NCBI GenBank assembly: GCA_965200215.1
Contig: OZ241369.1
Span: 1,027,787-1,091,786, forward strand
From: Alphaproteobacteria bacterium
GTDB taxonomy: Bacteria; Pseudomonadota; Alphaproteobacteria; SP197
Reading direction: 5' to 3'
Length of the DNA: 64,000 bases
In this document: positions 1-64,000 of the stretch, piece by piece
Position numbering within the stretch: the stretch's first letter is position 1
Layout of the letters: each line of letters starts with the position of its first letter
The notes under the pieces: generated by a model
Databases searched by the model: none
Seen by the model: the letters and a program-made list of their open reading frames with translations, nothing else
What the model was told of the DNA's origin: nothing
Made by a program: the position numbers and the translations under genes

Positions 1-527
1 GCCGTTCTCCATCTTGTCGGTCGCCGTCCCGATGGTCACGCCGCTCTTGACGTCCAGCATGGTCGTGGCGCCGTCCCCGTCGCGCTGAAGGACGAGGATG
101 CCGCGGTTGTTGTACCAGCTGCTGGCCCGCGTGCCGGACTGCGCGATGGCGACGAAGGTGCCCGAGCCGCCGACCGTGAGGTCGATGTTGCGGACCGGGG
201 ATGTGCGGGGCGAGGTCGTGTCATCGTCGGTGCGGATGGTGATGCCGTTGTGCAAGCTGTTGTTGGCGCCGGCCGTTACGGTCGCCGTGGTCGCCGTGCC
301 CGGAACGGTGAGCGTGACGGCGTTCGCCTGATCCCAATAGACGATGCCGGTATAGGCCGCACCCGGGCAGTTTTCGGTGAACGAGTTGCCCGCATTGAGC
401 GCCCCGCAGTCGTTGACCGCCTGCGCCGCCCCCGGCGCCAGCACGAACGCGGTCAGCAGGGCGGCGCCCGCCAGACGGAAACAGCTCTTCACGGACATAT
501 CGCGGATCGCGGAATACAGCATCGGTC
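1..527 (-). CDS. secreted protein, N-terminal part (signal peptide MLYSAIRDMSVKSCFRLAGAALLTAFVLAPGAAQA; T/G/A-rich repetitive sequence; continues beyond window start); possibly a large surface/autotransporter-like protein
   Basis: Own translation of the minus strand from an ATG (revcomp 525-527) preceded by GGAGG. Hydrophobic signal-like N-terminus. Not in the ORF track because it runs off the window edge. Confidence 0.5.
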
Positions 528-625
528 CCCTCCTTCGAACGACCACCGGCGGTGGAAGGGCGGCGTTTATCCCCCCCCCCCCCCGGCGGTGTCAACGGGG
601 GGCGGGCAGTTTTTTCGGGGGTGGG

Positions 626-780
626 GGGTAGTGGCCGGTGGCCGGTGGCCAGTGGCTAGTGGTTAGTGAGAGCGGGGGGTGGGGGCGGTGCCTGGCGGCG
701 GGGGACGGTGCGTCGGCGGGCCTTCGGCCCGTTGCCGGCGGGACGCCGGCGCTCCCAGGGGGGCGCGGTTGGTAGGGGGT
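626..780. repeat. composite GC-rich repeat element (heptamer (A/G)GTGGYN array + GAGAGCGGG...GGTGCCTGGCGG + hairpin core GACGGGCC-n-GGCCCGTT / GCCGGCG-GGA-CGCCGGC)
   Basis: Sequence motif recurs at least 25 times in the window with the same order of modules. Confidence 0.8.
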
Positions 781-801
781 AGTGCCTGGCGGTGGTGCCT
801 T

Positions 802-1092
802 TCAGTTGGCGGCGGTTTCGTCGGCGGGTGCCTGGGCCAGGCGGTCGGGGCGGGCCAGGGCGCCGGCAACCGTGCCTTCGATGCGCGCCATGCGCTCGCG
901 CAACTCCGCCTGCCCCGCCTCGATGCGGACGAGGCGTTCCTCGACGCCGGCAAACCGCGTTTCGATGCGGGTTTCCAGGGCGGCAAAGCGCGCTTCCAGG
1001 GCGGCCATGTCGGCGCGCTGCCAGCCGAACAAGACGACGTTCATGGCCGCGATGGCGAAGAACAGGGTGATGAAGGGGTTGACCTTCGGCAT
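802..1092 (-). CDS. small membrane protein, N-terminal TM helix (PFITLFFAIAAMNVVLFGW) + C-terminal coiled coil with ARFAALETRIE hendecad repeats; paralog 1 of 5
   Basis: ORF track. Five near-identical paralogs (96-115 aa) that differ in hendecad repeat number. Conserved upstream sequence. Confidence 0.7.
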   Translation of the reverse strand: MPKVNPFITLFFAIAAMNVVLFGWQRADMAALEARFAALETRIETRFAGVEERLVRIEAGQAELRERMARIEGTVAGALARPDRLAQAPADETAAN

Positions 1093-1149
1093 GACGGTTT
1101 CCGCCAGGTTCGTTCGTCACCTTAGCGCATGGGGCGCGGGTGGCGGCGA

Positions 1150-1340
1150 GCGGTGCCTGGGTGGGGGGTGGTGCGTTGACCTTGCGGCCCGTTGCCGGCG
1201 GAACGCCGGCGCTTTGGCCAGTGGTCAGTGGCTAGTGGTCAGTGAGAGCGGGTGGTGGGGGCGGTGCCTGGGTGTGGGGCGGTCGGTGCGTTGGCGGCGG
1301 GACGCCGGCGCTCCCAGGGGGCGTGTGGCGGGCAGTGTGC
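1150..1340. repeat. composite GC-rich repeat element (two core copies flanking a heptamer array)
   Basis: Core hairpin motifs ...CGTTGACCTTGCGGCCCGTTGCCGGCGGAACGCCGGCGC... and ...GGCGGCGGGACGCCGGCGCTCCCAGGGGG... Confidence 0.75.
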
Positions 1341-1448
1341 CAGGGGCGCCGGGTGGTGGGTGGCGGGCGAAGCGCTCTTGCTTTTCGGCTTGCTCACGCT
1401 GCTGCCACAGGCTAAGCTGTTGCGACCGTCCCGCATGGAGCCATCGCC

Positions 1449-1712
1449 ATGACCCTTGCCGCCTTCGACACCCTCGCCGCCACCCGCGACCTGGAAGCGG
1501 CCGGCATGGAGCGGCGCCAGGCGGAAGCCGTCGCCGAGGTCACGGCACAGGCGGCCGTCACCGGCCATGGCGAGCTGGCCACCAAGGCGGACCTCGCCAC
1601 CGGTCTCGCCGATCTCAAAACCGCCATGGCGCGGCAGGAAGCGCGTATCTATCTGGCGCTGGTCGGGGTGGTCTTCGCCATCCTCGCCGCCGACAGGTTG
1701 CTGCCTTCGTAG
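1449..1712 (+). CDS. DUF1640-family coiled-coil protein with C-terminal TM helix (FDT...RQAEA...TKADL...LKTAMARQEARIYLALVGVVFAILAA)
   Basis: ORF track. Pattern matches my recollection of the DUF1640 (CCDC90-like) family. Paralog at 2644..2922 and a third copy at 22985..23206. Confidence 0.7.
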   Translation: MTLAAFDTLAATRDLEAAGMERRQAEAVAEVTAQAAVTGHGELATKADLATGLADLKTAMARQEARIYLALVGVVFAILAADRLLPS

Positions 1713-1932
1713 CAGGCTGCACCGGGGCGGCCCGTGGCCGCCGCAATGGAGCCCGCCGCCTTCGATACCCTCGCCGCCAGCCGCGGCCTGGAAGCGCCGG
1801 CATGGGGCGGTGCGTCGGCGGGCCTTGCGGCCCGTTTGCCGGCGGGACGCCGGCGCTCGGGGAAACGGTGCGTGGGCGGGCCTGACGGCCCGCCGGGGGG
1901 CGTGACGCTCGGTCGGTACTGGGGGGCGCCTT

Positions 1933-2280
1933 TCAGTTGGCGGCTTCGGCTTCGTCGGCGGGTGCCTGGGCCAGGCGGTCGGGGCGGGCCAGGGCGCCGG
2001 CAACCGTGCCCTCGATGCGCGCCATGCGCTCGCGCAACTCCGCCTGCCCCGCCTCGATGCGGACGAGGCGTTCCTCGACGCCGGCAAACCGCGTTTCGAT
2101 GCGGGTTTCCAGGGCGGCAAAGCGCGCCTCGATGGCGGCGAAGCGCTCCTCGATGCGGGTTTCCAGGGCGGAGAAGCGCGCTTCCAGGGCGGCCATGTCG
2201 GCCCGCTGCCAGCCGAACAAGACGACGTTCATGGCCGCGATGGCGAAGAACAGGGTGATGAAGGGGTTGACCTTTGGCAT
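1933..2280 (-). CDS. small TM/coiled-coil protein, paralog 2 (115 aa, extra hendecad repeats)
   Basis: ORF track; paralogy to 802..1092. Confidence 0.7.
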   Translation of the reverse strand: MPKVNPFITLFFAIAAMNVVLFGWQRADMAALEARFSALETRIEERFAAIEARFAALETRIETRFAGVEERLVRIEAGQAELRERMARIEGTVAGALARPDRLAQAPADEAEAAN

Positions 2281-2329
2281 GGCGGTTTCCGCCGGACGCG
2301 TTCGCTACCTTAGCGCATGGGGCGCAGGT

Positions 2330-2570
2330 GGCCAAGCGCGGCGGGCGATGGCGAGCAGTGCCTGGGTGGGGGTGGTGCGTTGACCTGGCGGCCCGTTGCC
2401 GGCGGGACGCCGGCGCTTTGGCCGGTGGCCGGTGGCCAGTGAGAGCGGGTGGTGGGGGCGGTGCCTGGGTGGGGCGGTCGGTGCGTTGGCGGCGGGACGC
2501 CGGCGCTCCCAGGGGGCGTGTGGCGGGCGGTGTGCCAGGGGCGCCGGGTGGTGGGTGGCGGGCGAAGTGG
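2330..2570. repeat. composite GC-rich repeat element
   Basis: Same module order as 1150..1340. Region 2300-2650 is a near-duplicate of 1100-1450. Confidence 0.75.
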
Positions 2571-2643
2571 TCTTGCTTCTCGGCTTGCTCACGCCGCTGC
2601 CACAGGCTAAGCTGTCGCGACCGCTCCGCATGGAGCCATCGCC

Positions 2644-2922
2644 ATGACCCTTGCCGCCTTCGACACCCTCGCCGCCACCCGCGACCTGGAAGCGGCCGGC
2701 ATGGAGCGGCGCCAGGCGGAAGCCGTCGCCGAGGTGACGGCACAGGCGGCCGTCACCGGCCATGGCGAACTGGCCACCAAGGCGGACATCAAGGACTTCG
2801 CCACCAAAGCCGACCTCGCCGATCTCAAGGCCGCCATGGCGCGGCAGGAAGCGCGCCTCTATCTGGCGTTGGTCGGGGTGGTCTTCGCCATCCTCGCCGC
2901 CGACAGGTTGCTGCCGTCGTAG
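2644..2922 (+). CDS. DUF1640-family coiled-coil/TM protein (paralog)
   Basis: ORF track; about 90% identical to 1449..1712. Confidence 0.7.
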   Translation: MTLAAFDTLAATRDLEAAGMERRQAEAVAEVTAQAAVTGHGELATKADIKDFATKADLADLKAAMARQEARLYLALVGVVFAILAADRLLPS

Positions 2923-3143
2923 CAGGTCGCGCCGGGGCGGCCCGTGGCCGCCGCAATGGAGCCCGCCGCCTTCGATACCCTCGCCGCCAGCAGCGGCCTG
3001 GAAACGTCGGCGTGGGGCGGTGTGGCAGAGGTGGTGCCTGGCGGCCCGTTGCCGGCGGGACGCCGGCGCTCGGGGAGCGGTGTGTGGGCGGGCCTGGCGG
3101 CCCGCCGGGGGGCGTGACGCTCGGTCGGTACTGGGGGCGCCCT

Positions 3144-3476
3144 TCAGTTGGCGGCGGTTTCGTCGGCGGGTGCCTGGGCCAGGCGGTCGGGGCGGGCCAG
3201 GGCGCCGGCAACCGTGCCTTCGATGCGCGCCATGCGCTCGCGCAACTCCGCCTGACCGGCCTCGATGCGGACGAGGCGTTCCTCGACGCCGGCGAACCGC
3301 GTTTCGATGCGGACCATGCGCTCGCGCAGCTCCACCTGCCCGGCCTCGATGCGGTTGAAGCGCGCCTCGATGCGGGTTTCCAGGGCGGTCATGTCGGCCC
3401 GCTGCCAGCCGAACAGGCCGATGTTCATGGCCGCGATGGCGAGGAACAAGGTGACGAGGGGGTTGATCTTCGGCAT
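3144..3476 (-). CDS. small TM/coiled-coil protein, paralog 3 (divergent: MPKINPLVTLFLAIAAMNIGLFGW)
   Basis: ORF track. Confidence 0.7.
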   Translation of the reverse strand: MPKINPLVTLFLAIAAMNIGLFGWQRADMTALETRIEARFNRIEAGQVELRERMVRIETRFAGVEERLVRIEAGQAELRERMARIEGTVAGALARPDRLAQAPADETAAN

Positions 3477-3688
3477 GACGGTTTCCGCCGGGCGCGTTCG
3501 CTACCTTAGCGCATGGGGCGCGGGTGGCCAAGCGCGGCGGGTGGCGGCGAGCGGTGCCTGGGTGGGGGGTGGTGCGTTGACCTTGCGGCCCGTTGCCGGC
3601 GGGACGCCGGCGCTCGGGGAGCGGTGTGTGGGCGGGCCTGGCGGCCCGCCGGGGAGCGTGACGCTCGGTCGGTACTGGGGGGCGCCCT

Positions 3689-3982
3689 TCAGTTGGCGGC
3701 TTCGGCTTCGTCGGTGGGCGCCTGGGCCAGGCGGTCGGGGCGGGCTAGGGCGCCGGCAACCGTGCCCTCGATGCGCGCCATGCGCTCGCGCAACTCCGCC
3801 TGCCCTGCCTCGATGCGGACGAGGCGTTCCTCGACGCCGGCAAACCTCGTTTCGATGCGGGTTTCCAGGGCAATGAAGCGCGCTTTCAGGGCAGCCATGT
3901 CGGCCCGCTGCCAACCGAACAAGACGACGTTCATGGCCGCGATGGCGAAGAACAGGGTGATGAAGGGGTTGACCTTTGGCAT
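3689..3982 (-). CDS. small TM/coiled-coil protein, paralog 4
   Basis: ORF track. Confidence 0.7.
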   Translation of the reverse strand: MPKVNPFITLFFAIAAMNVVLFGWQRADMAALKARFIALETRIETRFAGVEERLVRIEAGQAELRERMARIEGTVAGALARPDRLAQAPTDEAEAAN

Positions 3983-4242
3983 GACGGTTTCCGCCGGGCG
4001 CGTTCGCTACCTTAGCGCATGGAGCGCGGGTGGCCAAGCGCGGCGGGTGACGGCCGGTGGCTAGTGGCTAGTGGTCGGTGAGAGCGGGAAACGGGGGCGG
4101 TGCCTGACGGCGGGCGTGTGGTGCGTTGGCGGGCCTGGCGGCCCGTTTGCCGGCGGGATGCCGGCGCTCGGGGAGCGGTGTGTGGGCGGGCCTGGCGGCC
4201 CGCCGGGGGGCGTGACGCTCGGTCGGTACTGGGGGGCGCCCT

Positions 4243-4566
4243 TCAGTTGGCGGCGGTTTCGTCGGCGGGTGCCTGGGCTAGGCGGTCGGGGCGGGCCAGG
4301 GCGCCGGCGACCGTGCCTTCGATGCGCGCCATGCGCTCGCGCAGTTCCGCCTGACCGGCCTCGATGCGGACGAGGCGTTCCTCGACGGCGGCAAACCGCG
4401 TTTCGATGCGGGTTTCCAGGGCGGCAAAGCGCGCCTCGATGGCGGCGAAGCGCTCCTCGATGCGGGTTTCCAGGGCGGCCATGTCGGCCCGCTGCCAGCC
4501 GAACAAGACGACGTTCATGGCCGCGATGGCGAAGAACAGGGTGATGAAGGGGTTGACCTTTGGCAT
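4243..4566 (-). CDS. small TM/coiled-coil protein, paralog 5
   Basis: ORF track. Confidence 0.7.
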   Translation of the reverse strand: MPKVNPFITLFFAIAAMNVVLFGWQRADMAALETRIEERFAAIEARFAALETRIETRFAAVEERLVRIEAGQAELRERMARIEGTVAGALARPDRLAQAPADETAAN

Positions 4567-4599
4567 GACGGTTTCCGCCGGGCGCGTTCGCTACCTTAG

Positions 4600-4830
4600 C
4601 GCATGGGGCGCGGGTGGCCAAGGGTGGCGGGTGGCGGCCGGTGGCTAGTGGTTAGTGGTTAGTGGGAGCGGGGGGTGGGGGGTGGGGGCGGTGCCTGGCG
4701 GCGGGATGCTCGGTCGGTGCCTGGAGGCGGGGCGCCGGCGCTCGGGGGGATGGTGTGTGGGCGGGCCGGACGGCCCGCCGGGGGACGTGTGGCTGACGGC
4801 GGTGCCCGGGGGTGCGCTGGGTGGTGGGTG
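4600..4830. repeat. composite GC-rich repeat element
   Basis: Heptamer array + core motifs. Confidence 0.7.
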
Positions 4831-4833
4831 GCT

Positions 4834-5997
4834 TTAGTCCTGGTGGAAATGCCTGGACAGCGCCAGCCCCTGGCCCTGGTAGTGGCTGCCGAGGGCGGCG
4901 CCGTAGAGCAGGTCGGGCCGGGCCAGCAGGCGCTCGTAGCGCAGGCGGCCCATGATCTGGCCGTGTTCCAGGAGGAAGGGCACCTCGTGGCTGCGCACCT
5001 CCAGGACGGCGCGGGAACCGGCGCTGCCGTCGGCGCTCCAGCCGAAGCCGGGGTCGAAAAAGCCGGCGTAGTGGGCGCGGAATTCGCCGACCAGGGTGTC
5101 GTAGGCGGCCATTTCGGCGGCGTGATCGGGCGGCACCTTGACCTGCTCGCGGGTGGCCAGGAGGTAGAACTCGCCGGGATCGAGGATGAGGCGGCCATCG
5201 GCGGGGGGCGGGATGGGGTCCCAGAAGGCCCGCCAGTCCAGCGCCCCCTTACGGTCGATATCGACGATGCCGGCGTGGCGCCGGGCGCGGTAGCCCACCG
5301 GCGCGCCCGGCGCGGCGCCGCGCAGATCGAGCGTGACGGCCAGCGAATCTTCGCGGATGGACGCCTCGCCCTCGGGGGTGTCGACCAGGCGGTGGCGCTG
5401 GTGGAGGCGCGCGAGCGTCACCTCGCCGAAAACCGGCTTGCCGCGCCGGAGCCGCAATTGCGCCAGCCTGGAACCCTGCCTGACGACGGCGCTGAAGGTG
5501 CGCGGCGAGACCTCGGCATAGAGGCGGCCGCGATAGCCGCGCGGCACGCGGTCGAACTCGGTGGCGTAATCGGCGATGACGCGGGTGAAGACGTCGAGCC
5601 GGCCGGTGGAGCTCCTGGGATTGGCGAGGCCGGCGGTCTCGCCCGCGAGCCGCAGCCTTTCCTGCAAGGCCACGACATAGACGCAGCCCTTTTCCAGGAC
5701 GGCGCCGGCGGCCAGGTCGATGCGGTGCATGCCCAGCTGGGAGAGCTTGCGCTCCACCGTGGCGCGCGGTCCCGGCAGAAAGGAGGAGCGCACCCGCCAG
5801 GCGGTCGCGCCCAGGCGGAGATCGATGCTGGCGGGCTGGATCTGGCCGGGAACGAGGGGGCGGTCGGCGAAGATGGCCCTGCCCGCCCCTTCCCGCCCCT
5901 CGCCCACCAGGGCGCGCAGGCGCTGCGAGGGCAGCACGCCGGTGGTGGAGGCGGCGCCGTCGTCGTCGATGAAGCCGAAATGGAACTGTGTCGCCAC
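4834..5997 (-). CDS. dcd: 2'-deoxycytidine 5'-triphosphate deaminase family protein (long two-domain form)
   Basis: ORF track. Motif PASIDLRLG typical of the dCTP deaminase/dUTPase fold. About 387 aa, like the long alphaproteobacterial dCTP deaminase-like proteins. Confidence 0.6.
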   Translation of the reverse strand: MATQFHFGFIDDDGAASTTGVLPSQRLRALVGEGREGAGRAIFADRPLVPGQIQPASIDLRLGATAWRVRSSFLPGPRATVERKLSQLGMHRIDLAAGAVLEKGCVYVVALQERLRLAGETAGLANPRSSTGRLDVFTRVIADYATEFDRVPRGYRGRLYAEVSPRTFSAVVRQGSRLAQLRLRRGKPVFGEVTLARLHQRHRLVDTPEGEASIREDSLAVTLDLRGAAPGAPVGYRARRHAGIVDIDRKGALDWRAFWDPIPPPADGRLILDPGEFYLLATREQVKVPPDHAAEMAAYDTLVGEFRAHYAGFFDPGFGWSADGSAGSRAVLEVRSHEVPFLLEHGQIMGRLRYERLLARPDLLYGAALGSHYQGQGLALSRHFHQD

Positions 5998-6059
5998 GGC
6001 TGCCGCCCCCGACGCCCGGCGGCGAAGCTAGCAGGGTGGGCGGGGGGTGGGCGAGTGGG

Positions 6060-6314
6060 GGGGTAGTGGATAGTGGATAGTGGCCAGTAGCCAGTGGTCG
6101 GTGGCCAGTGGGAGCGGGTGGTGGAGAGGGTGCCCGGCGGTGGGGGGAGTGCGTTGACGGGCCTACGGCCCGTTTGCCGGCGGGACGCCGGCGCTCCCAG
6201 GGGGCGGGACGCCTGGGGGTGGTGGCAAACGGTGCCTGGCCGTTTTCGAACCTAGGCGCTACCGCAAAGATCCAGCGCCACCCGCTCTCACCATCCACTA
6301 ACCACTAGCCACTA
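6060..6314. repeat. composite GC-rich repeat element (heptamer arrays + core + GGCAAACGG...TTCGAACC terminal module), interrupted by IS
   Basis: Motifs as elsewhere. The heptamer array continues at 7165-7200 on the other side of the IS. Confidence 0.7.
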
Positions 6315-7162
6315 GGCTCAGGACCCATAAACGGTCTTGAGTATTGTTGTGAGAAGTGGTTCAAGCTCTTCCAGATATAGAGGAGGCTATCATGTCTGAC
6401 CACCACTTCTGGTTATCGGATGCCCAGTTCGCCCGCATCCAGCCGCTGTTGCCCAACAAGGTGCGCGGTGTGCCCCGGGTCGATGACCGGCGCGTCATCT
6501 CGGGCATCATCCACGTCATTCGCAACGGGCTGAGGTGGCGTGACGCGCCGCCTGAATACGGTCCTCACAAGACCCTCTACAACCGCTTCGTGCGCTGGAG
6601 CAGGGCTGGCGTATTCGGACGCATCTTCGAGGCTCTGGCTGCCGACAGCCGGGCGTCGGGGACGGTGATGATCGACGCCACCTACCTGAAGGCTCACCGG
6701 ACTGCGGCCAGCCTGCTCAAAAAGGGGCTTTTCCGCGATGTATCGGGCGTAGCCGAGGCGGCTTGAACTCGAAGCTGCACGCGGTTTGCGACGGCGATGG
6801 CAAGCCCTTGATCCTGCTGCTGACCGAGGGGCAGGCCAGCGACTACCGGGGTGCCGAGGCCATCTTGCCGGCAGTGCCGGACGCCGATGTCCTGATCGCC
6901 GACAAGGGCTATGACAGCGACCGTTTCCGCCAAGCCCTGGCCGAACGGCGCATCGAGACATGCATCCCCGGACGGGCGAACCGCAAGAGGCCGGTAGAAT
7001 ATGACCCAAAGCTATACCAGCGGCGAAACCTCATCGAACGGATGTTCGGAAGGCTCAAGGACTGGAGGCGCATCGCCACACGATACGACCGATGCGCGCA
7101 CACCTTCTTTAGCGCTATCTGCATCGCCGCCACCGTCATCTTCTGGTTATGAGTCCTGAGCC
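6315..7162 (+). mobile_element. IS5-family insertion sequence (IS427-group-like), about 848 bp, imperfect terminal IRs GGCTCAGGACCCATAAACGG / GGCTCAGGACTCATAACCAG (rc), flanked by TA duplication, inserted into a heptamer array
   Basis: Terminal inverted repeats found by eye. Two overlapping transposase ORFs. Flanks ...CCACTA|IS|TAGCCACTGG. Confidence 0.8.
6392..7152 (+). CDS. IS5-family transposase, orfA (6392..6766) and orfB (to 7152) joined by a programmed -1 frameshift near CTC-AAA-AAG (about 6716-6724)
   Basis: ORF track (6356..6766 and 6763..7152). orfB frame is -1 relative to orfA and open back to the A-run. AGGAGG RBS directly before ATG 6392. DDE_Tnp_1-type sequence in orfB. Confidence 0.8.
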
Positions 7163-7236
7163 TAGCCACTGGCCAGTGGCGACCGGCCACCGGCGACTGT
7201 TGACAGGGCTGGCGGGGGCGGCCTAACCCCGGCGCC

Positions 7237-8595
7237 ATGGTGGAAGCTGTGCGCGTGATCGGCGGCGGGCTGGCCGGGACGGAGGCGGCCTGGCAGATCG
7301 CGCGCGCCGGGCTGCCGGTGGTGCTGGAGGAGATGCGCCCGCAACGCTCCACCCCCGCCCACCGGACCGGGCTGCTGGCGGAGCTGGTCTGTTCCAACTC
7401 CTTCCGTTCCGACGACGGCGACAACAACGCCGTCGGCCTGCTGCACGAGGAGCTGCGGCGGGCCGGTTCCGTCGTGATGGCGGCGGCCGACCGCCACCGG
7501 GTGCCGGCGGGAAGCGCGCTGGCGGTGGACCGGGAGGGCTTCGCGGCGGCGGTGGAGGCGGCGGTGGCGGGCGAGAGGTCGATCGCGGTGGCCCGGCGCG
7601 AGGCGCGGCGCCTGCCCGATGCCGGCCCGGCCATCGTCGCCACCGGGCCGCTGACCTCCGACGCGCTGGCGGCCGACATCCTCCGGGCCACGGGGGCGGA
7701 GGCGCTGGCCTTTTTCGACGCCATCGCGCCCATCGTGCACCGCGACAGCATCGATTTCGACGTCGCCTGGATGCAGTCGCGCTACGACAAGGCGGGGCGC
7801 CCCGGCGACGAGGCGGCCTATATCAATTGCCCGCTTTCGAGGGACGCCTACGACGCTTTCGTGGACGGGCTGGTGGCGGCCGAGGAGGCCGGGTTCCGGG
7901 AGTGGGAGCGGGAGACGCCCTATTTCGAGGGCTGCCTGCCGATCGAGACCATGGCCAGGCGCGGGCGCAACAGCCTGCGTTTCGGCCCCATGAAGCCGGT
8001 GGGCCTCACCGACCCCGGAAGCGGCGAGCGGCCCTTCGCCGTGGTGCAGCTGCGCCAGGACAACGCGCAGGGGACGCTGTTCAACATGGTGGGCTTTCAG
8101 ACCAAGCTGAAGCACGGCGAGCAGCTGCGCCTGTTTCGCACCGTGCCCGGCCTGGGCGAGGCCCGTTTCGCGCGGCTGGGCGGGATGCACCGCAACACCT
8201 TCATCAACAGCCCGGCGCTGCTGGATGGGGCGCTGCGGCTGCGGCGGCGCCCGCATCTGCGCTTCGCCGGCCAGATCGCTGGCGTCGAGGGCTATGTGGA
8301 AAGCGCCGCCATCGGCCTGCTGGCCGGGCGCTTCGCGGCGCTGGAACGGCAGGGGCGCGCCATCCATCCACCGCCGGCGACCACCGCCCTGGGGGCGCTG
8401 CTGAACCACATCACGGTGGGCGCCGACGCCAGCAGCTTTCAGCCCATGAACTGCAATTTCGGGCTGTTCCCGCCGCCGGACCCGCGCCTGCGCGGCAAGC
8501 AGCGGCGCGCCTCCTTCGCCATCCGCGCCCGCGCCGATCTCGGCGCCTGGCTGCAACGGCACGAAGGGCTGTTTGCGGGAGGGGCTGGGGGTTAG
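7237..8595 (+). CDS. trmFO: methylenetetrahydrofolate--tRNA-(uracil54-C5)-methyltransferase TrmFO
   Basis: ORF track. N-terminal FAD motif [12 protein letters not shown]. Conserved [14 protein letters not shown] region. Confidence 0.9.
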
Positions 8596-8599
8596 GGGC

Positions 8600-9135
8600 C
8601 GGTGGCCGGTGGCCAGTGGTTAGTGGTTAGTGGCTAGTGGTCAGTGGCTAGTGGTGCGGGTGGTGTGTGGCGGTGCCTGGCGGTGGGGTGTGGTGCGTTG
8701 ACGGGCCTTGCGGCCCGTTTGCCGGCGGGACGCCGGCGCTCCCAGGGGGCGCGTGTGGCTGACGATGGTGCCTGGGGCAGGTGGCTAGTGGTCAGTGGCC
8801 GGTGGCTAGTGGCCAGTGGTGCGGGTGGTGTGTGGCGGTGCCTGGCGGTGGGGTGTGGTGCGTTGACGGGCCTTGCGGCCCGTTTGCCGGCGGGACGCCG
8901 GCGCTCCCAGGGGGCGCGTGTGGCTGACGATGGTGCCTGGGGCAGGTGGCTAGTGGTCAGTGGCCGGTGGCTAATGGCCAGTGGTGCGGGTGGTGTGTGG
9001 TGGTGCCTGGCGGTGGGGACGGTGCGTGGGCGGGCCTTCGGCCCGTTTGCCGGCGGGACGCCGGCGCTCGGGGAAACGATGTGTGGGCGGGCCTGACGGC
9101 CCGCCGGGGGGCGTGACGCTGGCGGCGGTGCCTGG
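8600..9135. repeat. three tandem copies of the composite repeat element (about 178-bp units duplicated at 8644-8820 and 8822-9000, plus a third core)
   Basis: Near-identical tandem blocks, each ending in heptamer arrays. Confidence 0.75.
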
Positions 9136-9157
9136 GGGCGACGAGGCGGTGGGGCTT

Positions 9158-10123
9158 TCAGGAGGGGGCGGTGGCCAGCAGGCGATCGACGGTGGCCAGG
9201 GGCAGCACGGCCTCGCCCGCCAGCACGGCGCCGTAATCGGCCTCGATGGCTTCGAGCTGGCGGTCGTAGACCTCCGCCAGGGCGGACAGCAGCAGGCCGC
9301 GGCCGGCGGTCTCCCCGGCCAGGCGCGCCAGATCGCCGGCGCCGCGGGCGCGCCGCTCCCTGGCGCGGGCGGCGACGGCCGCCACCAGCGGCGCCAGCGC
9401 CGCCACGGCATCCCTGCCGCCGGCGCGGGCGGCGCGGCGCAGCGCGGCGCGGGTGAGGCCGTGGGCACGCAGCAGATCGGCCGGCAGCGTGAGGTGCTGC
9501 GGCGCCCGCCGGGCGTCGGCGCCGAGATCGCGCAGGATGTGGACCAGATAGCTGAAGACGGCCAGGTGACGCGCATAGTCGCTGCAGGGGCGCGACAGGG
9601 GGGCGGTGCCGTCCGGCCGGCAGGCCAGGATGAAGACGAACAGCGCCGCCGGGGCGACGGCCGCGCCCTCGGCATAGTCCAGGAAGTCGCCCCAGCTGGC
9701 CAGCGGCCGTTCCTCCACGTCGCGGCGCAGGGCCGCCGCCAGGGCGCGGAACGGCGCCGGTCCCATGGCGCTTCTGCCCAGCGTAGCGTCGATGGCGGCG
9801 AATACGGTGTCGTCGTCGCCCGTGGCGCCGCCGCGGTAGCGGCCGCCGGCGGCGGCTTCGGCATGGCGCTGCCAGGCGGCGAGGCGCGCCGCCATGGCCG
9901 GGCGGGCGGCGCGCCGCGCGGCGGCATCGAGGCGCAGGAAGCCCTCGTCGACCGCGTCGTCGATGGAGCGCATGGCGCAATAGGCCGGGAAGAAGAGGGC
10001 ACGGCGGAAGGGCGACAGGCGGGCGGCGAGCCGCGTGACGTTGCTGGGCCTGGCCGCGACGAAGGCGGCACACCAGGCCCCGGCCGCCTCGATGTCCACA
10101 CGCGCCATCGCCCGTCCCCGCAA
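9158..10123 (-). CDS. squalene/phytoene synthase family protein (HpnD/CrtB-like)
   Basis: ORF track. Asp-rich motif YCAMRSIDDAVDE. Size and Ala/Arg-rich helical pattern typical of trans-isoprenyl diphosphate synthase head-to-head enzymes. Confidence 0.6.
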   Translation of the reverse strand: MRGRAMARVDIEAAGAWCAAFVAARPSNVTRLAARLSPFRRALFFPAYCAMRSIDDAVDEGFLRLDAAARRAARPAMAARLAAWQRHAEAAAGGRYRGGATGDDDTVFAAIDATLGRSAMGPAPFRALAAALRRDVEERPLASWGDFLDYAEGAAVAPAALFVFILACRPDGTAPLSRPCSDYARHLAVFSYLVHILRDLGADARRAPQHLTLPADLLRAHGLTRAALRRAARAGGRDAVAALAPLVAAVAARARERRARGAGDLARLAGETAGRGLLLSALAEVYDRQLEAIEADYGAVLAGEAVLPLATVDRLLATAPS

Positions 10124-10194
10124 AGCCGCGCCCGTTTGTAGCCCGGCCGGCGGCGTTCTGGCGAGGGCCGGGCAGGGTTTAGGCGGGGGTGGGG

Positions 10195-10540
10195 GTGGTG
10201 GGGGTGTGCCTGGCGGTGGTTAGTGGCTAGTGGCTAGTGGCTAGTGGCCAGTAGCCAGTGGTCAGTGGCCAGGTGCCAGTGGTGCGAGCGGTGCCTGGCG
10301 GTGGGGGTGGGGCGTTGACGGGCCTTTGGCCCGTTTGCCGGCGGGACGCCGGCGCTCCCAGGGGGCGGGACGCTCGGTCGGTGCCTGGGGGCGGGACGCT
10401 GGCGGGGGTGCCTGGTGGTGGGCGGGGGTGCGTGGGCGGGCCGGACGGCCTGGCGGGGGCTTGTGGCTGGCGGCGGTGCCTGGGGGCGTGTGGCTGGCGA
10501 TGGTGGCTGGGGGTGGGTTTACTTCGCCTTTGGGGGCGGC
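10195..10540. repeat. composite GC-rich repeat element
   Basis: Heptamer array 10200-10290 + core. Confidence 0.7.
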
Positions 10541-10569
10541 GAGGCTGGCGGCCTCCTGGGCGAGCCGCC

Positions 10570-11244
10570 ATGAACGACGCTCCTCGCAGACCGGTCCGTC
10601 CGCGCGATGCCGCCAGCGTCGTGCTGCTGCGCGGCGACGGGCCCGAGGTGCTGATGGGCCGGCGGCGGCGGCGCGCCAGCTTTCTGCCGGAGATCTACGT
10701 CTTCCCCGGCGGCGGGGTGGAGGGCGCGGACCGCCTGGCGCCGGCGGGAATGCGGCCCGGGGCCGGGACCGAAAGGCTGCTGCGCCGCCACGGCGCCAGG
10801 GCGCCGGCGCTGGCGCTGACGCTGGCCGCCCTGCGCGAGACCTACGAGGAGAGCGGCTATCTGCTCGCCCGGCCGGGCGGCGGCCTCGACGGCGCGCCCG
10901 CCACCCCCTTCTGGCAGGCGCTGCGCCGGGCGCGGGCGCTGCCGGACCTGGAGCGGCTGGAGTTCATCGCCCGGGCGCTGACCCCGATCTCCTCGCCCAG
11001 GCGCTTCAACACCCGCTTCTTCCTGGCCGCCGGCGACGATCTGCGGGGAGCGCCGCTGGTCGGCGGCGAGCTGGAAGACCTGTGCTGGCGGCCGCTCGAC
11101 CAGGCCCTGCGGCTGCCGATCATCGACGTCACCCGCTTCGTCCTGGGCGAGGCGCTGCGGCGCCGGCGCCAGGGCGGCGGCCAGCGCCGCAGCGCGCCCT
11201 TCCTGCGCTATGTCGGCGACCGCCTGGTCGTCCGGCCCCTGTAG
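10570..11244 (+). CDS. NUDIX hydrolase
   Basis: ATG at 10570 within ORF 10258..11244. Nudix box ALRETYEESGY. Confidence 0.75.
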   Translation: MNDAPRRPVRPRDAASVVLLRGDGPEVLMGRRRRRASFLPEIYVFPGGGVEGADRLAPAGMRPGAGTERLLRRHGARAPALALTLAALRETYEESGYLLARPGGGLDGAPATPFWQALRRARALPDLERLEFIARALTPISSPRRFNTRFFLAAGDDLRGAPLVGGELEDLCWRPLDQALRLPIIDVTRFVLGEALRRRRQGGGQRRSAPFLRYVGDRLVVRPL

Positions 11245-11259
11245 GCGGCGTGCCCGGAC

Positions 11260-12477
11260 GTGTTCGATCAGGGCGTGACATCGCGCGAGCGGGTGCTGTG
11301 CCTGATCGCCCTGATCGGGGCGCTGTCGGTGGTGGCGACCACCAGCTCGCTGACCTGGCCGATCCTGGCCGAATCGCTGCGCAACCGGGGCTTCGGCGAG
11401 GCCGCCATCAGCCTCAACGCGGCCGCCCAGTTCGCCGGCATGGTGGTGGTGGCGCTGGCCGCCACGGCCGTCATCCCGCGGCTGGGCTTCTTCCGCTCCA
11501 TCGCGCTGGGGTGCGCCCTGGTGGCGGCGATGCTGATCCTGCTGCCGCTGTGGCGCGACTATCAGGCCTGGTTCGCGGTCCGCTTTCTGCTGGGGGTGGG
11601 CAATTCGCTGCTGTTCACCGCCGGCGATACCTGGATCAACCAGATCCTCGACGACCGGGTGCGTGGGCGCTGGCTCGGCATCTACAGCACCGTCGGCATG
11701 GCCGGCTGGGCGGTGGGGCCGATCATCGGCTCGCAGCTCGACCCGGAGACCTTCTGGCCCTTTCTGTGCGGGCTGGGCGCGGTGGCCATGGGCGTGGCGC
11801 TGCTGCTGCCGGCGCGGCGCATCCATGTCGGCTTCGCTGTCGAGGACAAGCGCGGCGCCGGGCCGGGGGCGCTGCTGCCGGTGTTCCTGGCCGCGCCCAC
11901 GGTGCTGCTGTCCTCGGCCATGTTCGGGATCCTGGAAGGGGGGATGCAGTCCTTCGCGCATCTCTACACCATGGACGTGCTGGGCCAGGAGTTCCGCCAG
12001 ACCGGCTATGCCGTCATCTGGGTGGGGTCGCTGGGGGCGGTCTTCTTCCAGTATCCGGCGGGCTGGCTGGCCGACAAGGTGGACCGGGGCTGGCTGCTGG
12101 TGGCCTGCGTGTTCGTGCTGGCGGCCGCCATCGCCGCCTTTCCGGCGCTGCTGGCCGGCGGCACGGGGCCGTGGTGGGCGCCGCAGGGCCTGCTGCTGTG
12201 GGGGCTGGTGTCGCTGTGGGGCGGCACCATGGGGGCGATCTTCACGGTCGGCATCACGCTGCTGGGCGAACGCTTCCGAGCCGTCGAGCTGGTGGCGGCC
12301 AACGCCGTGTTCTCGCTGCTGTTCGGCATCGGCGGCATGGCCGGGCCGGTGGCGGTGGGCACGGCGATGGACGGCTTCGGCCCGGCCGGCTTTCCGGCGA
12401 CGCTGGCAGCCGCCACCCTGCTCTACGGCGCCTTCGCCGCCTGGCGCCAGGCGACGCGGAGGCGGCGGGCTGGGTAG
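11260..12477 (+). CDS. MFS transporter
   Basis: ORF track. About 12 predicted TM segments. Typical MFS loop motif DRVRGRWLG. Confidence 0.8.
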   Translation: MFDQGVTSRERVLCLIALIGALSVVATTSSLTWPILAESLRNRGFGEAAISLNAAAQFAGMVVVALAATAVIPRLGFFRSIALGCALVAAMLILLPLWRDYQAWFAVRFLLGVGNSLLFTAGDTWINQILDDRVRGRWLGIYSTVGMAGWAVGPIIGSQLDPETFWPFLCGLGAVAMGVALLLPARRIHVGFAVEDKRGAGPGALLPVFLAAPTVLLSSAMFGILEGGMQSFAHLYTMDVLGQEFRQTGYAVIWVGSLGAVFFQYPAGWLADKVDRGWLLVACVFVLAAAIAAFPALLAGGTGPWWAPQGLLLWGLVSLWGGTMGAIFTVGITLLGERFRAVELVAANAVFSLLFGIGGMAGPVAVGTAMDGFGPAGFPATLAAATLLYGAFAAWRQATRRRRAG

Positions 12478-12800
12478 TGGGTGGCCGGTGGTCGGTGGTC
12501 AGTGGCTAGTGGTTAGTGAGAGCGGGTGGTGGGGGTGGTGCCTGGCGGTGGGGTGTGGTGCGTCGGCGGGCCTTCGGCCCGTTGCTGGCGGGACGCCGGC
12601 GCTCGGGGAACGGTGTGTGGGCGGGCCTGGCGGCCCGCCGGGGGGCGGGACGCTCGGTCGGTGCCTGGGGGCGATGGGTGGCTGGCGGTGGTGCCTGGGG
12701 GCGATGGGTGGCTGGCGGTGGTGCCTGGGGGCGATGGGTGGCTGGTGGCGGTGCCTGGGGGCGATGGGTGGCTGGTGGCGGTGCCTGGTGGTGAAGGGGG
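12478..12800. repeat. composite repeat element with internal 30-bp tandem repeat (GTGCCTGGGGGCGATGGGTGGCTGGCGGTG x4.3, 12661..12795)
   Basis: Direct inspection. Confidence 0.8.
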
Positions 12801-12813
12801 CGCTTGACAGTTT

Positions 12814-12841
12814 GGGTGGGGGCGCTATCGTTGGCCTTCGG
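12814..12841 (+). promoter_or_regulatory. putative sigma70-type promoter of rpmG (TTGACA-16-TATCGT)
   Basis: Hexamers found by eye about 20 nt upstream of the rpmG start. Confidence 0.4.
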
Positions 12842-12860
12842 GCCCTAGGCGGAGGCGGCT

Positions 12861-13028
12861 ATGGCGAAGCCCAATACCATTCTCATCAAGCTCGAAAGCA
12901 CCGCCGACAGCGGCTATTTCTACGTCACCCGGAAGAATCCGCGCACCCATAGCGGCAAGCTCTCCCTGCGCAAATACGACCCGCGCGCCCGCAAGCACGT
13001 GCTGTTCAAGGAAACGAAGCTGAAATAG
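12861..13028 (+). CDS. rpmG: 50S ribosomal protein L33
   Basis: Own translation [63 protein letters not shown]. Below the 60-aa cutoff of the ORF track. Confidence 0.9.
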
Positions 13029-13077
13029 GGCGGCCTTGACAGGCCGGCGGCGGCGCCCCTAGGGAAGGCCGGCGGGC

Positions 13078-13155
13078 GGTGGCTATAGCTCAGCAGGTTA
13101 GAGCGCCTGGTTGTGGTCCAGGAGGCCGTCGGTTCGAATCCGACTAGCCACCCCA
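13078..13155 (+). tRNA. tRNA-His (anticodon GTG) with encoded G-1 and CCA
   Basis: Cloverleaf by eye: GGTGGCTA / D-arm GCTCAGCAGGTTAGAGC / anticodon stem CCTGG-TTGTGGT-CCAGG / T-arm GTCGGTTCGAATCCGAC / TAGCCACC-CCA. Very similar to E. coli tRNA-His. Confidence 0.9.
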
Positions 13156-13209
13156 GCCCGCGGCGGCACGGCGGTTGCCTTGCGGGCGGCGGTCTGTTGT
13201 CATGGCGCC

Positions 13210-13701
13210 ATGCTGCGCCTCCTCGCCGCCGCCGTTCTCGCCACCCTGCCGCTGGCCGCCGGGCAGGCGGGCTGCACCGATCTGCCGGCGGCGGGCATCG
13301 ACTGGCGCGGCTGCAACCTCTCGGGCCGGGATTTTCCCGACGCCGTCATGGCCGGCGGCAATCTGCGCGGGGCAGCGCTGAGCAACGCCGATCTCTCGGG
13401 CAGCGATTTTTCCGACATCGACGGCTACCGGGTCCGCTTCGTCGAATCCGACCTTTCCCGCAGCCGGTTCGACGGCGCGACGCTGACCGACGCCCGTTTC
13501 GACCGGGCGCGGCTGGCCGGGGCCTCGCTGCGCGGCATCAAGGCGCGGGGCGCCAAATTCCTGTTCGCCGACCTTTCGGGGGTGGATCTGACCGGCGCCA
13601 ATCTGCGCGACGCCGACTTCACCGGCGCCGACCTCTCCGGGGCGCGGTGGACCGACGGCGCCAAGCTGTGCGCCGAAGGCTCGTTCGGCGTCTGCCACTG
13701 A
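13210..13701 (+). CDS. pentapeptide-repeat protein with signal peptide
   Basis: ATG 13210 (MLRLLAAAVLATLPLAAGQAG). Start is after the tRNA rather than the overlapping ORF-track start 13111. Many A(D/N)LSG pentapeptide repeats. Confidence 0.7.
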   Translation: MLRLLAAAVLATLPLAAGQAGCTDLPAAGIDWRGCNLSGRDFPDAVMAGGNLRGAALSNADLSGSDFSDIDGYRVRFVESDLSRSRFDGATLTDARFDRARLAGASLRGIKARGAKFLFADLSGVDLTGANLRDADFTGADLSGARWTDGAKLCAEGSFGVCH

Positions 13702-13756
13702 GGTGGTCGGTAGCCAGTGGTCGGTAGCCAGTGGTCGGTGACGGGAGGAGGGAAGG

Positions 13757-14932
13757 ATGACGCTGGCGGAACTGACGGGCGCGCTTCGCGCCCTGGCCGA
13801 AGGCCCCTTCGAGGAAGCCCGCGCGGCGCCGCCCGGCATCTACAGCTCGCCGCAATTCCTGGACCTGGAGCAGCGCCACATCTTCGCGAAGGAATGGATC
13901 TGCGCCGGGCGGGCCGAGACGCTGGCGAAGGCGGGCGACTATCTCACCATGGAGATCGCCGGGCAGCCGGTGCTGGTCGTCAAGGGGCGCGACGGCACCA
14001 TCCGCGCCTTCTCCAATGTCTGCCTGCACCGCATGAGCGTGCTGCTGGAAGGGCGCGGCAACCGCAGGACCGTCTCCTGCCCCTATCACGCCTGGAGCTA
14101 CGACCTCGACGGGCGGCTGCTGGCCGCCCCTCACATGGAGAAAAGCCCCGCCTTCCGCCGCCGCGACTACCGGCTGCCCCAACTGCGCTGCGAGCTGTGG
14201 GAGGGCTGGATCTACGTCTCGCTCGACCCCGACATCGAGCCGGTGGCAAGGCGCCTGCGGGCGGTGAAGGAGACGGTGACCGGCCGCTACCGTTTCGAGG
14301 ACTACCGGGAGGCGTGGCGCGAGGAGCGCGTCTGGAACGCCAACTGGAAGATCCTGGCCGAGAATTTCATGGAGAGCTACCACCTGTTCCGGCTTCACCG
14401 CGCCACGGTGGGGCCGCAATCGCGGGTGGACGAGATGCGGATGCCGGCCGGCGGGGCCGCCTTCAACCACCACTGGATCACCAAGGAATCGGATTTCACG
14501 CTGGCCAACGCCCATCCCGACTGCGGCTATCTGGAGGGCGAATGGCGGCGCACCACGGCGCTGATCACCATCTATCCCAGCCACATGATCACGCTGACGC
14601 CGGGCTATTTCTGGTATCTGGTGCTGCAACCCGACGGCAGCGAGCGGGTGCGGATCCTCTATGGCGGCGGCATGGCGCCCGACTTCGCCGCCGACGCCAG
14701 GGGCGCCGAGCATATCGGGGCCGCCAGGGCGCTGCTGGACGCGGTCAACGAGGAGGACCGGGTGGGCGTGGAGGCGGTCATGCGCGGCATGAAGGCCAGG
14801 CTCGCCCGCCCCGGCCATCTGAGCCATCTGGAGCGGCCCAATTTCGAGTTCTGGCAATATATCGCCCGCCGGGTGGCCGGCAGCGAGGCTGGGCCGGGGG
14901 CTAGTGGCCAGTGGCCGGGGGCTAGTGGTTAG
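13757..14932 (+). CDS. Rieske (2Fe-2S) ring-hydroxylating oxygenase alpha subunit family protein
   Basis: ORF track. Rieske motif CLHR...CPYHAW. Last approximately 7 codons and stop lie inside a heptamer array. Confidence 0.8.
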   Translation: MTLAELTGALRALAEGPFEEARAAPPGIYSSPQFLDLEQRHIFAKEWICAGRAETLAKAGDYLTMEIAGQPVLVVKGRDGTIRAFSNVCLHRMSVLLEGRGNRRTVSCPYHAWSYDLDGRLLAAPHMEKSPAFRRRDYRLPQLRCELWEGWIYVSLDPDIEPVARRLRAVKETVTGRYRFEDYREAWREERVWNANWKILAENFMESYHLFRLHRATVGPQSRVDEMRMPAGGAAFNHHWITKESDFTLANAHPDCGYLEGEWRRTTALITIYPSHMITLTPGYFWYLVLQPDGSERVRILYGGGMAPDFAADARGAEHIGAARALLDAVNEEDRVGVEAVMRGMKARLARPGHLSHLERPNFEFWQYIARRVAGSEAGPGASGQWPGASG

Positions 14933-15135
14933 TGGTTAGTGGTTAGTGGTTAGTGGTTAGTGGTTAGTGAGAGCGGGGGTGGGGGTGGTGCCTGGCGGTG
15001 GGCGGTGGTGCGTTGACGGGCCTGCGGCCCGTTGCCGGCGGGACGCCGGCGCTCCCAGGGGGCGTGACGCTGGCGGCGGTGCCTGGGGGGCGCGGGTGAC
15101 GGACGGCGGTGGCTGGGGGGCGCGGGTGGCCGGAT
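14880..15135. repeat. composite GC-rich repeat element
   Basis: Heptamer array (GGTTAGT x6) + core. Confidence 0.7.
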
Positions 15136-15157
15136 GGCGCGCTAGCGGTGGGGTGGG

Positions 15158-16126
15158 GTGACGAAGCCGGTGGTGTTCGTCACCCGCCGCCTGCCCGAAG
15201 CGGTGGAAGAGAGGCTGCGGCGCGACTGGCGGGCGCGCCTCAACGGCAGCGACCGCCTGCTGGGCGGCGACGAGATCGTGGCCGGCAGCCGCGGCGCCGA
15301 CGCCATCCTCGCCTGCCCCAGCGAGCGGCTGACGGGCGAGATCGTCCGCCGCCTCGACGCCAGCGTGAAGATCATCGCCACCTTTTCGGTGGGCTTCGAG
15401 CATATCGACATCGCGGCGGCGGGCGAGCGCGGCATCGTCGTCACCAACACCCCCGACGTGCTGACCGACGCCACGGCCGATATCGCCATGCTGCTGATCC
15501 TGGGGGCCGCCAGGCGCGCCCCCGAGGGCCAGGCGATGCTGCGCGAGGGGCGCTGGGGCGTCTGGACGCCCACCGCCCTGCGCGGCGTCCACGTCACCGG
15601 CAGCCGCCTGGGCATCCTGGGCATGGGCAGGATCGGCCAGGCGCTGGCGAGGCGGGCGCGCGGCTTCGCCATGGAGGTGCACTATCACAACCGCCGCCGC
15701 CTGGCGGCGGACCGGGAGGGGGGCGCCCGCTTCCACCCCAGCCTCGACGGCCTGCTGGCGGTCAGCGACATCCTCTCCATCCACTGCCCTTCGACGCCCG
15801 AGACCGCCGGCCTGATCGACCGGCGGCGCATCCGGCAGCTGCCGCAGGGGGCGATCGTGGTCAACACGGCGAGGGGCGACATCGTCTGCGACGAGGCGCT
15901 GATCGCGGCGCTGCGAGGCGGGCGGCTCAGCGCCGCCGGCCTCGACGTCTATGCCGGCGAGCCGGACCTGCATCCCGGCTATCTGGGGCTGGGCAACGCC
16001 TTCCTGCTGCCGCATATGGGCAGCGCCACGATGGCGACCCGCGACGCCATGGGCTTTCGCGCCCTGGACAATCTGGACGCCTTCTTTGCCGGGCGGGAGG
16101 CGTTGGATCGGGTGGGTGGGGGTTAG
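15158..16126 (+). CDS. D-isomer-specific 2-hydroxyacid dehydrogenase (glyoxylate/hydroxypyruvate reductase-like)
   Basis: ORF track (GTG start). NAD motif GILGMGRIGQA and catalytic region. Confidence 0.8.
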   Translation: MTKPVVFVTRRLPEAVEERLRRDWRARLNGSDRLLGGDEIVAGSRGADAILACPSERLTGEIVRRLDASVKIIATFSVGFEHIDIAAAGERGIVVTNTPDVLTDATADIAMLLILGAARRAPEGQAMLREGRWGVWTPTALRGVHVTGSRLGILGMGRIGQALARRARGFAMEVHYHNRRRLAADREGGARFHPSLDGLLAVSDILSIHCPSTPETAGLIDRRRIRQLPQGAIVVNTARGDIVCDEALIAALRGGRLSAAGLDVYAGEPDLHPGYLGLGNAFLLPHMGSATMATRDAMGFRALDNLDAFFAGREALDRVGGG

Positions 16127-16129
16127 TGG

Positions 16130-16460
16130 GTGGGGGTTAGTGGCTAGTGGTTAGTGGCCGGTGGCCGGTGGCTAGTGGTTAGTGGTTAGTGGGAGCGGGT
16201 GGTGGCGGCGGTGCCTGGCGGTGGGGGCGGTGCGTCGGCGGGCCTCCGGCGCTCCCAGGGGGGCGCGGGTGGCACCGGCGGTGCCTGGGGGCGGGCTTCG
16301 CCGGTGGTGCCTGGCGGCGGACGCCGGCGCTCGGGGGAATTTCGTGCGCGGGCGGGCCTTGCGGCCCGCCGGGGGGCGGGACGCTCGGGCGGTGCCTGGC
16401 GGCGGGATGCTGGCGCTCCCAGGGGGCGGTGGCACCGGCGGTGGCCGGGGGTGCCGCTAG
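16130..16460. repeat. composite GC-rich repeat element
   Basis: Heptamers + two cores. Confidence 0.7.
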
Positions 16461-17362
16461 TGTGGCGGTGGGGCGAAGCGGGCCATGGCGGCCGCCATGC
16501 GCTCCAGCAGCGCCTGCCTTTCCAGGTCCACGACCCTGCGGTGCGGCCCCCGGCCGGCGGCGATGACGGTGCGCCCGCGCTCGGCCCCCGTCAGCACCAC
16601 GTCGACGCCGCACGGCTCCAGGGTGAACAGTTCGGGCCACAGCAGCAGCGCCGTCACCACCGGGTCGTGGAGGGGAAGCGGCGCGGCGCGCCACATGGCG
16701 GCCAGCGCCCTGCCCGGCGCGCCGAAGGAAGCCATGGCCTCGAACCAGCCGGGCGCGGGCAGAAGGCTGCGGGTGACGTCGAGGGTGACGAGGGTGACGG
16801 GCGCGACGGACGCGAACACCCGCGCCGCGGCCTCGGGGTCGGCATGGATGTTGAACTCGGCATGGGGGGTGACGTTGCCCCGCCCGGCGGCGCCGCCCAT
16901 GGCGACCAGGCGGGCGATGGCGCCGGCGATGGCGGGGCTGCGCTCCAGGGCCGCGGCGAGGTTGGTGAGCGGCCCCAGCGCCGCCACGGCAAGCGGCGCC
17001 CCGGCGGCCGGCAGCAGGCGCGTCAGGGCCGCCACCGCATGGGGCGGCTGCGGCGGGCGGCGGGGCGCGGGAAGGCCCGAGGCGCCCAGCCCGTCGGCGC
17101 CGTGGACGTGCTCGGCCGTGACGGCGGCGCCCGCCAGCGGCCGCGCGCAGCCGGCATGGACCGGGATGTCGCCGCGCCCGGCCGCCTCGACGATGCGCCT
17201 GGCGTTGCGGGCGGTCTGCGCCACCGCCACATTGCCGGCGACGGCGGTGACGGCGAGAAGGCGCAGCGACTCCGGCATGGCCAGGGCCAGGAAGAGGGCG
17301 AAGGCGTCGTCCTTGCCGGGATCGCAGTCGAAGATGATTGGGAGGGGCGGGGTGGGCGGCAT
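16457..17362 (-). CDS. inosine-uridine preferring nucleoside hydrolase family protein
   Basis: ORF track. N-terminal DCDPGKDD motif. Confidence 0.8.
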   Translation of the reverse strand: MPPTPPLPIIFDCDPGKDDAFALFLALAMPESLRLLAVTAVAGNVAVAQTARNARRIVEAAGRGDIPVHAGCARPLAGAAVTAEHVHGADGLGASGLPAPRRPPQPPHAVAALTRLLPAAGAPLAVAALGPLTNLAAALERSPAIAGAIARLVAMGGAAGRGNVTPHAEFNIHADPEAAARVFASVAPVTLVTLDVTRSLLPAPGWFEAMASFGAPGRALAAMWRAAPLPLHDPVVTALLLWPELFTLEPCGVDVVLTGAERGRTVIAAGRGPHRRVVDLERQALLERMAAAMARFAPPPH

Positions 17363-17374
17363 GGGTGGTGGTTA

Positions 17375-17625
17375 GTGGATAGTGGGCGGTGGTCGGTGGC
17401 TAGTGGCCGGTGGCCGGTGGCTAGTGGTTAGTGGGAGCGGGTGGTGGCGGTGGTGCCTGGCGGTGGGCTTGTGGTGCGTTGACGGGCCTTCGGCCCGTTT
17501 GCCGGCGGGACGCCGGCGCTCCCAGGGGGCGGGACGCTCGGCCGGTGCTTGGGGGGTGGCGGGTGGCTGATGGTGGTGCCTGGCGGTGGGGGCGTTGGTG
17601 GTGCCGGGGGGTGGGGCGCTGAAAA
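17375..17625. repeat. composite GC-rich repeat element
   Basis: Motifs. Confidence 0.7.
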
Positions 17626-17668
17626 CCTTGGACGTGCTTCTCCCTGCTCGCCATCGTATGTCATTGCG

Positions 17669-18196
17669 ATGAGGCGCGCGATCATCGGTTTTCATCGCGA
17701 CGAGGACGGCGACTGGGTCGCGGAGCTCGATTGCGGTCACGGCCGGCACGCACGCCATCGGCCGCCCTTCGCGAACCGCCCGTGGGCCGTGGGCGATGCC
17801 GGGCGGGAGGCGATGCTCGGCGTCGAACTCGACTGCGGGCGCTGCGACCGGATGGAGTGGCCGGACGGGTATGCCGCCTATCGCCGGACGCCGGAGTTCG
17901 ACGAGACGACGGTGCCGGCCGGACTCACATCCGAACACGCCACGAAGCGCGGCATATGGGCGCGGATCCACGTGCTGTCCGGGGCGGTGCTCTATCACGC
18001 CGGCCCGCCGATCGGCCGCTCGTTGCGGGTCGATCCGGCGTCGAGCGCGGTCATCGTCCCGGAAGTGCGGCATCGGGTGGAGCCGGAAGGCCCGGTCCGG
18101 TTCTTCGTCGAGTTCTGGCGGGCGAAACGGGGGGCGGGGGGGGGGGGTGGCCGGTGGCCAGTAGCCGGTGGCCAGTGGTCGGTGGTTAGTGGTTAG
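17669..18196 (+). CDS. DUF3565 + DUF1971 (YeaR/TehB-N-terminal-like) fusion protein
   Basis: ATG 17669 in frame of ORF 17549..18196. GHGRHARHRPPF and TSEHATKRGIWARIHVLSGAVLYH resemble those DUF families (from memory). C-terminus runs into a heptamer array. Confidence 0.5.
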   Translation: MRRAIIGFHRDEDGDWVAELDCGHGRHARHRPPFANRPWAVGDAGREAMLGVELDCGRCDRMEWPDGYAAYRRTPEFDETTVPAGLTSEHATKRGIWARIHVLSGAVLYHAGPPIGRSLRVDPASSAVIVPEVRHRVEPEGPVRFFVEFWRAKRGAGGGGGRWPVAGGQWSVVSG

Positions 18197-18320
18197 TGAG
18201 AGCGGGGGGTGGGGGCGGTGCCTGGCGGTGGTGGGAGTGCGTTGACGGGCCTGCGGCCCGTTTGCCGGCGTGACGCCGGCGCTCCCAGGGGGCGCGGGTG
18301 CCTGGCGGTCTGTGGGCGGC

Positions 18321-19331
18321 TTACTTCCACACCGCTTCGGCTACGCGCATGAAGTTGCCGCCCATGACGCCGGCCACGTCGCCTTCGTCCCAGCCGCGCC
18401 GGATGAGCTCGGCGGCCAGTTCGATCAGCTGCGAGGGATGGGCGCAATCGACCCTGGGCCAGTCGTACTGGTCGGGCGGCCAGTATGCCGGGTTGCGCTG
18501 CGTCACCTGGGTCAGGTCGCCGCCGCCCTCGGTCTCGAAGGCGTAATCGAGGCCGATGCCGACATGGCGCGGCCCGATCAGATCGGCGTAGTAGGCGACG
18601 TGATCGGCCAGGGTGGCGGTGCGGATGTCGTTGGCGCCCAGGAAGATGCCGATGCCGACCACGCCCACCACGCCGCCGGTGGCGGCGCAGGCCCTGGCCT
18701 GGTCGTCGCGGATGTTGCGCTGGTGGTCGCACAGGGCGCGCGGGTTGGAATGGGAGAAGATGCAGGGGGCGCTGGAGAGTTCCATCGCCTCCATGGTGGT
18801 GGTGTAGGCGCTGTGCGAGCAATCGACGATCATGCCCAGCCGGTTCATCTCGCCGATGACGGCGCGCCCGAAATCGGTGAGGCCGGTATCCTGGTCGTGG
18901 CAGCCGCCGCCGGCCAGGTTGTTGCGGTTGTAGGCGAACAGCATCTGGCGGACGCCCAGCGCGTGATAGAGGGCGACCATATCGAGGGAGCCGTCGAGCG
19001 CGTTCATGCCCTCCAGGTCGAAGGTGACGGCGAGTTCGCCCGCCGCCTTCGCCCGGCGCACCCCGGCGACGCTGGAGACCAGCCGGTAGCCTTCGGCGGC
19101 GACGATCCAGCGTCGGAAGGCGGCCAGCGATTTGAGGGTGTCGCGCCAGTCCATGACGTCGTAGCCGACATCGACGCTGAGATAGTTCACGCCCGCCCGT
19201 TTCCAGATGGCGAGCTGCGAGAGATCGAGCGAGGGGTCGGGGCCGAAGCCGGCGTGGTCGTCCCAGATCACCTGCTGCTCGAAGAGCCGCCCGGCGGCGG
19301 CGCGCGCTTCGTCCGCTTTTTGCGCCATCAT
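18321..19331 (-). CDS. membrane dipeptidase (peptidase M19 family)
   Basis: ORF track; characteristic length and conserved His/Asp-containing blocks. Confidence 0.75.
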   Translation of the reverse strand: MMAQKADEARAAAGRLFEQQVIWDDHAGFGPDPSLDLSQLAIWKRAGVNYLSVDVGYDVMDWRDTLKSLAAFRRWIVAAEGYRLVSSVAGVRRAKAAGELAVTFDLEGMNALDGSLDMVALYHALGVRQMLFAYNRNNLAGGGCHDQDTGLTDFGRAVIGEMNRLGMIVDCSHSAYTTTMEAMELSSAPCIFSHSNPRALCDHQRNIRDDQARACAATGGVVGVVGIGIFLGANDIRTATLADHVAYYADLIGPRHVGIGLDYAFETEGGGDLTQVTQRNPAYWPPDQYDWPRVDCAHPSQLIELAAELIRRGWDEGDVAGVMGGNFMRVAEAVWK

Positions 19332-19384
19332 GCCCCCCTCCCCTGCGGCGGCCGGTGAGGATACGCATGGCGGCGGTGGGGCGC

Positions 19385-19560
19385 CAGGGTGGGGGTGGCC
19401 GGTGGCTAGTGGCTAGTGGCTAGTGGTTAGTGAGAGCGGGGGGTGGGGGTGGTGCCTGGCGGTGGGCGTGTGGTGCGTTGACAGGCCTTTGGCCCGTTTG
19501 CCGGCGGGACGCCGGCGCTCCCAGGGGGCAGGACGCTGGCGGCGGTGCCTGGGGCGTGGA
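19385..19560. repeat. composite GC-rich repeat element
   Basis: Motifs. Confidence 0.7.
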
Positions 19561-19629
19561 GCGCCGGATGGGGGCGTGTTAGCCTTGCCGGGCGCTGCCC
19601 AGTGGCGGCGGGAGAGCGGCGGTGGGGCG

Positions 19630-22600
19630 ATGAGTGGACGATTTTTCGAGCGCCCGATCCTGAACTCGCCCTATGAGCGTCCGCAGCGCTACTGGAAGCT
19701 GGACGAGCACGGCCAGCCCAGCGACCTGGTCGTGCCTTGCCGCCGGGAGGTCGATTTCATCACCCCGATCCCCCAACCCAGGAAGCGCAGGGGCGGCAGG
19801 GGGCAGCCGACGCTGGCCCTGGAAAACGAGGCGGCGCGGCGGCTGTCCAGCGAAGGGCAGCGATACGATCTGGCCACCGCCATCAACGCCATCCGCCAGC
19901 GGGTGGACCGCTGGCGGGCGCTGCCGGAGGCGCAATGGCGGGTGACGCCGGAAACCGCCCGTCTGCTCCGCCACTGGCGTGGCCATCGCTTCGCCGATTT
20001 CCGGCCCTTCTTCTGCCAGGTCGAGGCGGTGGAGACCGCAATCTGGCTGACCGAGGTCGCGCCGGCCATCGGCGGTACCGGGCGGGTGTTTCTCGACCAT
20101 CTGGCGACGGTCAACGACGAGGCCAATCCCGGCCTCGCCCGGCTGGCCCTGAAGCTGGCCACCGGGGCCGGCAAGACCACGGTGATGGCGATGCTGATCG
20201 CCTGGCAGACGGTCAACGCGGTGCGCCACCCGGGCAGCCGGCGCTTCACGCGCGGTTTTCTGGTGACGACGCCCGGCATCACCATCCGCGACCGGTTGCG
20301 CGTGCTCCAGCCCAACGACCCCGACAGCTACTATCGCAGCCGCGAACTGGTGCCCGCCGACATGCTGGCCGATCTGGAGCGGGCGAAGATCGTCATCACC
20401 AACTTCCACGCCTTCGGGCGGCGCGAGACGATGACGGTCTCCAAGGGCGGGCGGGCCCTGCTCCAGGGCCGCGGCGGGGCGCTGCCGTCGCTGGAGAGCG
20501 AAGGGCAGATGCTGCGGCGCGTCATGCCGGAACTGATGGGCATGAAGGGCGTCATGGCGCTGAACGACGAAGCCCATCACTGCTATCGGGAAAAGCCGGG
20601 CGAGGCGGACGAGGGCGAGCTGGCCGGCGACGAGCGCCGGGAAGCCGAAGACAACCGCGAGGCGGCCAGGCTCTGGATCTCCGGCCTGGAAGCGGTGGGG
20701 CGCAAGCTGGGGCTGGCCCGCGTCGTCGACCTTTCGGCGACGCCGTTCTTCCTGCGCGGTTCCGGCTATGCCGAAGGGACGCTGTTTCCCTGGACGGTGA
20801 GCGATTTCTCGCTGATGGACGCCATCGAATGCGGCATCGTCAAGCTGCCGCGGGTGCCGGTGGCCGACAACGACCCAAGCGCCGACGTCCCCAAATTCCG
20901 CAATCTGTGGGAGCATGTCGGCAAGCGGATGCCGAAGAAGGGCGCCGCCGGGGCGGGAAGCCTCGATCCCCTGAAGATCCCCGTCGAGCTGCAGACGGCG
21001 CTGGAAGCCCTCTATGGGCATTACGAGAGGACCTTCGAGCTGTGGCAGCAGGCCGGCATCGACGTGCCGCCCTGTTTCATCGTCGTGTGCAACAACACCG
21101 CCACCTCGAAGCTGCTGTTCGACTACATCGCCGGCTTCGAGCGCCGCCAGGGCGACGGCTCCACCGCGCCGGTGCCCGGGCGCCTGTCCCTGTTCCGCAA
21201 TTGGGACGAGAACGGCGTGCGCCTGGGGCGGCCCCGCACCGTCCTCATCGACAGCCGCCAGCTGGAGTCCGGCGAGGCCCTGGATCCGCGCTTCCGCGCC
21301 CTGGCCGCCGGCGAGATCGAACGCTTCCGCCGCGAGATCGTCGAACGCACCGGCGACCGCCGCCAGGCCGACAACCTTTCCGACCAGGAGCTGCTGCGCG
21401 AGGTTCTCAACACCGTCGGCAAGGCGGGGCGGCTGGGCGGCGACATTCGCTGCGTGGTCTCCGTCTCCATGCTGACCGAGGGCTGGGACGCCAACACCGT
21501 CACCCACATCCTGGGCGTGCGCGCCTTCGGGACGCAGCTTCTGTGCGAGCAGGTGGTGGGCCGCGCCCTGCGCCGCCATTGCTACGAGCTCAACGAAGAC
21601 GGCCTCTTCGACGCCGAATATGCCGACGTGTTCGGCATCCCCTTCGACTTCACGGCCAGGCCGGTGGCGGTGGCCCCGCAACCGCCGCGCAAGGTGGTGC
21701 AGGTGAAGGCCATCGCCGAGCGCGCCAGGCTGGAGATCCGCTTCCCGCGCGTCGCCGGCTACCGGGTGGAACTGCCCGAAGAACGCCTGGAAGCCCGTTT
21801 CGACGCCGATTCCACCCTGGTGCTGACGCCCGAATGTGTCGGCCCCTCCGTCACCCACAACGAGGGCATCGTCGGCGAAGGCGTGGACCTGCACATCAAG
21901 CACCTCGACGGCGTGCGCCGGGCCACCCTGCTCTTCCATCTCGCCAAGTATCTGCTGGAGACGAAATATCACGACGCCGACGAAGCGCCCAAGCAGCACC
22001 TGTTCGGCCAGCTGAAGTCGATCGCCGGCCAGTGGCTGGACCGCCATCTGGTCTGCAAAGGCGGCACCCGCCAGGCGCAGCTTCTCTACCGGCAGCTGGC
22101 CGACTTGGCCTGCGAGCGCATCGCGCGGGCCATCACCGTCCGCTATGCCGACCAGCGCCCGGTGACGGCGGTGCTCGACCCCTACAACCCGGAAGGCTCC
22201 ACCGCCTGGGTCCATTTCGCCACCTCAAAGGCCACCTGGCGCACCCATCCCGCCCGCTGCCACATCGACCACGTGGTCTGCGACAGCAATTGGGAGGCGG
22301 AGTTCTGCCGCGTCGCCGAGGGGCATCCGGCCGTCCTCGCCTATGCCAAGAACCAGGGCCTGGGACTGGAGATCCCCTGGAGCCAGGGGGCGGAGCCGCG
22401 CATCTATCTGCCCGATTTCGTGCTGCGCCTGGACGACGGGCGCGGAGCCGACGATCCGCTGCATCTGATCGTCGAGATCAAGGGCTGGCAAGGCGAGGAG
22501 GCCAAGGACAAGAAGGCGACGGTGGAGACCTACTGGATCCCCGGCGTCAACCGGCTGGCCCGCTTCGGGCGCTGGGCCTTCGCCGAGTTTCGCGACGTCT

Positions 22601-22665
22601 GGGAGATCGAGGACGGCTTTGCGCGGCTGGTGGCGGGGCTGCGGGGTGGGGGCGTTAGTGGATAG
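19630..22665 (+). CDS. type III restriction enzyme Res-like subunit (SF2 helicase with DEAH box LNDEAHHC + C-terminal endonuclease region)
   Basis: ATG 19630 within ORF 19423..22665. Walker A LATGAGKT. DEAH motif. 1011 aa. C-terminal stop inside a heptamer array. Confidence 0.75.
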   Translation: MSGRFFERPILNSPYERPQRYWKLDEHGQPSDLVVPCRREVDFITPIPQPRKRRGGRGQPTLALENEAARRLSSEGQRYDLATAINAIRQRVDRWRALPEAQWRVTPETARLLRHWRGHRFADFRPFFCQVEAVETAIWLTEVAPAIGGTGRVFLDHLATVNDEANPGLARLALKLATGAGKTTVMAMLIAWQTVNAVRHPGSRRFTRGFLVTTPGITIRDRLRVLQPNDPDSYYRSRELVPADMLADLERAKIVITNFHAFGRRETMTVSKGGRALLQGRGGALPSLESEGQMLRRVMPELMGMKGVMALNDEAHHCYREKPGEADEGELAGDERREAEDNREAARLWISGLEAVGRKLGLARVVDLSATPFFLRGSGYAEGTLFPWTVSDFSLMDAIECGIVKLPRVPVADNDPSADVPKFRNLWEHVGKRMPKKGAAGAGSLDPLKIPVELQTALEALYGHYERTFELWQQAGIDVPPCFIVVCNNTATSKLLFDYIAGFERRQGDGSTAPVPGRLSLFRNWDENGVRLGRPRTVLIDSRQLESGEALDPRFRALAAGEIERFRREIVERTGDRRQADNLSDQELLREVLNTVGKAGRLGGDIRCVVSVSMLTEGWDANTVTHILGVRAFGTQLLCEQVVGRALRRHCYELNEDGLFDAEYADVFGIPFDFTARPVAVAPQPPRKVVQVKAIAERARLEIRFPRVAGYRVELPEERLEARFDADSTLVLTPECVGPSVTHNEGIVGEGVDLHIKHLDGVRRATLLFHLAKYLLETKYHDADEAPKQHLFGQLKSIAGQWLDRHLVCKGGTRQAQLLYRQLADLACERIARAITVRYADQRPVTAVLDPYNPEGSTAWVHFATSKATWRTHPARCHIDHVVCDSNWEAEFCRVAEGHPAVLAYAKNQGLGLEIPWSQGAEPRIYLPDFVLRLDDGRGADDPLHLIVEIKGWQGEEAKDKKATVETYWIPGVNRLARFGRWAFAEFRDVWEIEDGFARLVAGLRGGGVSG

Positions 22666-22870
22666 TGGATAGTGGATAGTGGATAGTGGTTAGTGGCCGG
22701 TGGCCAGTAGCCAGTGGTCGGTGGGAGTGGGTGGCTGGTGGTGGTGCCTGGCGGCTGGGGGGTGGTGCGTTGACGGGCCTTTGGGCCGGTAGCCGGTGGC
22801 CGGTGGTCGGTGAGAGTGGGTGGCTGGCGGTGGTGCCTGGGGGTGGCTGACGGCGGCTGCCTGTTTTCAC
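22655..22870. repeat. composite GC-rich repeat element (heptamer arrays GGATAGT/GGTTAGT...)
   Basis: Motifs. Confidence 0.7.
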
Positions 22871-22984
22871 GCCGGGCGCTACCCTCTCGAGCGTTTCTTG
22901 ACGTATGCTGGAGCCCTGTCGGACGATGATTGCGATTTTGTCCGCTCTCATGGGCATGGACAGGGATTCGGGGAGGTTCTCTGG

Positions 22985-23206
22985 ATGTCCGATCCCGTCG
23001 TATTCGACACGCTCGCCTATGCGCGCCGCCTGAAAGAGGCGGGGGTCGACGACAAGCAGGCCGAAGCTCATGCGGAGGCGGCCCGCGACTCCATGATGGG
23101 GAGCGTCGCCACCAGAAGCGACCTTCTCAAGATGGAGAACAGCTTGACCTGGAAACTGCTTGGCGTCGCGGGCCTGCTGTTTGCCGCGCTCAAGCTTGTT
23201 CCTTGA
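22985..23206 (+). CDS. DUF1640-family coiled-coil/TM protein (third copy in window)
   Basis: ATG 22985 (MSDPVVFDTLAYARRLKEAG...TRSDL...WKLLGVAGLLFAALKLVP). Confidence 0.65.
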   Translation: MSDPVVFDTLAYARRLKEAGVDDKQAEAHAEAARDSMMGSVATRSDLLKMENSLTWKLLGVAGLLFAALKLVP

Positions 23207-23408
23207 GTGTCCCTGGATAGTGGCCGGTGGCCGGTGGCCAGTGGTCGGTGGGAGTGGGTGGCTGGCGGTGGTGCCTGGCGGCTGGGGAGTGGGGCGTTGA
23301 CGGGCCTTTGGGCCGTTTGCCGGTGGGGTGGCGGTGCTCCCAGGGGGCGGTGGCACCGGCGGTGCCTGCCTGTTTTCATGCCGGGGCGCTGCCCGATGAA
23401 AACACGTG

Positions 23409-23437
23409 TTGACGACGCCTGCCGCGCGTGGGACAAT
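23409..23437 (+). promoter_or_regulatory. putative sigma70-type promoter (TTGACG-17-GACAAT) in an AT-richer stretch upstream of the hypothetical/protease genes
   Basis: By eye; about 190 nt upstream of ATG 23627. Confidence 0.3.
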
Positions 23438-23626
23438 GCGATGTGTTGGCATCCGCCCCAAGCGAGTGGCCCGCTTACCTGCCGGGGGCGTGCGCCGAGA
23501 GCTTGGGGCTTCGTTTGTTCCTTTTTGCAACCCATATCCGGAGGGATCTTTCCTGAAGAGATCGCACCCCACCTGGGCCAAACGACATTTGACACCATGG
23601 AACAACCGCAAACGGGGAGGACGGAC

Positions 23627-23908
23627 ATGAGACCACAGAAGACGGCGGCAGCCGACAGCCAGCAGCAGGAGGTCGACCGCAATTACAAGGCCTTCAAGAC
23701 GATGCTTCCCGAACTCATCAAGAGCGACGCCGGCAGAACGGCCCTGATGCGCGACGGAAAGGTCGTGGCCTGCTTCGATACGGATCGCGACGCCATCCAG
23801 GCCGGCCGCACGATGTTCGAGGATCAGCGCTTCTCGATTCAGGAAGTCACCAATCGCGCCGTCGATCTTGGGTATTTCTCCCGTGTCGGCGTTCTCGGGG
23901 CGGTTTGA
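23627..23908 (+). CDS. hypothetical protein (93 aa)
   Basis: ORF with GGGGAGGA RBS 7 nt upstream; no recognisable family. Confidence 0.45.
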   Translation: MRPQKTAAADSQQQEVDRNYKAFKTMLPELIKSDAGRTALMRDGKVVACFDTDRDAIQAGRTMFEDQRFSIQEVTNRAVDLGYFSRVGVLGAV

Positions 23909-24332
23909 CTGGAACGCCGGCCTGATCTGGCAGGTCGGCTTCGTTTCTGGAGCCACCCCAGTGGCGGCTGCGGGCACTCCCGGCGCGCTTCATGTCTGCC
24001 CAGCACTCGTCGACACCGGTGCGACACGGACTTGTATTGCAAAATCCGTTGTCGAAGCCCTTGGCCTGCACTCCATCGGAAGAACAAGCATGGACACTGC
24101 TGGAGGAGCGGCCAATGCCAATATCTACGACACGCATATCGTTCTATTGACGGATCATGCGCAGAACCCAGACGGGACCGTCGATGTACAAGCTCAATTA
24201 TTTCATAATATCAGGGTGCTGGAATTCGTCGCCGATGGGAATACGCCCTATCAGGCCTTGATCGGGCGTGACATTCTGCGCATCGGTATGCTCACGATGT
24301 CGCGGGATGGCTATTTTTCCTTTGCGTTTTGA
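23868..24332 (+). CDS. retropepsin-like (clan AA) aspartic protease family protein; start uncertain (TTG 23868 or GTG about 23883, or frameshift fusion with the upstream ORF)
   Basis: Motifs ALVDTGATRTCI (D-T/S-G-A active site) and ALIGRDIL flap/helix region. Confidence 0.55.
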   Translation: MGISPVSAFSGRFDWNAGLIWQVGFVSGATPVAAAGTPGALHVCPALVDTGATRTCIAKSVVEALGLHSIGRTSMDTAGGAANANIYDTHIVLLTDHAQNPDGTVDVQAQLFHNIRVLEFVADGNTPYQALIGRDILRIGMLTMSRDGYFSFAF

Positions 24333-24389
24333 GCTACGACACGAACAGGGGACTCCCGCTCCTGAGCGCCGTCGAGCCAGGCTGAGCCT

Positions 24390-25208
24390 ATGGCGAAGAA
24401 GCCCGGTGGAAAGGGCGAGAGCATCGCAACCCTCGATCCCGACGCGCTCCAGAAGCTCCTGTGCGAGCGTCTGTGCGAGGACGTAAGGGTCGAACGCCGT
24501 CCCGACGGCGCGCTGATGCTGCGCGCCCATTTCCGCTTCCCGGACGGCGATGGCTACCCCATCCATCTTTGCCAGGCGCCCGCCGGCGGGCTGCGGCTGT
24601 CGGATCGCGGCCACACCCTCATGCATCTGAGCTATGAGCACGACGTCGACATGTTCATGGACGGCACCCGCGCCATGCTGCTCGAACGCATCCTGACGGA
24701 GAGCGGTTTGCAGTGGGAGGGCGGCGCCTTGTGCCTGGACACCGCCCCGGAACGGCTGCCGGAGGCGCTGTTCCGCTTCGGCCAGGCGCTCACCAGGGTA
24801 TACGACCTGACCTTCCTCTCCCGTTCCAATGTCGGTTCCACCTTTTACGACGATCTCGCCGACCTTCTCCGCCAGCTGGTGGACGAGGACAAGATGCAGC
24901 GCGATTACCGGCCGGACGTGCCCAATGCCGACGCCTATCCGGTGGATTACCGCATCGAGGGCAAGGACGGCGTGCCGCTGTTCCTCTACGGCGTGCCCAA
25001 TCGCGACAAGGCGCGGCTAACGACCGTCATGTTGTCGCACTTCCATCGCCACGCGCTCGATTTCGAGTCCATCGTCGTGTTCGAGGACCAGGCCGAGATG
25101 CCCAGGATGGACCTGGCCCGCCTTTCGGACGTCGGCGGGGAGATGGTCGCATCGCTGGAATCGCGGGAGGATCTCGCACGCAAGCTGCGGTGGCGGATTG
25201 CGGCGTGA
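24390..25208 (+). CDS. hypothetical protein (DUF1828/DUF1829-like two-domain protein; assignment tentative)
   Basis: ORF track; codon usage typical of the host GC. Confidence 0.5.
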   Translation: MAKKPGGKGESIATLDPDALQKLLCERLCEDVRVERRPDGALMLRAHFRFPDGDGYPIHLCQAPAGGLRLSDRGHTLMHLSYEHDVDMFMDGTRAMLLERILTESGLQWEGGALCLDTAPERLPEALFRFGQALTRVYDLTFLSRSNVGSTFYDDLADLLRQLVDEDKMQRDYRPDVPNADAYPVDYRIEGKDGVPLFLYGVPNRDKARLTTVMLSHFHRHALDFESIVVFEDQAEMPRMDLARLSDVGGEMVASLESREDLARKLRWRIAA

Positions 25209-25214
25209 TGGCGC

Positions 25215-25600
25215 GGTGGGGGGTAGTGGCTGGTGGGTAGTGGATAGTGGATAGTGGATAGTGGTTAGTGGCCGGTAGCCAGTGGCCGGTGGTCGGTGGG
25301 AGTGGGTGGCTGGTGGCGGTGCCTAGCGGCTGGGGGGTGGTGTGTCGACGGGGCTTTGGGCCGTTTGCCGGTGGGGTGGCGGCGCTCGGGGGAATTTCGT
25401 GCGCGGGCGGGCCGGACGGCCCGCCGGGGGGCGGGACGCTGGCGGCGGTGCCTGGGGGTGGTGGCTGGCGGTGGCTGCCTGTTTTCATGCCGGGGCGCTG
25501 CCCCTCTCCTCCAGGTGCGCCCGTTCCCACTGGCCACTGGCCACCGGCCACCGGCTACTGGCCACCGGCCACTAACCACTAACCACTAGCCACTGGCCCC
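25215..25600. repeat. composite GC-rich repeat element (two heptamer arrays in inverted orientation flanking core)
   Basis: Motifs. Confidence 0.7.
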
Positions 25601-25665
25601 GCCCGGCGTATCGACGGTTTGGCTTTTCCGGGCCACACTGCGGGTGTGGCGTGGGGGTGGATTTC

Positions 25666-28600
25666 ATGGTGGGGAAGCGCAGGGGGGCGAAGAGCAAGGG
25701 GGTTGCCGCCTTTACCCATGAGGGGGCGCGGCGGGCGAACATTCCCACCGCCGAGCTCGACGCGGTGATGGCCGAGGGCGAGAAGGCGGCGGTTCGCATC
25801 GCCTATGAGCGCCGCAACCGAGATCTGGACCCGCAGCTGGTCTGGCGCGGCAAGGACGAGCAGGACCAGGCCGATCTGGTGGTCCAGGCGCCGCCGCTCT
25901 ACATCCAGGAGAAGGTGCACCCCAAGGCGCTGATCGACGACCTGCTGCGCCAGTCGAAGCGGCGGCGCGACGAGGCGGCCGAAGAGGCCCCGGACCTGTT
26001 CGCCGATTTCAACGGCCTGCCCGAAGGCGCCGCCCGAACCGAGTTCTACCGCCACGACGCCAACTGGTCGAACCGCATGATCCTGGGCGACGCGCTGCGG
26101 GTGATGGCCTCGCTGGCCGAGCGCGAGGGCCTGCGCGGCAAGGTGCAGGCGATCTATATCGACCCGCCCTACGGCATCCGCTTCAACTCCAACTTCCAGT
26201 GGTCCACCGGCAGCCGCGACGTGAAGGACGGCAAGGCGGCGCATATCACCCGCGAGCCGGAGCAGGTGAAGGCCTTTCGCGACACCTGGCGCGACGGCAT
26301 CCATTCCTATCTCTCCTATCTGCGCGACCGGCTGACGGTGGCCCGCGAGCTGCTGGCCCCGAGCGGCTCGGTATTCGTGCAGATCGGCGACGAGAACGTC
26401 CACCGGGTGCGGGCGGTGATGGACGAGGTGTTCGGGGAGGGGAATTTCGTCAACCAGATCAACTGCCGCACGAATAGCGGAACCACAAGAGGCGACTCAC
26501 TCAAGCGAACGAACGACTACCTGCTTTGGTACGCAAAGAATATCGAAAGCAAGAAGTTTCGGCGATTGCTGGTTGAGCGAGACGTCGAAACAAACATGTA
26601 TAGTCAGCTCCTTTTTGAGGATTTGTCAGTTCGTCCCATGACTCAGGAAGAGAAGAAAAAGCCAACGCTAATTCCCGACACGGCTAGAGCATATAGGAAA
26701 TTACCACTCCACTCGATGAACGCCGGAGACCATACACCGCGGAAAGCATTCGGAAGGTATTGGAAAATACCATCTAACCGCAGTTGGCGCCATTCCCTGG
26801 CCGGTTTCGACCGGCTCTTGCGGTCATCTCGAATACAAGCAGACCTGAGTGCTCTTAGCAGCCGCTATTTCCACAGCGACTATATCGCCTCCGAGCTAAC
26901 CGAGACTTGGGTGGATACAGGCCCCGAAGTGGACAAGTCCTACGTAGTCCAGACGTCCGAGCGGATTGTCCAACGCTGCCTGCTGATGACCACCGACCCC
27001 GGCGACCTGGTGCTGGACCCGACCTGCGGTTCCGGCACCACCGCCTATGTCGCCGAGCAATGGGGCCGGCGCTGGATCACCATCGACACCTCGCGGGTGG
27101 CGCTGGCGCTGGCCCGGGCGCGGATCATGGGCGCGCGCTATCCCTGGTATATCCTGGCCGACAGCCCGGAAGGGCAGAGGAAGGAAGCGGAACTGGACCG
27201 GCGCGCGCCTTCCGAGGCGGCGACCGGCGGCGATGTCCGCCAGGGCTTCGTCTATCGGCGGGTGCCGCATGTGACGCTGAAATCGATCGCCAACAATGCG
27301 GAGATCGATGCGATCTGGGAGAGGTGGGAGGGGGTGTTGGGGGCGTTGCGGAGTCAACTATCAGTTGCCAGTGGCCAGTCGCCAGTGGCCAGTGACCGGC
27401 AACCGGCGACTGGCGACCGGCCACCGGCCACCGGCAACCGGCCACTGGAGGAATGGCAGATTCCCCGCGAGGCTGGCGCCGGCTGGCCCGACGAGGCGAA
27501 GGCGGCGCATGCCGAGTTCTGGCAGGCGCGCATCGGACGGCAGAAGGAGATCGACGCCTCCATCGCCGCCAGGGCCGACAGCGAATATCTCTACGACAAG
27601 CCCTATGAGGACAGGGAGCGCATCCGCGTCGCCGGCCCGTTCACGGTGGAAAGCCTGGCGCCGCACCGCACCGTGGCCAGCGAGGGGGAAGGCGCCGCCG
27701 AAGACGGCCACGGATACCACGGCGGCGGGGCCTTCCCGGAACGCGATTTCACCGCCCTGGTGCTGGAGCAGCTGCGGGCTGCCGGCGTGCAGCAGGCCCG
27801 CAAGGACGACCGCATCGACATCGCCTCCATCGAGGGCTGGCCGGGGCGTTCCATCTGCGCCACGGGGCGCTTTCGCGAAGGCGGGGCCGAACGCCGGGCC
27901 GGCATCCTGATCGGCCCCGAATTCGGCACCGTTTCCAAGCCCGACCTGACCGCCGCCGCCCGCGAGGCGGCCGAGGCCGGTTTCGACGCGCTGATCGCCT
28001 GCGCCTTCAGCTACGACGCCCATGCCAGCGAGTTCGACCGCCTGGGCCGGGTGCCGGTGCTGAAGGCGCGCATGAACGCCGATCTGCACATGGCCGGCGA
28101 GCTGAAGAACACCGGCAAGGGGAACCTGTTCGTGGTGTTCGGGGAGCCTGATATAGAAGTGGCCGGTGGCCGGTGGCTAGTGGCCAGAAACGGGAAGATG
28201 ATCGCGCGTTATGAGCACGTCAAAGAGCTATCAGGACTTGGAAGTCTGGAAGAAATCAATGGAGCTGGCGGAAGAGGTCTATCGGCTCTCTGCCGGGTGG
28301 CCGGCGGAGGAGCGATTCGGTCTGACCGGTCAGATGCGCCGCGCGACGGTGTCCATCCCGGCGAACATCGCGGAGGGAGCGGAGCGGCACGGAACGCGGG
28401 AGTTTCTCCACTTTCTGGGGATAGCGAGCGGCTCCCTGGCGGAAACGGAGACCCTTCTGATTCTGGCCCGGAGGCTGGGGATGTCTCCGCCCGAACGGAT
28501 TTCACCGCTTCTGGAACGAGCCGGGGAGATCGGACGGATGCTCAACGGCCTCAAGCGATCGCTGCGATCGAGGCATTGAACGACGGCGACTTCCCGCTTT

Positions 28601-28944
28601 CACTGACCACCGGCCACTGGCTACAGGTCGCCATTCGCGGTATCGACATTTATCGCCCCGACACGGGTCAGATTCACAGCGACGGTCCCGACGGCATCGC
28701 GCTGTGGTTCGTGGACAGCGACTACAACGAGGAGAGCTTTTTCGTTCGCCAGGCCTATTTCCTGGGCGCCAACGACCCCTACAAGGCGCTGAAGACGACG
28801 CTGAAGGCCGAGATCGACCCGCAGGCCTGGGCGAGCCTGAACAGCGACACCTCCCGCCCCTTCCCCGCCCCCGCCTCGGGCCGCATCGCCGTCAAGGTCA
28901 TCAACCACCTGGGCGACGAGGCGATGAAGGTGTTCCGGGTGTGA
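25666..28944 (+). CDS. type III-like Mod DNA methyltransferase (beta-class N6A/N4C MTase: motif IV IYIDPPYG precedes motif I DPTCGSGTT), mosaic ORF with AT-richer TRD (about 26460-26900) and two repeat-associated insertions; integrity uncertain
   Basis: ORF track 25651..28944 (ATG 25666 alternative). MTase motifs. Conserved C-terminal module ...RIAVKVINHLGDEAMKVFRV. Confidence 0.65.
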   Translation: MVGKRRGAKSKGVAAFTHEGARRANIPTAELDAVMAEGEKAAVRIAYERRNRDLDPQLVWRGKDEQDQADLVVQAPPLYIQEKVHPKALIDDLLRQSKRRRDEAAEEAPDLFADFNGLPEGAARTEFYRHDANWSNRMILGDALRVMASLAEREGLRGKVQAIYIDPPYGIRFNSNFQWSTGSRDVKDGKAAHITREPEQVKAFRDTWRDGIHSYLSYLRDRLTVARELLAPSGSVFVQIGDENVHRVRAVMDEVFGEGNFVNQINCRTNSGTTRGDSLKRTNDYLLWYAKNIESKKFRRLLVERDVETNMYSQLLFEDLSVRPMTQEEKKKPTLIPDTARAYRKLPLHSMNAGDHTPRKAFGRYWKIPSNRSWRHSLAGFDRLLRSSRIQADLSALSSRYFHSDYIASELTETWVDTGPEVDKSYVVQTSERIVQRCLLMTTDPGDLVLDPTCGSGTTAYVAEQWGRRWITIDTSRVALALARARIMGARYPWYILADSPEGQRKEAELDRRAPSEAATGGDVRQGFVYRRVPHVTLKSIANNAEIDAIWERWEGVLGALRSQLSVASGQSPVASDRQPATGDRPPATGNRPLEEWQIPREAGAGWPDEAKAAHAEFWQARIGRQKEIDASIAARADSEYLYDKPYEDRERIRVAGPFTVESLAPHRTVASEGEGAAEDGHGYHGGGAFPERDFTALVLEQLRAAGVQQARKDDRIDIASIEGWPGRSICATGRFREGGAERRAGILIGPEFGTVSKPDLTAAAREAAEAGFDALIACAFSYDAHASEFDRLGRVPVLKARMNADLHMAGELKNTGKGNLFVVFGEPDIEVAGGRWLVARNGKMIARYEHVKELSGLGSLEEINGAGGRGLSALCRVAGGGAIRSDRSDAPRDGVHPGEHRGGSGAARNAGVSPLSGDSERLPGGNGDPSDSGPEAGDVSARTDFTASGTSRGDRTDAQRPQAIAAIEALNDGDFPLSLTTGHWLQVAIRGIDIYRPDTGQIHSDGPDGIALWFVDSDYNEESFFVRQAYFLGANDPYKALKTTLKAEIDPQAWASLNSDTSRPFPAPASGRIAVKVINHLGDEAMKVFRV
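27355..27450. repeat. palindromic heptamer-repeat array inserted in-frame inside the Mod coding region
   Basis: GCCAGTG/GCCAGTC units followed by their inverse (CCGGCAA/CCGGCGA...); translates as VASGQSPVASDRQPATGDRPPATGNRP. Confidence 0.75.
28211..28579 (+). CDS. four-helix-bundle protein (23S rRNA intervening-sequence protein family-like), nested inside the Mod ORF in a different frame
   Basis: ORF track. Sequence MSTSKSYQDLEVWKKSMELAEEVYRLS...IPANIAEG...ETETLLILARRLG matches my recollection of that family. Flanked by heptamer repeats at about 28160-28195 and 28595-28625. Confidence 0.6.
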   Translation: MSTSKSYQDLEVWKKSMELAEEVYRLSAGWPAEERFGLTGQMRRATVSIPANIAEGAERHGTREFLHFLGIASGSLAETETLLILARRLGMSPPERISPLLERAGEIGRMLNGLKRSLRSRH

Positions 28945-28948
28945 GGCC

Positions 28949-30079
28949 ATGGCGGGGCTGGACTGGATCACCATCGAGGGTTTCAAGAGCATCGCCTCCA
29001 TCGAGAGGCTGCCGCTGCGCCCGATCAACGTGCTGATCGGCGCCAACGGTTCGGGGAAGTCGAATTTCGTCGAGGCCTTTTCGTTTCTGCACGCGATACG
29101 GTCCAGGAAGCATCACGACCATGTCATGCGCGCGGGGGGCGGCGACAGGATTCTTCATTTCGGCGCGCGAACGACGCCCCAGTTGAAGCTTCACATCTCT
29201 TTCGAAGAACAAGTGTATCAATATGAGATAGCACTGGCGCCGGACGATGGAGATCACCTCTTTCCGTCGGGGGAATGTACCTATTTCTGGAACAAACATG
29301 TGTATGAACCTTACATCGAGCCCCTTATGGGAAGCCATGGCCATGCGGGCATCAGCCGCCCGTATTTCAAGCCAACAACACCCACAGCGAATTATGTCCA
29401 GAAGCACCTGGACAGCTGGCGCCTGTATCACTTCCCGGATACCGGCGCCGCATCGCCGCTGAAGAAGACGGGCGACGTAAACGACAACCGCTTTCTGCGG
29501 CCCGACGGCTCCAACCTGGCGGCGTTCCTGTATCGGCTGCGCGAGACGGAGCAGGACCGCTACCGGCTGATACGGGACACGGTGCGCCTGGCGGCGCCGT
29601 TCTTCGAGGATTTCGCGCTCGAACCCCTGGTCCTGCACGAGGACAAGATCCCCCTGGAGTGGAAGCACCGGGGGAAAGACGCCTATTTCGACGCCTCCTC
29701 CCTTTCGGACGGCACCCTGCGCTTCATGGCGCTGGCGACGCTGCTGCTTCAGCCGCAGACGCTGCGGCCCTCGGCCATCCTCCTGGACGAGCCGGAACTG
29801 GGCCTGCACCCCTATGCCATCGCGCTTCTCGCCTCGCTGATCGGGCAGGCTTCGGCCGAGACCCAGGTGATTCTGGCCACCCAGTCCTCGCTGCTGCTGG
29901 ACCATTTCAGCCCCGAAGACGTGCTGGTGGCGGAGCGGGCGCGCGGGGCCACCACGCTGACCCGGCTGAAGCCCGAAGAGCTGAAGGAATGGCTGGACGA
30001 CTACAGCCTGGGCCAGCTGTGGGAGAAGAACGAGTTCGGCGGGCGCCCCTCACCCGAAGAGGCGGGCGAGAGGGGATGA
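28949..30079 (+). CDS. AAA_21/ABC-type ATPase (OLD/abortive-infection-like ATPase; Walker A GANGSGKSN, Walker B LLDEPELGLHP)
   Basis: ORF track; start immediately after the Mod stop. Confidence 0.7.
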   Translation: MAGLDWITIEGFKSIASIERLPLRPINVLIGANGSGKSNFVEAFSFLHAIRSRKHHDHVMRAGGGDRILHFGARTTPQLKLHISFEEQVYQYEIALAPDDGDHLFPSGECTYFWNKHVYEPYIEPLMGSHGHAGISRPYFKPTTPTANYVQKHLDSWRLYHFPDTGAASPLKKTGDVNDNRFLRPDGSNLAAFLYRLRETEQDRYRLIRDTVRLAAPFFEDFALEPLVLHEDKIPLEWKHRGKDAYFDASSLSDGTLRFMALATLLLQPQTLRPSAILLDEPELGLHPYAIALLASLIGQASAETQVILATQSSLLLDHFSPEDVLVAERARGATTLTRLKPEELKEWLDDYSLGQLWEKNEFGGRPSPEEAGERG

Positions 30080-30321
30080 CGCGCCTGCTCGTGCATGTGG
30101 AAGGCCAGACGGAGGAGAGTTTCGTCGACCGGATTCTGGCGCCTCACCTTTACCGGCGCGGCTTTTCTTCGATCGGCGCCCGCCTGCTCGGCAACGCCCG
30201 CCAGCGCGAGCGGCGCGGCGGCATCAAGCCCTGGCACGCGGCCCGCAGGGACATCCTGGGCCATCTGCGGCAGGACCGCGAGGCCGTGGCCAGTGGCCGG
30301 TGGCTAGTGGTTAGTGGCTAG
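30076..30321 (+). pseudogene. DUF4276-like gene remnant (N-terminal about 80 aa: MTRLLVHVEGQTEESFVDRILAPHLY...), truncated by insertion of a repeat element
   Basis: ATGA start/stop overlap with the ATPase. Family members are about 200 aa (from memory). ORF ends inside a long heptamer array. Confidence 0.5.
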
Positions 30322-30560
30322 TGGTTAGTGGCTAGTGGTTAGTGGCTAGTGGTTAGTGGCTAGTGGTTAGTGGTCGGTGGGCGGTGGCCAGTAGCCGGTG
30401 GCTAGTGGTTAGTGGTTAGTGGGAGCGGGTGGTGGGGGTGGTGCCTGGCGGTGGGGTGTGGTGCGTTGACGGGCCTGCGGCCCGTTTGCCGGCGGGACGC
30501 CGGCGCTCCCAGGGGGGCGCCGGGTGGCGGGGGCGCGGTAAGGGCGGCAACCATGGCGAG
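30290..30560. repeat. composite GC-rich repeat element with long heptamer array ((GGCTAGT GGTTAGT) x7)
   Basis: Direct inspection. Confidence 0.8.
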
Positions 30561-30640
30561 GAGGCGATGCGAGGTGTTTCGGGTGTGACGGCGACTCCAA
30601 CATCCAGTATCGTATGCGACACGGCTTGGGGGGATTGAGC

Positions 30641-32116
30641 ATGAGCGGACCTGCCAGCGATTCTTCGCCCAATCGGTCGCCGAAGGCTCCCGATGTGCGC
30701 ATCTCCGTCAGCAATTTCGGCCCCATCGCGAAGGGAAGCATCGACCTTCGGCCCATGAACATCTTCGTCGGGCCGAGCAACACGGGCAAGACCTATTTTG
30801 CCACCTTGATCTATGCAATTCATCGAATCACGAGGGGTTTTCCGCGACTCCCTCCAACTATGAGCTACATTTTCAACGATGTTGAAAATTTTGCGGGGGT
30901 GATTTACCAGATTGTTAAGAATTTTGACTCTGGACAAAGAAATCATCCTGGATCCGGGCGCGACCGGATTCAGCCCACGCTTATCGATCACAATCCCGTG
31001 GCCCATGACTGGGAAATTGAATTAGAGCGTTGCTTCGATGTCGGTGCTCTTTCCGAACTGATTCAGACTCAAAGCGAATCAACCGGAGCAAAGATCGATC
31101 TGTCAATCGAGGATAAAAAGAGCCTCCTTTGGAATTTTCATGTAAAGGTGCCGACTCACGGTATTCGGGGCGATGGAAAGATAGGGAATTTCAAAATTGA
31201 GCACATATTTCCTGATTTCGAAAAGAAAGCTGAAAAAGTATTCTCGGCCAATTCAATAATAGAGGCTATAACCAACCTACAGAAACTGTTCGAATTCGAG
31301 AAATCAAACGAATCCGACGTGTACTACCTGCCATCCGACAGAGGCGGTCTCATACATAGCCACCCCGCTATCGCAATATCTTTGCTTAAACGTGCAACTC
31401 GACTGAACACCAAGCGCCATTCGGAGATCCCCACTTTCTCCGGGGTTATGACCGATTTCATGCGGCATATCATCGCCTATGAGGATTCCGAACTGCGTGA
31501 CGAAAAGCCGGAGAACGAGTTGGCGAAAATCGCGAGCGAATTGGAAAGCCGGGTGCTCGATGGAAGGATCGAGACTGTCCGGGCAGCGTCCCGCGGCTAT
31601 CCTGACGTGGTGTATCGGCCGGAGGGAATGGAAAAGGGCATGCGGTTGAATCGCGCCTCGTCCATGGTATCCGAACTCGCGCCGGTGGTCCTCTTCATCC
31701 GTGGCCATGTTCGCGTCGGCGACACCGTAATCATCGACGAGCCGGAAGCCCATCTTCATCCCGCCGCGCAGACCGAGATGGCGACGGCGCTGGCGCGTCT
31801 GGTGCGGGCCGGCGTTCGGGTGGTGATGACCACGCACAGCGAATGGCTGCTCCAGGAGATCGGCAACCTGATGCGGGAGGGGGAGTTGGGGGAAGGGAAT
31901 GGCGACTCTCCGAGTCTTCATCCTCGCGACGTCGGCGCCTGGCTATTCAAGAAGAAAGGATCGGAGGGCTCCAACGTGGAGGAGATTCGATTCGACCGCA
32001 TCGAAGGCATCGGGCCGCCGGATTACGAAGACGTCGCCGAAAGCCTCTATAACCGCTCGGCAGAGCTGCAGAACCGCCTCGCAGAGACGGACGGCGGCGG
32101 CGAGTCGGGGGCATGA
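30641..32116 (+). CDS. AAA-type ATPase (AAA_15/21-like; Walker A VGPSNTGKTYF, Walker B VIIDEPEAHLHP), AT-richer gene
   Basis: ATG 30641 (GGGGGA RBS) within ORF 30614..32116. Confidence 0.7.
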   Translation: MSGPASDSSPNRSPKAPDVRISVSNFGPIAKGSIDLRPMNIFVGPSNTGKTYFATLIYAIHRITRGFPRLPPTMSYIFNDVENFAGVIYQIVKNFDSGQRNHPGSGRDRIQPTLIDHNPVAHDWEIELERCFDVGALSELIQTQSESTGAKIDLSIEDKKSLLWNFHVKVPTHGIRGDGKIGNFKIEHIFPDFEKKAEKVFSANSIIEAITNLQKLFEFEKSNESDVYYLPSDRGGLIHSHPAIAISLLKRATRLNTKRHSEIPTFSGVMTDFMRHIIAYEDSELRDEKPENELAKIASELESRVLDGRIETVRAASRGYPDVVYRPEGMEKGMRLNRASSMVSELAPVVLFIRGHVRVGDTVIIDEPEAHLHPAAQTEMATALARLVRAGVRVVMTTHSEWLLQEIGNLMREGELGEGNGDSPSLHPRDVGAWLFKKKGSEGSNVEEIRFDRIEGIGPPDYEDVAESLYNRSAELQNRLAETDGGGESGA

Positions 32117-32589
32117 GCGCCGCCCTTGCGCGCATCCGCTCGAAGGTGGGGGAAAACAGTCTCTCCAAGTCGTGCGGGCGGGATGGTTGCCGCGCGTATA
32201 TGAAGGGCATACCGGCTTGCAGGGTCATCGTCGATATGGATAAAGCCCCCGCCGCCCGACATGCGGGAGGTAAGCGATGCGATTTCGTTCTTTTCTTTAT
32301 CCAGGAAAGCGGAAAGCTCATCGTGGCGCCTATCGAGCTCAAGAGCGGCCATGTCGACGGCTCCGAGGCGGCGGAACAATTGCGCAATGGAACGGGGTTT
32401 GCAGACCGCGCCTCGCCGGCAAAGCCCGAGCCTCATTGCCGTCCGATTCTGTTCCACGGCAAGGGCATACATCCACAACAACGCAAGGCGCTCAACCGCA
32501 GCAAGATCACCTTTCGCGGCAGCAAGCTTACCATAATGACGGCCCGCTGCAACCGGCCGCGCAATCTGGCTGGCGTTCTGGGCATGTGA
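32113..32589 (+). CDS. small protein with putative PD-(D/E)xK nuclease-like motif (D in CDFVLFF ... IELKSG), translationally coupled (ATGA) to the upstream ATPase
   Basis: ORF track; motif spotted by eye, not verified by profile search. Confidence 0.5.
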   Translation: MSAALARIRSKVGENSLSKSCGRDGCRAYMKGIPACRVIVDMDKAPAARHAGGKRCDFVLFFIQESGKLIVAPIELKSGHVDGSEAAEQLRNGTGFADRASPAKPEPHCRPILFHGKGIHPQQRKALNRSKITFRGSKLTIMTARCNRPRNLAGVLGM

Positions 32590-32619
32590 TCGGCCGAAGC
32601 GGCGTGCGCGCGGATCCGC

Positions 32620-32990
32620 AGGCCGGGGGCGGCGGTGGCCAGTGGTCAGTCGCGGGTGGTGGGGGTGGTGCCTGGCGGTGGGGTCGGTGCGTTGACGGGC
32701 CTTTGGCCCGTTTGCCGGCGGGACGCCGGCGCTCCCAGGGGGCGGGACGCTCGGTCAGTGGTTAGTGGCTAGTGGTCAGTGGCCGGGCGCCAGTGGTGCG
32801 GGTGGTGTGTGGCGGTGCCTGGCGGTGGGGACGGTGCGTTGACGGGCCTTTGGCCCGCTTGCCGGCGGGACGCCGGCGCTCGGGGGATGGTGTATGGGCG
32901 GGCCTGACGGCCCGCCGGGGGGCGTGACGCTGGCGGCGGTGGCTGGGGGCGCGGGTGGTAGGGGCGGTACCTGAAGGTGGGGGGTGGCTT
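32620..32990. repeat. composite GC-rich repeat element (two cores)
   Basis: Motifs. Confidence 0.7.
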
Positions 32991-33012
32991 GGTGGGGGGT
33001 GCTGGTTTTGAG

Positions 33013-34917
33013 ATGAGGGGGGTGGCGCCTGCGGATGTTGCTCTCTGGCCGGCCTGGCGGGAGGGGTTGCGGCGCTGGCGGGCGGGCATGGGCGAGAGGC
33101 TGGGGGACGCGCCTGCCGACCCGGCCCAGGACTGGGCGGCCGAGTGCGTCACCGGCCACAAGATCCTGCTCTGGGACCAGCGCTTCTTCGACCGCCGGCG
33201 CCATCGCTGGCGGGTGGATGCCTATGTCGATGCCTTCACGGCCCGCTTCGGCCCCATGGACGCCGCCATCCTGTGGCACGCCTATCCCAATCTGGGCTTC
33301 GACCGGCGCAACCAGTTCGACTTCTATCGCCGGATGCCCGGCGGGCTGGCCGGCCTGGCCGAAGCGGTGGGCGGCCTGCGCGAGCGCGGCGTGCGCGTCT
33401 TTCTGGCGCTCCACCCCTGGGACCGGGCGACGCGCCCGGAAGCGCAGCACGAGGCCATCGCCGAGCTGGTGGCGGTTCTGGACGCCGACGGCCTCTATCT
33501 CGACACCCTGGCGGAAGGCGCCGGCGAGCTGCGGGCGGCGCTGGACCGGGCCCGGGCGGGCGTGGCGTTGCAATCGCAGATGCCGCCGCCGGCGGGGCGC
33601 CTGCGCGAGCACGCCATGAGCTGGACCGAGCTGTGGCCGGACGGAGAGGCGCCGGCGGTGCTGCCCCATCGCTGGCTGCACCGCCGCCACATGACGCATG
33701 TCGTCCGCCGCTGGGCGGCCGACCGGCGCCCGGCCCTGCAGCTGGCCTGGATGAACGGCGCCGGCGTGGCGGTGTGGGAGAACGTGTTCGGCTCCTGGAA
33801 CGGCTGCTGCCCGCGCGACGCCTGCTGGCTGCGCCTTACGAGCGCGGCGCGGCGCCGCTTCCGGCGCCATTTCAGCGACGGCGCATGGCTGCCGCTGGCG
33901 GCCGCGCCGGGCGACGGCGTCTTCGCCTCGCGCTGGACGTGGCGGGGCACGGCGCTGTGGACGCTGGTCAACCGCCGCGACGCCTGGCGCCGCGCGGTGC
34001 CGCTGGCCGTGGCCGCGCCGACGGCCGCCAGCCTGCTGGAAGGGCGGGCGCTGGAGGTCCGCGGCGGGCGGGTCCGCCTCGACCTGCCGCCGCTGGGCAT
34101 GGCGGCCGTGCTGGAAGGCGAGGCGCCGGCCTCCTTCCTGTCCGCCCAGAGGGAGGCGTGGCAGGCGCTGGTGCACGCCGCCGACGACGCGCCGGCGCGG
34201 GCCGTCAGGGCCGCCAGGCCGCCGGCCGCCAAGCCACCCGCCGGGGCCGGCGAGCCGCCCGACGGCATGGCGGCGATCGCCGGCGGGCGGGCGCGGCGGC
34301 GGGTCGCCTGGCGGCGGCGGGAATGCGGCCTGTATCGATCCGAGCGGGCGCCGCAATGGGCCGGCAACGCGCTGCCGGGCCTGCACGCCATGGCCCGGGC
34401 CGAGATCGCCGAACGGCTGGCGCCCTTCGCCATCGACCGGCGCCCGGTCTCCAACGGCGACTTCGCCCGCTTTCTGGCGGCCAGCGGCTGGCGCCCGCGC
34501 CACGGCGCGGCCTTTCTGGAGCACTGGCGCGGCGGATGCCCGCCGGCGGGCGAGGAGGAGGCGCCGGCGGTGTGGCTGGATCTCGACGACGCCCGCGCCT
34601 ATGCCGCCTGGCTGGGGCGGCGTCTGCCGCGGGAAGGCGAATGGCAGCGGGCGGCGGAGCTGGGGCTGCTGGAAGGCGGCGGGGTGTGGAACTGGACCGA
34701 GCCGGTGCGCAGCGACGGGGCGACCCGCTTCTGCATCCTCAAGGGCGGCTGCGACTTCGCCGCCGGCGGGACGCCCTGGTATGCGGATGGCGGGCGCCGG
34801 GGGCCGGACTTCGCCGCCCGGTATCTGCTGCTGTGGGCGGGGCTGGACCGCTGCGGCACCATCGGTTTTCGCACCGCCGTGGATGTGGAGGGGAGTGGGG
34901 GAGTGGATAGTGGATAG
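33013..34917 (+). CDS. formylglycine-generating enzyme (SUMF1/FGE) domain protein with uncharacterised N-terminal about 400-aa domain
   Basis: ATG 33013 in ORF 32977..34917. C-terminal RLPREGEWQRAAELG...GGVWNWTEP typical of the FGE-sulfatase domain. Confidence 0.65.
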   Translation: MRGVAPADVALWPAWREGLRRWRAGMGERLGDAPADPAQDWAAECVTGHKILLWDQRFFDRRRHRWRVDAYVDAFTARFGPMDAAILWHAYPNLGFDRRNQFDFYRRMPGGLAGLAEAVGGLRERGVRVFLALHPWDRATRPEAQHEAIAELVAVLDADGLYLDTLAEGAGELRAALDRARAGVALQSQMPPPAGRLREHAMSWTELWPDGEAPAVLPHRWLHRRHMTHVVRRWAADRRPALQLAWMNGAGVAVWENVFGSWNGCCPRDACWLRLTSAARRRFRRHFSDGAWLPLAAAPGDGVFASRWTWRGTALWTLVNRRDAWRRAVPLAVAAPTAASLLEGRALEVRGGRVRLDLPPLGMAAVLEGEAPASFLSAQREAWQALVHAADDAPARAVRAARPPAAKPPAGAGEPPDGMAAIAGGRARRRVAWRRRECGLYRSERAPQWAGNALPGLHAMARAEIAERLAPFAIDRRPVSNGDFARFLAASGWRPRHGAAFLEHWRGGCPPAGEEEAPAVWLDLDDARAYAAWLGRRLPREGEWQRAAELGLLEGGGVWNWTEPVRSDGATRFCILKGGCDFAAGGTPWYADGGRRGPDFAARYLLLWAGLDRCGTIGFRTAVDVEGSGGVDSG

Positions 34918-35180
34918 TGGCCGGTGGCCGGTGGTCAGTGATCAGTGTAGAGCGGGAAATGGTGGCGGTGCCTGACGGCGGGAAGCGGTGCGTTGACGGG
35001 CCTTTGGCCCGTTTGCCGGCGGGACGCCGGCGCTCCCAGGGGGCGTGTGGCGGCGAGCGGTGCCTGGGGGCGGGGGAGTGGTTAGTGGATAGTGGCCGGT
35101 GGCCGGTCACCGGGAGCGGTGCCGGGGGGCGGGGCGCCTGGGGTGGTGGCTGGGGGCGGGTGACACGGGAGAGGGGCGCC
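34895..35180. repeat. composite GC-rich repeat element
   Basis: Motifs. Confidence 0.7.
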
Positions 35181-35183
35181 CCT

Positions 35184-36035
35184 TCAGGCGTGGGCGTCGG
35201 CGTGGTCGGCCATGTGGTCGGCGATCATGGGGCCCAGGGCGCCTTCCAGATCGTGCCCCATGCCTTCGATCTCGACCAGGCGGGCGGCGGGGATGCGGGC
35301 GGCGGTGTCGCGCCCGTGCTCGACCGACAGCAGGGGGTCGTCGCGGCCGTGGACGACCAGGGTGGGGGCGGAGACGGTCTCCAGCAGCCCCGCCCGCGAG
35401 CCGCTGGCCAGGATGGCGGCATATTGCCGTTTGACGCCCTGCGGCGCCCAGCAGCGATCGTAGGCGCGGGCGATCAGCCGGGCGCGGCGGGCCTCGTCGA
35501 AGGGGAAGCCGGGGCTCCCCCAGGCGCGATCGCAGCGCAGCGTGAAGGCGATGGCCCGGCGGCGCCCGGTGGGCGGGTCCGCCAGCAGCAGCCGGCGCAG
35601 GCGGGGCGCGGCCCGGGGCAGGCCCGGCGCGCCCGACGACGACATCACCGAGGCCAGGGTGAGCACGCGGCCGGGCCAGCGGGCCGCCACGATCTGCGCC
35701 ACCATGCCGCCCATGGAGATGCCCAGCACATGGGCCCGCGCGATGCCCAGGGCATCGAGCACGCCGACATGGTCGCGGGCGAGGTCCTCGAGGCGATAGG
35801 GCGCGGCGCCCTCGCCCCCGCCCTCGAACTTCTGGGAGAGGCCGGCGTCGCGGTTGTCGGGCGTGACCACGAAGAAGCCCCGCTCGACCAGGCGGTCCAG
35901 CAGCGGCGGCGGCCAGTGGACGATCTGGCTGCCCAGGCCGCGCAGCAGCAGCAGCGGGCGGGCGGCCTTATCGCCGCGGGTCTCGACGTAGATGTCGACG
36001 CCGCCGGCGTTGACGTGGGGCATGGCGGGGGCCAT
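35184..36035 (-). CDS. alpha/beta hydrolase fold protein
   Basis: ORF track; nucleophile elbow GISMGG. Confidence 0.8.
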   Translation of the reverse strand: MAPAMPHVNAGGVDIYVETRGDKAARPLLLLRGLGSQIVHWPPPLLDRLVERGFFVVTPDNRDAGLSQKFEGGGEGAAPYRLEDLARDHVGVLDALGIARAHVLGISMGGMVAQIVAARWPGRVLTLASVMSSSGAPGLPRAAPRLRRLLLADPPTGRRRAIAFTLRCDRAWGSPGFPFDEARRARLIARAYDRCWAPQGVKRQYAAILASGSRAGLLETVSAPTLVVHGRDDPLLSVEHGRDTAARIPAARLVEIEGMGHDLEGALGPMIADHMADHADAHA

Positions 36036-36088
36036 CCTGTGCCATGGGCGGCGCGGCCGCCGGCAACATTCCCGGAGACGGCAGCGCC

Positions 36089-36724
36089 ATGTATCGCCTC
36101 TACGGCAAGCCCTACACGATGTCGATGGTGCCGGAAGGCACGCTGGACGAGATCGGCGCCGAGTACGAAGCCATCGAGCTGCCGGACGGGCGTTCCACCG
36201 ACCCCGATTACCTGAAGCTGCGCCCCGACGGGCTGGTGCCCACCCTGGTCGATGGCGAGCTGGTGGTGATCGAAGGCTCGGCCATCGCCATGCACCTGGC
36301 CGACCGCCACCCGGAGGCCGGCCTGGCGCCGGCGCCGGGAAGCCCGGAGCGGGGCCTCTGGTATCAGTGGATGCTGTACCTGAACTCCATGGTGCACCCG
36401 GCCGTCGCCAACGAATACCACGCCGACTGGTTCACGGACGAGGAGAGCGGCGTCGAAGGCGTCCGCCGCCAGGCGCGGCGCAATCTGGAAGGCCTGTGGG
36501 CCGGCATCGACGGCCTGGTCGCCGGACGGACATGGCTGGTCGGCGAGCGCTTCGGGACGGCCGACATCCTGTTCCTGGCCGAGGCCTATATGCCGGACGA
36601 CCACGCCGCCCTGCTCGCCCGCCACCGCCATGTGGCGGCCCTGGTGGCGCGCATCCAGGCGCGGCCGAAGATGGCGGCGCTGCTCGAACGCCACGGCGTT
36701 CGGCCCCTGGAGCTGGGCTGCTGA
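36089..36724 (+). CDS. glutathione S-transferase
   Basis: ATG 36089 (MYRLYGKPYTMS...). GST N-terminal thioredoxin-like and C-terminal helical pattern. Confidence 0.75.
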   Translation: MYRLYGKPYTMSMVPEGTLDEIGAEYEAIELPDGRSTDPDYLKLRPDGLVPTLVDGELVVIEGSAIAMHLADRHPEAGLAPAPGSPERGLWYQWMLYLNSMVHPAVANEYHADWFTDEESGVEGVRRQARRNLEGLWAGIDGLVAGRTWLVGERFGTADILFLAEAYMPDDHAALLARHRHVAALVARIQARPKMAALLERHGVRPLELGC

Positions 36725-36729
36725 TGGGG

Positions 36730-36850
36730 CTTTGGCCAGTGGCTGGTGGCCGGTGGCCAGTGGCTAGTGGTCAGTGAGAGCGGGTGGTGGCGGAGGTGCC
36801 TGGCGGCAGGGGGGTGGCGGCGAGCGGGGGCTGGCCATTTTCAAACCGGG
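36730..36850. repeat. partial composite repeat element (heptamers + GAGAGCGGG module + TTTTCAAACCGGGGTG terminal module, no hairpin core)
   Basis: Motifs. Confidence 0.6.
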
Positions 36851-36961
36851 GTGGCGGCAACTTTTCGCTTGCCAGCGGGCGCGATTGAGTCACGATGGCG
36901 AGCGAGTCACGATGCCGGGGTGCCCGGCCCCGGGCGCGCATCGCATGGAGTCTGCTGCCGA

Positions 36962-37522
36962 ATGTCCGACGAGCATCAGCCGGCGCCGACCGGCGAACGC
37001 ACCCATATCACCGCCAGGGTCAAGTGGTTCAACCCCATCAAGGGTTTCGGGTTCATCCAGATCACGCCCGAGGAACCCGACGTCTTCATCCACGTCTCGG
37101 CGCTGGCCCGGCCCGACATTCCGGGCCTGCCCAACGGCGCCCAGGGCGGCCTGCCCAACGGCGCCACCGTCGAATGCGACATCGCCAGGGCCGAACGCGG
37201 CCTTCAGGTCTCGCATGTGCACCGGGTGGACCTTTCGACGGCGGAACAGCCCTCCTTCGCCGGCGGCCAGCGCGGCACGCAGCGGCCGCCGCGCGAGCAG
37301 CCGACGGGCGAGGAGCACGGGGCGGAAGGGCAGGTGAAGTTCTTCGACAGCAACAAGGGCTTCGGCTTCATCCTGCCCGACGACGGCGGGCGCGACATCT
37401 TCCTGCCCGGGCGCGTGCTGTCGAAGACCGCCATCGTCCGCCTGGAACCCGGCCAGCGCGTGCGCGTGCGCTGGCGCGAGGGCGACCGCGGGCCGCTGGC
37501 GGTGTGGGTGGAGCTGGCCTGA
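36962..37522 (+). CDS. cold-shock DNA-binding protein with two tandem CSD domains
   Basis: ATG 36962. KWFNPIKGFGFI and KFFDSNKGFGFI RNP-1-like motifs. Confidence 0.85.
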   Translation: MSDEHQPAPTGERTHITARVKWFNPIKGFGFIQITPEEPDVFIHVSALARPDIPGLPNGAQGGLPNGATVECDIARAERGLQVSHVHRVDLSTAEQPSFAGGQRGTQRPPREQPTGEEHGAEGQVKFFDSNKGFGFILPDDGGRDIFLPGRVLSKTAIVRLEPGQRVRVRWREGDRGPLAVWVELA

Positions 37523-37610
37523 CGGCGCGGGTGGCGGGCGCGGCCGGGGCCTCTATACTCGCCCCACAACGCCGCTCCCTCGAAGGGGCGTCAACCAAGG
37601 GAGGCAGACC

Positions 37611-38735
37611 ATGCACGTTCTCAGACAACCCAATGTGGAGAAGCTGCACAACCGGCTGATCCACGGCCATATCGACCGGCGGCAGTTCATGCGGGCCACC
37701 GCCGCCGCCGGCCTGGTGCCGGTGGCGACCGCCATGGCGCCCGGCTCCGTCCGCGCGGCGGCCGAAGACCTCAGCTATTTCACCTGGTCGGGCTACGAGG
37801 TGCCGGAGCTCTACCAGCCCTATATCGAAAAGTATGGCGGCGAGCCTTCCTGGTCGGTGTTCGCCTCGGCCGAGGACGGGTTGCAGAAGGTGCGGGCCGG
37901 CTTCTCGCCGGACCTGATGCACCCCTGCGTGGACAACGCGCCGAAGTGGAAGGAGGCCGGGGTTCTGCAGCCACTGGACACCTCGCGCATCTCCAACTGG
38001 GACGACATGTTCCCTGCGCTCCACAGCATGACCGGGGCGGTGATCGACGGCGACGTCTATATGGCGATCACCGATTTCGGCCTGTCTTCGATCATCTACC
38101 GCACCGATCTCTACGAGGGCGAGGAAAGCTGGATGATGCTGTTCGACGAGCGCTTCGCCGGCCGCATCTGCGCGCGCGGAACCGTCGCCAACATCTTCAT
38201 CGCCCTCAAGATCCTGGGCTACGACCCCATGAACCCGACCATGGAGCAGATCGAGGAGGCCGGCGCGCTGGCGCGCGAGCAGCGCCCGCTGGTGCGCTTC
38301 TACTGGGACAGCCAGACCGACATGGAACAGGCCATCGCCTCGGGCGAATGCGTCGCCGGCTATGCCTGGAACGAGGCGCTGGTGAACCTCACCGAACAGG
38401 GCGTGCCGGTGGCCTTCGCGGCGCCCAAGGAAGGCGCCTTCGGCTGGGCCTGCGGCCTGGTGCGGGGCGCCAACTCCACGGCCGACGACCAGATGGCCCA
38501 CGACTTCATCGACGCCTGGCTGTCGCCGGAAGCGGGCAAGTTCCTGATCGAGGCCTATGGCTACGGCCACGGCAACCAGAAATCCTTCGACCTGGTGGAC
38601 CCGGCGACGCTGGAAGCGCTGGGCTACGGGGACCCGGTGGCGCTGATGGACGGCACCAACTTCTGGGTGCCGATGTCGCCGGAGATCGACGCCGCCATGC
38701 TGGAGCTGTGGGAAGACATCCAGGCCGGGCTGTGA
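37611..38735 (+). CDS. ABC transporter substrate-binding protein (polyamine PotD/PotF-like), Tat-type signal RRQFMRATAAAGL
   Basis: ORF track. Confidence 0.75.
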   Translation: MHVLRQPNVEKLHNRLIHGHIDRRQFMRATAAAGLVPVATAMAPGSVRAAAEDLSYFTWSGYEVPELYQPYIEKYGGEPSWSVFASAEDGLQKVRAGFSPDLMHPCVDNAPKWKEAGVLQPLDTSRISNWDDMFPALHSMTGAVIDGDVYMAITDFGLSSIIYRTDLYEGEESWMMLFDERFAGRICARGTVANIFIALKILGYDPMNPTMEQIEEAGALAREQRPLVRFYWDSQTDMEQAIASGECVAGYAWNEALVNLTEQGVPVAFAAPKEGAFGWACGLVRGANSTADDQMAHDFIDAWLSPEAGKFLIEAYGYGHGNQKSFDLVDPATLEALGYGDPVALMDGTNFWVPMSPEIDAAMLELWEDIQAGL

Positions 38736-38790
38736 CGGGGCGCGACGGAAAACGGGGCCGCAGCGCCCCGAAGCCAAGGGAGGCACGACC

Positions 38791-39912
38791 ATGCACGTTC
38801 TCAGACGACCCAGTGTGGAGAAGCTGCACAACCGGCTGATCCACGGCCGCATCGACCGGCGGCAGTTCATGCGGGCCACCGCCGCCGCCGGCCTGGTGCC
38901 GGTGGCGATGGCGCCCGGTGCCGCCCGCGCGGCGGCCGAAGACCTCACCTACTTCACCTGGTCGGGCTACGAGGTGCCGGACCTCTACCAGTCCTATGTC
39001 GACAAATATGGCGGCGAGCCTTCCTGGTCGGTGTTCGCATCGGCCGAGGACGGGTTGCAGAAGGTGCGCGCCGGCTTCAACCCGGACCTCTCCCATCCCT
39101 GCGTGGACAACGTGCCGAGATGGCAGGAAGCGGGCGTGATCCAGCCGCTGGACACCTCGCGCATCGCCGCCTGGGACGACATGTTCCCCTCGCTCCACAG
39201 CATGACCGGGGCGGTGATCGACGGCGACGTCTATATGGCGATCGCCGATTTCGGCCTGTCTTCGATCATCTACCGCACCGACATCTACGAGGGCGAGGAA
39301 AGCTGGAAGATGCTGTTCGACGAACGCTACGAAGGGCGCATCTGCCCGCGCGGCGGCGACGCGATCCCCATCTACATCGCCCTCAAGATCCTGGGCTACG
39401 ACCCCATGGGGCCGACCAGCGAGCAGATCGCCGAGGCGGCCGACATGGTGCGCAAGCAACGCCCGCTGGCCCGTTTCTACTGGGAAAGCCAGACCGACAT
39501 GGAACAGGCCATCGCCTCGGGCGAATGCGTGGTGGGCTATGCCTGGAACGAGGCGCTGGTGAACCTCACCGAACAGGGCGTGCCGGTGGCCTTCGCCGCG
39601 CCCAAGGAAGGCGCCTTCGGCTGGGCCTGCGGCCTAGTGTGGGGGGCCAACTCCACGGCCGACGAGGCCATGATCTACGACTTCATCGACGCCTGGCTGG
39701 CGCCGGAGACCGGCAAGTTCCTGATCGAGGAATACGGTTACGGCCACGGCAACCAGAAATCCTTCGACCTGGTGGACCCGGCGAGGCTGGCGGCGCTGGG
39801 CTACGAGGATCCGGTGGCGCTGATGGACGGCACCAGCTTCTGGGTGCCGCTGACGCCGCAGATCGAAGAGGAGATGATGCGGACCTGGGACGAGGTGCAG
39901 ATGGGCCTCTGA
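38791..39912 (+). CDS. ABC transporter substrate-binding protein (paralog of 37611..38735)
   Basis: ORF track. About 80% identical, with conserved 5' leader AAGGGAGGCAGACCATGCACGTTCTCAGAC. Confidence 0.75.
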   Translation: MHVLRRPSVEKLHNRLIHGRIDRRQFMRATAAAGLVPVAMAPGAARAAAEDLTYFTWSGYEVPDLYQSYVDKYGGEPSWSVFASAEDGLQKVRAGFNPDLSHPCVDNVPRWQEAGVIQPLDTSRIAAWDDMFPSLHSMTGAVIDGDVYMAIADFGLSSIIYRTDIYEGEESWKMLFDERYEGRICPRGGDAIPIYIALKILGYDPMGPTSEQIAEAADMVRKQRPLARFYWESQTDMEQAIASGECVVGYAWNEALVNLTEQGVPVAFAAPKEGAFGWACGLVWGANSTADEAMIYDFIDAWLAPETGKFLIEEYGYGHGNQKSFDLVDPARLAALGYEDPVALMDGTSFWVPLTPQIEEEMMRTWDEVQMGL

Positions 39913-39932
39913 CCTCCGGGGCCGGTCGTTCG

Positions 39933-39964
39933 AAAAGGGCGCGGGTTCCCCCCGCGCCCTTTTT
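39933..39964 (+). terminator. intrinsic terminator (stem GGGCGCGGG/CCCGCGCCC, loop TTCCC, then TTTTT; AAAA upstream makes it potentially bidirectional)
   Basis: Hairpin by eye between convergent genes. Confidence 0.6.
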
Positions 39965-40001
39965 GCGCCCGGCGCCCGTCGATGCGAAGCGCCGCCGCCC
40001 C

Positions 40002-41126
40002 CTAGCGCTCGCCCATGGCCGCCAGCCATTTGCGCTGGAAGTCGTGGACGGCGTGCTCGCTGATCTCGCTGCGATCGGCATCGACCACGAAGCGGCCCTG
40101 GCGATAGCCCAGGCTGTGGAGGCCCTTCTGCACGCTCTCGCACAGCGGGATGTCCTCCAGCCTCACCGCGTGCACGAAGTCGATCACCTCGCGCTCCCCG
40201 GCGGTGGGCGCCTCGTGGTGGAAGTACCATTCGCAGCGCTGCACGGTGCGCTCCGGCGCGACGGCGTCGTGGTGGAAGACGGTCAGATTGCCGCCGGGAT
40301 AGGCCTCCAGCACCCAATTGGGCCACAGCAGCCAGCTGGCGAAGCTTTCCGGGCGGGCGGCGCCTTCGGTGGCGGTGGCATAGGAGACGTTCCTGCCGCT
40401 GCTGTAATGGGCGTGGTGGTGCTCATGGGTGTGGATGCGGTAGCTCTGCCAGTCGAGCGCCTCCTCGATCAGCGTGCGGTGGCGGTTGGGGCAGTGGAAA
40501 CATTCGTCGTAGTTCTCGACCGAGTTCTTCCAGTTGGCCTCGAGCGCATATTCGCTGCGATCGGCGCATTTCAGCGCCGCGGCATGGGGCGAGAAGGCGG
40601 CGACTTCCTCCTTCAGCGCCCCGGAGACCCGCTCGAACGGCGGCGCCCGCCCGTCCAGATTCACGAACAGGAAGCCCAGCATCTCGCCCAGCCGCACGCT
40701 CTCCAGGCCGTAGCGGGAGGCGTCGAAGCCGCTCATGCGCTCGCTGCCCCTGGCCGTGCGCAGCCCCCCATCGAGGCCATAGGCCCAGCTGTGATAGGGG
40801 CAGACCACGACCGGCCCCAGCCGGCCCTCGCCTTCCAGCAGCCGGTGGGCGCGATGCTGGCAGACGTTGAAGAAGGCCCTGACGGTGCCGCCGCCGTCGC
40901 GCAGCAGCAGCACGCTCTGGTCCAGGATGTCGCGCACGATGTAGGAGCCAGCCTGCGGCAGCATGGAGACGTGGCCGGCATATTGCCAGCTGTTGTAGAA
41001 GACGGCGGCCTTCTCGCGCTCGAAGACCGCCGGGTCCCAATAGAAGGACGCGTTCATGGTCTGCGAGCGCTCGGGGTCGTCGTGGAAGCCGGCACGGGGC
41101 AGGGTGGCGATGCGGGCCATGGCCAT
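40002..41126 (-). CDS. Rieske (2Fe-2S) oxygenase alpha subunit family protein
   Basis: ATG at 41124-41126 (MAMARIATLPRAG...) within long ORF 40002..41990. Rieske motif CQHRAHR...CPYHSW. Confidence 0.8.
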   Translation of the reverse strand: MAMARIATLPRAGFHDDPERSQTMNASFYWDPAVFEREKAAVFYNSWQYAGHVSMLPQAGSYIVRDILDQSVLLLRDGGGTVRAFFNVCQHRAHRLLEGEGRLGPVVVCPYHSWAYGLDGGLRTARGSERMSGFDASRYGLESVRLGEMLGFLFVNLDGRAPPFERVSGALKEEVAAFSPHAAALKCADRSEYALEANWKNSVENYDECFHCPNRHRTLIEEALDWQSYRIHTHEHHHAHYSSGRNVSYATATEGAARPESFASWLLWPNWVLEAYPGGNLTVFHHDAVAPERTVQRCEWYFHHEAPTAGEREVIDFVHAVRLEDIPLCESVQKGLHSLGYRQGRFVVDADRSEISEHAVHDFQRKWLAAMGER

Positions 41127-41187
41127 ATCCTCATTGCGGGACGACGGAATGGGCGAACAGACTACCCGCGGCGCCGGCGGCGGCACA

Positions 41188-42567
41188 ATGGCGACGGGGG
41201 CGGCGGGGGCGGCGGCGGGGCGCATGGCGGCGTCGATGCCGACCGCCGCCACGGCGCCGCGTTTTTGCGACCGGCTGCCGGCGGCAGTCGATGTGGCGGT
41301 GATCGGCGCCGGCATCGCGGGCACCGCCACCGCCTGGTTCCTGGCCCGCCGCGGCTGGAAGGTGCTGCTGGCCGAGAAGGGCCGGGTGGCGGGCGAGCAA
41401 TCGAGCCGCAATTGGGGCTGGGTGCGCCAGCAGGGCCGCGACGCGGCCGAGCTGCCCATCGCCATGGAAGCCAACCGCATCTGGCGCCGCCTGGCGCGGG
41501 AGACCGGCGAAGCGGGGCTGGCCTTCACCGCCTCGGCCTGCATCAAGCTGGCCGGCGACGCGCGCGCCCTGGCGGCGATGGAAGGCTGGCGCCAGCTGGC
41601 CGCGGCCTGCCAGCTCGACACCCGGATGCTGTCGCCGGGCGAGATCGCCGACCTGCTGCCGGCGCTTCGCGGCCGCTTCGCCGGCGGCATGACCACCGCC
41701 TCCGACGGGCGCGCCGAACCCTGGGAGGCGGTGCCGGCGCTGGCCCGCGCCGCGCAGGCGGAGGGCGCGGCCGTGATCGAGGACTGCGCCGTCCGCTGCC
41801 TGGACCTGGCGGGCGGGCGCATCGCCGGCGCGGTGACGGAACGCGGGCGCGTGGCCTGCGAGCGGGCGGTGCTGGCGGGCGGCGCCTGGTCTGGCCTTTT
41901 CGCCGCCAATGCCGGCATCCGGCTGCCGCAGCTGGCCGTGCGCTCGACGGCGGCGGCGACCGGGCCGGCGGAAGGCGAGGTGGCGTTCAACCTGTCGCTG
42001 CCGGGGCTGGCGGTGCGCCGCCGCGACGACGGCCGCTATACGGTCTCCACCGGCGACATCGCCGAGCATTACCTGGCGCCCGAATCCCTGCGCCACGCCC
42101 GCCGCTTCGTGCCGCTGATCCGCCGCTCGGCGCGCGACCTGCGCCTGAAGCCGGCGGCCCCGACCGGCTATCCCGGCAGCTGGCGCATCGCGCGGCGCTG
42201 GCACGGGGACGAGGAGAGCCCTTTCGAGCGGCTGCGCGTCCTCCACCCGGCGCCTTCGCCGACGGTGCTGCGGCGGCTGCGGCGGCGCCTGCCCCGCCAC
42301 CTGCCCTTCCTGAAGGGCGCCGGACTGGCCGAGGCCTGGGCGGGCATGATCGACGTGACCCCCGACGCCGTGCCCATGCTGGGCGAGATCGGGCCGCCGG
42401 GCCTGTTGGTCGCCACCGGCTTCTCCGGCCACGGTTTCGGCATCGGCCCGGCGATCGGGCGCATCCTGGCCGACCTGATCGCCGGCCGCGACCCGGGCCA
42501 CGACCTCGCCCGCTTCCGCCCGCAGCGCTTCCACGACGGCACGCCCATCGTGCCGGGACCCTATTGA
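41188..42567 (+). CDS. FAD-dependent oxidoreductase (DAO family); start uncertain (41188 or 41224)
   Basis: ORF 41056..42567. FAD motif DVAVIGAGIAGTATAW. Confidence 0.7.
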   Translation: MATGAAGAAAGRMAASMPTAATAPRFCDRLPAAVDVAVIGAGIAGTATAWFLARRGWKVLLAEKGRVAGEQSSRNWGWVRQQGRDAAELPIAMEANRIWRRLARETGEAGLAFTASACIKLAGDARALAAMEGWRQLAAACQLDTRMLSPGEIADLLPALRGRFAGGMTTASDGRAEPWEAVPALARAAQAEGAAVIEDCAVRCLDLAGGRIAGAVTERGRVACERAVLAGGAWSGLFAANAGIRLPQLAVRSTAAATGPAEGEVAFNLSLPGLAVRRRDDGRYTVSTGDIAEHYLAPESLRHARRFVPLIRRSARDLRLKPAAPTGYPGSWRIARRWHGDEESPFERLRVLHPAPSPTVLRRLRRRLPRHLPFLKGAGLAEAWAGMIDVTPDAVPMLGEIGPPGLLVATGFSGHGFGIGPAIGRILADLIAGRDPGHDLARFRPQRFHDGTPIVPGPY

Positions 42568-42599
42568 GCGCCGCCCGGAGCCCTGGACGGGACGCCGCT

Positions 42600-44108
42600 A
42601 TGCCCGACCGCCCCAACATCCTGATTTTCTGCACCGACCAGCAGCGGGCCGACAGCCTGGGCTGCTACGGCAACGCCCTGGCGCGCACCCCGCATCTGGA
42701 CGCCCTGGCGGCGCGCGGCATGCGCTTCGACGACCACCTCACGCCCAACCAGATCTGCAGCCCCAGCCGCGCCACCGCGATCACCGGCCTGTATCCGCGC
42801 CACCACGGCATGACCACCAACGGGCGCCGCATGAAGGACGGCCTGGCCACCCTGCCCGGCCGGCTGGCGGCGGCCGGCTACGACACCCACGCCGTGGGCA
42901 AGCTGCATTTGCAACCGATCATGGCCGGCGAGCGCTTCGGCTGCCCCGAATCGGTGCCGTTCTGGCAGGCGGGGCGCGGGGATGGCTGGAACGGCCCCTA
43001 TTGCGGCTATCGCAGCGTCGATCTGGTCATCGGCGAGTCGCTGCTGGCGACGGAAGGCGGCCATTACGCCCGCTGGCTGCGCGAGAGGCGGCCGCAGGCG
43101 GTGCCGCTCTACCGGCCCGAAGCGGCGCTGGAAGGGCCGGTGGACGGCCTCGACGAGGCCTGGACCTCGGCCGTGCCGGAAAGCCTGCACTACAACAGCT
43201 GGATCGCCGAGCGGGCCATGGCCTTCCTGGAACGGGCGGGCGAACCCTTCATGCTGTTCGTCTCGACGCCCGACCCCCACCATCCCTTCAGCCCGCCCCG
43301 CCCCTGGGCCGACCTGTTCGACGCCGCCGCCATGCCGGTGCCGAAGGCGGTGGCGGGCGAGCTCGACCTCATGCCGGACTATGTGCGCGCCCGCCTGGGC
43401 ACGGGCTGGATCGACAACCACGCGCCGGCCGTCGAACAGGGCGGCATGACCACCACCGCCCACATCCCGCGCGGGGCCCTGGCGCGCGCCATCGCCCTGA
43501 CGCGGGGCATGGAGGCGCAGATCGACTTCTGCTTCGGGCGCGTGCTGGCGAAGCTGGAGGCGCTCGCCATGGACGGGCGCACGGTGGTCGTCTTCACCTC
43601 CGACCACGGCGAGTTCCTGGGCCATCACGGCCTGCTGCACAAGGGGCCGCCGCCCTATCGCGACCTCACGCGCGTGGGCTTCGTGATGGCCGGCCCCGGC
43701 GTGCCGCAGGGCCGGGCGAGCGGGGCCGCCAGCAGCCATCTCGACCTCATGCCGACCCTGTTGGATATGGCCGGCTTCGACGCCGACGGGCTGGACGGCG
43801 AAAGCCTGCGCCCGCTGCTGGCGGGCGGCACCCCGAAGCGCCGCGCCCGTTTCCTGGAGTTTCACCCGCGCCTCGACCGGCGCCTCTACAACCACTCCAT
43901 CGTCGCCGGGCGCTGGCGCCTCACCCTTTATCCCGAAGGCGAGGAGGGCTGGGGCGAGCTCTTCGACCTCGGCAGCGAGGCGGGCGAGCATCGCAACCTC
44001 TTCCACGAACCCGGTTTTCGGGCGCAGCGCGACCGCCTGGCCGCCGCGCTGCAGGAGGCCTTCCCCGCCCGCCCCGACGCCGGCACCGAACTGATCGCCA
44101 AATGGTAG
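42600..44108 (+). CDS. sulfatase (arylsulfatase/choline-sulfatase family; Cys-type C-S-P-S-R formylglycine site)
   Basis: ATG 42600 inside spurious 1662-aa ORF. Motif FCTDQQRADSLGCYGN...CSPSRATAITG. Confidence 0.85.
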   Translation: MPDRPNILIFCTDQQRADSLGCYGNALARTPHLDALAARGMRFDDHLTPNQICSPSRATAITGLYPRHHGMTTNGRRMKDGLATLPGRLAAAGYDTHAVGKLHLQPIMAGERFGCPESVPFWQAGRGDGWNGPYCGYRSVDLVIGESLLATEGGHYARWLRERRPQAVPLYRPEAALEGPVDGLDEAWTSAVPESLHYNSWIAERAMAFLERAGEPFMLFVSTPDPHHPFSPPRPWADLFDAAAMPVPKAVAGELDLMPDYVRARLGTGWIDNHAPAVEQGGMTTTAHIPRGALARAIALTRGMEAQIDFCFGRVLAKLEALAMDGRTVVVFTSDHGEFLGHHGLLHKGPPPYRDLTRVGFVMAGPGVPQGRASGAASSHLDLMPTLLDMAGFDADGLDGESLRPLLAGGTPKRRARFLEFHPRLDRRLYNHSIVAGRWRLTLYPEGEEGWGELFDLGSEAGEHRNLFHEPGFRAQRDRLAAALQEAFPARPDAGTELIAKW

Positions 44109-44373
44109 CGGGCGCGGCGCCCGCGGCGGCACTCGTCCCGGCGCGGCGCCAGGCTGGCGCCGACGACGCGGGGGCGGGGCTTCGACACGCCGGCCTTTGC
44201 GCGGCACCTGGAAGCGGCCGGCGTGGAACGGGCGCAAGCCGAGGCGCGTGCGGGCGCAGTGCGCGATGCGGTGGCGGCGGCGACCGGGGCGGCGTTGGCG
44301 GCCGGCGTCGGCGAAATGCGGGCGGCGCTGGCGGCGCCATAGCCTTTCGCCCGCCCCCGTCGCCTGCGGGCGC

Positions 44374-45558
44374 TCAGCCGGCGGCAGGCGGCGCCGTTCG
44401 CTCCAGAAAGGCGTCGAACATCGGCACGGTAAAGGCCGTGTCGCCGTGCGCCGGACCGTAGATCATGCCCTTCGCGATCAGCTGGTTGCGCAGGGGAGCG
44501 ACGCTGGTGACGCCGCGGCCGAGGGCGCAGGCGATATCGCCCGACCGGTGCGGGCCCGGCCCCAGCTGCGCCATGGCGCGCAGATAGCCCCTTTCCCTCG
44601 GCGTGCAGCGGTCGTAGCGGACCCGGAAGAACCCGGCATCCAGCGTTGCCAGGGTGAGTTCCGTCGCCCGCTCCACATCCGCGACGGTGATCGGCGAGGC
44701 CGCCGCCGCCTCCCACGCATGGGAGCCCCATTCCTGAAGGAAATAGGGGTAGCCTTCGGTGCGATCCAGGATCCGTTCGAGCGCCGCCGCATCGAAGCGA
44801 ACGCCCGCCCGTTCCGCCGGTGCCTGGATGGCGCGCCAGGCGGCTTCCCGGTCGAGCCTCCCGATCTCCAGGAACTCGAAGAGCCGTTCCGCATAGGATT
44901 TCGCCCGCCCGCTCCTGCCGACCAGCTGCGGCAGCCCGGCCCCGACCAGCGCCACGGGGAGCTGGCGCTGCTGGCAGCCGTGCAGGGCCACGATCAGCGC
45001 GGCGAACTCCTCCTTTCCCACATATTGGAGTTCGTCGACGAACAGCGCGACCGCCCGGCCCCTCTCCCGCGCCGCCTCGCCGACGATGCGGAACAGGTCG
45101 GCCAGGTCGGCTTCGAGATCGCCCGTATCGGCGAGGCCGGGTTCGGGCTCCGCATCGATGCGGATTTCCACGTCCCGGTATCGGAGCCGGATCGCGGCGA
45201 CGAAACCCGCCAGACCGCGCCACGCCCGATGCAGGCGCTCCTTCGCCGCCTCGATGCGGTCGAGCCGGAGCAGGGCGCGGTGGAGCGCCGGCACCAGCAG
45301 CACCGGCAGCGAGCGGCGCTCGGGCTCCTCGATCCGCAGGCAGACGAGGCCGCGCCCTTCGGCGCCATCGGCGACGCGGTTGAGAAGCACGGTCTTGCCG
45401 ACGCCGCGCAGGCCGACGAACAGGATGCTCTTGCCGTGCAGCCCGCCCGCGATACGGTCGAGATGGACGGCGGCGGATTCCAGGATGTCGTTGCGGCCCG
45501 CCAATTCCGGGGGAGGGCTGCCGGCGCCGGGTGCGTAGGGGTTTTGTCGCGGGTCCAT
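44374..45558 (-). CDS. ATP-binding protein (AAA/ORC-type ATPase with C-terminal wHTH-like region)
   Basis: ORF track. Walker A GLRGVGKT, Walker B LFVDELQ. Confidence 0.65.
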   Translation of the reverse strand: MDPRQNPYAPGAGSPPPELAGRNDILESAAVHLDRIAGGLHGKSILFVGLRGVGKTVLLNRVADGAEGRGLVCLRIEEPERRSLPVLLVPALHRALLRLDRIEAAKERLHRAWRGLAGFVAAIRLRYRDVEIRIDAEPEPGLADTGDLEADLADLFRIVGEAARERGRAVALFVDELQYVGKEEFAALIVALHGCQQRQLPVALVGAGLPQLVGRSGRAKSYAERLFEFLEIGRLDREAAWRAIQAPAERAGVRFDAAALERILDRTEGYPYFLQEWGSHAWEAAAASPITVADVERATELTLATLDAGFFRVRYDRCTPRERGYLRAMAQLGPGPHRSGDIACALGRGVTSVAPLRNQLIAKGMIYGPAHGDTAFTVPMFDAFLERTAPPAAG

Positions 45559-45915
45559 GTATAGGGATCTTATCTGGGTTTATGGGGTTTCGATAAGGTG
45601 GAGTAAACTTGCTATAGATGATGGCGGGCTTCAAGACGCCCCCTGCCCATGCCGGAGGAAGGATCGCCGGCACGGGGTGCACAGGGGTTTCGCCGCGGGT
45701 CCATGTATAGGGATCTTATCCGGGTTTATGGGGTTTCGATAAGGCGGGGTAAACTTGCTATAGATGATGGTGGGCTTCAAGACGCCCCCCTGCCCGTGCC
45801 GGGGGAGGATCGCCGGCACGGGGTGCACAGGGGTTTCGCCGCGGGTCCATGTATAGGGATCTTATCTGGGTTTATGGGGTTTCGATAAGGCGGGATAAAC
45901 TTGCTAGGATCGTGT
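45551..45915. repeat. 146-bp tandem repeat, about 2.4 copies (units start 45551, 45697, 45843), each containing the ATG and first codons of the upstream-reading ATPase gene plus an AT-richer segment
   Basis: Direct comparison of the units (about 90% identity). Confidence 0.85.
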
Positions 45916-46080
45916 TGCCGGCCCCTGCCGGGGGTGTGGCGCTGGCCGCCGACCTCGCCTGCCCCGATGCCGTGAACCCGTGCGCTGCGAAGGGTATTGA
46001 TTTCGCGCCATGGCGGGCGTTGTGTTTTCCTTCGGCTTCGCGCCGGCCCCGGCCGGGCGCCGGACATGGGAGGGCAGACG

Positions 46081-46926
46081 ATGGCCGCACAGGCTCCGGC
46101 AAACGGCGGCACCCTCGCCGAACGCTTCCAGCGCGACGGTTACGTCTTTCCGCTCCAGGTCATGCCGGCGGCGGAGGCGCTCGCCTGGCGCGCCCATTTC
46201 GAGACGCTGAGCGAGCGCATCGCCGCCCGCAGGCTGGGCAACAAGGGCCAGATCAACCTGGCGCACGTCGTCTTCCCCTTCGTCGCCGGGATCGCGCGCC
46301 TGCCGACCGTCCTCGATGCCGTCGAAGCCGTCCTGGGGCCCGACATCCTGCTCTGGGACTCGACCTTCTTCACCAAGGAAGCGGGCACGGCGTCCTATGT
46401 CAGCTGGCACCAGGACCTGCGCTATTGGGGGCTTTCCGGCGACGCCGAGGTCGCCGTCTGGGTGGCGCTGGGGCCGGCGCGCGAAGAGCATGGCTGCATG
46501 CGCTTCCTCCCCGGCTCCCACAAGCAGGGGCTGCTGGCCCATCGCGACACCTTCGAGGCCGACAACTTCCTTACCCGCGGCCAGGAGGCGGAAGCCGCCA
46601 TCGACGAAGCGAGCGCGGTGGCGGTGGAGCTGGAGCCGGGCCAGGCTTCGCTGCATCACGGGCATCTGCTGCACGCCTCGAGCCCCAACCGCTCGCGGGT
46701 CCGGCGCGTCGGCCTGGTCATCAACTACATCGCACCTTCCATGCGCCAGACGGTGGCGGCCGAAAGCTTCGCCGTGCCGGTGAGGGGCGAGGACCGCCGC
46801 GGGCATTTCCAGCGCGTGCCGCTGCCCGAAGACGACATGAGCGAGGCCGCCATGGCCTGGCACCGGCGCATCCTGGCGGCCCGCAACGAGGCGCTCTACG
46901 CGGGCGCCGGCGTCCGGGAAACCTGA
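46081..46926 (+). CDS. phytanoyl-CoA dioxygenase (PhyH) family protein
   Basis: ATG 46081 within ORF 45997..46926. 2OG-Fe(II) oxygenase motifs WHQD...H. Confidence 0.75.
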   Translation: MAAQAPANGGTLAERFQRDGYVFPLQVMPAAEALAWRAHFETLSERIAARRLGNKGQINLAHVVFPFVAGIARLPTVLDAVEAVLGPDILLWDSTFFTKEAGTASYVSWHQDLRYWGLSGDAEVAVWVALGPAREEHGCMRFLPGSHKQGLLAHRDTFEADNFLTRGQEAEAAIDEASAVAVELEPGQASLHHGHLLHASSPNRSRVRRVGLVINYIAPSMRQTVAAESFAVPVRGEDRRGHFQRVPLPEDDMSEAAMAWHRRILAARNEALYAGAGVRET

Positions 46927-46969
46927 AGGGCGGCGGGCCCCCGCCGGCGGGAGCGCCGCCGCCCGGCGA

Positions 46970-48565
46970 TCAGGCCTGGTCGTCGCTCCAGCGGAAGTGC
47001 TGGACCTGCCAGATATAGCCGTTGGGGGTGATCACCGGCTCCAGCCCCTGGCGATAGATGACGCCGTTGGGCGGGAACACCAGCCAGACATAGGCGCCGG
47101 TGTCCTCCATGATCTCCTGCATGCGGATATAGATGGCGTGGCGCTTGTCCGGGTCGGTCTCGCCCAGGCCGGCCGCGAACAGCTGGTCGAATTCGGGGTC
47201 GGACCAGCGCTCCCAATTCCACACGCCCACCTGGTCGGAGACGTACCACTGGGTCATCTGGCTGGGATCGGGCGAGTCGAGATAGGAGATGATCCACAAC
47301 TCCAGATCCTTCCAGTCGTCGCCCTCCGATTCCAGGCCCAGGTTCCAGAACGGGCCGGCATCCATCGGCACCACCTCCACCTCGATGCCGACATCGGCGA
47401 GATTGGCCTGGACGATGGTCGCCGCCGCCATGCGGTCGGCCTGGTTCTCGGTCTTCAGGGTGAGCTTCAGGCCCTCCGCGCCCGCCTCGGCGAGCAGGGC
47501 GCGGGCGGCATCCGGGTCCGGGCGGGCGTATTTGCCTTCGGTGCGATGGCCGATCAGCCCCGGCGGCACGATGCCGTGGGCGCGGGTGCCGACGCCGGCG
47601 AAGGCGCCGGCGATCACCGTCTCGACATCGACGGCATGCTGGATGGCCCTGCGCACCCGGATGTCCTGCAGATTGGGATGATCGACGTTCATGCCCATCC
47701 AGAACCACTGGGTGCCGGCATATTCCTTCACGATGCCCCCTTCCGGCGGGCTGGCCAGCAGGCGCGGGATCGATTCGGTGGAGATGTGGGTGATGTCGAC
47801 CTCGCCGGCCTCGAAGGCGATCTCGGCCGTCTTGTGGTCGTCGATGACGATGAACTTCACGTCGGCGATGCCGGGCGGCGTGCCCGGCCACCGGGGGTTG
47901 GGTTCCAGCGTATAGCTCTGCTTCTGCACCCACTCCCTGACGCGGTAATAGCCGCAGTAGAAGTCGAAGATGCCGTCGAATTTGCCGCCGGCCGCCTCCA
48001 CCGCCTTCTTCGAAAGAATGGTGCCGGTGCCGTCGCAGAGCCAGGTGAGCCAGACCGGCGCGAAGGGCTGGTTCAGGCGGATGACGCCGGAATGGCTGCC
48101 GGTGACGTCGACGCGATCGAGCGCCACGGCCTTGTCCTTCCACTCGGAGACCTTCATGCGCTCCAGCGAATACTTCACGTCTTCGGCGTCGAGCTCGCCG
48201 ATGGCCTCGCCGCTGCTGGAGCCATACCACATGATCCCCTTCTTCAGCTCGAAGGAGATGGTCTGCGCGTCCGTCTGCTCCAGCGACTCCACGAACTCGC
48301 TGGGCTCCCAGTCCCAGGAATCGGAGCTGTTGGTGTATTTCGCCAGCCTGGCCAGGCAGGCATATTGCAGCACCATCTCGAAGCCGCCGATCATGTAGCC
48401 CGGATCGGTGGAGATGATGGAGCGGTTGGCGCGCACCCGCAGCGGCTTGCCGGATTGCGCCCAGGCGCTCGACGCATCCAGCAGGCCGTCGACGAAGCCG
48501 GCAGCGGCGGCCGCCGCGGCGGAAGCCTGTAACACGGTCCGCCTGGTCAATTTCGCATGTGTCAT
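46970..48565 (-). CDS. ABC transporter substrate-binding protein, family 5 (peptide/nickel type), Tat signal
   Basis: ORF track. Confidence 0.8.
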   Translation of the reverse strand: MTHAKLTRRTVLQASAAAAAAAGFVDGLLDASSAWAQSGKPLRVRANRSIISTDPGYMIGGFEMVLQYACLARLAKYTNSSDSWDWEPSEFVESLEQTDAQTISFELKKGIMWYGSSSGEAIGELDAEDVKYSLERMKVSEWKDKAVALDRVDVTGSHSGVIRLNQPFAPVWLTWLCDGTGTILSKKAVEAAGGKFDGIFDFYCGYYRVREWVQKQSYTLEPNPRWPGTPPGIADVKFIVIDDHKTAEIAFEAGEVDITHISTESIPRLLASPPEGGIVKEYAGTQWFWMGMNVDHPNLQDIRVRRAIQHAVDVETVIAGAFAGVGTRAHGIVPPGLIGHRTEGKYARPDPDAARALLAEAGAEGLKLTLKTENQADRMAAATIVQANLADVGIEVEVVPMDAGPFWNLGLESEGDDWKDLELWIISYLDSPDPSQMTQWYVSDQVGVWNWERWSDPEFDQLFAAGLGETDPDKRHAIYIRMQEIMEDTGAYVWLVFPPNGVIYRQGLEPVITPNGYIWQVQHFRWSDDQA

Positions 48566-48578
48566 GGCGATGTCCCCC

Positions 48579-50114
48579 TCATCGTTCCCTGTCGCCGTCT
48601 CGTGCGACGGCCGTCATTATCGCCGCCGGGCGCGGGCGGGTCAACCGCCGCAGCACGCGGCCCGGGCGGGCGCCGGTGGGGCCGCCGCGCGGCGCGCAAG
48701 GCGCCGTCCTGGCGCCGGTCCACACCTCGACGCCGTTCACCAGCACCCGCTCGATGCCGGTGGCGGGGCGCTCCGGACAGGCGAAGGTGGCGGCATCGGC
48801 GACGGTGGCGGGGTCGAAGACCACCAGATCGGCGGCCTGGCCCGGCGCCACCAGGCCCCGGCCGCCCTCTCCGGCCAGGCCGAAGGTCGCGGCCGGGGCC
48901 GCCGTCATGCGATGGATGGCGGCTTCCATCGTCATCAGGCCCAGCTCGCGGACATAGCGGCCCAGCACGCGCGCAAAGGTGCCCCACAGGCGCGGGTGGG
49001 GATGGCGGCAGAGCGGGATGCCGTCGGAACCGATCAGGATGGCGGGATGCGCCATCAGCCGCTCCACGTTCTCCTCCGGGCGCCCGAAATAGATGGCCCC
49101 GCCCGGGGCCAGCCTCGCGGCCGCCGCCAGCCGGTCGATCCCCCATTCGGCGGCGACGTCGTCGAGAAAGCGCCCGCCGGCCTGCGGATGGGGCTTCGAC
49201 CAGGCGATCAGCACCCGGGCCCGGCGCTCGATGAACTGCGGCAGGATCGCGGTGCTGGACGCCGCATAGGGATAGGCGTCGGCGGCGATCTCCAGGCCGG
49301 CGGCCCGCGCCGCCTCCAGCCAGGCCAGCGCCTCGCCGCAGAGCGCCGGGCGGGAGGCCTCGTGGCAGTGGAAATGGGAGATCACCACCGCCAGGCCCGC
49401 CTCGCGCCCGATGCGGCAGGCCTCGTCGAAGGCGCTGCGGGCGCCAGCGCCATAGCTCCTCATATGGGTGGCATAGATGCCCCCAGCAGCGGCCGCGGCC
49501 GCCGCCAACTCCACCACCTCGCCGGTCTCGGCCCGGGCGCCCTGGGGATATTCCAGGCCGGTGGAAAGCCCGATGGCGCCGGCCGCCATCGCCTCCGCCA
49601 CGGCCGCCCGCATGGCCTGCCTCTCCCGCGCCGTCGCCGGGCGGTCGACATCGCCCATGGCGGCGAGCCGCAAGGTGCCGTGGCCCACCAGCAGCGCGGC
49701 GTTGCAGGCGGGCGGGGCGCGCTCCAGCTCGGCGACATAGGCGGCGAAGGTGGCATAGCGGAAATCCCCTTCCTCCCCCACCAGGTCCAGGGGCGGCGGC
49801 GGGCGTTCCCGCGCCACCAGAGGGGCGAGGCTGATGCCGCAATTGCCGGCCACCACGGTGGTCACCCCCTGGCTGGCCTTGGGCGCCATGTCGCCGCCGT
49901 CGCGCAGCAGGCGGTCGTCGTGGGTGTGGGCGTCGATGAACCCCGGACAGACGATGCGCCCGCCGGCCTCGATCTCCCGTTCGGCGCGCGCCCCCGCCAG
50001 CCGGCCCACGGCCGCGATGCGGTCGTCGTCGATCGCCACATCGGCCCGGAAGCGCGGGCGCCCGCTGCCGTCGATCACCTCGCCACCGCGGATGACGATG
50101 CCGTGTTCCGCCAT
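48579..50114 (-). CDS. N-acyl-D-amino-acid deacylase (D-aminoacylase) family amidohydrolase
   Basis: ORF track. Metal-binding motifs PGFIDAHTHDD and HxH. Confidence 0.75.
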   Translation of the reverse strand: MAEHGIVIRGGEVIDGSGRPRFRADVAIDDDRIAAVGRLAGARAEREIEAGGRIVCPGFIDAHTHDDRLLRDGGDMAPKASQGVTTVVAGNCGISLAPLVARERPPPPLDLVGEEGDFRYATFAAYVAELERAPPACNAALLVGHGTLRLAAMGDVDRPATARERQAMRAAVAEAMAAGAIGLSTGLEYPQGARAETGEVVELAAAAAAAGGIYATHMRSYGAGARSAFDEACRIGREAGLAVVISHFHCHEASRPALCGEALAWLEAARAAGLEIAADAYPYAASSTAILPQFIERRARVLIAWSKPHPQAGGRFLDDVAAEWGIDRLAAAARLAPGGAIYFGRPEENVERLMAHPAILIGSDGIPLCRHPHPRLWGTFARVLGRYVRELGLMTMEAAIHRMTAAPAATFGLAGEGGRGLVAPGQAADLVVFDPATVADAATFACPERPATGIERVLVNGVEVWTGARTAPCAPRGGPTGARPGRVLRRLTRPRPAAIMTAVARDGDRER

Positions 50115-50255
50115 GCCCGCCGCCCTTCCCGGCTGCCGGCGGCAGGGTAGGGCAGTCCCGTGCCCGCTGTCACCGCGCCCTGCCCCGCGCTATGGTTCGC
50201 GCCGCCCGCCGCTGCGCGGAACGACGGCGCTGCGCGGGCCGCCCGAGGAGGCGCC

Positions 50256-52658
50256 ATGTCGCAGCAGGGCCCCGGCGCGCGGGTCGCCAGAAGGGAAGAC
50301 CGGCGCTTCGTCACCGGCAAGGGCCGCTATGTCGGCGACCTGGTGGCCGCCGATGCCCTGCGCGCCGTCTTCCTGCGCTCGCCCCACGCCCATGCCGGCC
50401 TGGGCGGCGTGGACGGGCGGGCGGCGGAACGGCTGCCGGGCGTGGTGGCCGTGCTGACCGGCCGCGACATGGCGGCGGACGGCCTCGCCCCCATGCCGCT
50501 GCAATGGGAGATCCCGAACGCCGACGGCAGCCCGCTCTTCAAGCCGCCCATGCCGGCCCTGGCGGCGGACGCGCTGCGCTTCGTCGGCCAGCCCTACGCC
50601 ATGGTGATCGCCGAAAGCGAGGCCCGCGCCCGCGACGGCGCCGAGCTGGTGGAGGCCGAATTCGAGGAACGCCCGGCGGCGGCGACGCTGGCCGACGCGA
50701 TGCGCCCCGGCGCCCCGGCGGTCTGGCCCCGCGGCCCCGGCACACCGCCGCAGGCCGCCAACCTCTGCCTGCACTGGACCCTCGGCGACCGCGAGGCCTG
50801 CGAGGCCGCCTTCGCCGGCGCCCGCCACGTCGTGGAGCTGGAGCTGGTCAATCAGCGGCTGGCCGCCATGCCCATCGAGCCGCGCCTGGCGGCCGCCCGC
50901 TACGACGAGGGCGCCGACCGCCTGCTGCTGCTGACCGCCAATCAATGCCCCCACGAGCTGCAACGACTGCTGTGCCAGGTGTTCGGTCTGCCGGAGACCC
51001 GGCTCGAGGTGGTGGCGCCCGACATCGGCGGCGGCTTCGGCATGAAGGCCTATGCCTATCCCGAGGAGGTGGCGCTGCTGTGGGCGGCGCGGCGCCTGGG
51101 CGGCCAGATCGCCTGGACGGGCGACCGCTCCGAGGGCTTCCTGGCCGACAGCGGCGGGCGCGACCAGGCCGCCGGCGTTCGCCTGGCGCTGGACGGCGAC
51201 GGCTGCTTCCTGGCGCTGGCGGTGGAGATCGCGGCCAATATGGGCGCCTATCTCAGCCAGCACGCGCCGGCGGTGCCGACCGTCTATTGCACCTATTCGC
51301 TGCCCGGCCCCTATCGCTTCGGCGCCGTCTTCGCCGAGGTGCGCTGCTTCTTCTCCCATTCGGCGCCCATCGACGCCTATCGCGGCGCCGGGCGCTCGGA
51401 GGCGGTCTTCGTCACCGAACGGGCGATCGACGAAGCCGCCCGCCGGCTCGGCATCGACGCCGCCACCCTGCGGCGGCGCAATCTGGTCGCCGCCGCCGAC
51501 CTGCCCTACACCACCGCCACCGGCAGCGTGCTGGAGAGCGGCGACGCGCCGGGCCTGCTGCAACGGGCGCTGCGGCGCGCCGATGCGGCGGGCTTCGCGG
51601 CCAGGCGCCGCCGGGCGCGAGGCGAAGGCCAGCTGCGCGGGCTGGGCATCGCCATGTATGCGGCCGCCTGCGGCGGCTGCGCATCGGGCAGCGCCATGGC
51701 GGCCGGGGCCACCGGCGGCAGCTGGGAGAGCGCCCGGCTGCAGGTGCACCCCTCCGGGGCGGCGACGCTGTTCATCGGCAGCCACAACCACGGCCAGGGC
51801 CACGAGACGGTCTTCGCCCAGGTGGTCGCCGGGCGGACCGGCATCGCCCTCGAGCGCATCGAGGTGGCGTTCGGCGACACCAGGCGCGGGCCGCGCGGCA
51901 TGGGCAGCTTCGCCTCGCGCTCGGCCGCCATCTGCGGCCCGGCCGTAGCGCTGGCCTGCCAGCGGGTGGTGGCGCGGGCCAGGCGCATCGCCGCCCATCT
52001 GCTGGACGCGGAGGAAGGCGAGGTGGAGTTCCGCGACGGCATCTTCACGGTCGCCGGCAGCAACCGCCACGCCGCCTTCGACCAGGTGGCGCTGGCCGCC
52101 CACACCGCCGGCGGCTTCGGCAGGCAGGGCCGCGAGCCGGGCCTCGACGAGACCGGCTTCTACGATCCGCAGGACTTCACCTGGCCCTTCGGCGCCCACA
52201 TCGCCGAAGTGGAGATCGACCCGGAGACGGGCGCCGCGCGGCTGCTGCGCTATGTGGCGGTGGACGATTTCGGCGCCGAGATCAACCCCATGATCGTCGA
52301 CGGCCAGCTCCACGGCGGCATCGCGCAGGGCGCCGGCCAGGCGCTGATGGAAGCCGTCCGCTACGATCCGGCCTCGGGCCAGCTTCTGACCGGCAGCTTC
52401 ATGGACTACGCCATGCCGCGCGCGGCCGCCCTGTGCGCCTTCGAGACCGAGCGCCTCGCCAGCCCCTGTTCCACCAATCCGCTGGGCGCCAAAGGGGCGG
52501 GCGAGGCCGGCACCTTCGCCGCCCCGGCCGCCATCGCCAACGCCTGCGCCGACGCCCTGGCCCAGGCCGGCGGCGGCCGTTTCGACATGCCCGCCTCGCC
52601 GCTCGCCCTGTGGCAGGCGCTGCGGCGGGCGGCGCGCCCGCCCGCTCAGGGGCGCTGA
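50256..52658 (+). CDS. xanthine dehydrogenase family molybdopterin-binding subunit (CoxL/form-II-like large subunit), orphan (no adjacent M/S subunits in window)
   Basis: ATG 50256 (GAGGAGG RBS). Conserved GGGFG and molybdopterin-binding blocks. Confidence 0.8.
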   Translation: MSQQGPGARVARREDRRFVTGKGRYVGDLVAADALRAVFLRSPHAHAGLGGVDGRAAERLPGVVAVLTGRDMAADGLAPMPLQWEIPNADGSPLFKPPMPALAADALRFVGQPYAMVIAESEARARDGAELVEAEFEERPAAATLADAMRPGAPAVWPRGPGTPPQAANLCLHWTLGDREACEAAFAGARHVVELELVNQRLAAMPIEPRLAAARYDEGADRLLLLTANQCPHELQRLLCQVFGLPETRLEVVAPDIGGGFGMKAYAYPEEVALLWAARRLGGQIAWTGDRSEGFLADSGGRDQAAGVRLALDGDGCFLALAVEIAANMGAYLSQHAPAVPTVYCTYSLPGPYRFGAVFAEVRCFFSHSAPIDAYRGAGRSEAVFVTERAIDEAARRLGIDAATLRRRNLVAAADLPYTTATGSVLESGDAPGLLQRALRRADAAGFAARRRRARGEGQLRGLGIAMYAAACGGCASGSAMAAGATGGSWESARLQVHPSGAATLFIGSHNHGQGHETVFAQVVAGRTGIALERIEVAFGDTRRGPRGMGSFASRSAAICGPAVALACQRVVARARRIAAHLLDAEEGEVEFRDGIFTVAGSNRHAAFDQVALAAHTAGGFGRQGREPGLDETGFYDPQDFTWPFGAHIAEVEIDPETGAARLLRYVAVDDFGAEINPMIVDGQLHGGIAQGAGQALMEAVRYDPASGQLLTGSFMDYAMPRAAALCAFETERLASPCSTNPLGAKGAGEAGTFAAPAAIANACADALAQAGGGRFDMPASPLALWQALRRAARPPAQGR

Positions 52659-53146
52659 GCGAGCAGGCGGCGAAGGCAGGCGGCGCGCCAGGCGGCATCG
52701 TCGCCGTGGATTTCCACATGGCCCACGCGCCCGTCGTGGAGGAAGGCGAACAAGGCGCAGCGCGCGCCGTCATAGCGCCACATGGCGGCGCCGGACTGCT
52801 CCCAGGCGAAGTCGGGCCGGCCCATCAGCGCCCGCAGCGCCGCCGCGTCGAGGCCCATGAGGTCCGGCGGCGCCTGCTCGTCCGGCGGCGCTTCCCGCTC
52901 CCCGGCATCGGGCGCCAGAGCGGCCATGGCGGCATCCTCCGGCCGGCCCCCGGCGGCGGCCGCCGCCGGCGGGCGCCTCGTGCCGCCGTCCGTGGCCGCG
53001 CCGGCCGGCGCCGCGCCCTGCTCTACGATCGCCGCCGGCGGCGGGGCGTCTTCGGCGGCGCAGGCCGCCAGCGCCAGGGCGCAGGCCAGCAGGGCCGCGC
53101 CCCTGGCCGCCCGCTCAGCCCTGCCGCTGGCTGCCATGGCAGACAT
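52646..53146 (-). CDS. putative lipoprotein (signal/lipobox LLACALALAAC)
   Basis: ORF track. Ala/Pro-rich; could be partly an artefact. Confidence 0.35.
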   Translation of the reverse strand: MSAMAASGRAERAARGAALLACALALAACAAEDAPPPAAIVEQGAAPAGAATDGGTRRPPAAAAAGGRPEDAAMAALAPDAGEREAPPDEQAPPDLMGLDAAALRALMGRPDFAWEQSGAAMWRYDGARCALFAFLHDGRVGHVEIHGDDAAWRAACLRRLLAQRP

Positions 53147-53846
53147 GGGTCATGAAGACGGCGGCGGCCACCGGCCCCAGCAGGTTGAGGACCGGCAGCG
53201 TCATGGCGAAGGCGATCGCCGCCCCGGCGAGCCACAGGCGCCCGCGCCGCGCGCGCCGCCAGGCGGCCGCCTCGGCCGGCGGCAGGCGGCGCCCGATCAC
53301 GGCATCGGCATATTCGCGCCCGAACAGATAGCCGTTCACCAGATAGAAGGCCGCGACGGCGACCGGGGGCAGCGCCAGCCCCACCAGATAGAACGGCAGC
53401 GCGGCGGCGTTGAGCGCCAGCAGCAGGACGAAAAAGCGCAGCGCCGCCACCGCCTCCCGCAGCGGACCGCCGCCCCGCCCCGGCCCCAGCTGCGGATAGT
53501 GGCGCCGCTCCACGCAGGCGACGACGGCATCAAGATGGAAGGAGGCCACGGCCTGCGCCACGGCCGCGAAGGCGAGCCAGGCCAGGGCCACGAAGACGGC
53601 GGCCGCGAGCACCAGGGCCAGCGCATCGGCCAGCCAGGCGGGCGCCCAGGCCAGCCGGGCCGCCGCCCAGGCGCCGGGGGCGGCAAAGCCGGCGAACAGC
53701 GCCACGGCGGCGAGCGCGAAGAGGCCACCGCTCCAGCCCGCGACCGCCAGCAGCACGGGCCGCAGCTGCGGATCCAGCAGGTCGCGCGGCGTCCTGATCA
53801 GCGCGTCGAGCACGCTTCCCCGCCGCCGGCCCGCCTCAGCGGCCAT
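53115..53846 (-). CDS. CysZ/EI24-like inner membrane protein
   Basis: Internal ATG (53844-53846) of ORF 53115..54089; multiple TM helices. Confidence 0.55.
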   Translation of the reverse strand: MAAEAGRRRGSVLDALIRTPRDLLDPQLRPVLLAVAGWSGGLFALAAVALFAGFAAPGAWAAARLAWAPAWLADALALVLAAAVFVALAWLAFAAVAQAVASFHLDAVVACVERRHYPQLGPGRGGGPLREAVAALRFFVLLLALNAAALPFYLVGLALPPVAVAAFYLVNGYLFGREYADAVIGRRLPPAEAAAWRRARRGRLWLAGAAIAFAMTLPVLNLLGPVAAAVFMTHVCHGSQRQG

Positions 53847-55311
53847 GCGGAACCGGTTCCGGGCCGGGGGCGCGGCCGGGCGCGCCCCTGGGCTCGATGG
53901 GCAGCCTGTCGGCGATGGCGAACAGCCTTTCGGCGCAGGCCGCCCAGGCCAGCAGCTCGCCGTCGCCATGGGAGGGCGCGACCAGCTGCAGGCCCACCGG
54001 CAGCCCGGAGGCGGTGAAGCCGCAGGGAATCGAGATCGCCGGGCAGGAGGTGAGCGTGACCAGGGCGGTGACGAGCATCCAGTCCACATAGTTGCCGAAG
54101 CGGTGGCCGGCGAGCTCCTTCGGATAGCGCTCGTGCATGGGGAAGGCGGGCAGGACGGTCGCCGGCAGGGCCAGCAGGTCGCATTCGGCGAAGAAGGCGC
54201 ACAGCCTGCGATAGAGCGCCGCCCGCCGGCGCCGGGCGCGCAGCACGTCGGCCACCGACAGCCGCAACCCCCGCTCGATGTTCCACACGCATTCGGGCTT
54301 CAGCAGGTCGCGATGGCGGCGCAGATCGTCCTCGTGGCTCTCGGCGAAGCCCAGCGCGCGCAGGGTGTGGAAGGCCTCCACGCCGTCGGAGAGATCCAGC
54401 CCCGCCTCGCGCAGCTCGCCGCCCTCGCCGGCCAGGCGGCGGCAGGCGTCGCGGCAGATGCGGTCCGTCTCCGCGTCCACCGGCGGCACCCCGAGATGGG
54501 AGGAATAGCCGATCGTAAGCGGCGGCGGGCCGTCTTCGAGGGCGCGCAGCACGCGGTCGAGGCAGGGGCGCGCGGGGCGCGAGAGGGGATCGCGGCGGTC
54601 GCTGCCGGCCATGGCGTCCAGCATCAGGGCCGCGTCCGGCACGTTGCGCGCCATCGGCCCCCTGACCGAAAGGTCGTCGAAGCAGGTGTCGTCCGGCCCC
54701 CTGGCGACCGCGCCGGGGCTGGGGCGCAGGCCCACCACGGCGCAGAAGCTGGCCGGGATGCGCAGGCTGCCGCCGAGATCGGAGCCGGTCGCCAGCGGCA
54801 CCTGGCCGGCCGCCAGCGCCGCCGCCGACCCGCCCGAGGAACCGCCGGGGCTCCTCTGCCGGTCCCATGGATTGGCGCTGGCGCCCAGCACCTCGTTGAA
54901 GCTGTGGCCGCCGGCCCCGAACTCGGGCGTGTTCGATTTGCCCATGACGATGGCGCCTCGCGCCTCCAGCCGCTCCACCGCGATGTCGGAGCGTTGCGGC
55001 ACGTGGTCGGCCCAGATGGGCGAGCCGTAGGTGGTGCGCACGCCGGCTACGTCCTCCAGGTCCTTCACCGCCAGCGGCAGGCCGTGGAGCGCCCCCGGCC
55101 CCCGGTAGCGGCGGTCGGGGGCGGCCATCAGGCGGCGCGCATGGGCGCGGGCGCGCTCGAAGCAGCGCGTCGGCATGGCGTTGAGGCCGCCGTCGGTCGC
55201 CTCGATTCGCGCCGCCGAGGCCTCGACCATCTCCAGCGGCGAGACCTCGCCCCTGCGCAACAGATCGACCGCCTGGCGCGCCGTAAGCCGCCACAGTTCC
55301 GTCATCGCCAC
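53836..55311 (-). CDS. amidase (amidase signature family)
   Basis: ORF track. Signature GGSSGGSAAALAAG and catalytic Ser/Lys blocks. Confidence 0.85.
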   Translation of the reverse strand: MAMTELWRLTARQAVDLLRRGEVSPLEMVEASAARIEATDGGLNAMPTRCFERARAHARRLMAAPDRRYRGPGALHGLPLAVKDLEDVAGVRTTYGSPIWADHVPQRSDIAVERLEARGAIVMGKSNTPEFGAGGHSFNEVLGASANPWDRQRSPGGSSGGSAAALAAGQVPLATGSDLGGSLRIPASFCAVVGLRPSPGAVARGPDDTCFDDLSVRGPMARNVPDAALMLDAMAGSDRRDPLSRPARPCLDRVLRALEDGPPPLTIGYSSHLGVPPVDAETDRICRDACRRLAGEGGELREAGLDLSDGVEAFHTLRALGFAESHEDDLRRHRDLLKPECVWNIERGLRLSVADVLRARRRRAALYRRLCAFFAECDLLALPATVLPAFPMHERYPKELAGHRFGNYVDWMLVTALVTLTSCPAISIPCGFTASGLPVGLQLVAPSHGDGELLAWAACAERLFAIADRLPIEPRGAPGRAPGPEPVPHGR

Positions 55312-55439
55312 CGCCCGTCGCCCCCGGCAGTATGGCGCCGCCGCCGGACGGACGGCAAGGCGGGCGCGGCATGGGAAAGCCCGGCGGGCGGCGCCGGTCG
55401 AGGATGTGGCAGTGCCTGGCGACGAGGGGCGGTGCGTCG

Positions 55440-55640
55440 ACCTTCGGCCCGTTTGCCGGCGGGACGCCGGCGCTTTGACTAGTGGCCAGTGGTTAGTGGC
55501 TAGTGGTCAGTGAGAGCGGGAAACAGGGGGTGGTGCCTGGCGGCGGGCGTGTGGTGCGTTGGCGGGCCTGCGGCCCGCCGGGGGCGTGTGGCTGGCGATG
55601 GTGCCCGGGGGTGGCGGCGAACGGCACCTGCCCATCCTCG
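55440..55640. repeat. composite GC-rich repeat element
   Basis: Motifs. Confidence 0.7.
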
Positions 55641-55764
55641 AACCGAGACACCGCCCGCTCCTGCGGCGGCTTGCCGGGCGGGCGGGGCCTGCCTATGCTT
55701 GCGGGCGCGGAGGCCGCGGTGCGGCAGCCGCCGTCTTCCCATGCCATCAGCTCCCAACCGGCCC

Positions 55765-56832
55765 ATGACCGAAACCCGCTTCGACGTCCTCGCCATCGGC
55801 CATGCCCTCGTCGATGTCACCGTCCGCTGCGACGATGCCTTCCTCGCCGAACGGGGCATCGCCAAGGGCGCCATGCGCCTGGTCGACGAAGAGGAGGCCG
55901 AGGCGCTGCGGCAGGCTACAGCGACTCCCGCGAAGCGTTGCAGTCGCCACGGAGAGTCGACTCCCGCGCAGCGTGGCAGTCGCCACGGAGAGTCGACTCC
56001 CGCCGAGGCCTCCGGCGGTTCGGCCGCCAACACCGCCGTCGGCATCGCCGCCCTGGGCGGGCGCGCCTGCTTCGTGGGCATGGTGGCCGACGACGCCCTG
56101 GGGCGCGCCTTCGCCCGCGACATCCGCGCCCGGGGCGTGGCCTTCGCGACGCCTGCCGCCGCCGCCGGGCCGGCGACCGGCCGCTCGCTGGTGCTGGTGA
56201 CGCCCGACGGCGAGCGCAGCATGAGCACCTATCTGGGCGCGGCGGCCCATCTGATCGGCGACGATCTCGACCCCGCCGATGTCGCCGCCGCCAGCGCCCT
56301 CTATCTGGAGGGCTATCTGTGGGACGCGCCCGGCGGCCCGGCGCTGTTCGAGGCGGCGAGGCGGGCGGCGCGGCGCGCCTCGCGCGATGTGGCGATGACG
56401 CTCTCCGATCCCCTGTGCGTCGAGCGCCACCGCGACGCCTTCCTCTCCTTCATCCGCTCGGGCGTCGACATCGTCTTCGCCAACGAGGAGGAGGCCGCCG
56501 CCCTCTATCGCACCGGCAGCCTCGCCGCCACCGCCAGGGCCATGGCGGGCGATGTCCGCCTCGCCGTGCTCACCCGCGGCGAGAAGGGCTGCCTGATCGC
56601 GCGCGGCAGCGAGCGCATCGCCATCGAGGCCACCGCCGCTCCCGTCGACGTGGTGGACACCACCGGCGCCGGCGACCTGCACGCCGCCGGCTTCCTCTAC
56701 GGCTGGACCCAGGGCACCAGCCTGGAGCGGGCGGGCCGCATCGCCGCCATCTGCGCCGGCGAGGTGGTCTGCCATACCGGCACCCGCCCCCGGACCGCCC
56801 TGCGCACCCTGGTGGCGGACAAGCTGGGCTGA
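55765..56832 (+). CDS. PfkB-family carbohydrate/nucleoside kinase (adenosine kinase-like) carrying an in-frame 30-bp tandem duplication (55915-55990)
   Basis: ATG 55765 in ORF 55510..56832. Motifs DTTGAGD and NxxE. Confidence 0.75.
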   Translation: MTETRFDVLAIGHALVDVTVRCDDAFLAERGIAKGAMRLVDEEEAEALRQATATPAKRCSRHGESTPAQRGSRHGESTPAEASGGSAANTAVGIAALGGRACFVGMVADDALGRAFARDIRARGVAFATPAAAAGPATGRSLVLVTPDGERSMSTYLGAAAHLIGDDLDPADVAAASALYLEGYLWDAPGGPALFEAARRAARRASRDVAMTLSDPLCVERHRDAFLSFIRSGVDIVFANEEEAAALYRTGSLAATARAMAGDVRLAVLTRGEKGCLIARGSERIAIEATAAPVDVVDTTGAGDLHAAGFLYGWTQGTSLERAGRIAAICAGEVVCHTGTRPRTALRTLVADKLG

Positions 56833-56958
56833 GCCCCCGCCGGCACCGGCCCTGCGAGTTGATTTCGGCCCTGCGACGTGGTTTCTAGCCCCCGATCCCC
56901 CGATGGCGGGGGATCGTCATCCGGCGACGGGCCAAAGCGCCGCGTGGGGGGATTGGCA

Positions 56959-58071
56959 ATGCTTCTCGGCGTTCCCAGGGAAATCAAGAACCACGAATAT
57001 CGCGTCGGCATGACGCCCGCCGCCGTCCACGAGCTGACGGATGCCGGCCACCGCGTCCTCGTGCAGCGGGGGGCGGGGCGCGCCATCGGCCTCGACGACC
57101 GCATGTATGCCAGGGCCGGAGCCGAGATCGTCGAAGAGGCGGCGGAGATCTACGCCCGCGCCGAGACGATCGTGAAGGTGAAGGAACCGCAGCCGGAAGA
57201 ATGCCGCATGCTGCACCCGGGCCAGGTGCTGTTCACCTATCTGCACCTGGCGCCCGACCCGGAGCAGACCCGGCTGCTGGTCGCCTCCGGCTGCACCGCC
57301 ATCGCCTACGAGACCGTCACCGCCCCCGGCGGCGGCCTGCCGCTGCTGGCGCCGATGAGCGAGGTGGCCGGGCGCATGTCGATCCAGGCGGCCGCCCATT
57401 GCCTGGAGAAGGCGCAGCACGGCTCCGGCGTGCTGCTGGGCGGCGTGCCGGGGGTGGCCCCCGGCAAGGTGGTGGTGATCGGCGGCGGCGTGGTCGGCAC
57501 CCATGCCGCGCGCATGGCGGTCGGCCTGGGGGCGGAGGTGACGGTCTTCGACCGCTCCATCCCGCGCCTGCGCCAGCTGGACGAGCTGTTCCAGGGCCGG
57601 GCGCGCCTGCTCTATGCCACCGGCGACGCGCTGCAGGAGCAGGTCGAGGACGCCGACGCGGTGATCGGCGCCGTGCTGATCCCCGGCGCCGCCGCGCCCA
57701 AGCTGGTGAGCGAGGCGCAGGTGCGGCGGATGCGGCGCGGCTCGGTGCTGGTGGACGTGGCCATCGACCAGGGCGGCTGCTTCGAGACCAGCCGCGCCAC
57801 CACCCACGCCAGGCCGACCTACCGGGTGGGCGGCGTGGTGCATTACTGCGTGGCCAACATGCCCGGCGCCGTGGCCCGCACCTCCACCTTCGCGCTGGGC
57901 GAGGCGACCCTGCCCTTCATCGCCACCCTGGCCGACAAGGGCTGGCGCCAGGCCTGCCGCGACGATCCCCACTTCCTCCAGGGCCTCAACGTCCACGACG
58001 GCAGGATCGTCTACAAGGCGGTGGCCGACGCCCTGGGCTACGACCGCACGGAGCCCGAAGATGTGCTCTAG
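56959..58071 (+). CDS. ald: alanine dehydrogenase
   Basis: ATG 56959. [20 protein letters not shown]... and NAD motif VIGGGVVG. Confidence 0.9.
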
Positions 58072-59065
58072 CGCCCTGCGCCGCACGGCGGCGCTGCTGG
58101 CGGCGCTGGCCCTTCCCGCCTGCGAGGCGGCGCCGCCGGCCGCCGGGTGCGCCCGGGCGGATTTCGGGGCGGCCATCGTCTACGACGGCGACAAGTTCGA
58201 CGAATCCTTCAACCAGGCCGCCTGGGACGGGGCCGAGCGCTTCCGCCGCGAGACCGGCAACGGCTATCTGGAGATCGAGGTCGCCGCCGCCGACCGGCGC
58301 GAGGAGGCGGTTCGCGCCATGGCCGAAGCCGGGGCGACGATGATCGCCGCCCTGGGCATCGCCCAGAGCGAGGCGGTGGCGGCCGTCGCCCGCGAGCGGC
58401 CGGGCGTGGACTTCGTGCTGATCGACGGCGCGCTCGACCTGCCCAATGTGCGCTCGGTGGCCTTCAAGGAGCATGAGGGCGCCTTTCTGGCCGGGATGGC
58501 GGCGGCGATGGCCTCGCAGAGCGGCAGGCTGGGCTTCATCGGCGGCATGGACGTGCCGGCGGTGCGCAACTTCGCGGCCGGCTATCGCCAGGGCGCGCGC
58601 CATGTGAACCCGGAGATCGAGGTGGCGGACGCCATGGTGGGCACGACCCCCGCCGCCTGGCACGACCCCGGCGCCGCCGCCACCCTGGCCCGCGAGCAGT
58701 TCGCCGCCGGGGCCGATGTGGTGTTCGCGGCGGCCGGCGGCAGCGGCCTGGGCGTCTATCGGGCGGCAGCGGCGGCCGGCCGGCTGGCCATCGGCGTCGA
58801 CTCCAACCAGAACCGGCTCCATCCGGGCACCATGCTGACCTCGGCGGTCAAGCGGGTGGATGTGGCCGTCCATCGCGCCTTCATGGACGCCTGCGAAGGC
58901 CGCTTCACCGCCGGGCGCCAGCTGCTGGGCCTCGCCGAGGGCGGCGTCGACTGGGCGCTCGACGAGCACAACCGCCCGCTGATCGACGCCGCCATGGAGG
59001 CCCGGATCGAGCGGGCGCGTGCCGACATCGTCGCCGGCCGCCTCATCGTCGAGGACGGCGGCTAG
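58061..59065 (+). CDS. BMP-family ABC transporter substrate-binding lipoprotein (PnrA/Med-like)
   Basis: ORF track. Confidence 0.75.
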
Positions 59066-59115
59066 CGGCAGCGCGCCGTGAACGGCCCGCCCGGCCGTGA
59101 ACGATCCGGCGCGGC

Positions 59116-60030
59116 TCAGTCCTGCGGCGGCGGCTTCAGGCCATCCAGCAGCACCGCCAGGTTTTCGTCGCGCCAGCGTTCCAGCTCGTCCATGGTCAGA
59201 TGGCCGTACATGGCCTCCACCTCGCCGATCAGCCGCTGCCGGGCCTCCTCGCCGCGCCGCCAGCCGAAATGGTCGATCATGTGGCGGATGCCGCCCTTGC
59301 CGCCGCCCAGATGGTAGCAGGTCGCCGGCCCGGCGAAGGCCCAGCGCAGGCCGGGGCCGCTGGCGATGGCGGTGTCGATGTCGCGCCAGTCGCAGATGCC
59401 GCCCGCGACCAGGGCGGCCGCCTCCTCGAAAACGACGTGCTGCAGGCGGTTGGCGACATAGGATTCGATCTCCTTCTTCAGGCGCAGCACCCGGCGCCCC
59501 AGGCTCTCGTAGAAGGCGCAGGTCCAGTCCAGGACCGCGGGATCGGTGGCCTCGCCGCCCACCACCTCGACCAGCGGCAGCAGATAGCTGGGCGCGAAGG
59601 GATGGCCGATCGCCACCCGCTCGGGATGGCGGCAGCCGGATTGCAGGCGCGACGGCAGGAAGGTGGACGACGAGCTGGCCAGCACGGTGTCGGCGGGGCA
59701 GGCGGCGTCCAGGCGGGCGAACAGCTCGATCTTCAGCTCCTCCCTGTCGGGCGCGCTCTCCTGCACGAACTGGGCGCCCGCCACCGCCTCCTCCGGGCCG
59801 GCGGCAAAGCGCAGGCGCCGGCGGCTGGCGCCGGGGGCCAGCCCCAGCCTTTGCAGCCACGGCCAGGCCTGGTCGACGATGGCGCGCGCCTGCCGCTCGG
59901 CGTCGGGGGCGGGGTCGCTGATCGCCACCTCCTTGCCCGCCGCCAGGAACACCGCCGCCCAGCCGGCGCCGATGGTGCCGCCGCCCACGCAGGCGACGCG
60001 CTCAACCTCGTCCGCTCGCGGTCTCGCCAT
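59116..60030 (-). CDS. 3-hydroxyacyl-CoA dehydrogenase family protein (L-carnitine dehydrogenase-like)
   Basis: Internal ATG (60028-60030) of ORF 59116..60075. NAD motif VGGGTIGAGWA. Confidence 0.7.
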   Translation of the reverse strand: MARPRADEVERVACVGGGTIGAGWAAVFLAAGKEVAISDPAPDAERQARAIVDQAWPWLQRLGLAPGASRRRLRFAAGPEEAVAGAQFVQESAPDREELKIELFARLDAACPADTVLASSSSTFLPSRLQSGCRHPERVAIGHPFAPSYLLPLVEVVGGEATDPAVLDWTCAFYESLGRRVLRLKKEIESYVANRLQHVVFEEAAALVAGGICDWRDIDTAIASGPGLRWAFAGPATCYHLGGGKGGIRHMIDHFGWRRGEEARQRLIGEVEAMYGHLTMDELERWRDENLAVLLDGLKPPPQD

Positions 60031-61015
60031 GGCTCTCCTCCTCCGCCAGCCGCCGCAGCAGATGGCCCTGAACATAATCCGCCACGCCCTCTTCCAGGCC
60101 GGTGAAGGGCCGCCGGTAGCCCGCGCGGCGCAGGCGCGCCATCCCGGCCTGGGTGAAATACTGATAGCGCCCCTTCAGCGCCGCCGGCATGTCGATGAAG
60201 TCGATGGCGGGCGGGCGGCCCAGGGCGGCGAAGACGGCATGGGCCAGCTCCAGCCAGCTGCGGGCGCGGCCGGTGCCCAGGTTGAAGATGCCGGCGACAT
60301 CCGGGCGCCCCAGCAGCCACAGCACGGCGGCGACGCAATCTTCGACGTGGACGAAATCGCGCTTCTGCCCGCCATCGGCGATCCCGGGCCGTTCCGAGCG
60401 GAACAGCCGCAGCGCCCCGCCCGCCCGCAGCGCCGGAACGCTCTTGGCGATGACGCTGCGCATCTCGCCCTTGTGGTCCTCCCAGGGGCCGTAGACGTTG
60501 AAGAAGCGCAGCCCGGCCCAGTGCGGCGGGGTGGGGCGGCCGGCGTCGCGCTCGCGCACCGCCAGGCGGTCGAACAGCAGCTTGCCGGCGCCGTAGGGCG
60601 TGATGGGGCGCAGCCTGGCCATGGCCTGCTGCGAGGGGTCGTCATCGAAGCCCTGGCCGCCGTCGCCATAGACCTGGGCCGAGGAGGCCCAGATCAGCGG
60701 CACGCCGGCCCCGGCGCACCAGTCCCACAGCATCAGCGGCAGCCAGACATTGGTGCGCAGGACCAGGTCGACATCGGTCTCGGAGGTGGAGGTGACGGCG
60801 CCCATGTGGATCACCGCCTCCAGGCCCCGCCGGCCCCGCAGCCAGGCCATGAGCTCTTCGGCCGGCAGCCGGTGGGCGATGGCCGCCGGTGGGATCGGGG
60901 CGCCCCGCGCGGCCTCGGGATGGCGGTCGCACAGGGCGAGGCGGGCGCCCCGGCGGGCCAGGGCGGCGGCGATGTTGGAGCCGATGAAGCCGCCGGCGCC
61001 GGTCACCAGGATCAA
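60002..61015 (-). CDS. hldD: ADP-L-glycero-D-manno-heptose-6-epimerase
   Basis: Strong similarity to E. coli HldD blocks (RFFNVYGPWEDHKG, GIFNLGTGRARSW, LKGRYQYFTQA). Proposed TTG start overlapping the gmhA stop (TTGA) with GGAGG RBS. The ORF-track GTG start at 61063 is the alternative. Confidence 0.8.
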   Translation of the reverse strand: MILVTGAGGFIGSNIAAALARRGARLALCDRHPEAARGAPIPPAAIAHRLPAEELMAWLRGRRGLEAVIHMGAVTSTSETDVDLVLRTNVWLPLMLWDWCAGAGVPLIWASSAQVYGDGGQGFDDDPSQQAMARLRPITPYGAGKLLFDRLAVRERDAGRPTPPHWAGLRFFNVYGPWEDHKGEMRSVIAKSVPALRAGGALRLFRSERPGIADGGQKRDFVHVEDCVAAVLWLLGRPDVAGIFNLGTGRARSWLELAHAVFAALGRPPAIDFIDMPAALKGRYQYFTQAGMARLRRAGYRRPFTGLEEGVADYVQGHLLRRLAEEESHGETASGRG

Positions 61016-61605
61016 GGCGCGGCCTCCGCCACCAGGCCCAGCTCGATCTCGATGGCGGCGCACAGCATCTGCCCCAGCAGCAGGTGCATCTCCTGGATGC
61101 GGGCGGTGGCGTGGTCGGGGACGATCAGCAGCGGCCGGGCGAGGCCAGTCAAGGCGCCACCATCGCGCCCGGCCAGCGCCGCCGCCACCATGCCGTTCTC
61201 GCGGGCGAAGCGCAGGGCGGCCAGCACGTTGGCGCTTCTGCCGGAGGTGGTGAGGCCCAGGGCCACATCGCCCGGCCGCCCCAGCGCCTCCAGCTGGCGG
61301 GCGAAGACGCGCTCGAAGCCCAGGTCGTTGCCCGCCGCCGTCAGGGCCGAGGCGTCGGCGGTCAGCGCCAGGGCGGCGATGGCCCGCCGGTCGCGGGCGT
61401 AGCGCACGCTGAGCTCGCTCGCCAGGTGCTGGGCGTCGCCGGCGCTGCCGCCATTGCCGAAGAAGAACAGCCGCCCGCCCGCCTTCAGGCTGCCGACGCA
61501 GACCTCGACCAGGCGGCAGAACGGCGCCAGCAGCGCCTGCCTGGTGGCCCGCAGCGCCGCCTCGTGGCGGTCGAACTCGGCGGCGTAGAAACGGGCGAGG
61601 TCCAT
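61012..61605 (-). CDS. gmhA: D-sedoheptulose 7-phosphate isomerase (SIS domain)
   Basis: Internal ATG (61603-61605) of ORF 61012..62493; GNGGSAGDAQH and SGRSANV blocks like E. coli GmhA. Confidence 0.85.
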   Translation of the reverse strand: MDLARFYAAEFDRHEAALRATRQALLAPFCRLVEVCVGSLKAGGRLFFFGNGGSAGDAQHLASELSVRYARDRRAIAALALTADASALTAAGNDLGFERVFARQLEALGRPGDVALGLTTSGRSANVLAALRFARENGMVAAALAGRDGGALTGLARPLLIVPDHATARIQEMHLLLGQMLCAAIEIELGLVAEAAP

Positions 61606-61689
61606 GGCGCTTCCCGGCGGCGTCCCCGCATAGCCCGCGCGCCGGGACCGTTCAAGCCGGGAAGGGGCAGTGTCCCGGTTTGAAGTTTC

Positions 61690-61960
61690 GAGGCTGCGGG
61701 CCGGCGCTTTGGCTTGTGGCCGGTGGTCAGTGGTCGGTAGCCAGTGGCCAGTAGTCGGTGGTCGGTGGGAGCGGGAAATGGCGGTGGTGCCTGGCGGTGG
61801 GGGGCGGTGCGTCGGCGGGCCTTGCGGCCCGTTGCCGGCGGGACGCCGGCGCTCGGGGAACGGTGTGTGGGCGGGCCGGACGGCCCGCCGGGGGCGGGAC
61901 GCTCGGTCGGTGCCTGGTGGCGGCAAACGGCACCTGCCCATGTTCAAACCGGGGTGCCGG
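61690..61960. repeat. composite GC-rich repeat element (most complete copy: heptamers + GAGCGGG module + three stem-loops + GGCAAACGGCACCTGCCCATGTTCAAACC terminal module)
   Basis: Motifs. Confidence 0.75.
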
Positions 61961-62573
61961 CCAGGAAGGGCAGCAGGCGGCGCGCCGCGCCCGGCGTGGC
62001 GGCCCGCAGCACCCGGAAGCCCGCGCCCGCCTGCGCCAGGGCGGCGGCCACGTCGTCGCTGCCGCAGCCTTCGCCGACCAGGATGCCGCCCTGGGCGCCG
62101 GCGCGCCGGGCCGCCTCCATGTCGGAGGCGCGGTCGCCCAGCATCCAGGAGGCGGCGACGTCCAGCGCCAGGGCCTGGGCGGCGGCCAGCAGCATCCCCG
62201 GGGCCGGCTTGCGCATCCGCTCCTCGCCCGGCGCGAAGGGGGCGGCGAGGACGGCATCCCAGCGCGCCGGCGCCAGTTCGGCGGCGATGGCGCGCTGGAC
62301 GGCATCGAACTGCCGCCAGCCGAAGAGGCCGCGCCCGATGCCCGACTGGTTGGTGACCACCGCCACCGCCACGCCCGCCCGGTTGGCGGCGGCGATCAGG
62401 GCGGCGATGCCGGGCAGCAGGCGCACATCCTCCGCCCGCCGCAGCCAGCCCACCTCCTCCACCACCACGCCGTCGCGGTCGAGGAACAGGCACGGCCGGC
62501 CCGGCAGCGGCGGCGAGGCGATCTGGCGCCAGAGGCCGTCGCCGTCCAGCGGCCAGCGGGCCCCGGCGCTCAC
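61944..62573 (-). CDS. gmhB: D,D-heptose 1,7-bisphosphate phosphatase (HAD-IIIA)
   Basis: HAD motif CLFLDRDGVVVEE. Proposed GTG start overlapping upstream stop (GTGA). Start uncertain. Confidence 0.65.
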   Translation of the reverse strand: MSAGARWPLDGDGLWRQIASPPLPGRPCLFLDRDGVVVEEVGWLRRAEDVRLLPGIAALIAAANRAGVAVAVVTNQSGIGRGLFGWRQFDAVQRAIAAELAPARWDAVLAAPFAPGEERMRKPAPGMLLAAAQALALDVAASWMLGDRASDMEAARRAGAQGGILVGEGCGSDDVAAALAQAGAGFRVLRAATPGAARRLLPFLAGTPV

Positions 62574-63316
62574 CGGGCCTGGAGGAAGCGGCGCGAGGCC
62601 CCGGCCAGCGCCAGGCAGGTCAGGGTGCCGAAATGCCAGGCGCCGGTATCGATGCCGATGCGGTGGCGGCGCACCGCCGGGCGGGGGTGGATGGAATGGC
62701 CGTGCACCACCGTTCTGGGCAGGGCGCCCTGCCAGTCCAGGAACTCGTGGCGGATCCACATCATGTCTTCGGCCGTCTGGCTGGCCAGCGCCACGCCGGG
62801 GCGGATGCCGGCATGGACGAACAGATAATCGCCCTCCTCGTGGCAGAGCGCCAGGTTCTCCAGGAAGGCGCGGTGGGCGCCGGGCAGGCGCCGGCAGAGT
62901 TCGCCATGGACGCGGGCGGCTGGCTGGGCGGTATCGACGCCGTAGGAGGCCAGAGTGGCGGCCCCGCCCATATCGGGGCCGATCCACCAGCGCCCGGCCT
63001 GCCCATCCTCCAGGAAGCGCAGCATGGCGTCCTCGTGGTTGCCCTTCAGATGCACGCGCTCGAAGCCGTCGCCGGGCGGAGCGGTCAGCAGGTCGAGGAC
63101 GCGGCGCGAATCGGGGCCCCGGTCGACATAGTCGCCCAGGAAGACCAACAGCCGGCGCGGTTCGGGGCGGGAGGCGGCATCGGCGCGGATCGAGGCCAGC
63201 AGCCGGGCCAGCAGATCGGCCCGCCCGTGGACGTCGCCGACGGCATAGACCAGCCTGCCCTCGCCGACGTGCGCTGCCTGCGATCCGTTCCGCGCCACGG
63301 CCCCCTCCCCGGCCAT
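62570..63316 (-). CDS. serine/threonine protein phosphatase (calcineurin-like metallophosphoesterase, ApaH-like)
   Basis: ORF track. GDVHG...GDYVDRG...GNHE motifs. Confidence 0.8.
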   Translation of the reverse strand: MAGEGAVARNGSQAAHVGEGRLVYAVGDVHGRADLLARLLASIRADAASRPEPRRLLVFLGDYVDRGPDSRRVLDLLTAPPGDGFERVHLKGNHEDAMLRFLEDGQAGRWWIGPDMGGAATLASYGVDTAQPAARVHGELCRRLPGAHRAFLENLALCHEEGDYLFVHAGIRPGVALASQTAEDMMWIRHEFLDWQGALPRTVVHGHSIHPRPAVRRHRIGIDTGAWHFGTLTCLALAGASRRFLQAR

Positions 63317-63776
63317 AGACGTGAGTCAAGGTGCTTCGCAGCACTATAGACGTGAACGACAACGACACTAAGAGATTCACGAGAAAGTGAGAGATCGCTC
63401 AACAATGCTGAAAATGCCACCCAAACCAAGAACTGTAAATGAAGCAGTTAGTCAATATATTTGGCATTACTAACGTTCTAGGAAAACAAGAACTGTAAAT
63501 ATGGAGTAATGAAATATGACTGAATTTGAAATTTCTAGTATTGCTCTTCAGAGAAAAAATTTATGGGCTATCATTATCACAATTATTGCCACTATCTCAA
63601 TAGAAGTTTGGCAATGCCCTTGTCTTTTGAGTGGCTCCGGTGTCGATGGGGGCTGCTCCCGCCAAGCATCGCACGGAGCGCACCCTACCGCCACCCACAT
63701 GGAGGCGAAGCAGGCCGCCGACAGCGTGGGGGCGGCAGAGGTCCCGCGTCAAGCCGGCCCGATGGGGCGGCGGCCG

Positions 63777-63804
63777 TTGACAGCCCCGCTTCGCCGCCTA
63801 TAGT
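63777..63804 (+). promoter_or_regulatory. near-consensus sigma70-type promoter for rplU (TTGACA-16-TATAGT)
   Basis: By eye, about 50 nt upstream of the rplU start. Confidence 0.5.
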
Positions 63805-63856
63805 CGCCGTCCCTCGTGGCCGCCCCGGCGGCGGGGGCAGAGGGGAGCGTTGGGCG

Positions 63857-64000
63857 GTGTTCGCAGTCATCCAGACCGGCGGCAAGCAGTATCGGGTGGC
63901 CCAGGGCGACATCCTGGCCGTGGAGCGGCTGGCGGGCGAGGTGGGCGAACGCATCGCCTTCGAGCGCGTGCTGATGGTCGCCGACGGCGGCGATCTCGGC
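63857..64000 (+). CDS. rplU: 50S ribosomal protein L21 (5' part; continues beyond window)
   Basis: GTG 63857: (M)[30 protein letters not shown]... Confidence 0.85.

Follow-up and report, generated by a model that had tools for sequence, protein, structure and literature searches.

Three separately acquired units between the res and mod genes of a BPTD_3080-family restriction-modification operon, including a retropepsin-like protease with a small partner protein

Retropepsins such as HIV-1 protease, Ddi1, and RimB (MEROPS clan AA) are single-lobed aspartic proteases with a D-T-G-A motif, a Gly-rich flap, and a C-terminal G-R-D. To our knowledge, bacterial proteases of this type are uncommon and little understood, and we know of no retropepsin-like toxin. 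The bacterial literature on retropepsin-like proteases and antitoxins yielded nothing relevant apart from RimB and secreted Pseudomonas enzymes, and no retropepsin-like toxin was found in it. Those bacterial retropepsin-like enzymes that have so far been characterized, e.g., RimB of Pseudomonas, act with partner proteins (PMC11957791). Four further described systems are relevant to the locus presented here: retroviral Gag-Pro, type II toxin-antitoxin (TA) modules, the anticodon nuclease PrrC of the EcoprrI type Ic locus, and the PADLOC candidate defense system PDC-M24.

The locus lies within the 64-kb stretch of DNA that was analyzed (the window), between the res and mod genes of a restriction-modification (R-M) operon, and resembles each of these systems in part. 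Its protease shares the retropepsin elements listed above and is unlike known retropepsins in having a longer N-terminal hairpin and a post-flap insert, in falling outside TIGR02281 and TIGR03698, and in belonging to a family that is always preceded by an overlapping small gene of an uncharacterized family. As in Gag-Pro, the protease ORF begins within the 3' end of the upstream ORF and in a different frame, but a shift here would be +1 and not -1, the conserved start and conserved protease-frame residues indicate separate initiation, and no fused homologs were found. As in type II TA modules, two small, overlapping, co-directional genes are conserved together and are patchy and mobile, occurring in housekeeping regions and defense islands alike. 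MNT, DUF2283, and PIN-like (weak match) genes share their surroundings, decay strikes the downstream gene and spares the upstream one, and the upstream small protein is modeled as a folded core with a conserved disordered tail. Most type II antitoxins carry a DNA-binding domain; none (RHH, HTH, or AbrB) is recognizable in the small protein. The position of unrelated effector genes between R-M subunit genes recalls PrrC, although the small-protein/protease pair is found mostly away from R-M systems and the likeness is one of gene placement. Finally, the DUF1828 protein of the locus matches component B of PDC-M24 and stands in a defense locus; its regular neighbor in related loci is a 158-residue protein, p158.

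The res/mod interval and its three units

The host operon belongs to the BPTD_3080 family of type III-like R-M systems, with an equivalog match for Res and a type III methyltransferase as Mod (Table 1). The start of res was picked from the homolog alignment, and Res is 66-75% identical to its counterparts at nine related loci (L001, L009-L013, L017, L021, and L095; loci are numbered with the prefix L). Within mod there is an in-frame repeat array and a nested IVP gene, and the defense island around the operon includes AAA_21/DUF4276 genes. In plasmid versions of the family, mod comes immediately after res or with a single small ORF in between, and the basal form of the operon has an empty res/mod slot. 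The first-pass annotation was thus right to treat what lies between the two genes as inserted. Other operons of the family carry different cargo at this position, including a gene with a weak, sub-threshold PIN match (L021), an MNT nucleotidyltransferase gene (L001 and L010), a DUF2283 gene preceded by a small ORF (L010 and L095), and a GIY-YIG gene (L009). The res/mod junction acts as a landing site that collects small accessory genes. That this junction gathers small genes, whether selfish or accessory, in a widely transferred R-M family is useful in annotating defense islands.

Table 1. Features of the res-mod region, with positions in the window
Feature	Position	Strand	Basis or detail
res, BPTD_3080-family restriction endonuclease	19630..22665	+	NCBIfam NF046055, 1285.9 bits (cut-off 800)
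Intergenic repeat, copy 1	22640..22885	+	Heptamer array (NNAGTGG)n, GGGCC hairpin core, terminator-like tail
DUF1640/CCDC90-like gene, 73 aa	22985..23206	+	PF07798 below threshold; phrog_17872, 4.6e-7
Intergenic repeat, copy 2	23209..23394	+	Terminator-like hairpin and T-run at end
Sigma70-like promoter candidate	23409..23437	+	TTGACG-17-GACAAT, TG extension; 190 nt upstream of small gene
Small protein, protease partner, 93 aa	23627..23908	+	GGAGGA Shine-Dalgarno before ATG
Retropepsin-like clan AA aspartic protease, 149 aa	23883..24332	+	Pfam above cut-off; GTG start
DUF1828-domain protein, 272 aa	24390..25208	+	PF08861, 2.5e-16; PADLOC PDC-M24B, 4.9e-13
Intergenic repeat, copy 3	25215..25600	+	Inverted heptamer arm, 25527-25596
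mod, type III methyltransferase	25651..28944	+	PADLOC MTase_III PDLC03632, 1233 bits; PF01555, 2.8e-32

The first-pass annotation had read the four genes of the interval as one novel anti-phage cassette whose members work together, inserted in a single piece with repeats at its borders. All four ORFs are where it had placed them, on the plus strand between res and mod; their shared direction and position, together with the match of the DUF1828 protein to a PADLOC candidate defense component, are what speak for a single module. Comparison with other loci speaks against it. The full set of four was never found, whether in the contexts of protease homologs, in a scan for DUF1828 across 185,579 species genomes, or in a scan of metagenomes for the small protein. 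The DUF1640-like gene is present in none of the related loci, the small protein and protease occur mostly without R-M, and the DUF1828 gene is partnered by p158; the pair and the DUF1828 gene are each far commoner without the other. The interval consists of three independently acquired units, namely the DUF1640-like gene, the small protein with the protease, and the DUF1828 gene. The first-pass suggestion of an accessory module or a selfish insertion suits the small protein and protease well and fails for the four genes as a block.

The repeats and the base composition lead to the same division. Repeats do flank the four genes as reported, at 22655-22885 and 25215-25600, but a third copy, with a terminator-like end, lies inside the interval and separates the DUF1640-like gene from the small gene and the two genes that follow it. 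Heptamer arrays number 26 in the window, 25 of them on the plus strand, and are found between most of its genes; they are therefore not boundaries specific to a cassette, and the repeats are a genome-wide intergenic family. The AT-richer stretch that had been described is also real (GC 0.52-0.61 over 23450-24350, against approximately 0.70 around it), and GC3 is strongly unequal among the genes, at 0.61 for the protease, 0.85 for the DUF1828 gene, and 0.90 for res. A single cassette is on these grounds already largely refuted, and we consider it very unlikely. The promoter-like site was confirmed as the sole sigma70-like match in 22600-25700, where 0.3 would be expected. No promoter or operator 5' of the small gene is conserved across the compared loci, and since the DNA upstream is unconserved, the unit comprises the two ORFs alone.

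The first of the three units had been labeled DUF1640. The resemblance holds, but membership in the family does not, as the 73-residue protein scores 21.3 bits against PF07798 (gathering score 33.5; E 2.6e-4) in a match that spans just profile positions 1-41 of 175. Its N-terminal region is weakly similar to coiled-coil CCDC90-like proteins, its C-terminal tail is hydrophobic, and a GGGGAGG Shine-Dalgarno sequence lies 8 nt 5' of the gene. Paralogs are found elsewhere in the window at 1464-1706 and 2659-2916 (each PF07798 25.3), with a partial match at 44181-44267, while the gene is absent from every related locus compared. It is an independent unit of a multi-copy family in this genome, with no conserved tie to the other three genes. 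Our best overall explanation of the interval joins the three units to a TA-like role for the small protein and protease and to a DUF1828 gene that is the surviving half of a pair; as one joint statement, we would give it an even chance.

The small protein and the protease encoded downstream

The protease exceeds the Pfam gathering scores of PF13975 (32.7 against 28.2), PF13650 (32.7 against 24.3), and PF00077 (22.5 against 20.7), and falls below the cut-offs of the curated NCBIfam subfamilies TIGR02281 (17.0 against 57.95) and TIGR03698 (17.5 against 57.35). The D-T-G-A motif reported for it in the first-pass annotation is present at residues 44-47 (D44-T-G-A, codons 24012-24023). It is part of a longer stretch, LVDTGA (L42-V43-D44-T45-G46-A47), that is invariant among 28 family members and aligns with LLDTGA of HIV-1 protease. 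T50, G128, and D130 are likewise invariant in these 28 sequences and R129 is nearly so, the G128-R-D codons being at 24264-24272. The second catalytic-site elements, which the earlier annotation had singled out as the thing to look for in this ORF, were found: a TAGG flap that aligns with the HIV flap GIGG, and an ALIGRDIL segment that aligns with IIGRDLL of the tethered-dimer HIV-1 protease entry 3kt2. The profile of the family aligns to both HIV-1 protease and Ddi1. By its signature, the protease is a complete retropepsin-like unit. It is probably cytoplasmic, as no signal peptide or membrane segment was seen on inspection, and there is no rimK-like or secretion context around it.

When read from the TTG at 23868, the protease ORF (23868-24332, 154 aa) overlaps the small gene by 41 nt, in keeping with the overlap of about 40 nt first described. 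Homologs place the true start at the GTG at 23883, where ATG or GTG is conserved in all close homologs, and the overlap is accordingly 26 nt. In the protease homologs examined, the small gene is always upstream, the ATG or GTG is at the identical position, and the overlap is again 26 nt. Protease residues 2 to 8 (x-A-F-S-G-x-F) are conserved while the frame of the small ORF is variable over the same stretch, so this stretch must be translated from a start upstream of it. Through the 26-nt overlap, the two genes may be translationally coupled.

One explanation offered for the overlap in the first-pass annotation was that the two ORFs are joined by a frameshift, as in a Gag-Pro-like fusion made by programmed +1 shifting at a site such as GUU-UGA-C. 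Of 61 loci, 56 have the protease ORF in frame +1 with respect to the small ORF, and the stop context G-TTT-GA-C at the end of the small ORF is conserved and resembles the RF2 (prfB) shift site CUU-UGA-C. Five loci have another relative frame, however, and the start codon and the protease-frame residues just described are conserved. At L095, the two ORFs are 15 nt apart and an intact protease has an ATG of its own. No fusion was found in the top 150 of the 1441 representatives; the long matches inspected were tandem small domains or unrelated extensions. These observations leave a frameshift fusion highly improbable.

The small protein has 135 homologs by word-index search and 1441 50%-identity clusters by profile search, and has no Pfam, PDB-sequence, or fold match. 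Its predicted fold (model pLDDT 69, medium confidence) consists of a long helix, a β-hairpin, another helix, and a strand, after which comes a disordered tail. The C-terminal tail is conserved despite its predicted disorder, reading D-L-G-Y-F-S in the window (D80-S85) and D-L-G-[YF]-[FW]-S-H family-wide. Some homologs are tandem-duplicated small domains, and one has a candidate N-terminal fusion to an XRE-type HTH, spotted by eye. No match was found in plasmid or phage collections, and there were 2 among 2.9 million viral contigs. The family thus numbers over 1400 sequence clusters, lacks a Pfam model and any literature that could be found, and shows approximately 92% linkage to a retropepsin-like protease; the small protein and protease together appear to be an undescribed pair.

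That linkage was assessed at loci anchored on the small gene in metagenomes. A retropepsin ORF overlaps or adjoins the 3' end of the small gene in 61 of 66 assessable loci, and D-[TS]-G is present in 57 of those 61 ORFs. None of 69 metagenome loci has res, mod, DUF1828, or p158 near the pair. Among the numbered loci, the pair is found in housekeeping neighborhoods (L003, L004, L007, L094, and L022-24, the last being Sphingomonad-type contigs in which it sits between ftsK and lolA) and within BPTD_3080-family R-M operons (the window, L001/2, L021, L095, and L096). It is an autonomous, widespread two-gene unit, and most copies lie outside any R-M system. Several loci have lost the protease or its catalytic residues. 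L096 has an intact small gene next to a protease with frameshifts and a G in place of the catalytic D; L033, L036, L055, and L064 keep the small gene and have a deleted protease. Variant catalytic motifs occur in L051 (DTE), L073 (DTA), and L043 (DMG). Decay is thus asymmetric, as in TA modules, and this repeated loss or inactivation of the protease with survival of the small gene is an indirect hint that the protease might arrest growth and be neutralized by the small protein.

Possible roles of the pair

Our best guess is that the pair is TA-like, with the disordered tail of the small protein restraining the protease. The effector would be the aspartic protease, predicted to be active and homodimeric. 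The small protein would restrain it, most likely through insertion of the conserved C-terminal tail into the active-site cleft, itself conserved, where the tail could serve as a pseudo-substrate or slow substrate. If the small protein were lost, the protease would be freed to cut cellular or phage proteins. A variant in which the tail mimics the C-terminal dimer strand of the protease, and in this way blocks dimerization, was considered, as GYFS occurs in both window proteins, and was rejected. The tail motif is kept across clades whose protease termini differ, the protease C-terminus being DGHFSFAF in one case and R-x-G-x-C-x-L-x-F-G in another. Were the pair a TA or defense module, it would bring a new effector chemistry to bacterial conflict systems, and a small protein that acts as described would provide a natural protein inhibitor of a retropepsin for study.

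Conservation within the pair can be read in another way. Between the window and L022, the small protein is approximately 48% identical and the protease 28%; the greater conservation of the small protein reverses the usual toxin/antitoxin pattern and fits equally well with a role as substrate or adaptor. The small protein might then serve a regulatory protease that is not toxic, as its dedicated substrate, precursor, or adaptor, and the pair would be an ordinary, though mobile, regulatory operon. The protease would trim the conserved tail or be targeted by it. The aromatic pair [YF][FW] of the tail is a possible P1-P1' site, to which it is suited by the general specificity of retropepsins. The pair is stable between ftsK and lolA in Sphingomonad-type contigs, where the small gene persists after loss of the protease, and the small protein may therefore have a function of its own. 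Tandem small domains and the one candidate HTH fusion are in line with such a role, as is the action of characterized bacterial retropepsin-like enzymes, such as RimB, together with partner proteins (PMC11957791). A regulatory operon accounts poorly for the patchy presence of the pair in many unrelated neighborhoods including defense islands, for a composition foreign to the host, for a slot shared with TA-type genes, and for the recurrent decay of the protease. We regard it as unlikely, if a serious contender.

The pair could also be functionally tied to its host operon. In this case, it would be a second-line or guard module in the style of PrrC in EcoprrI, and a phage that disabled restriction would unleash the protease. 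The pair lies just downstream of res in five independent operons (the window, L001/2, L021, L095, and L096), copies closest to that of the window are more often inside the R-M family than outside it, and the surrounding island contains the AAA_21/DUF4276 genes. However, the family is mostly found outside R-M (0/69 metagenome loci, as well as L003, L004, L007, L022, and L094), and the operon-embedded copies form no distinct clade. The R-M operons of L011 and L012, which are nested among the carriers, are without the pair, and in L096 the protease is a pseudogene while the R-M genes seem full-length by tblastn. Coupling to the R-M system is thus improbable. A fuller version of the TA-like reading would make the pair a new TA or abortive-infection class, in which a cytoplasmic retropepsin is kept inactive by a dedicated inhibitor protein whose conserved tail occupies its cleft, and in which repeated residence just downstream of res reflects a back-up to restriction. 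This proposal is tentative, and somewhat unlikely in all its parts together; if true, bacterial conflict systems would gain their first effector of the retropepsin type, and retropepsins a natural protein inhibitor.

The DUF1828 gene and its usual neighbor

The assignment of the last gene of the interval to DUF1828 in the first-pass annotation is secure, at 60.1 bits against a gathering score of 22. Its homologs number 1756; those listed, 120 in all, share 75-88% identity with the window protein, an identical copy aside, and no match was found in plasmids. The regular partner of the gene is p158, a 158-residue protein that corresponds to phrog_27326 and has no PADLOC or Pfam match. It adjoins DUF1828 in L009-L018, L020, L021, L095, and L096, and L001/L002 are the sole exceptions among related loci whose upstream sequence is intact. 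p158 is absent from the window. The window gene is the orphaned half of a conserved R-M-accessory pair, its p158 partner having probably been lost here. PDC-M24A, by comparison, was not among the matches listed for res, three segments of mod scanned separately, p158, the DUF1640-like protein, or either member of the small-protein/protease pair, nor among the best 25 of 51 for full-length mod, and a search of the literature on DUF1828 and PDC-M24 found nothing relevant for bacteria. The p158 and DUF1828 genes are found together beside type I R-M systems (L018 and L020), an XamI/Eco57I type II system (L014), or BPTD_3080-family R-M systems. A conserved pair of DUF1828 and an unnamed 158-residue protein next to three classes of R-M is useful for the annotation of defense islands. 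The N-terminal domain of the DUF1828 protein resembles YbjN and T3SS chaperones, and its C-terminal domain is weakly like a PD-(D/E)xK nuclease.

Layout of the res/mod interval

The four genes between res and mod had been read in the first-pass annotation as one cassette bounded by repeats. Its account of the reading frames, their order, the promoter-like site and the GC dip is accurate, with two corrections that both concern the repeats. The window has a GC content of about 71%, and the 93-aa ORF (the small gene) and the protease gene form a dip relative to their surroundings, with a GC3 of 0.61 in the protease vs 0.90 in res. A sigma70-like sequence (TTGACG-17-GACAAT) at 23409-23437 is the sole such site in the interval, where 0.3 would be expected.

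Features from res to mod, in window coordinates
Feature	Position	Strand	Remark
res	19630-22665	+	first in the order listed
First repeat element	between res and 73-aa ORF	+	follows res
73-aa ORF (DUF1640-like)	22985-23206	+	between repeat elements 1 and 2
Second repeat element	23209-23394	+	between DUF1640-like gene and small gene
93-aa ORF (small gene)	23627-23908	+	no Pfam match
Protease ORF	23868 or 23883 to 24332	+	PF13975, PF13650, PF00077
272-aa ORF	24390-25208	+	Pfam DUF1828
Third repeat element	25215-25600	+	between 272-aa ORF and mod
mod	25651-28944	+	type III methyltransferase

The window contains 26 heptamer arrays, all but one on the forward strand, and they lie between most genes. 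As arrays of the cassette-flanking type are this common, they mark no cassette boundary, and a third copy sits inside the supposed cassette, separating the DUF1640-like gene from the small gene. The repeats as cassette limits were thus not borne out. The arrays are built of NNAGTGG heptamers with a GGGCC hairpin core and show extreme strand bias (25 on the forward and 1 on the reverse strand in 64 kb); in the first 37 kb they separate most genes (e.g., 17365-17434, 22655-22724, 25223-25299, and 30290-30422). The mod ORF itself also contains repeat-derived sequence: 27353-27460 is a weaker copy of lower identity, and 28156-28183 an array.

The DUF1640-like gene has a good Shine-Dalgarno sequence, and its product matches the CCDC90-like/DUF1640 Pfam family only below threshold. 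It is one of several copies of a small-protein family in this genome, with short paralogs at 1464-1706 and 2659-2916 (34% identity, both just under the Pfam cut-off) and a partial match at 44181-44267 (62% identity). Since the gene is missing from all the related operons and has a repeat copy on either side, we treat it as an unrelated passenger. The four genes are not a unit; three separate units rather than one cassette is a well-supported and very probable reading, and a four-gene module, which the shared location between res and mod would favor, is most improbable.

A retropepsin-like protease and its small partner

All the sequence criteria tested place the protease in the retropepsin-like families of clan AA. 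It exceeds the gathering scores of all three Pfam families in the table, and L-V-D-T-G-A and T50 are invariant in the family alignment, which also holds a T-A-G-G flap and A-L-I-G-R-D-I-L close to the C-terminus. The second catalytic-site elements, which the first-pass annotation had asked about, are present, as the DTGA, flap and A-L-I-G-R-D-I-L elements align to HIV-1 protease in the family profile. The enzyme shares these clan AA signatures with bacterial retropepsin-like enzymes but belongs to neither of the curated bacterial subfamilies TIGR02281 and TIGR03698. A word-index search returned only 31 homologs, nearly all full-length ones being 141-150 aa.

The same type of search returned 135 homologs of the small protein, and a full profile search (E<=0.001) expanded these to 1441 clusters at 50% identity, almost all of 80-120 aa. 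No match was found in Pfam, PDB sequences, PHROG, or PADLOC. An AlphaFold2 model from 58 sequences (pLDDT 69) is made up of a long N-terminal helix, a β-hairpin, a helix and a strand, with residues 80-93 disordered. The motif conserved best in the family, D-L-G-[YF]-[FW]-S-[HR], lies in this tail. A role for the tail as a mimic of the C-terminal strand of the protease was considered and rejected, as the two do not co-vary.

In every genomic context retrieved, the protease gene is preceded by one of 86-94 aa, with an overlap of exactly 26 nt. An ATG or GTG stands at the identical position in all homolog contexts retrieved, and the window protease is thus taken to begin at GTG 23883 (149 aa) rather than TTG 23868. 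The suggestion that the two ORFs are one gene in homologs runs against four lines of evidence. Besides the conserved start codon, no small-protease fusion was seen among the 150 best of the 1441 representatives, the longer hits inspected having tandem small domains (P0301-P0303) or unrelated extensions, such as an XRE-type HTH recognized by eye in P0444. Residues 2-8 of the protease are conserved in its own frame, while the small-ORF frame varies over the same nucleotides, and in one related locus (L095) the two ORFs are separated with the protease still intact. In 56 of 61 loci the protease ORF is +1 relative to the small ORF, and these genes share a conserved stop context, G-TTT-GA-C, so that a low-level +1 shift may still occur. 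A frameshift fusion as the reading of the pair is highly unlikely, and separate genes with coupled initiation are the simplest one.

Scanning of metagenome contigs with the small-protein profile gave 69 loci at 35-56% identity. A retropepsin-like ORF overlaps or adjoins the 3' end of the small gene in 61 of the 66 with enough downstream sequence, and D-[TS]-G is kept in 57 of those 61. None of the 69 carries res, mod, DUF1828, or p158 (a conserved ORF adjoining DUF1828 in relatives) within the available sequence, which reaches at least 8 kb in 23. Elsewhere, the pair sits among housekeeping genes (L003, L004, L007, L094, and L022-24, the last between ftsK and lolA), near a type I R-M system (L008), or just 3' of res inside the BPTD_3080-type R-M family (the window, L001/L002, L021, L095, and L096). 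Upstream of the small gene, DNA is not conserved between the loci compared, which reduces the mobile unit essentially to the two ORFs. Judged from these contexts, protease and small protein form an autonomous pair. A restriction-coupled guard, a role suited to the operon-embedded copies and less so to those among housekeeping genes, is improbable. The embedded copies form no separate clade, and the R-M operons of L011 and L012, which lack the pair, are nested among carriers, so the pair's association with R-M either is old and was followed by losses or has recurred.

Decay of the pair is asymmetric. The L096 operon, a strain variant of that of L001, has a protease pseudogene (6276-6600) that carries frameshifts and an internal deletion and has Gly in place of the catalytic Asp; its small gene is intact, p158 is present, and the R-M genes also look full-length by tblastn. 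Four Sphingomonad-type contigs have lost the protease, so that lolA comes directly after the small gene, and in a further one the protease is truncated. Three other loci have DTE, DTA, or DMG instead of DTG. The small gene alone is tolerated. It was present in all protease-anchored look-ups and no protease-only locus was seen, in a sampling unsuited to a fair count. Such loss is what a pair of toxin (protease) and antitoxin (small protein) would show, and it also fits a small protein having its own function.

The conserved tail, together with a protease whose sole strongly conserved surface is its active-site cleft, suggests that the tail binds the cleft as pseudo-substrate or substrate. Our tentative reading, held at somewhat under even odds, is that the pair is toxin-antitoxin-like, in which the protease would be the effector and the small protein its tail-in-cleft inhibitor. 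The alternative that the protease is non-toxic, with the small protein as its dedicated substrate or adaptor, is less likely. In genomic behavior the pair works like a type II toxin-antitoxin module; it differs in lacking a DNA-binding antitoxin, and the toxin role is putative here. The literature on bacterial retropepsin-like enzymes yielded only RimB (PMC11957791) and secreted Pseudomonas enzymes (PMC12239564), neither of which has such a partner. The pair represents a large, undescribed and testable family.

The host operon and its other cargo

The res product belongs to the BPTD_3080 family of restriction endonucleases (NF046055, 1285.9 bits; cut-off, 800), and mod scores 1233 bits to PADLOC MTase_III. 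In the same R-M family, mod starts within 2 nt of res on a Pseudomonas avellanae plasmid, and one small ORF lies between them on a Gemmobacter plasmid. The junction is thus empty in the basal form, and its content in the window is a later addition. Related operons carry MNT nucleotidyltransferases matching PDC-S09 (L001, L010), DUF2283 genes each with a small ORF upstream (L010, L095), a GIY-YIG gene (L009), a weak, sub-threshold PIN match (L021), and 23S-rRNA-intervening-sequence protein (IVP) genes. Evidently the intergenic junctions of this operon tolerate small genes of a selfish or accessory kind, and the small/protease pair fits as one more such element.

The 272-aa DUF1828 protein has 1756 homologs which, among the 120 matches listed and the identical copy aside, show 75-88% identity and are mostly about 260 aa. 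Its model (pLDDT 68) has two domains, and it matches PADLOC PDC-M24B; no PDC-M24A was identified among the matches listed. A scan of one genome per species gave 12 loci, from Nitrospirales, Alphaproteobacteria, Latescibacterota, Longimicrobiales, Pseudomonadales, and Chlorobiales, with the order res - p158 - DUF1828 - mod where identity is at least 71%. The 157-161-aa p158 matches phrog_27326 and nothing in Pfam or PADLOC. For more distant p158+DUF1828 pairs, the neighbors are type I HsdR/S/M genes (L018, L020) or an Eco57I-type methylase and XamI endonuclease (L014), and this range of R-M types makes p158+DUF1828 an R-M-associated accessory pair in itself. The window and L001/L002 have DUF1828 without p158. 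In L021 and L095, a Mod N-terminus fragment between the protease and p158, just 5' of the latter, looks like a scar of the recombination that may have brought p158-DUF1828 into the junction.

That duplicate (L021:8745-8972, L095:6950-7078) covers about 50 aa and is 63-84% identical to the real N-terminus. p158 always lies directly 5' of DUF1828 (L009:9543-10016, L017:7291-7776, L021:8969-9445, L095:7102-7575) and has a histidine-rich motif, Y-N-G-P-S-H-x-H...H-V-H-R; the two genes adjoin type I, type II and type III-like R-M systems.

An IVP gene (PF05635, 7.7e-39) lies at 28211-28579, wholly within the mod ORF, as it does at L009:14990-15355, L011:13352-13717, and L095:11829-12191. It falls between the variable middle of Mod and the conserved C-terminal ~110 aa. 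In all four loci, including a Nitrospirales genome of ~50% GC, the insert leaves the mod frame open, and IVP is read +1 relative to mod. This looks like a mobile cassette that enters a permissive linker in-frame, or like an overprinted gene. Elsewhere in mod, the stretch 26450-26900 has a GC of 0.50 and a GC3 of 0.58, vs a GC3 of ~0.81 in the N-terminal part, and may be a swapped specificity region.

The region 3' of mod is a defence island. Directly after mod, 28949-30079 encodes an AAA_21 ATPase (PADLOC HEC-01A, 2.4e-132), followed by a DUF4276 gene (30076-30321) shortened by a repeat array to the first 53 of 192 profile positions, and by a second, PD-T4-4_A/AriA-like ATPase at 30614-32116.

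What the first reader, a model, noticed from the sequence alone, without database searches (positions are those of the whole stretch)
26460..26900. AT-richer target-recognition domain segment inside Mod suggests TRD swapping
Between motif IV (IYIDPPYG, about 26160) and motif I (DPTCGSGTT, about 27010) the Mod ORF contains an about 440-bp stretch of much lower GC and different codon usage (aat/aaa/tat-rich) than the flanking high-GC catalytic regions. In beta-class MTases this position is the TRD. A compositionally foreign TRD is the classic signature of specificity switching by domain shuffling.
Basis: partly seen in the sequence, partly recalled or inferred. Interest (0 to 1): 0.5.

Follow-up and report, generated by a model that had tools for sequence, protein, structure and literature searches.

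The report
Swappable AT-rich recognition domain in Mod
The AT-richer stretch is real and is the DNA-recognition domain of a Type III-like methyltransferase that is exchanged as a block between near-identical genes, which is a known way to change restriction specificity, but every relative shows the same low GC, so it does not mark a recent foreign import here.

Summary
Observation confirmed. Inside the 1097-aa Mod ORF (25651-28944), nt 26451-26970 has GC 0.515 against 0.71 for the window. GC3 there is 0.50-0.60 against about 0.90 in the flanks. The segment lies between motif IV (26152-26175) and motif I (27016-27042), where Type III Mods carry the TRD.

Interpretation partly supported. A syntenic locus from a very close relative (L001) is about 99% identical on both sides but unalignable across exactly 26451-26970. 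That is an en bloc TRD replacement. Among about 200 family members there are at least 80 TRD clusters, and only about 20% of pairs with at least 95% identical backbones share one.

Two points weaken the 'compositionally foreign' argument:
- The GC3 deficit occurs in 80 of 80 informative loci across many phyla (mean -0.29, window -0.30), including low-GC hosts.
- The window's TRD has diverged from its L002 counterpart as much as the backbone has. It is therefore probably the older resident allele, and L001 the replaced one.

This is a new member of a known kind; modA and modH TRD exchange, with lower GC in the domain, is already described.

A more unusual thing was seen in passing. A four-helix-bundle gene sits in another frame inside the same Mod ORF, and the Mod frame is kept open through it in 20 of 20 loci.

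The parts
25651..28944 (+). Mod ORF (1097 aa from GTG 25651; the database protein P0001 starts at ATG 25666). It is a long Type III-like beta-class N6/N4 DNA methyltransferase.
   Evidence: ORF list. Pfam N6_N4_Mtase scores 112.9 bits against a cutoff of 26.7, over aa 165-486. PADLOC MTase_III PDLC03632 scores 1233 bits. The best solved relatives are the Type III Mods 6k0w, 4zcf and 7dsu.
25711..26450 (+). Conserved left arm, ending in 'FGEGNF'. It holds the N-terminal region and catalytic motif IV (IYIDPPYG, 26152-26175) and serves as the left substrate for homologous recombination.
   Evidence: 98.9% nt identity to L001 with no gaps. Identity ends at nt 26450. aa 141-262 are 92-99% conserved across the family.
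26451..26970 (+). TRD cassette (aa 268-440): the AT-shifted, hypervariable block that is exchanged as a unit.
   Evidence: GC 0.515 and GC3 0.60. No alignable homology to L001 (43% in a forced alignment with 56 gaps), but 83% nt and 84% aa identity to L002. Family conservation drops to 0.28-0.51 over aa 271-430. At least 80 TRD clusters among about 200 homologs.
26971..27340 (+). Conserved right arm, starting at 'QRCLLMTTDPGD'. It holds the AdoMet-binding motif I (DPTCGSGTT, 27016-27042) and serves as the right recombination substrate.
   Evidence: 97.8% nt identity to L001. aa 441-500 are 88-99% conserved across the family. Motif coordinates.
19630..22665 (+). Res partner gene. The ORF is open from 19423, but the likely start is ATG 19630. 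It does not determine specificity.
   Evidence: NCBIfam NF046055 'BPTD_3080 family restriction endonuclease' scores 1286 bits against a cutoff of 800. Pfam ResIII scores 22.3 bits, just under its 22.5 cutoff. It is 99% identical in aa to the L001 Res, and a Res homolog lies upstream on the same strand in 76/82 loci.
27356..27460 (+). In-frame insert of heptamer repeats inside Mod (aa about 571-600, 'SVASGQSPV...DRPPATGNRPLE'). This is a second variable module.
   Evidence: Repeat families D1, D6 and D9. TRF reports period 7 with 6.9 copies. 128/200 homologs have the short ancestral form, and the others carry inserts of variable length.
28162..28623 (+). 462-nt in-frame insert in a beta-hairpin loop of the Mod C-terminal domain, bounded by inverted heptamer arrays (28158-28187 and 28603-28625). 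This is a third exchangeable module.
   Evidence: 60 homologous loci have a 24-nt loop at this site, and 20 have inserts of 366, 435, 456 or 462 nt. Window vs L001 identity here is 60% nt inside a backbone about 99% identical; window vs L002 is 93%.
28211..28579 (+). Nested 122-aa four-helix-bundle gene (23S rRNA IVS protein family), in frame +1 relative to Mod.
   Evidence: Pfam 23S_rRNA_IVP E = 7.7e-39. TIGR02436 E = 1e-37. The substitution pattern shows this is the frame under amino-acid selection. The Mod frame has 0 stops in 20/20 loci, against 4-12 in the third frame.

Best explanation
The AT-richer stretch (26451-26970) is the target-recognition domain of the Mod subunit of a Type III-like res-mod restriction-modification system.

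In this gene family the TRD behaves as a hypervariable cassette sitting between two almost invariant catalytic blocks. The left block ends at 'FGEGNF' and the right block starts at 'QRCLLMTTDPGD...DPTCGSGTT'. Homologous recombination within those blocks, after DNA uptake from a relative, replaces the whole TRD at once. Because Mod carries the only DNA-recognition module, this should re-target both methylation and restriction.

The replacement itself is shown by comparison with L001. The change of specificity is inferred.

The low GC3 is a persistent property of the cassette in every host, not a mark of a recent foreign import into this genome. The most likely cause, which is inference, is this: diverged TRDs cannot recombine internally, so they escape GC-biased gene conversion and the strong purifying selection acting on the flanks, and they drift with the universal AT-biased mutation pressure. 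The frequently recombining conserved arms are held at high GC3.

In the window/L001 pair, the window most probably keeps the older allele and the L001 lineage received a new TRD.
For: **The segment is a TRD.**
- Pfam, PADLOC and PDB matches, with motif IV before motif I.
- EcoP15I Mod aligns on both sides of the block.

**En bloc replacement.**
- L001 is syntenic and 95-98% identical over Res, DUF1828, Mod and the ATPase genes.
- Inside mod it is 98.9% and 97.8-98.8% identical on the two sides, and unalignable across 26451-26970, with sharp breakpoints.

**The pattern is family-wide.**
- At least 80 TRD clusters among about 200 homologs.
- Only about 20% of pairs with at least 95% backbone identity share a cluster, and many pairs at 97-99% differ.
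- The conservation profile drops exactly at aa 268-432.

**The same TRD occurs on diverged backbones.** TRD identity is 84%, 79% and 77% on backbones of 82-83%, 85% and 74-75%.

**The AT shift is universal and stationary.**
- TRD GC3 is below core GC3 in 80/80 informative loci (mean -0.29, Wilcoxon p = 8e-15).
- It still tracks host GC (slope 1.1, r = 0.60).
- Window vs L002 third-position divergence is 0.31 in the TRD and 0.20-0.31 in the backbone, with pos3 changes running in both directions (18 vs 29).

**Other variable segments behave alike.** Other hypervariable segments of the same island that differ from L001 are also AT-shifted (AAA_21 aa 31-150, AAA_15 aa 61-330).

**No internal donor.** There are no silent TRD copies and no flanking inverted repeats in the 64 kb.

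**Literature.**
- En bloc exchange of the modA recognition domain, with lower GC than the flanks: PMC3311624.
- GC-biased gene conversion in bacteria: PMC4450053, title and abstract only.
Against: - No methylome or biochemical data, so the change of specificity is inferred.
- The donor of the L001 TRD is unsampled, so the direction of the event rests on parsimony. An import into the window from an L002-like donor at a coincidentally matching distance is not excluded.
- The gene-conversion explanation for low GC3 was not tested directly. A cassette pool biased to AT-richer hosts, combined with partial amelioration, could contribute.
- The full-length AlphaFold model is poor (mean pLDDT 52), so the structural assignment of the TRD rests mainly on sequence alignment to solved Type III Mods.
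- The loci are metagenome assemblies, and no taxon name was recovered for the window or L001.
Confidence: 0.8

Rival explanations
1. One reading: this genome recently acquired a TRD from a lower-GC donor, and the low GC is the un-ameliorated trace of that event.
For: - GC3 is 0.60 in the TRD against about 0.90 in the flanks.
- The nearest backbone (L001) carries a different TRD.
- RM genes often deviate in composition because of horizontal transfer (PMC2853133).
- The same argument has been made for modA12 (PMC3311624).
Against: - The deficit is present in 80/80 informative relatives, including hosts at 45-49% GC where the TRD is below host composition.
- Window vs L002 synonymous-site divergence in the TRD equals that of the backbone, and both keep GC3 near 0.55-0.60. 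The state has therefore persisted through about 31% third-position divergence in GC-rich hosts.
- TRD and backbone identities co-vary for the window's TRD cluster, whereas L001's TRD is the orphan.
Confidence: 0.13
2. There is no exchange at all. The segment is simply a fast-evolving region whose amino-acid requirements (Lys/Asn/Tyr/Ile-rich DNA-binding surface) lower its GC.
For: - GC1 and GC2 also fall in the segment.
- All TRDs share scaffold residues (D289, W293, K302, R304, W420), so they are homologous variants of one fold.
Against: - GC3 falls by 0.3, which amino-acid content cannot explain.
- Flanks about 99% identical next to an unalignable block cannot arise by point substitution on that timescale.
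- TRD clusters are distributed incongruently with backbones.
Confidence: 0.03
3. Programmed intragenomic switching: a shufflon or phase-variable system that swaps the expressed TRD with silent cassettes, as in invertible Type I hsdS loci.
For: - The locus is full of repeats, and imperfect heptamer arrays lie inside the mod ORF.
- Type III mod genes are often phase-variable in pathogens (PMC5909438, listed).
Against: - None of 200 TRD queries hits the window outside mod, by tblastn or blastn.
- There are no inverted or direct repeats bracketing the TRD.
- No recombinase domain was found in the eight ORFs scanned between 19.4 and 32.6 kb.
- The heptamer arrays lie elsewhere in the gene and are imperfect (87% matches).
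Confidence: 0.03
4. Metagenome assembly artefact: strain-level collapse produced a chimeric mod gene.
For: The window, L001 and L002 all come from metagenome assemblies.
Against: - Both alleles are intact, in-frame ORFs with all motifs.
- The junctions coincide with the family-wide conservation boundaries.
- The same TRD type recurs on many independent contigs.
- The contigs are long: 2.76 Mb, 126 kb and 3.5 Mb.
Confidence: 0.01

Closest known systems
modA alleles of Neisseria and Haemophilus influenzae (Type III Mod DNA-recognition-domain exchange; Gawthorne et al. 2012, PMC3311624)
   Same: - A central variable recognition domain lies between conserved 5' and 3' regions.
- Alleles share under 40% identity in that domain.
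- The domain is transferred en bloc by homologous recombination in the conserved flanks.
- The same domain is found on diverged backbones.
- The domain has lower GC than the flanks.
   Different: - Here the Mod is about 920-1100 aa with a large extra C-terminal region.
- The gene order is res then mod.
- No 5' simple-sequence repeat for ON/OFF switching was found.
- The hosts are environmental MAG lineages from many phyla.
- The GC deficit is shown to be universal and stationary, not evidence of a single transfer.
Helicobacter pylori Type III mod / Type I hsdS 'domain movement' (Furuta, Kobayashi and colleagues; recalled from memory, not read here)
   Same: Specificity diversifies by moving whole TRDs between homologous methyltransferase genes.
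   Different: In H. pylori, movement also occurs between different loci within one genome. No second locus or internal donor was found in this window.
EcoP15I Mod (PDB 4zcf) and other solved Type III Mods (6k0w, 7dsu)
   Same: Beta-class order, with motif IV, then the TRD, then motif I. The sequence aligns on both sides of the TRD (E 2.5e-12 to 3.7e-16). These are also the best Foldseek matches.
   Different: - Identity is only 13-30%.
- This Mod has about 100 extra N-terminal residues and about 400-600 extra C-terminal residues.
- The partner Res belongs to the BPTD_3080 family (NF046055).
- Pfam ResIII falls just below its cutoff.
Rickettsia palindromic elements and in-frame MITEs (mentioned in PMC10969869; otherwise from memory). 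This comparison applies to the side finding only.
   Same: Palindromic repeat elements are inserted in-frame into protein-coding genes and translated as part of the host protein without destroying it.
   Different: Here the element carries its own gene (a four-helix-bundle protein) in another frame. It sits at one fixed site of one gene family across many phyla.

Membership tests
Type III R-M Mod subunit (beta-class N6-adenine/N4-cytosine MTase) | Circularly permuted motif order: catalytic motif IV (DPPY) is N-terminal to AdoMet motif I (FxGxG), with the TRD between them | tested here: met
   IYIDPPYG is at aa 168-175 and DPTCGSGTT at aa 456-464. Pfam N6_N4_Mtase spans aa 165-486 at 112.9 bits, against a cutoff of 26.7.
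Type III R-M Mod subunit (beta-class N6-adenine/N4-cytosine MTase) | Sequence or profile membership among curated Type III methyltransferases, and similarity to solved Type III Mods | tested here: met
   PADLOC MTase_III PDLC03632 scores 1233 bits over profile positions 73-863 of 983. PDB 6k0w E = 3.7e-16, 4zcf E = 2.5e-12, 7dsu E = 1e-8. The same three are the top Foldseek hits, although the model is of low confidence.
Type III R-M system | Cognate Res subunit (SF2 helicase plus nuclease) encoded next to mod | tested here: met
   NF046055 BPTD_3080-family restriction endonuclease scores 1286 bits against a cutoff of 800. A Res homolog lies upstream on the same strand in 76/82 loci, often directly abutting mod. 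Pfam ResIII, at 22.3 bits, is just under its 22.5 cutoff.
Type III R-M system | Classical operon order mod then res | tested here: not met
   The order is res then mod in the window and in the 13 of the 76 Res-positive loci whose coordinates were printed. In the window about 3 kb of accessory genes and repeats separates the two.
Type III R-M system | Hemi-methylation of an asymmetric site, and ATP-dependent cleavage requiring two inversely oriented sites | not testable with these tools
   This needs a methylome and biochemistry.
Allelic TRD/DRD exchange (modA/modH type) | Near-identical flanks with an unrelated central domain between alleles of close relatives | tested here: met
   Window vs L001: 98.9% on the left arm, unalignable in the TRD, 97.8% on the right arm. 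Many further pairs with 97-99% identical backbones carry different TRD clusters.
Allelic TRD/DRD exchange (modA/modH type) | The same recognition domain is present on diverged backbones | tested here: met
   The window's TRD cluster has 38 members, on backbones 74-85% identical.
Allelic TRD/DRD exchange (modA/modH type) | Different TRD alleles methylate different motifs | not testable with these tools
   No methylome data are available.
Phasevarion (phase-variable Type III mod) | A simple-sequence repeat tract in the ORF whose copy number shifts the frame | tested here: inconclusive
   TRF reported no tract of period 1-6 anywhere in mod (minimum score 60, so short tracts would be missed). An imperfect 7-nt array (27395-27442, 6.9 copies, 87% matches) lies in-frame inside mod. 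Its length varies among homologs but is always in-frame. No ON/OFF variants were observed.
Invertible or shufflon-type specificity switching (Type I hsdS-like) | Silent TRD cassettes, inverted repeats and a site-specific recombinase at the locus | tested here: not met
   No TRD-like sequence lies outside mod in the 64 kb. No repeats bracket the TRD. No recombinase domain was found in the eight ORFs scanned between 19.4 and 32.6 kb.

The most novel reading that the evidence does not exclude
This pan-phylum Mod family is a mosaic of independently exchangeable modules embedded in an almost invariant scaffold. The modules are the TRD, a heptamer-repeat insert, and a nested four-helix-bundle gene.

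The universal and stationary GC3 deficit of the TRD is about -0.3 in every host from 45 to 71% GC. It would be a direct footprint of recombination-dependent GC enrichment (biased gene conversion) acting on the conserved arms but not on the non-recombining cassette.

If so, hypervariable specificity domains of defence genes would be natural within-gene controls for measuring GC-biased gene conversion in bacteria. Low GC in such domains should then stop being read as evidence of foreign origin.
Probability: 0.3. Interest if true: 0.55.

Novelty: new member of a known kind. Interest (0 to 1): 0.3.

Why it matters
TRD replacement changes which sequences a cell methylates and restricts. The window and L001 strains, otherwise about 97-98% identical at this locus, should therefore be genetically isolated from each other and differently protected against phage. 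That is ordinary for Type III systems.

The useful corrective is methodological. In this family the AT shift of the recognition domain is universal and long-lived, so a compositional dip inside a methyltransferase gene is a good locator of the TRD but a poor clock or proof of recent transfer.

The locus also shows that the same rule holds for variable segments of two neighbouring defence ATPase genes: variable means AT-shifted.

Tried and rejected
- **TRD-only word-indexed protein search.** It returned one fragment and missed even the self hit, so it was uninformative.
- **Exhaustive TRD-only HMMER search.** It found 364 representatives, at most 43% identical among full-length proteins. On inspection these are more distant members of the same Mod superfamily, with backbones about 43-47% identical. 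This gives no evidence for TRD transfer between unrelated methyltransferase families.
- **Full-length AlphaFold2 model.** Mean pLDDT was 52 and pTM 0.27. It was used only as weak support; the Foldseek hits to BamHI (E about 0.1) were ignored.
- **Source of the window.** Look-up of the window's own protein on contigs failed, and cluster look-up gave no names.
- **Literature.** 'BPTD_3080' gave nothing. Searches for a four-helix-bundle gene in R-M genes also gave nothing.
- **Rfam at gathering thresholds.** Only a tRNA at 13079-13152.
- **Silent cassettes or bracketing repeats around the TRD.** Searched for and not found.
- **Amino-acid composition as the cause of low GC.** Considered and rejected because GC3 carries the signal.
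- **Covariation between the 5' and 3' heptamer arms of the nested-gene insert.** Cognate arm pairs (-37.8 kcal/mol) are barely better than non-cognate ones (-35.2). This gives pairing potential but no covariation proof.
Full report
**1. The observation.**

The ORF 25651-28944 (+) encodes a 1097-aa protein. In 200-nt windows GC drops from 0.63-0.71 to 0.46-0.54 between about 26400 and 26900, then recovers. In 40-codon windows GC3 drops from 0.85-0.97 to 0.50-0.72 over aa about 261-440. The shift therefore lies in synonymous codon choice.

The comparatively defined block 26451-26970 has GC 0.515. The window mean is 0.710 (z = -3.5), and fewer than 1% of 520-nt windows are as low. Only two other places in the 64 kb reach GC 0.56 or below. 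A/T-ending codons make up 40% of the block against 16% of the rest of the backbone (p = 2.5e-10).

- The right edge is 26970, not 26900.
- The codon shift is general, not specific to AAT, AAA and TAT.

**2. What the gene is.**

- Pfam N6_N4_Mtase covers aa 165-486.
- PADLOC's Type III methyltransferase model PDLC03632 scores 1233 bits.
- The closest solved proteins are Type III Mods (6k0w, EcoP15I 4zcf, Mbo45V 7dsu). The same three top a Foldseek search with an admittedly poor model.
- EcoP15I Mod aligns with query residues 136-300 and 421-468. The block in between sits opposite the EcoP15I TRD.
- Upstream on the same strand lies a 1011-aa-class Res of the NCBIfam 'BPTD_3080 family restriction endonuclease' (1286 bits).
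- A Res homolog precedes mod in 76 of 82 related loci, often directly abutting it.

This is a two-gene Type III-like system with the unusual order res then mod and an unusually long Mod.

**3. Direct evidence for TRD exchange.**

The protein search returned a homolog, P0002, that is 77% identical overall. Windowed identity showed it is about 100% identical everywhere except aa 281-440 and aa 841-1000.

Its contig (L001) is syntenic with the window: Res, small genes, DUF1828, Mod and two AAA ATPase genes. It is 95-98% identical in nucleotides over those genes and over a flanking peptidase gene. It therefore comes from the same or a sister species.

Within mod the nucleotide identity runs as follows:

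| Segment | Identity to L001 |
|---|---|
| 25711-26450 | 98.9% |
| 26451-26970 | collapses to noise |
| 26971-28150 | 97.8-98.8% |

The left breakpoint falls right after GAGGGGAATTT(C/T)GT ('FGEGNFV'). The right one falls right before CAACGCTGCCTGCTGATGACC ('QRCLLMTT'). Both alleles are intact ORFs. This is an en bloc replacement of 520 nt between conserved arms.

**4. It is the rule in this family.**

I aligned about 200 relatives: 120 proteins and 80 genome loci, which come from Alphaproteobacteria, Dehalococcoidia, Latescibacterota, Poribacteria, Acidobacteriota, Methylococcales and others.
- aa 141-262 and 441-500 are 88-99% conserved.
- aa 271-430 drop to 28-51%.
- The TRDs fall into at least 80 clusters (at least 45% identity, single linkage).
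- Among pairs whose backbones are at least 95% identical, only about 20% share a TRD cluster. Dozens of pairs at 97-99% backbone identity carry unrelated TRDs.
- Conversely, the window's TRD type (38 members) occurs on backbones only 74-85% identical.
- All TRDs keep a few scaffold residues (D289, W293, K302, R304, W420), so they are variants of one fold.

**5. Why the compositional argument does not hold as stated.**

I extracted the codons of the N-terminal core, the TRD and the C-terminal core from each of 82 loci. TRD GC3 is lower than core GC3 in all 80 informative loci. The mean is -0.29, the window is -0.30, L001 is -0.40 and L002 is -0.37 (Wilcoxon p = 8e-15).

The deficit is independent of host GC (r = -0.14). 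It also holds in low-GC hosts such as L045, where locus GC is 0.45, core GC3 is 0.46 and TRD GC3 is 0.24. A pool of cassettes from a fixed lower-GC source therefore cannot explain it. TRD GC3 still follows host GC (slope 1.1, r = 0.60).

The window's TRD and its L002 counterpart differ at 31% of third positions. That matches the backbone (20-31%). Changes run in both directions, and GC3 is 0.60 and 0.54 in the TRD against about 0.9 in both backbones. The AT-shifted state has therefore persisted in GC-rich hosts for as long as these two lineages have been apart.

TRD and backbone identities co-vary for the window's cluster, whereas L001's TRD has no relative above 44% in the sample. Parsimony therefore makes the window's allele the resident one and L001's the import.

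Two more segments that differ between the window and L001 are also AT-shifted:
- AAA_21 gene, aa 31-150 (nt 29039-29398).
- AAA_15 gene, aa 61-330 (nt 30794-31603).

Their conserved parts sit at GC3 about 0.9. Low GC thus marks 'hypervariable cassette', not 'recently foreign'.

**6. Mechanism.**

Shown:
- A discrete cassette bounded by near-invariant arms.
- Replacement between close relatives.
- No internal donor, bracketing repeats or recombinase in the window.

Inferred:
- Incoming DNA from a relative recombines in the arms by RecA-type homologous recombination.
- The new TRD redirects Mod. Because Type III Res relies on Mod for recognition (established knowledge), it also redirects restriction. 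Res is 99% identical between the window and L001.
- The AT shift most plausibly reflects escape of the non-recombining, fast-turning-over cassette from GC-biased gene conversion and from the constraint that keeps the arms GC-rich, under AT-biased mutation (the concept is from PMC4450053). This last step is untested.

**7. Comparison with what is known.**

Gawthorne et al. (PMC3311624) describe the same thing for modA of Neisseria and Haemophilus:
- Recognition domains with 29-38% identity between alleles.
- En bloc transfer through conserved flanks.
- The same domain on diverged flanks.
- A domain GC content significantly lower than the 5' and 3' regions, which they read as evidence of horizontal transfer.

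Furuta et al. (PMC2853133) catalogue allelic TRD diversity in other R-M types. The present case is a new member of that kind, in an uncharacterised long-Mod, BPTD_3080-Res family from environmental bacteria. What the family-wide analysis adds is that the GC deficit is universal and stationary.

**8. Seen in passing, and more unusual.**

The second GC3 dip in the Mod frame (about 28170-28590) is a 122-aa four-helix-bundle gene. It belongs to the 23S rRNA intervening-sequence protein family (Pfam E = 8e-39, TIGR02436) and lies in frame +1 inside the Mod ORF.

- **Site.** The insert replaces a 24-nt beta-hairpin loop that 60 related loci have at that site.
- **Spread.** Twenty loci from many phyla carry the insert at the identical codon. 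It is always a multiple of 3 (366, 435, 456 or 462 nt) and always has the small gene in frame +1.
- **Frame kept open.** The Mod frame has zero stops in 20/20 loci, whereas the third frame has 4-12. Synonymous-codon shuffles give P(no stop) of 0.0035-0.24 per locus. The summed log10 P is -23, although the loci are not independent.
- **Which frame is selected.** Substitution patterns show only the small gene's frame is under amino-acid selection. The Mod frame is merely kept open.
- **Inverted heptamer arrays.** The insert is always bounded by inverted arrays of (A/G)GTGGNN heptamers that can pair (-38 against -25 kcal/mol for shuffled arms).
- **Co-occurrence.** Such arrays occur in all loci that carry the gene and in none of the about 60 that lack it. 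In the window's lineage they have also spread through intergenic regions.
- **Host range of the small gene.** Close homologs of the small protein that I looked up all sit inside this Mod family.
- **Exchange.** The window and L001 carry alleles only 52% identical here, inside a backbone about 99% identical. This is a second exchanged cassette.
- **Literature.** I found no description of this arrangement.

**9. Verdict.**

The segment is the TRD, and TRD swapping is demonstrated for this locus and family. The inference from composition to foreignness is not valid here, and the window's own TRD is probably the older allele. This is a known phenomenon in a new family. Interest is low to moderate for the finding itself, and higher for the nested gene noted in passing.

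Noticed in passing
window 28162-28623 (insert); nested ORF 28211-28579 (+); inverted heptamer arms 28158-28187 and 28603-28625: A 122-aa four-helix-bundle gene (23S rRNA IVS protein family, Pfam E = 8e-39) lies in frame +1 inside the Mod ORF. In 20 loci from many phyla the insert sits at the same codon, is a multiple of 3 in length, and leaves the Mod frame free of stops in 20/20 (third frame 4-12 stops; synonymous shuffles give a summed log10 P of -23). Only the small gene's frame is under amino-acid selection. Sixty loci have a 24-nt loop at the site instead. The window and L001 alleles are only 52% identical inside a Mod backbone about 99% identical. No description was found in the literature.
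   Followed up: yes
window 27356-27460 (Mod aa about 571-600); L084-L087: A second in-frame insert, made only of forward and reverse heptamer arrays, lies inside Mod. 128/200 homologs have the short ancestral form, and the others have inserts of variable length that are always in-frame. In L084-L087 a deletion joins this site to the four-helix-bundle insert and truncates Mod, which suggests the arrays mediate rearrangements. A 7-nt unit could in principle shift the frame by slippage, but the array is imperfect (87% matches).
   Followed up: partly
window 630-36772, e.g. 8593-9069, 10215-10513, 14892-14969, 16112-16329, 22630-22863, 23157-23390, 25205-25600, 30267-30510, 32627-32950: Arrays of (A/G)GTGGNN heptamers occur very often, 28 forward against 2 reverse, and are often part of composite repeats of about 165-170 nt between genes (MITE-like). 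Across related loci, heptamer arrays occur only where the four-helix-bundle gene is present in Mod. They are abundant outside Mod only in the window/L001 lineage. The closest published analogue found is the intergenic TAACTGA heptamer repeats of Beggiatoaceae (PMC4679880).
   Followed up: partly
window 29039-29398 (AAA_21 / HEC-01A-like gene 28949-30079) and 30794-31603 (AAA_15 gene 30614-32116): Two more AT-shifted segments (GC3 0.37-0.77 against about 0.9) lie inside neighbouring defence-type ATPase genes. These are exactly the parts that differ from L001 (17-63% aa identity per 30-aa block, mostly below 50%, against 83-100% in the conserved parts). The pattern of variable segment and AT shift is the same as in the TRD.
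   Followed up: partly
window 22665-25650: Res and Mod are separated by about 3 kb. This stretch holds a retroviral-type aspartyl-protease-like ORF (23868-24332), a DUF1828 protein (24390-25208; PADLOC candidate PDC-M24B) and repeat elements. In many distant relatives res abuts mod directly. DUF1828 accompanies the system in 9/82 loci.
   Followed up: partly
window 63061-63920: This is the third region of the window with GC at or below 0.56 in 520-nt windows. It was not examined.
   Followed up: no
window 45520-45906 and 3203-3370: Tandem repeats unrelated to the heptamers: a 146-nt unit x2.7 (93% matches) and an 84-nt unit x2.0.
   Followed up: no
Mod backbone, all loci (e.g. L004, L014, L045): The catalytic cores of this Mod are 82-90% identical in amino acids across phyla as distant as Dehalococcoidia, Alphaproteobacteria and Balneolales. 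Their GC3 is often well above that of the surrounding locus (e.g. L014: locus GC 0.49, core GC3 0.72). This points to very recent inter-phylum spread or to unusual constraint or gene conversion on the scaffold.
   Followed up: partly

Follow-up and report, generated by a model that had tools for sequence, protein, structure and literature searches.

Why does a palindrome of 7-nt repeats lie in frame inside a DNA methyltransferase gene? The gene, a Type III-like mod, sits in a 64,000-nt stretch of alphaproteobacterial DNA (the window), and an earlier note had read the repeat as a possible phase-variation or hairpin site. The same ORF holds a second and larger insert 0.8 kb downstream, at 28159-28624. 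This 466-nt cassette (site 2) has heptamer arms enclosing a PF05635 gene, and the palindrome (site 1) is probably a cargo-less, MITE-like derivative of such a stem-bounded cassette. One R-M methyltransferase gene that spreads across phyla would then hold both a full heptamer-armed PF05635 cassette and an empty stem, each in frame.

The host gene belongs to a recognizable R-M locus (Table 1). Mod matches Pfam N6_N4_Mtase (E 2.8e-32) and the PADLOC Type III MTase model MTase_III (1233 bits), and its database copy (P0001) begins 5 codons downstream of the ORF start. As a phasevarion would, the locus pairs a Type III mod gene with a res partner. Heptamers of one family, RGTGGYY, surround it, forming 38 arrays on the + strand and 5 on the - strand of the window. 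Site-1 units and intergenic arrays share this family, as the earlier note had said. The intergenic hairpin directly upstream of mod is a larger cargo-less, heptamer-armed palindrome built from the same family of units.

Table 1. Features of the mod locus, in window coordinates
Feature	Position	Strand	Description
Restriction subunit, partner of Mod	19423..22665	+	BPTD_3080-family restriction endonuclease (1285.9 bits; cut-off 800); weak ResIII match
Intergenic giant hairpin directly upstream of mod	25215..25605	+	11-unit + array at 25226-25302, 10-unit - array at 25524-25593, G-rich core between
mod, Type III-like N6/N4 DNA methyltransferase	25651..28944	+	1097 aa; probable start 25666; both inserts read through in frame
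Mod target-recognition module	26404..26990	+	Swapped relative to L081: 17-66% identity, backbone 97-100%
Site-1 5' arm	27362..27398	+	TCAGTTG CCAGTGG CCAGTCG CCAGTGG CCAGTGA
Site-1 5' arm, register of the genome's arrays			GTTGCCA GTGGCCA GTCGCCA GTGGCCA GTGACCG
Site-1 3' arm, inverted units	27399..27445	+	CCGGCAA CCGGCGA CTGGCGA CCGGCCA CCGGCCA CCGGCAA CCGGCCA CTG
Cassette 5' heptamer arm	28159..28186	+	GTGGCCG GTGGCCG GTGGCTA GTGGCCA; then leader GAAACGGGAAGATGATCGCGCGTT
Nested gene	28211..28579	+	+1 frame relative to Mod; 122 aa; full-length match to PF05635 / TIGR02436
Cassette 3' heptamer arm	28597..28624	-	Reverse complement GTAGCCA GTGGCCG GTGGTCA GTGAAAG

Direct reading of the sequence confirmed a palindromic heptamer array in frame within the methyltransferase ORF. 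It occupies 27362-27445, slightly inside the 27355-27450 first claimed: 84 nt or 28 codons, made of 12 imperfect heptamers, five forward and then seven inverted. TRF describes it as (CAGTGGC)x4.7 at 27362-27394 followed by (ACCGGCA)x6.9 at 27395-27442, and an inverted-repeat search returned a 36-nt repeat, 81% complementary, with 3 nt between arms. The arms are imperfect complements: most 3' units carry ACCGG where a perfect complement would be ACTGG, which gives one A.C mismatch per 7-nt unit. The predicted RNA fold reaches -57.6 kcal/mol (z = -6.0), a stability that none of 200 dinucleotide shuffles equalled. At gathering thresholds Rfam found one tRNA and nothing else in the window; at E<=1, site 1 drew sub-threshold generic miRNA-precursor hairpin models and no known RNA family. 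A G-quadruplex reading (PMC4692102) was set aside: runs of G in the units are GG, not GGG, and the palindromic tract in the gene forms a duplex.

Translation of the array gives ...LSVASGQSPVASDRQPATGDRPPATGNRPLEEW..., the peptide that the earlier note had listed; an example of the Mod-frame peptide across the hairpin is SQLSVASGQSPVASDR. The product is a low-complexity linker (SVASGQ...PATGNRP). Unit types that form TAG are missing at site 1 (0 of 13, against 83 of 233 elsewhere; p = 0.005), and the unit types present there are stop-free in every frame.

These properties bear on phase variation. A contingency locus, in which 7-nt slippage flips the Mod frame ON or OFF and is selected as epigenetic or defence bet-hedging, would profit from a unit length that is not a multiple of 3 and from units that are stop-free in every frame, so that translation after a slip does not end at once in the new frame. 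A true heptamer phasevarion also exists, the STEC mod gene with CAGCGAC[26] (PMC5909438). Phasevarions resemble this locus in being Type III-like mod genes with repeats of a non-3n unit. Their known tracts adjoin the start codon and run in one direction as long, perfect repeats (26 units in STEC; PMC5909438), whereas site 1 is imperfect, short, palindromic, mid-gene and constant in length between near-isogenic alleles. Where the unit is 3 nt or longer, the survey of Atack et al. 2018 asked for >=3 identical copies in a row (PMC5909438); the longest such run at site 1 is 2 (CCGGCCA CCGGCCA).

A syntenic, near-isogenic allele, L081, allows the tract to be compared. The res gene is 98.7% and the mod backbone 97-100% identical between the two; their hairpins are 80-88% identical, with 16 differences in ~96 nt versus 3 in 105 nt of flank. 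Shifting one hairpin by a single unit makes 28 nt identical. The differences are best explained as whole-unit shifts, and about 10 clustered substitutions or gene conversion can also account for them. The hairpin nevertheless totals 84 nt in both alleles, and both are ON, while the unit counts of orthologous intergenic arrays are unequal between the two genomes (10/11, 11/9, 10/~13 and 20/15). Units therefore turn over fast at constant hairpin length. The variable repeat tract proposed from the sequence alone is supported as to unit turnover, with total length equal in these two alleles.

This comparison cuts both ways for a contingency locus. The lineage's arrays do vary in length between near-identical genomes, and hairpin units turn over on the same timescale, but the in-ORF array is exactly 84 nt where its intergenic counterparts vary. 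Among 87 loci read as DNA, about 18 of them with a variant, none has a frame-shifted site: site-1 lengths are multiples of 3 in 80 genome loci, among the matches listed, and in 7 further loci, in a search that overall favours intact proteins. Homologues also carry unrelated, non-repetitive inserts at this position (in Gemmobacter, L028, L057 and L079). Occasional frameshifted OFF variants must arise by slippage. The palindrome is probably not a classical on/off switch; we do not favour the phasevarion interpretation of the earlier note and regard selection as a contingency locus as quite unlikely. R-M annotation should not call such tracts phase-variation switches without population data.

The hairpins were also considered as recombination sites bracketing the target-recognition domain. 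We ruled this out: the variable domain (aa ~265-430) lies upstream of both inserts.

Site 1 is an insertion or replacement that recurs across Mod homologues. In alignment A2, which consists of intact proteins by construction so that OFF alleles cannot appear, 59 of 121 homologues (60-80% identical, from several phyla) show a variant form at the corresponding codon. Variants range from 11 aa ('SVASGQxxTL') to 44 aa, and homologues without one have a plain 9-aa 'LNAALGxxW'. The comparison with insert-free mod genes that the earlier note called for thus argues against a conserved linker. Long forms fold as hairpins in 6 of 8 cases (z -3 to -8), L087 (-1.1) and L067 (-0.2) being not significant; baseline forms have no hairpin (z ~0). 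In many homologues the hairpin has shrunk to one arm or a handful of codons (SVASGQKKTL, SAHRPL), too little to fold into a stem. These comparisons show the anatomy of site 1 and that it stays in frame across phyla. Plasmid Mod homologues are distant only (about 70-73% nt) and have unrelated inserts at both sites.

Could the peptide itself be what is selected, as a linker for Mod function, with the DNA palindromy incidental? The position is suited to one. AlphaFold2 places residues 578-595 at pLDDT <50, without secondary structure, between helices 550-574 and 614-641, and the segment varies in length as a predicted disordered linker would. Its peptide is not conserved, however, whereas period 7 and inverted symmetry are, and a segment of 9 aa suffices in about half of the homologues. 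SVASGQ and ATGNRP are merely two translations of complementary heptamers. This explanation, already disfavoured, is the least credible of those considered here and strikes us as highly improbable.

The site-2 cassette supplies a candidate source for the site-1 palindrome. Its nested ORF matches PF05635 (E 7.7e-39 over 1-106/106) and TIGR02436 (E 1.1e-37), the family of the 23S rRNA intervening-sequence protein (S23p), an Avd-like four-helix bundle. The heptamer arms pair in the MFE fold and in the centroid fold alike. Comparison of 7 hosts gives a consensus stem of ~33 bp with compensatory pairs. A cassette occupies the same Mod site in L001-L005, L081-L083, L088-L090, L098, L099 and L155. All cassette lengths are multiples of 3, and the Mod frame crosses them with 0 stops, including those of only 48-52% GC. 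In the third frame, 4-9 stops occur in the six type-A cassettes that were counted, and type-B cassettes have many. Under synonymous permutation, the Mod frame stays open in just 6-26% of trials.

The nested gene is under purifying selection, its variation concentrated at codon position 3 (0.413, versus 0.174 and 0.123 at the other two). A decay series at site 2 runs from 486/459 nt to 270, 225 and 48 nt, with arms and Mod frame kept at every stage. An exact-sequence look-up of the nested PF05635 proteins gave no match, which suggests that gene callers skip them; a different choice of start codon could also explain it. A host ORF can thus conceal a gene of 122 codons in its +1 frame over long evolutionary times, and such genes probably escape gene callers.

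Site-1 hairpins resemble the ends of these cassettes. The strongest evidence comes from L083 and L067. In L083, the site-1 5' arm and loop align through the leader up to the start codon of the nested gene, and the 3' arm matches its own cassette end at 47/58 and the L001 cassette end at 35/38. The L067 hairpin matches type-B cassette ends. In the window, the 5' arm matches its own cassette arm and leader at 31/37; there the match to cassette ends lies mostly in repeats, and only the 5' side enters the leader, weakly. Alignment with both cassette ends, in homologues including the non-repeat leader, makes the hairpin look like an internally deleted, MITE-like copy. The hairpin moreover comes in two flavours that parallel the two cassette types.

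The two sites also co-occur. A site-1 variant is present in 58 of 94 homologues with a site-2 cassette and in 1 of 27 without (Fisher p = 2e-8, a value that ignores phylogeny); 34 homologues bear a cassette but lack any variant at site 1. Ordering the backbone identities by UPGMA gives a rough guide only to gain and loss. A full cassette at site 1 appeared in none of 80 listed genome loci, in none of 6 metagenome loci hosted by Mod and in none of 121 proteins, so deletion in situ is inferred rather than observed. The hairpin could alternatively have been copied from the site-2 arms or grown locally. Internal deletion or non-autonomous copying is the origin that we infer.

Local growth deserves its own hearing. 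Slippage with template switching, under replication or repair that favours RGTGGYY, could expand a proto-repeat in this loop, its likeness to cassette arms being coincidental and at the level of the repeat family. The genome is saturated with RGTGGYY units, among the long simple-sequence repeats of prokaryotes the heptamer class is the most frequent (Mrazek 2007, as reported in PMC4679880), and the likeness of the window's hairpin to cassette ends is mainly inside repeats. Two hosts argue against it. L082 and L083 have the in-gene hairpin at the same codon position, with no comparable heptamer arrays in 6-kb flanks on each side. The similarity in L083 and L067 also reaches non-repeat leader and tail, and local expansion leaves the two parallel flavours unexplained. 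We consider it very unlikely.

The same two hosts count against the earlier suggestion that the element colonised mod from this genome's intergenic arrays. A hairpin that occurs in hosts without comparable arrays in the sampled flanks, and whose arms align to the termini of the PF05635 cassette, travels with gene and cassette. This genome's heptamer array family could equally be the derived state.

A functional nucleic-acid hairpin, acting in cis on mod mRNA or DNA and tuning expression of Mod or of the nested gene, is the remaining rival, and an unlikely one. Possible roles are processing or decay by RNase III, ribosome pausing or attenuation, and binding of the PF05635 protein encoded downstream. 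Palindromy is kept in homologues with differing arm sequences, the hairpin is strongly associated with a PF05635 cassette in the same gene, and the terminal stem of the cassette has compensatory pairs in its 7 hosts. The stems of rRNA intervening sequences, furthermore, are RNase III substrates (PMC4990558). By analogy, the site-1 stem may be RNase III-sensitive. Cleavage within the ORF would, however, destroy the mod message, and the Rfam matches point to no known RNA family. The many homologues reduced to one arm or a few codons fold at z ~0, and the 34 cassette-bearing homologues do without a site-1 variant altogether. We assume the hairpin to be neutral for Mod function; its association with the cassette and long-lasting palindromy are also what a functional RNA or DNA element would show.

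Under the preferred reading, a derivative of the cassette, the history of site 1 may be outlined as follows. A second cassette copy would have lost its gene and kept its arms, with leader remnants in some homologues. It would have been placed in a poorly predicted, unstructured Mod loop between two helices, where many kinds of insert are tolerated. The hairpin would persist there for as long as its length stays a multiple of 3, its unit types are stop-free in any frame and the protein fold is undisturbed. Evolution would be fast, entire 7-nt units being gained, lost or converted through replication slippage or hairpin-mediated events, slippage being the presumed mutational mechanism, and purifying selection would remove frame-breaking variants.

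Heptamer arms are a general feature of the surroundings of PF05635 genes. At 72 unrelated metagenomic PF05635 loci, period 7 fitted best in the upstream flank of 55 and the downstream flank of 62, compared with 13 and 12 of 169 controls. The flanks form inverted repeats at 43 of the 72 loci versus 0 of 169 controls. MmeI-type methylases and a kinase host some of these metagenomic cassettes, again nested in frame.

The closest known counterparts are the 23S rRNA intervening sequences of Coxiella burnetii, Leptospira and Brucella, elements of roughly 430-490 nt with a long terminal inverted-repeat stem and a PF05635 ORF in the loop (PMC4990558). In Coxiella, this 23S rRNA element combines a terminal stem of 28 bp with an S23p ORF and with 2-3 tandem GACAGAT heptamers, the number of which varies among strains (PMC4990558). 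The site-2 cassette has exactly this architecture, including the strain-variable tandem heptamers in a stem arm, and site 1 is the stem without the ORF. Both sites have a terminal stem (36 nt at site 1, ~33 bp at site 2) with tandem heptamers in the arms. The PF05635 ORF between the arms is full-length at site 2 and absent at site 1, so we file site 1 as a cassette derivative and not as a full member. Differences lie in the host, which is here a protein-coding ORF (mod) instead of a 23S rRNA helix, and in arms that are longer heptamer arrays. Where RNase III excises the rRNA elements, the mod cassette is apparently read through in frame. Our literature search, incomplete in coverage, found the Coxiella heptamers but no paper that generalizes heptamer arms or describes in-frame nesting.

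Other repeat families share single traits with site 1. Tandem arrays of abundant 7-nt units with variable copy number include the cyanobacterial STRR and the Beggiatoaceae TAACTGA repeats (PMC4679880) and GGGNATC (PMC4692102), and such arrays are occasionally translated in ORFs, as LSVISYQ there and as SVASGQW here. Published descriptions have them running in one direction, mostly between genes, and connect them to no gene cassette, whereas the units here form inverted pairs linked to PF05635. MITEs and REPINs are likewise short hairpin elements whose termini match a longer, gene-carrying element. Site 1 has this correspondence of termini, strong in L083 and L067 and confined to the 5' side (31/37) in the window. 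The full element here differs in encoding a PF05635 four-helix-bundle protein alone, with no transposase or RAYT. We know of no mobility function for PF05635 proteins. No target-site duplication is visible at site 1 or site 2; a few host codons are replaced instead.

Palindromes inside ORFs have a precedent in the Rickettsia palindromic elements (RPEs), which Ogata et al. are said to have described in 2000 as small palindromic repeats in frame within ORFs. Site 1 shares their defining traits: a palindrome lies in an ORF, frame and flanking protein are conserved, and some orthologues lack it. Both are palindromic selfish DNA that keeps the frame, is translated as an extra surface segment and occupies the same site in orthologues with patchy presence. 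RPEs are not known to share sequence with the element here, to be built of tandem heptamers or to have a protein-coding full-length form in another frame. They are known only from Rickettsia, while the element here travels across phyla with a horizontally spread R-M gene. Given its heptamer build and host range, membership of site 1 in the RPE families is implausible.

A broader generalization, tentative at this stage, is that PF05635 genes constitute a widespread, largely unrecognized class of 'stealth' cassettes with lineage-specific heptamer arms. Cargo-less hairpins such as site 1, and perhaps genome-wide arrays here and in other bacteria (STRR-like repeats), would be their footprints or cis-sites. 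Such cassettes may insert where a hairpin is tolerated: in rRNA helices, intergenic DNA and the surface turns of protein-coding genes. Inside ORFs they may survive by holding the host frame open over 460-490 nt with their own gene in another frame. Such copies, passed over by gene callers, would be invisible in protein databases. The pentameric PF05635 protein may recognize the heptamer-repeat stem.

The locus joins three questions: what PF05635 proteins do, where rRNA intervening sequences come from and why heptamers dominate the long simple-sequence repeats of bacteria. Searches for PF05635 genes should include the interiors of ORFs. Heptamer array turnover, for its part, is traceable between near-identical genomes.

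The heptamer palindrome in the methyltransferase gene (site 1) is real and in frame. A direct read of 27100-27700 gave a forward arm of five units from 27362 (TCAGTTG CCAGTGG CCAGTCG CCAGTGG CCAGTGA), followed directly by an inverted arm of seven units ending at 27445 (CCGGCAA CCGGCGA CTGGCGA CCGGCCA CCGGCCA CCGGCAA CCGGCCA CTG), in total 84 nt, 12 heptamers or 28 codons. TRF called both arrays, an inverted-repeat search returned 36 nt with 81% complementarity, and the RNA fold reached -57.6 kcal/mol (z = -6.0), with 0/200 shuffles as stable. The in-frame palindrome reported in the earlier note therefore stands, and the translation given there was also correct. Each unit of the stem has one A.C mismatch, since ACCGG takes the place of ACTGG in most 3' units. 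The host ORF matches Pfam N6_N4_Mtase and the PADLOC Type III MTase (1233 bits), and an upstream 1080-aa ORF encodes a BPTD_3080-family restriction endonuclease. Defence-island genes surround this restriction-modification pair, and these same neighbours recur beside homologous Mod genes.

Features of the mod locus and its neighbourhood (window coordinates)
Feature	Position	Strand	Basis
Restriction endonuclease (res) ORF	19423-22665	+	
Mod ORF, containing the site-1 array in frame	25651-28944	+	
Mod target-recognition region, swapped relative to L081	26404-26990	+	17-66% identity
Cassette 5' arm, GTGGCCG GTGGCCG GTGGCTA GTGGCCA, then leader	28159-28186	+	DNA read
Nested PF05635 ORF, +1 frame relative to Mod	28211-28579	+	DNA read, profile match
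Cassette inverted 3' arm	28597-28624	-	DNA read
Neighbours: aspartyl-protease-like ORF; DUF1828 / PDC-M24B-like ORF; HEC-01A-like AAA_21 ATPase; PD-T4-4 / AriA-like AAA_15 ATPase	23868-25208, 28949-32116		

A second site in the same ORF (site 2), 0.8 kb downstream of site 1, holds a full cassette with its own gene. Long-form homologues carry a second insert of ~150 aa at query residues about 835-995, whose Mod-frame translation starts 'VASGxWLV' and ends 'LSLTTxHW', arm peptides as at site 1. The nested ORF encodes a complete PF05635 / TIGR02436 protein (E 7.7e-39 over 1-106/106), the '23S rRNA intervening-sequence protein', an Avd-related four-helix bundle. The arms pair in MFE and centroid folds alike, and a terminal stem of ~33 bp is kept across seven hosts with several compensatory pairs. 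Two cassette types exist, of 486 nt and 459 nt, and the cassette lies at the same Mod codon in homologous loci with Mod identity down to 43% (L001-L005, L081-L083, L088-L090, L098, L099 and L155). In stem, S23p ORF and heptamers it is built like the 23S rRNA intervening sequence of Coxiella, which is 428 nt long, has a 28-bp terminal stem and an S23p ORF, and carries tandem GACAGAT heptamers, 2-3 of them depending on the strain (PMC4990558).

Two reading frames coexist across the cassette. Variation in the nested gene falls on third codon positions (0.413, versus 0.174 and 0.123 at the others), and the Mod frame has no stop in any homologue examined, even at 48-52% GC; protein-level selection therefore acts on the nested gene, and the only constraint on the Mod frame is to stay open. 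Stops in the third frame number 4-9 in the six type-A cassettes that were counted, and type-B cassettes have many. When synonymous codons of the nested gene were permuted, just 6-26% of trials per sequence left the Mod frame without a stop. Cassettes shortened to 270 and 225 nt by internal deletion retain the arms and the Mod frame. The nested proteins had no exact-sequence match in a 15-billion-protein collection, consistent with gene callers skipping same-strand nested ORFs or choosing a different start codon.

Both Mod sites are general insertion hot spots, with unrelated inserts in other homologues (for example Gemmobacter plasmid p6, L057 and L079). AlphaFold2 leaves residues 578-595 unstructured and low-confidence between helices 550-574 and 614-641 (mean pLDDT 61, a rough guide), and the cassette-encoded Mod-frame peptide (886-962) is mostly low-confidence too. 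Successive 7-nt units fall in each of the three frames in turn, so an array survives inside an ORF only if its units are stop-free. Units ending in TA, which read TAG with the next unit, number 0/13 at site 1 against 83/233 in other arrays (p = 0.005), and none of the six frames of GTGGCCR, GTTGCCR or GTCGCCR contains a stop; the site-1 units are those of the genome's family from which such types have been purged. As for the other inserts, Gemmobacter fulvus p6 holds non-repetitive segments of 144 nt (4350-4493) and 222 nt (5217-5438) at the two sites, and a Singulisphaera MAG (L028, 4654-4731) has a different, unrelated GC-rich 'PSPKGRGE' hairpin, 'LTPDPSPKGRGEK', at the Mod insertion site.

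The Mod family is very large and found in many phyla, and site 1 is hypervariable among 121 aligned homologues. Between 'LEPLRxxL' and 'EEWxIPRE', 62 of them show only the 9-aa 'LNAALGxxW', a further 30 carry short variants ('LSVASGQKKTL', 'LSAHRPL' and 'LGAVVGATHASPL' are examples), and the remaining 29 carry long forms, 20-44 aa in length (for instance 'SVASGQLSVASGQWSVASGEGIV...SLATSHSPL'). The insert is thus not common to all Mod homologues, in keeping with the earlier note's variable insertion; that the segment is a selected linker is very improbable. Its conserved peptides, SVASGQ and (L/P)ATG(N/D/H)RP, are translations of complementary heptamers, and period-7 inverted arrays underlie all eight of the long forms whose DNA was extracted. 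Folding gave z of -3 to -8 in six of these eight, non-significant values in L087 (-1.1) and L067 (-0.2), and values near 0 for baseline forms. The L081 genome is heptamer-rich, like that of the window, and L082 and L083 carry the in-gene hairpin with heptamer arrays essentially absent from the 6-kb flanks on each side. Colonisation of mod by this genome's intergenic arrays, as previously proposed, is therefore not the simplest reading; the hairpin is a gene-family feature, not one peculiar to the window genome.

The site-1 palindrome is probably a cargo-less, MITE-like derivative of the heptamer-armed PF05635 cassette, lodged in a permissive loop where purifying selection preserves its frame. 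A role of the stem at the RNA or DNA level is unlikely. The likeness of site-1 hairpins to the two cassette ends reaches past the repeats, and their origin by local repeat expansion is very unlikely. The L083 hairpin tracks the cassette leader with its 5' arm and loop up to the nested gene's start codon, and its 3' arm matches its own cassette end at 47/58 positions and that of L001 at 35/38; the L067 element matches type-B cassette ends. In the window, the 5' arm agrees with the arm and leader of its own cassette at 31/37, weaker evidence than in L083 and L067 because the match lies mostly within repeats. Of 94 homologues with a full or partial site-2 cassette, 58 have a site-1 variant, versus 1 of the 27 without (Fisher p = 2e-8, uncorrected for phylogeny). 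Since no Mod homologue was found with a full cassette at site 1, we infer rather than observe that the arms remained after internal deletion of the PF05635 gene; alternatively, arms may have been copied there. The element is a variant on two established themes: S23p-bearing rRNA intervening sequences, and palindromes inserted into genes in frame.

Comparison with L081, a near-isogenic syntenic allele, reveals quick turnover. Identity is 98.7% for the res gene and 97-100% for the mod backbone; three modules depart from this, namely the target-recognition region, the hairpin (80-88% identical) and the cassette (type A in the window, type B in L081; 38-71%). The swapped recognition region implies different methylation specificities in close relatives, and the change of type indicates that the cassette was exchanged or re-acquired with breakpoints at its arms. 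L081 8500-8958 is a 459-nt cassette at the same codon as window 28153-28638, and its PF05635 protein is only 52% identical. Aligned without gaps, the hairpin and its 5' edge show 16 mismatches over about 96 nt, compared with 3 over 105 nt of flanking sequence, and shifting by one unit makes 28 consecutive bases identical. With layouts of 5+7 units in the window and 4+8 in L081, the simplest history is that whole units were gained and lost several times with no net change in number, though clustered substitutions or gene conversion may explain the differences. Between orthologous intergenic arrays the count of units changes (10/11, 11/9, 10/~13, 20/15), whereas the in-ORF array stays at 84 nt; heptamer arrays in this lineage therefore slip, and selection keeps the in-ORF copy in frame.

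A selected ON/OFF contingency switch at site 1 is quite unlikely. The published criterion for phase-variable mod genes is at least three identical consecutive units, and the known heptamer example is STEC CAGCGAC[26], which adjoins the start codon (PMC5909438); judged against these, the site-1 tract does not qualify. No OFF allele was found, in searches for intact proteins that are biased against OFF alleles. From the earlier interpretation we retain a heptamer element tolerated in frame with quick turnover, and regard the array origin and the phasevarion as wrong or unsupported.

Heptamer-armed PF05635 cassettes extend beyond Mod. Scanning metagenome contigs with alignment of nested proteins yielded 80 loci with relatives 44-71% identical, 72 of them with both flanks. 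Period 7 was the best period upstream in 55/72 loci and downstream in 62/72, versus 13/169 and 12/169 displaced controls; inverted-repeat flanks (score at least 30) occurred in 43/72 versus 0/169. The arm unit varies by locus (GAGTGGC, CAGATGT, AGGTGTC, GGATTGA, GGCATTA, TCCAGGT and others). Among unrelated host ORFs, two MmeI/Eco57I-type methylases hold heptamer-armed cassettes in frame just before motif I (L144 2501-2866, L115 421-780), and a Ser/Thr kinase holds one in frame (L095 840-1205) between HRDLKPSNILL (catalytic loop) and KITDFGLAK (DFG). A literature search of partial coverage found nothing generalising heptamer arms or describing in-frame nesting. The findings at sites 1 and 2 suggest that nested 'stealth' cassettes form a wider class, which may be undescribed.

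The window also contains an intergenic repeat family with about 38 plus-strand sites (for example 22658-22870, 23220-23320, 30286-30530 and 8602-9069). Each follows the layout (GTGGNNR)n, ending in GTG(A/G)GAG and then a conserved G-rich terminator-like tail, TGGGTGGCTGGCGGTGGTGCCTGGCGG...GTTGACGGGCCTTTGGGCCGTTTGCC. Nearly all copies share one orientation and cluster within the first 37 kb; syntenic L081 has different unit numbers, and the family has no Rfam match. Large intergenic palindromes at 25215-25605 and 6061-6315 place inverted heptamer arrays around a ~220-nt G-rich core without a PF05635 gene; the former, upstream of mod (11 + 10 units, z = -10.9), is kept in L081 with different unit counts. 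A tRNA gene at 13079-13152 is the window's only Rfam match at gathering threshold. TRF found longer-period tandem repeats at 3203-3370 (84 nt x2) and 12655-12788 (30 nt x4.4), and its call at 8616-9069 (165 nt x2.8) is a tandem duplication of the array-plus-tail element.
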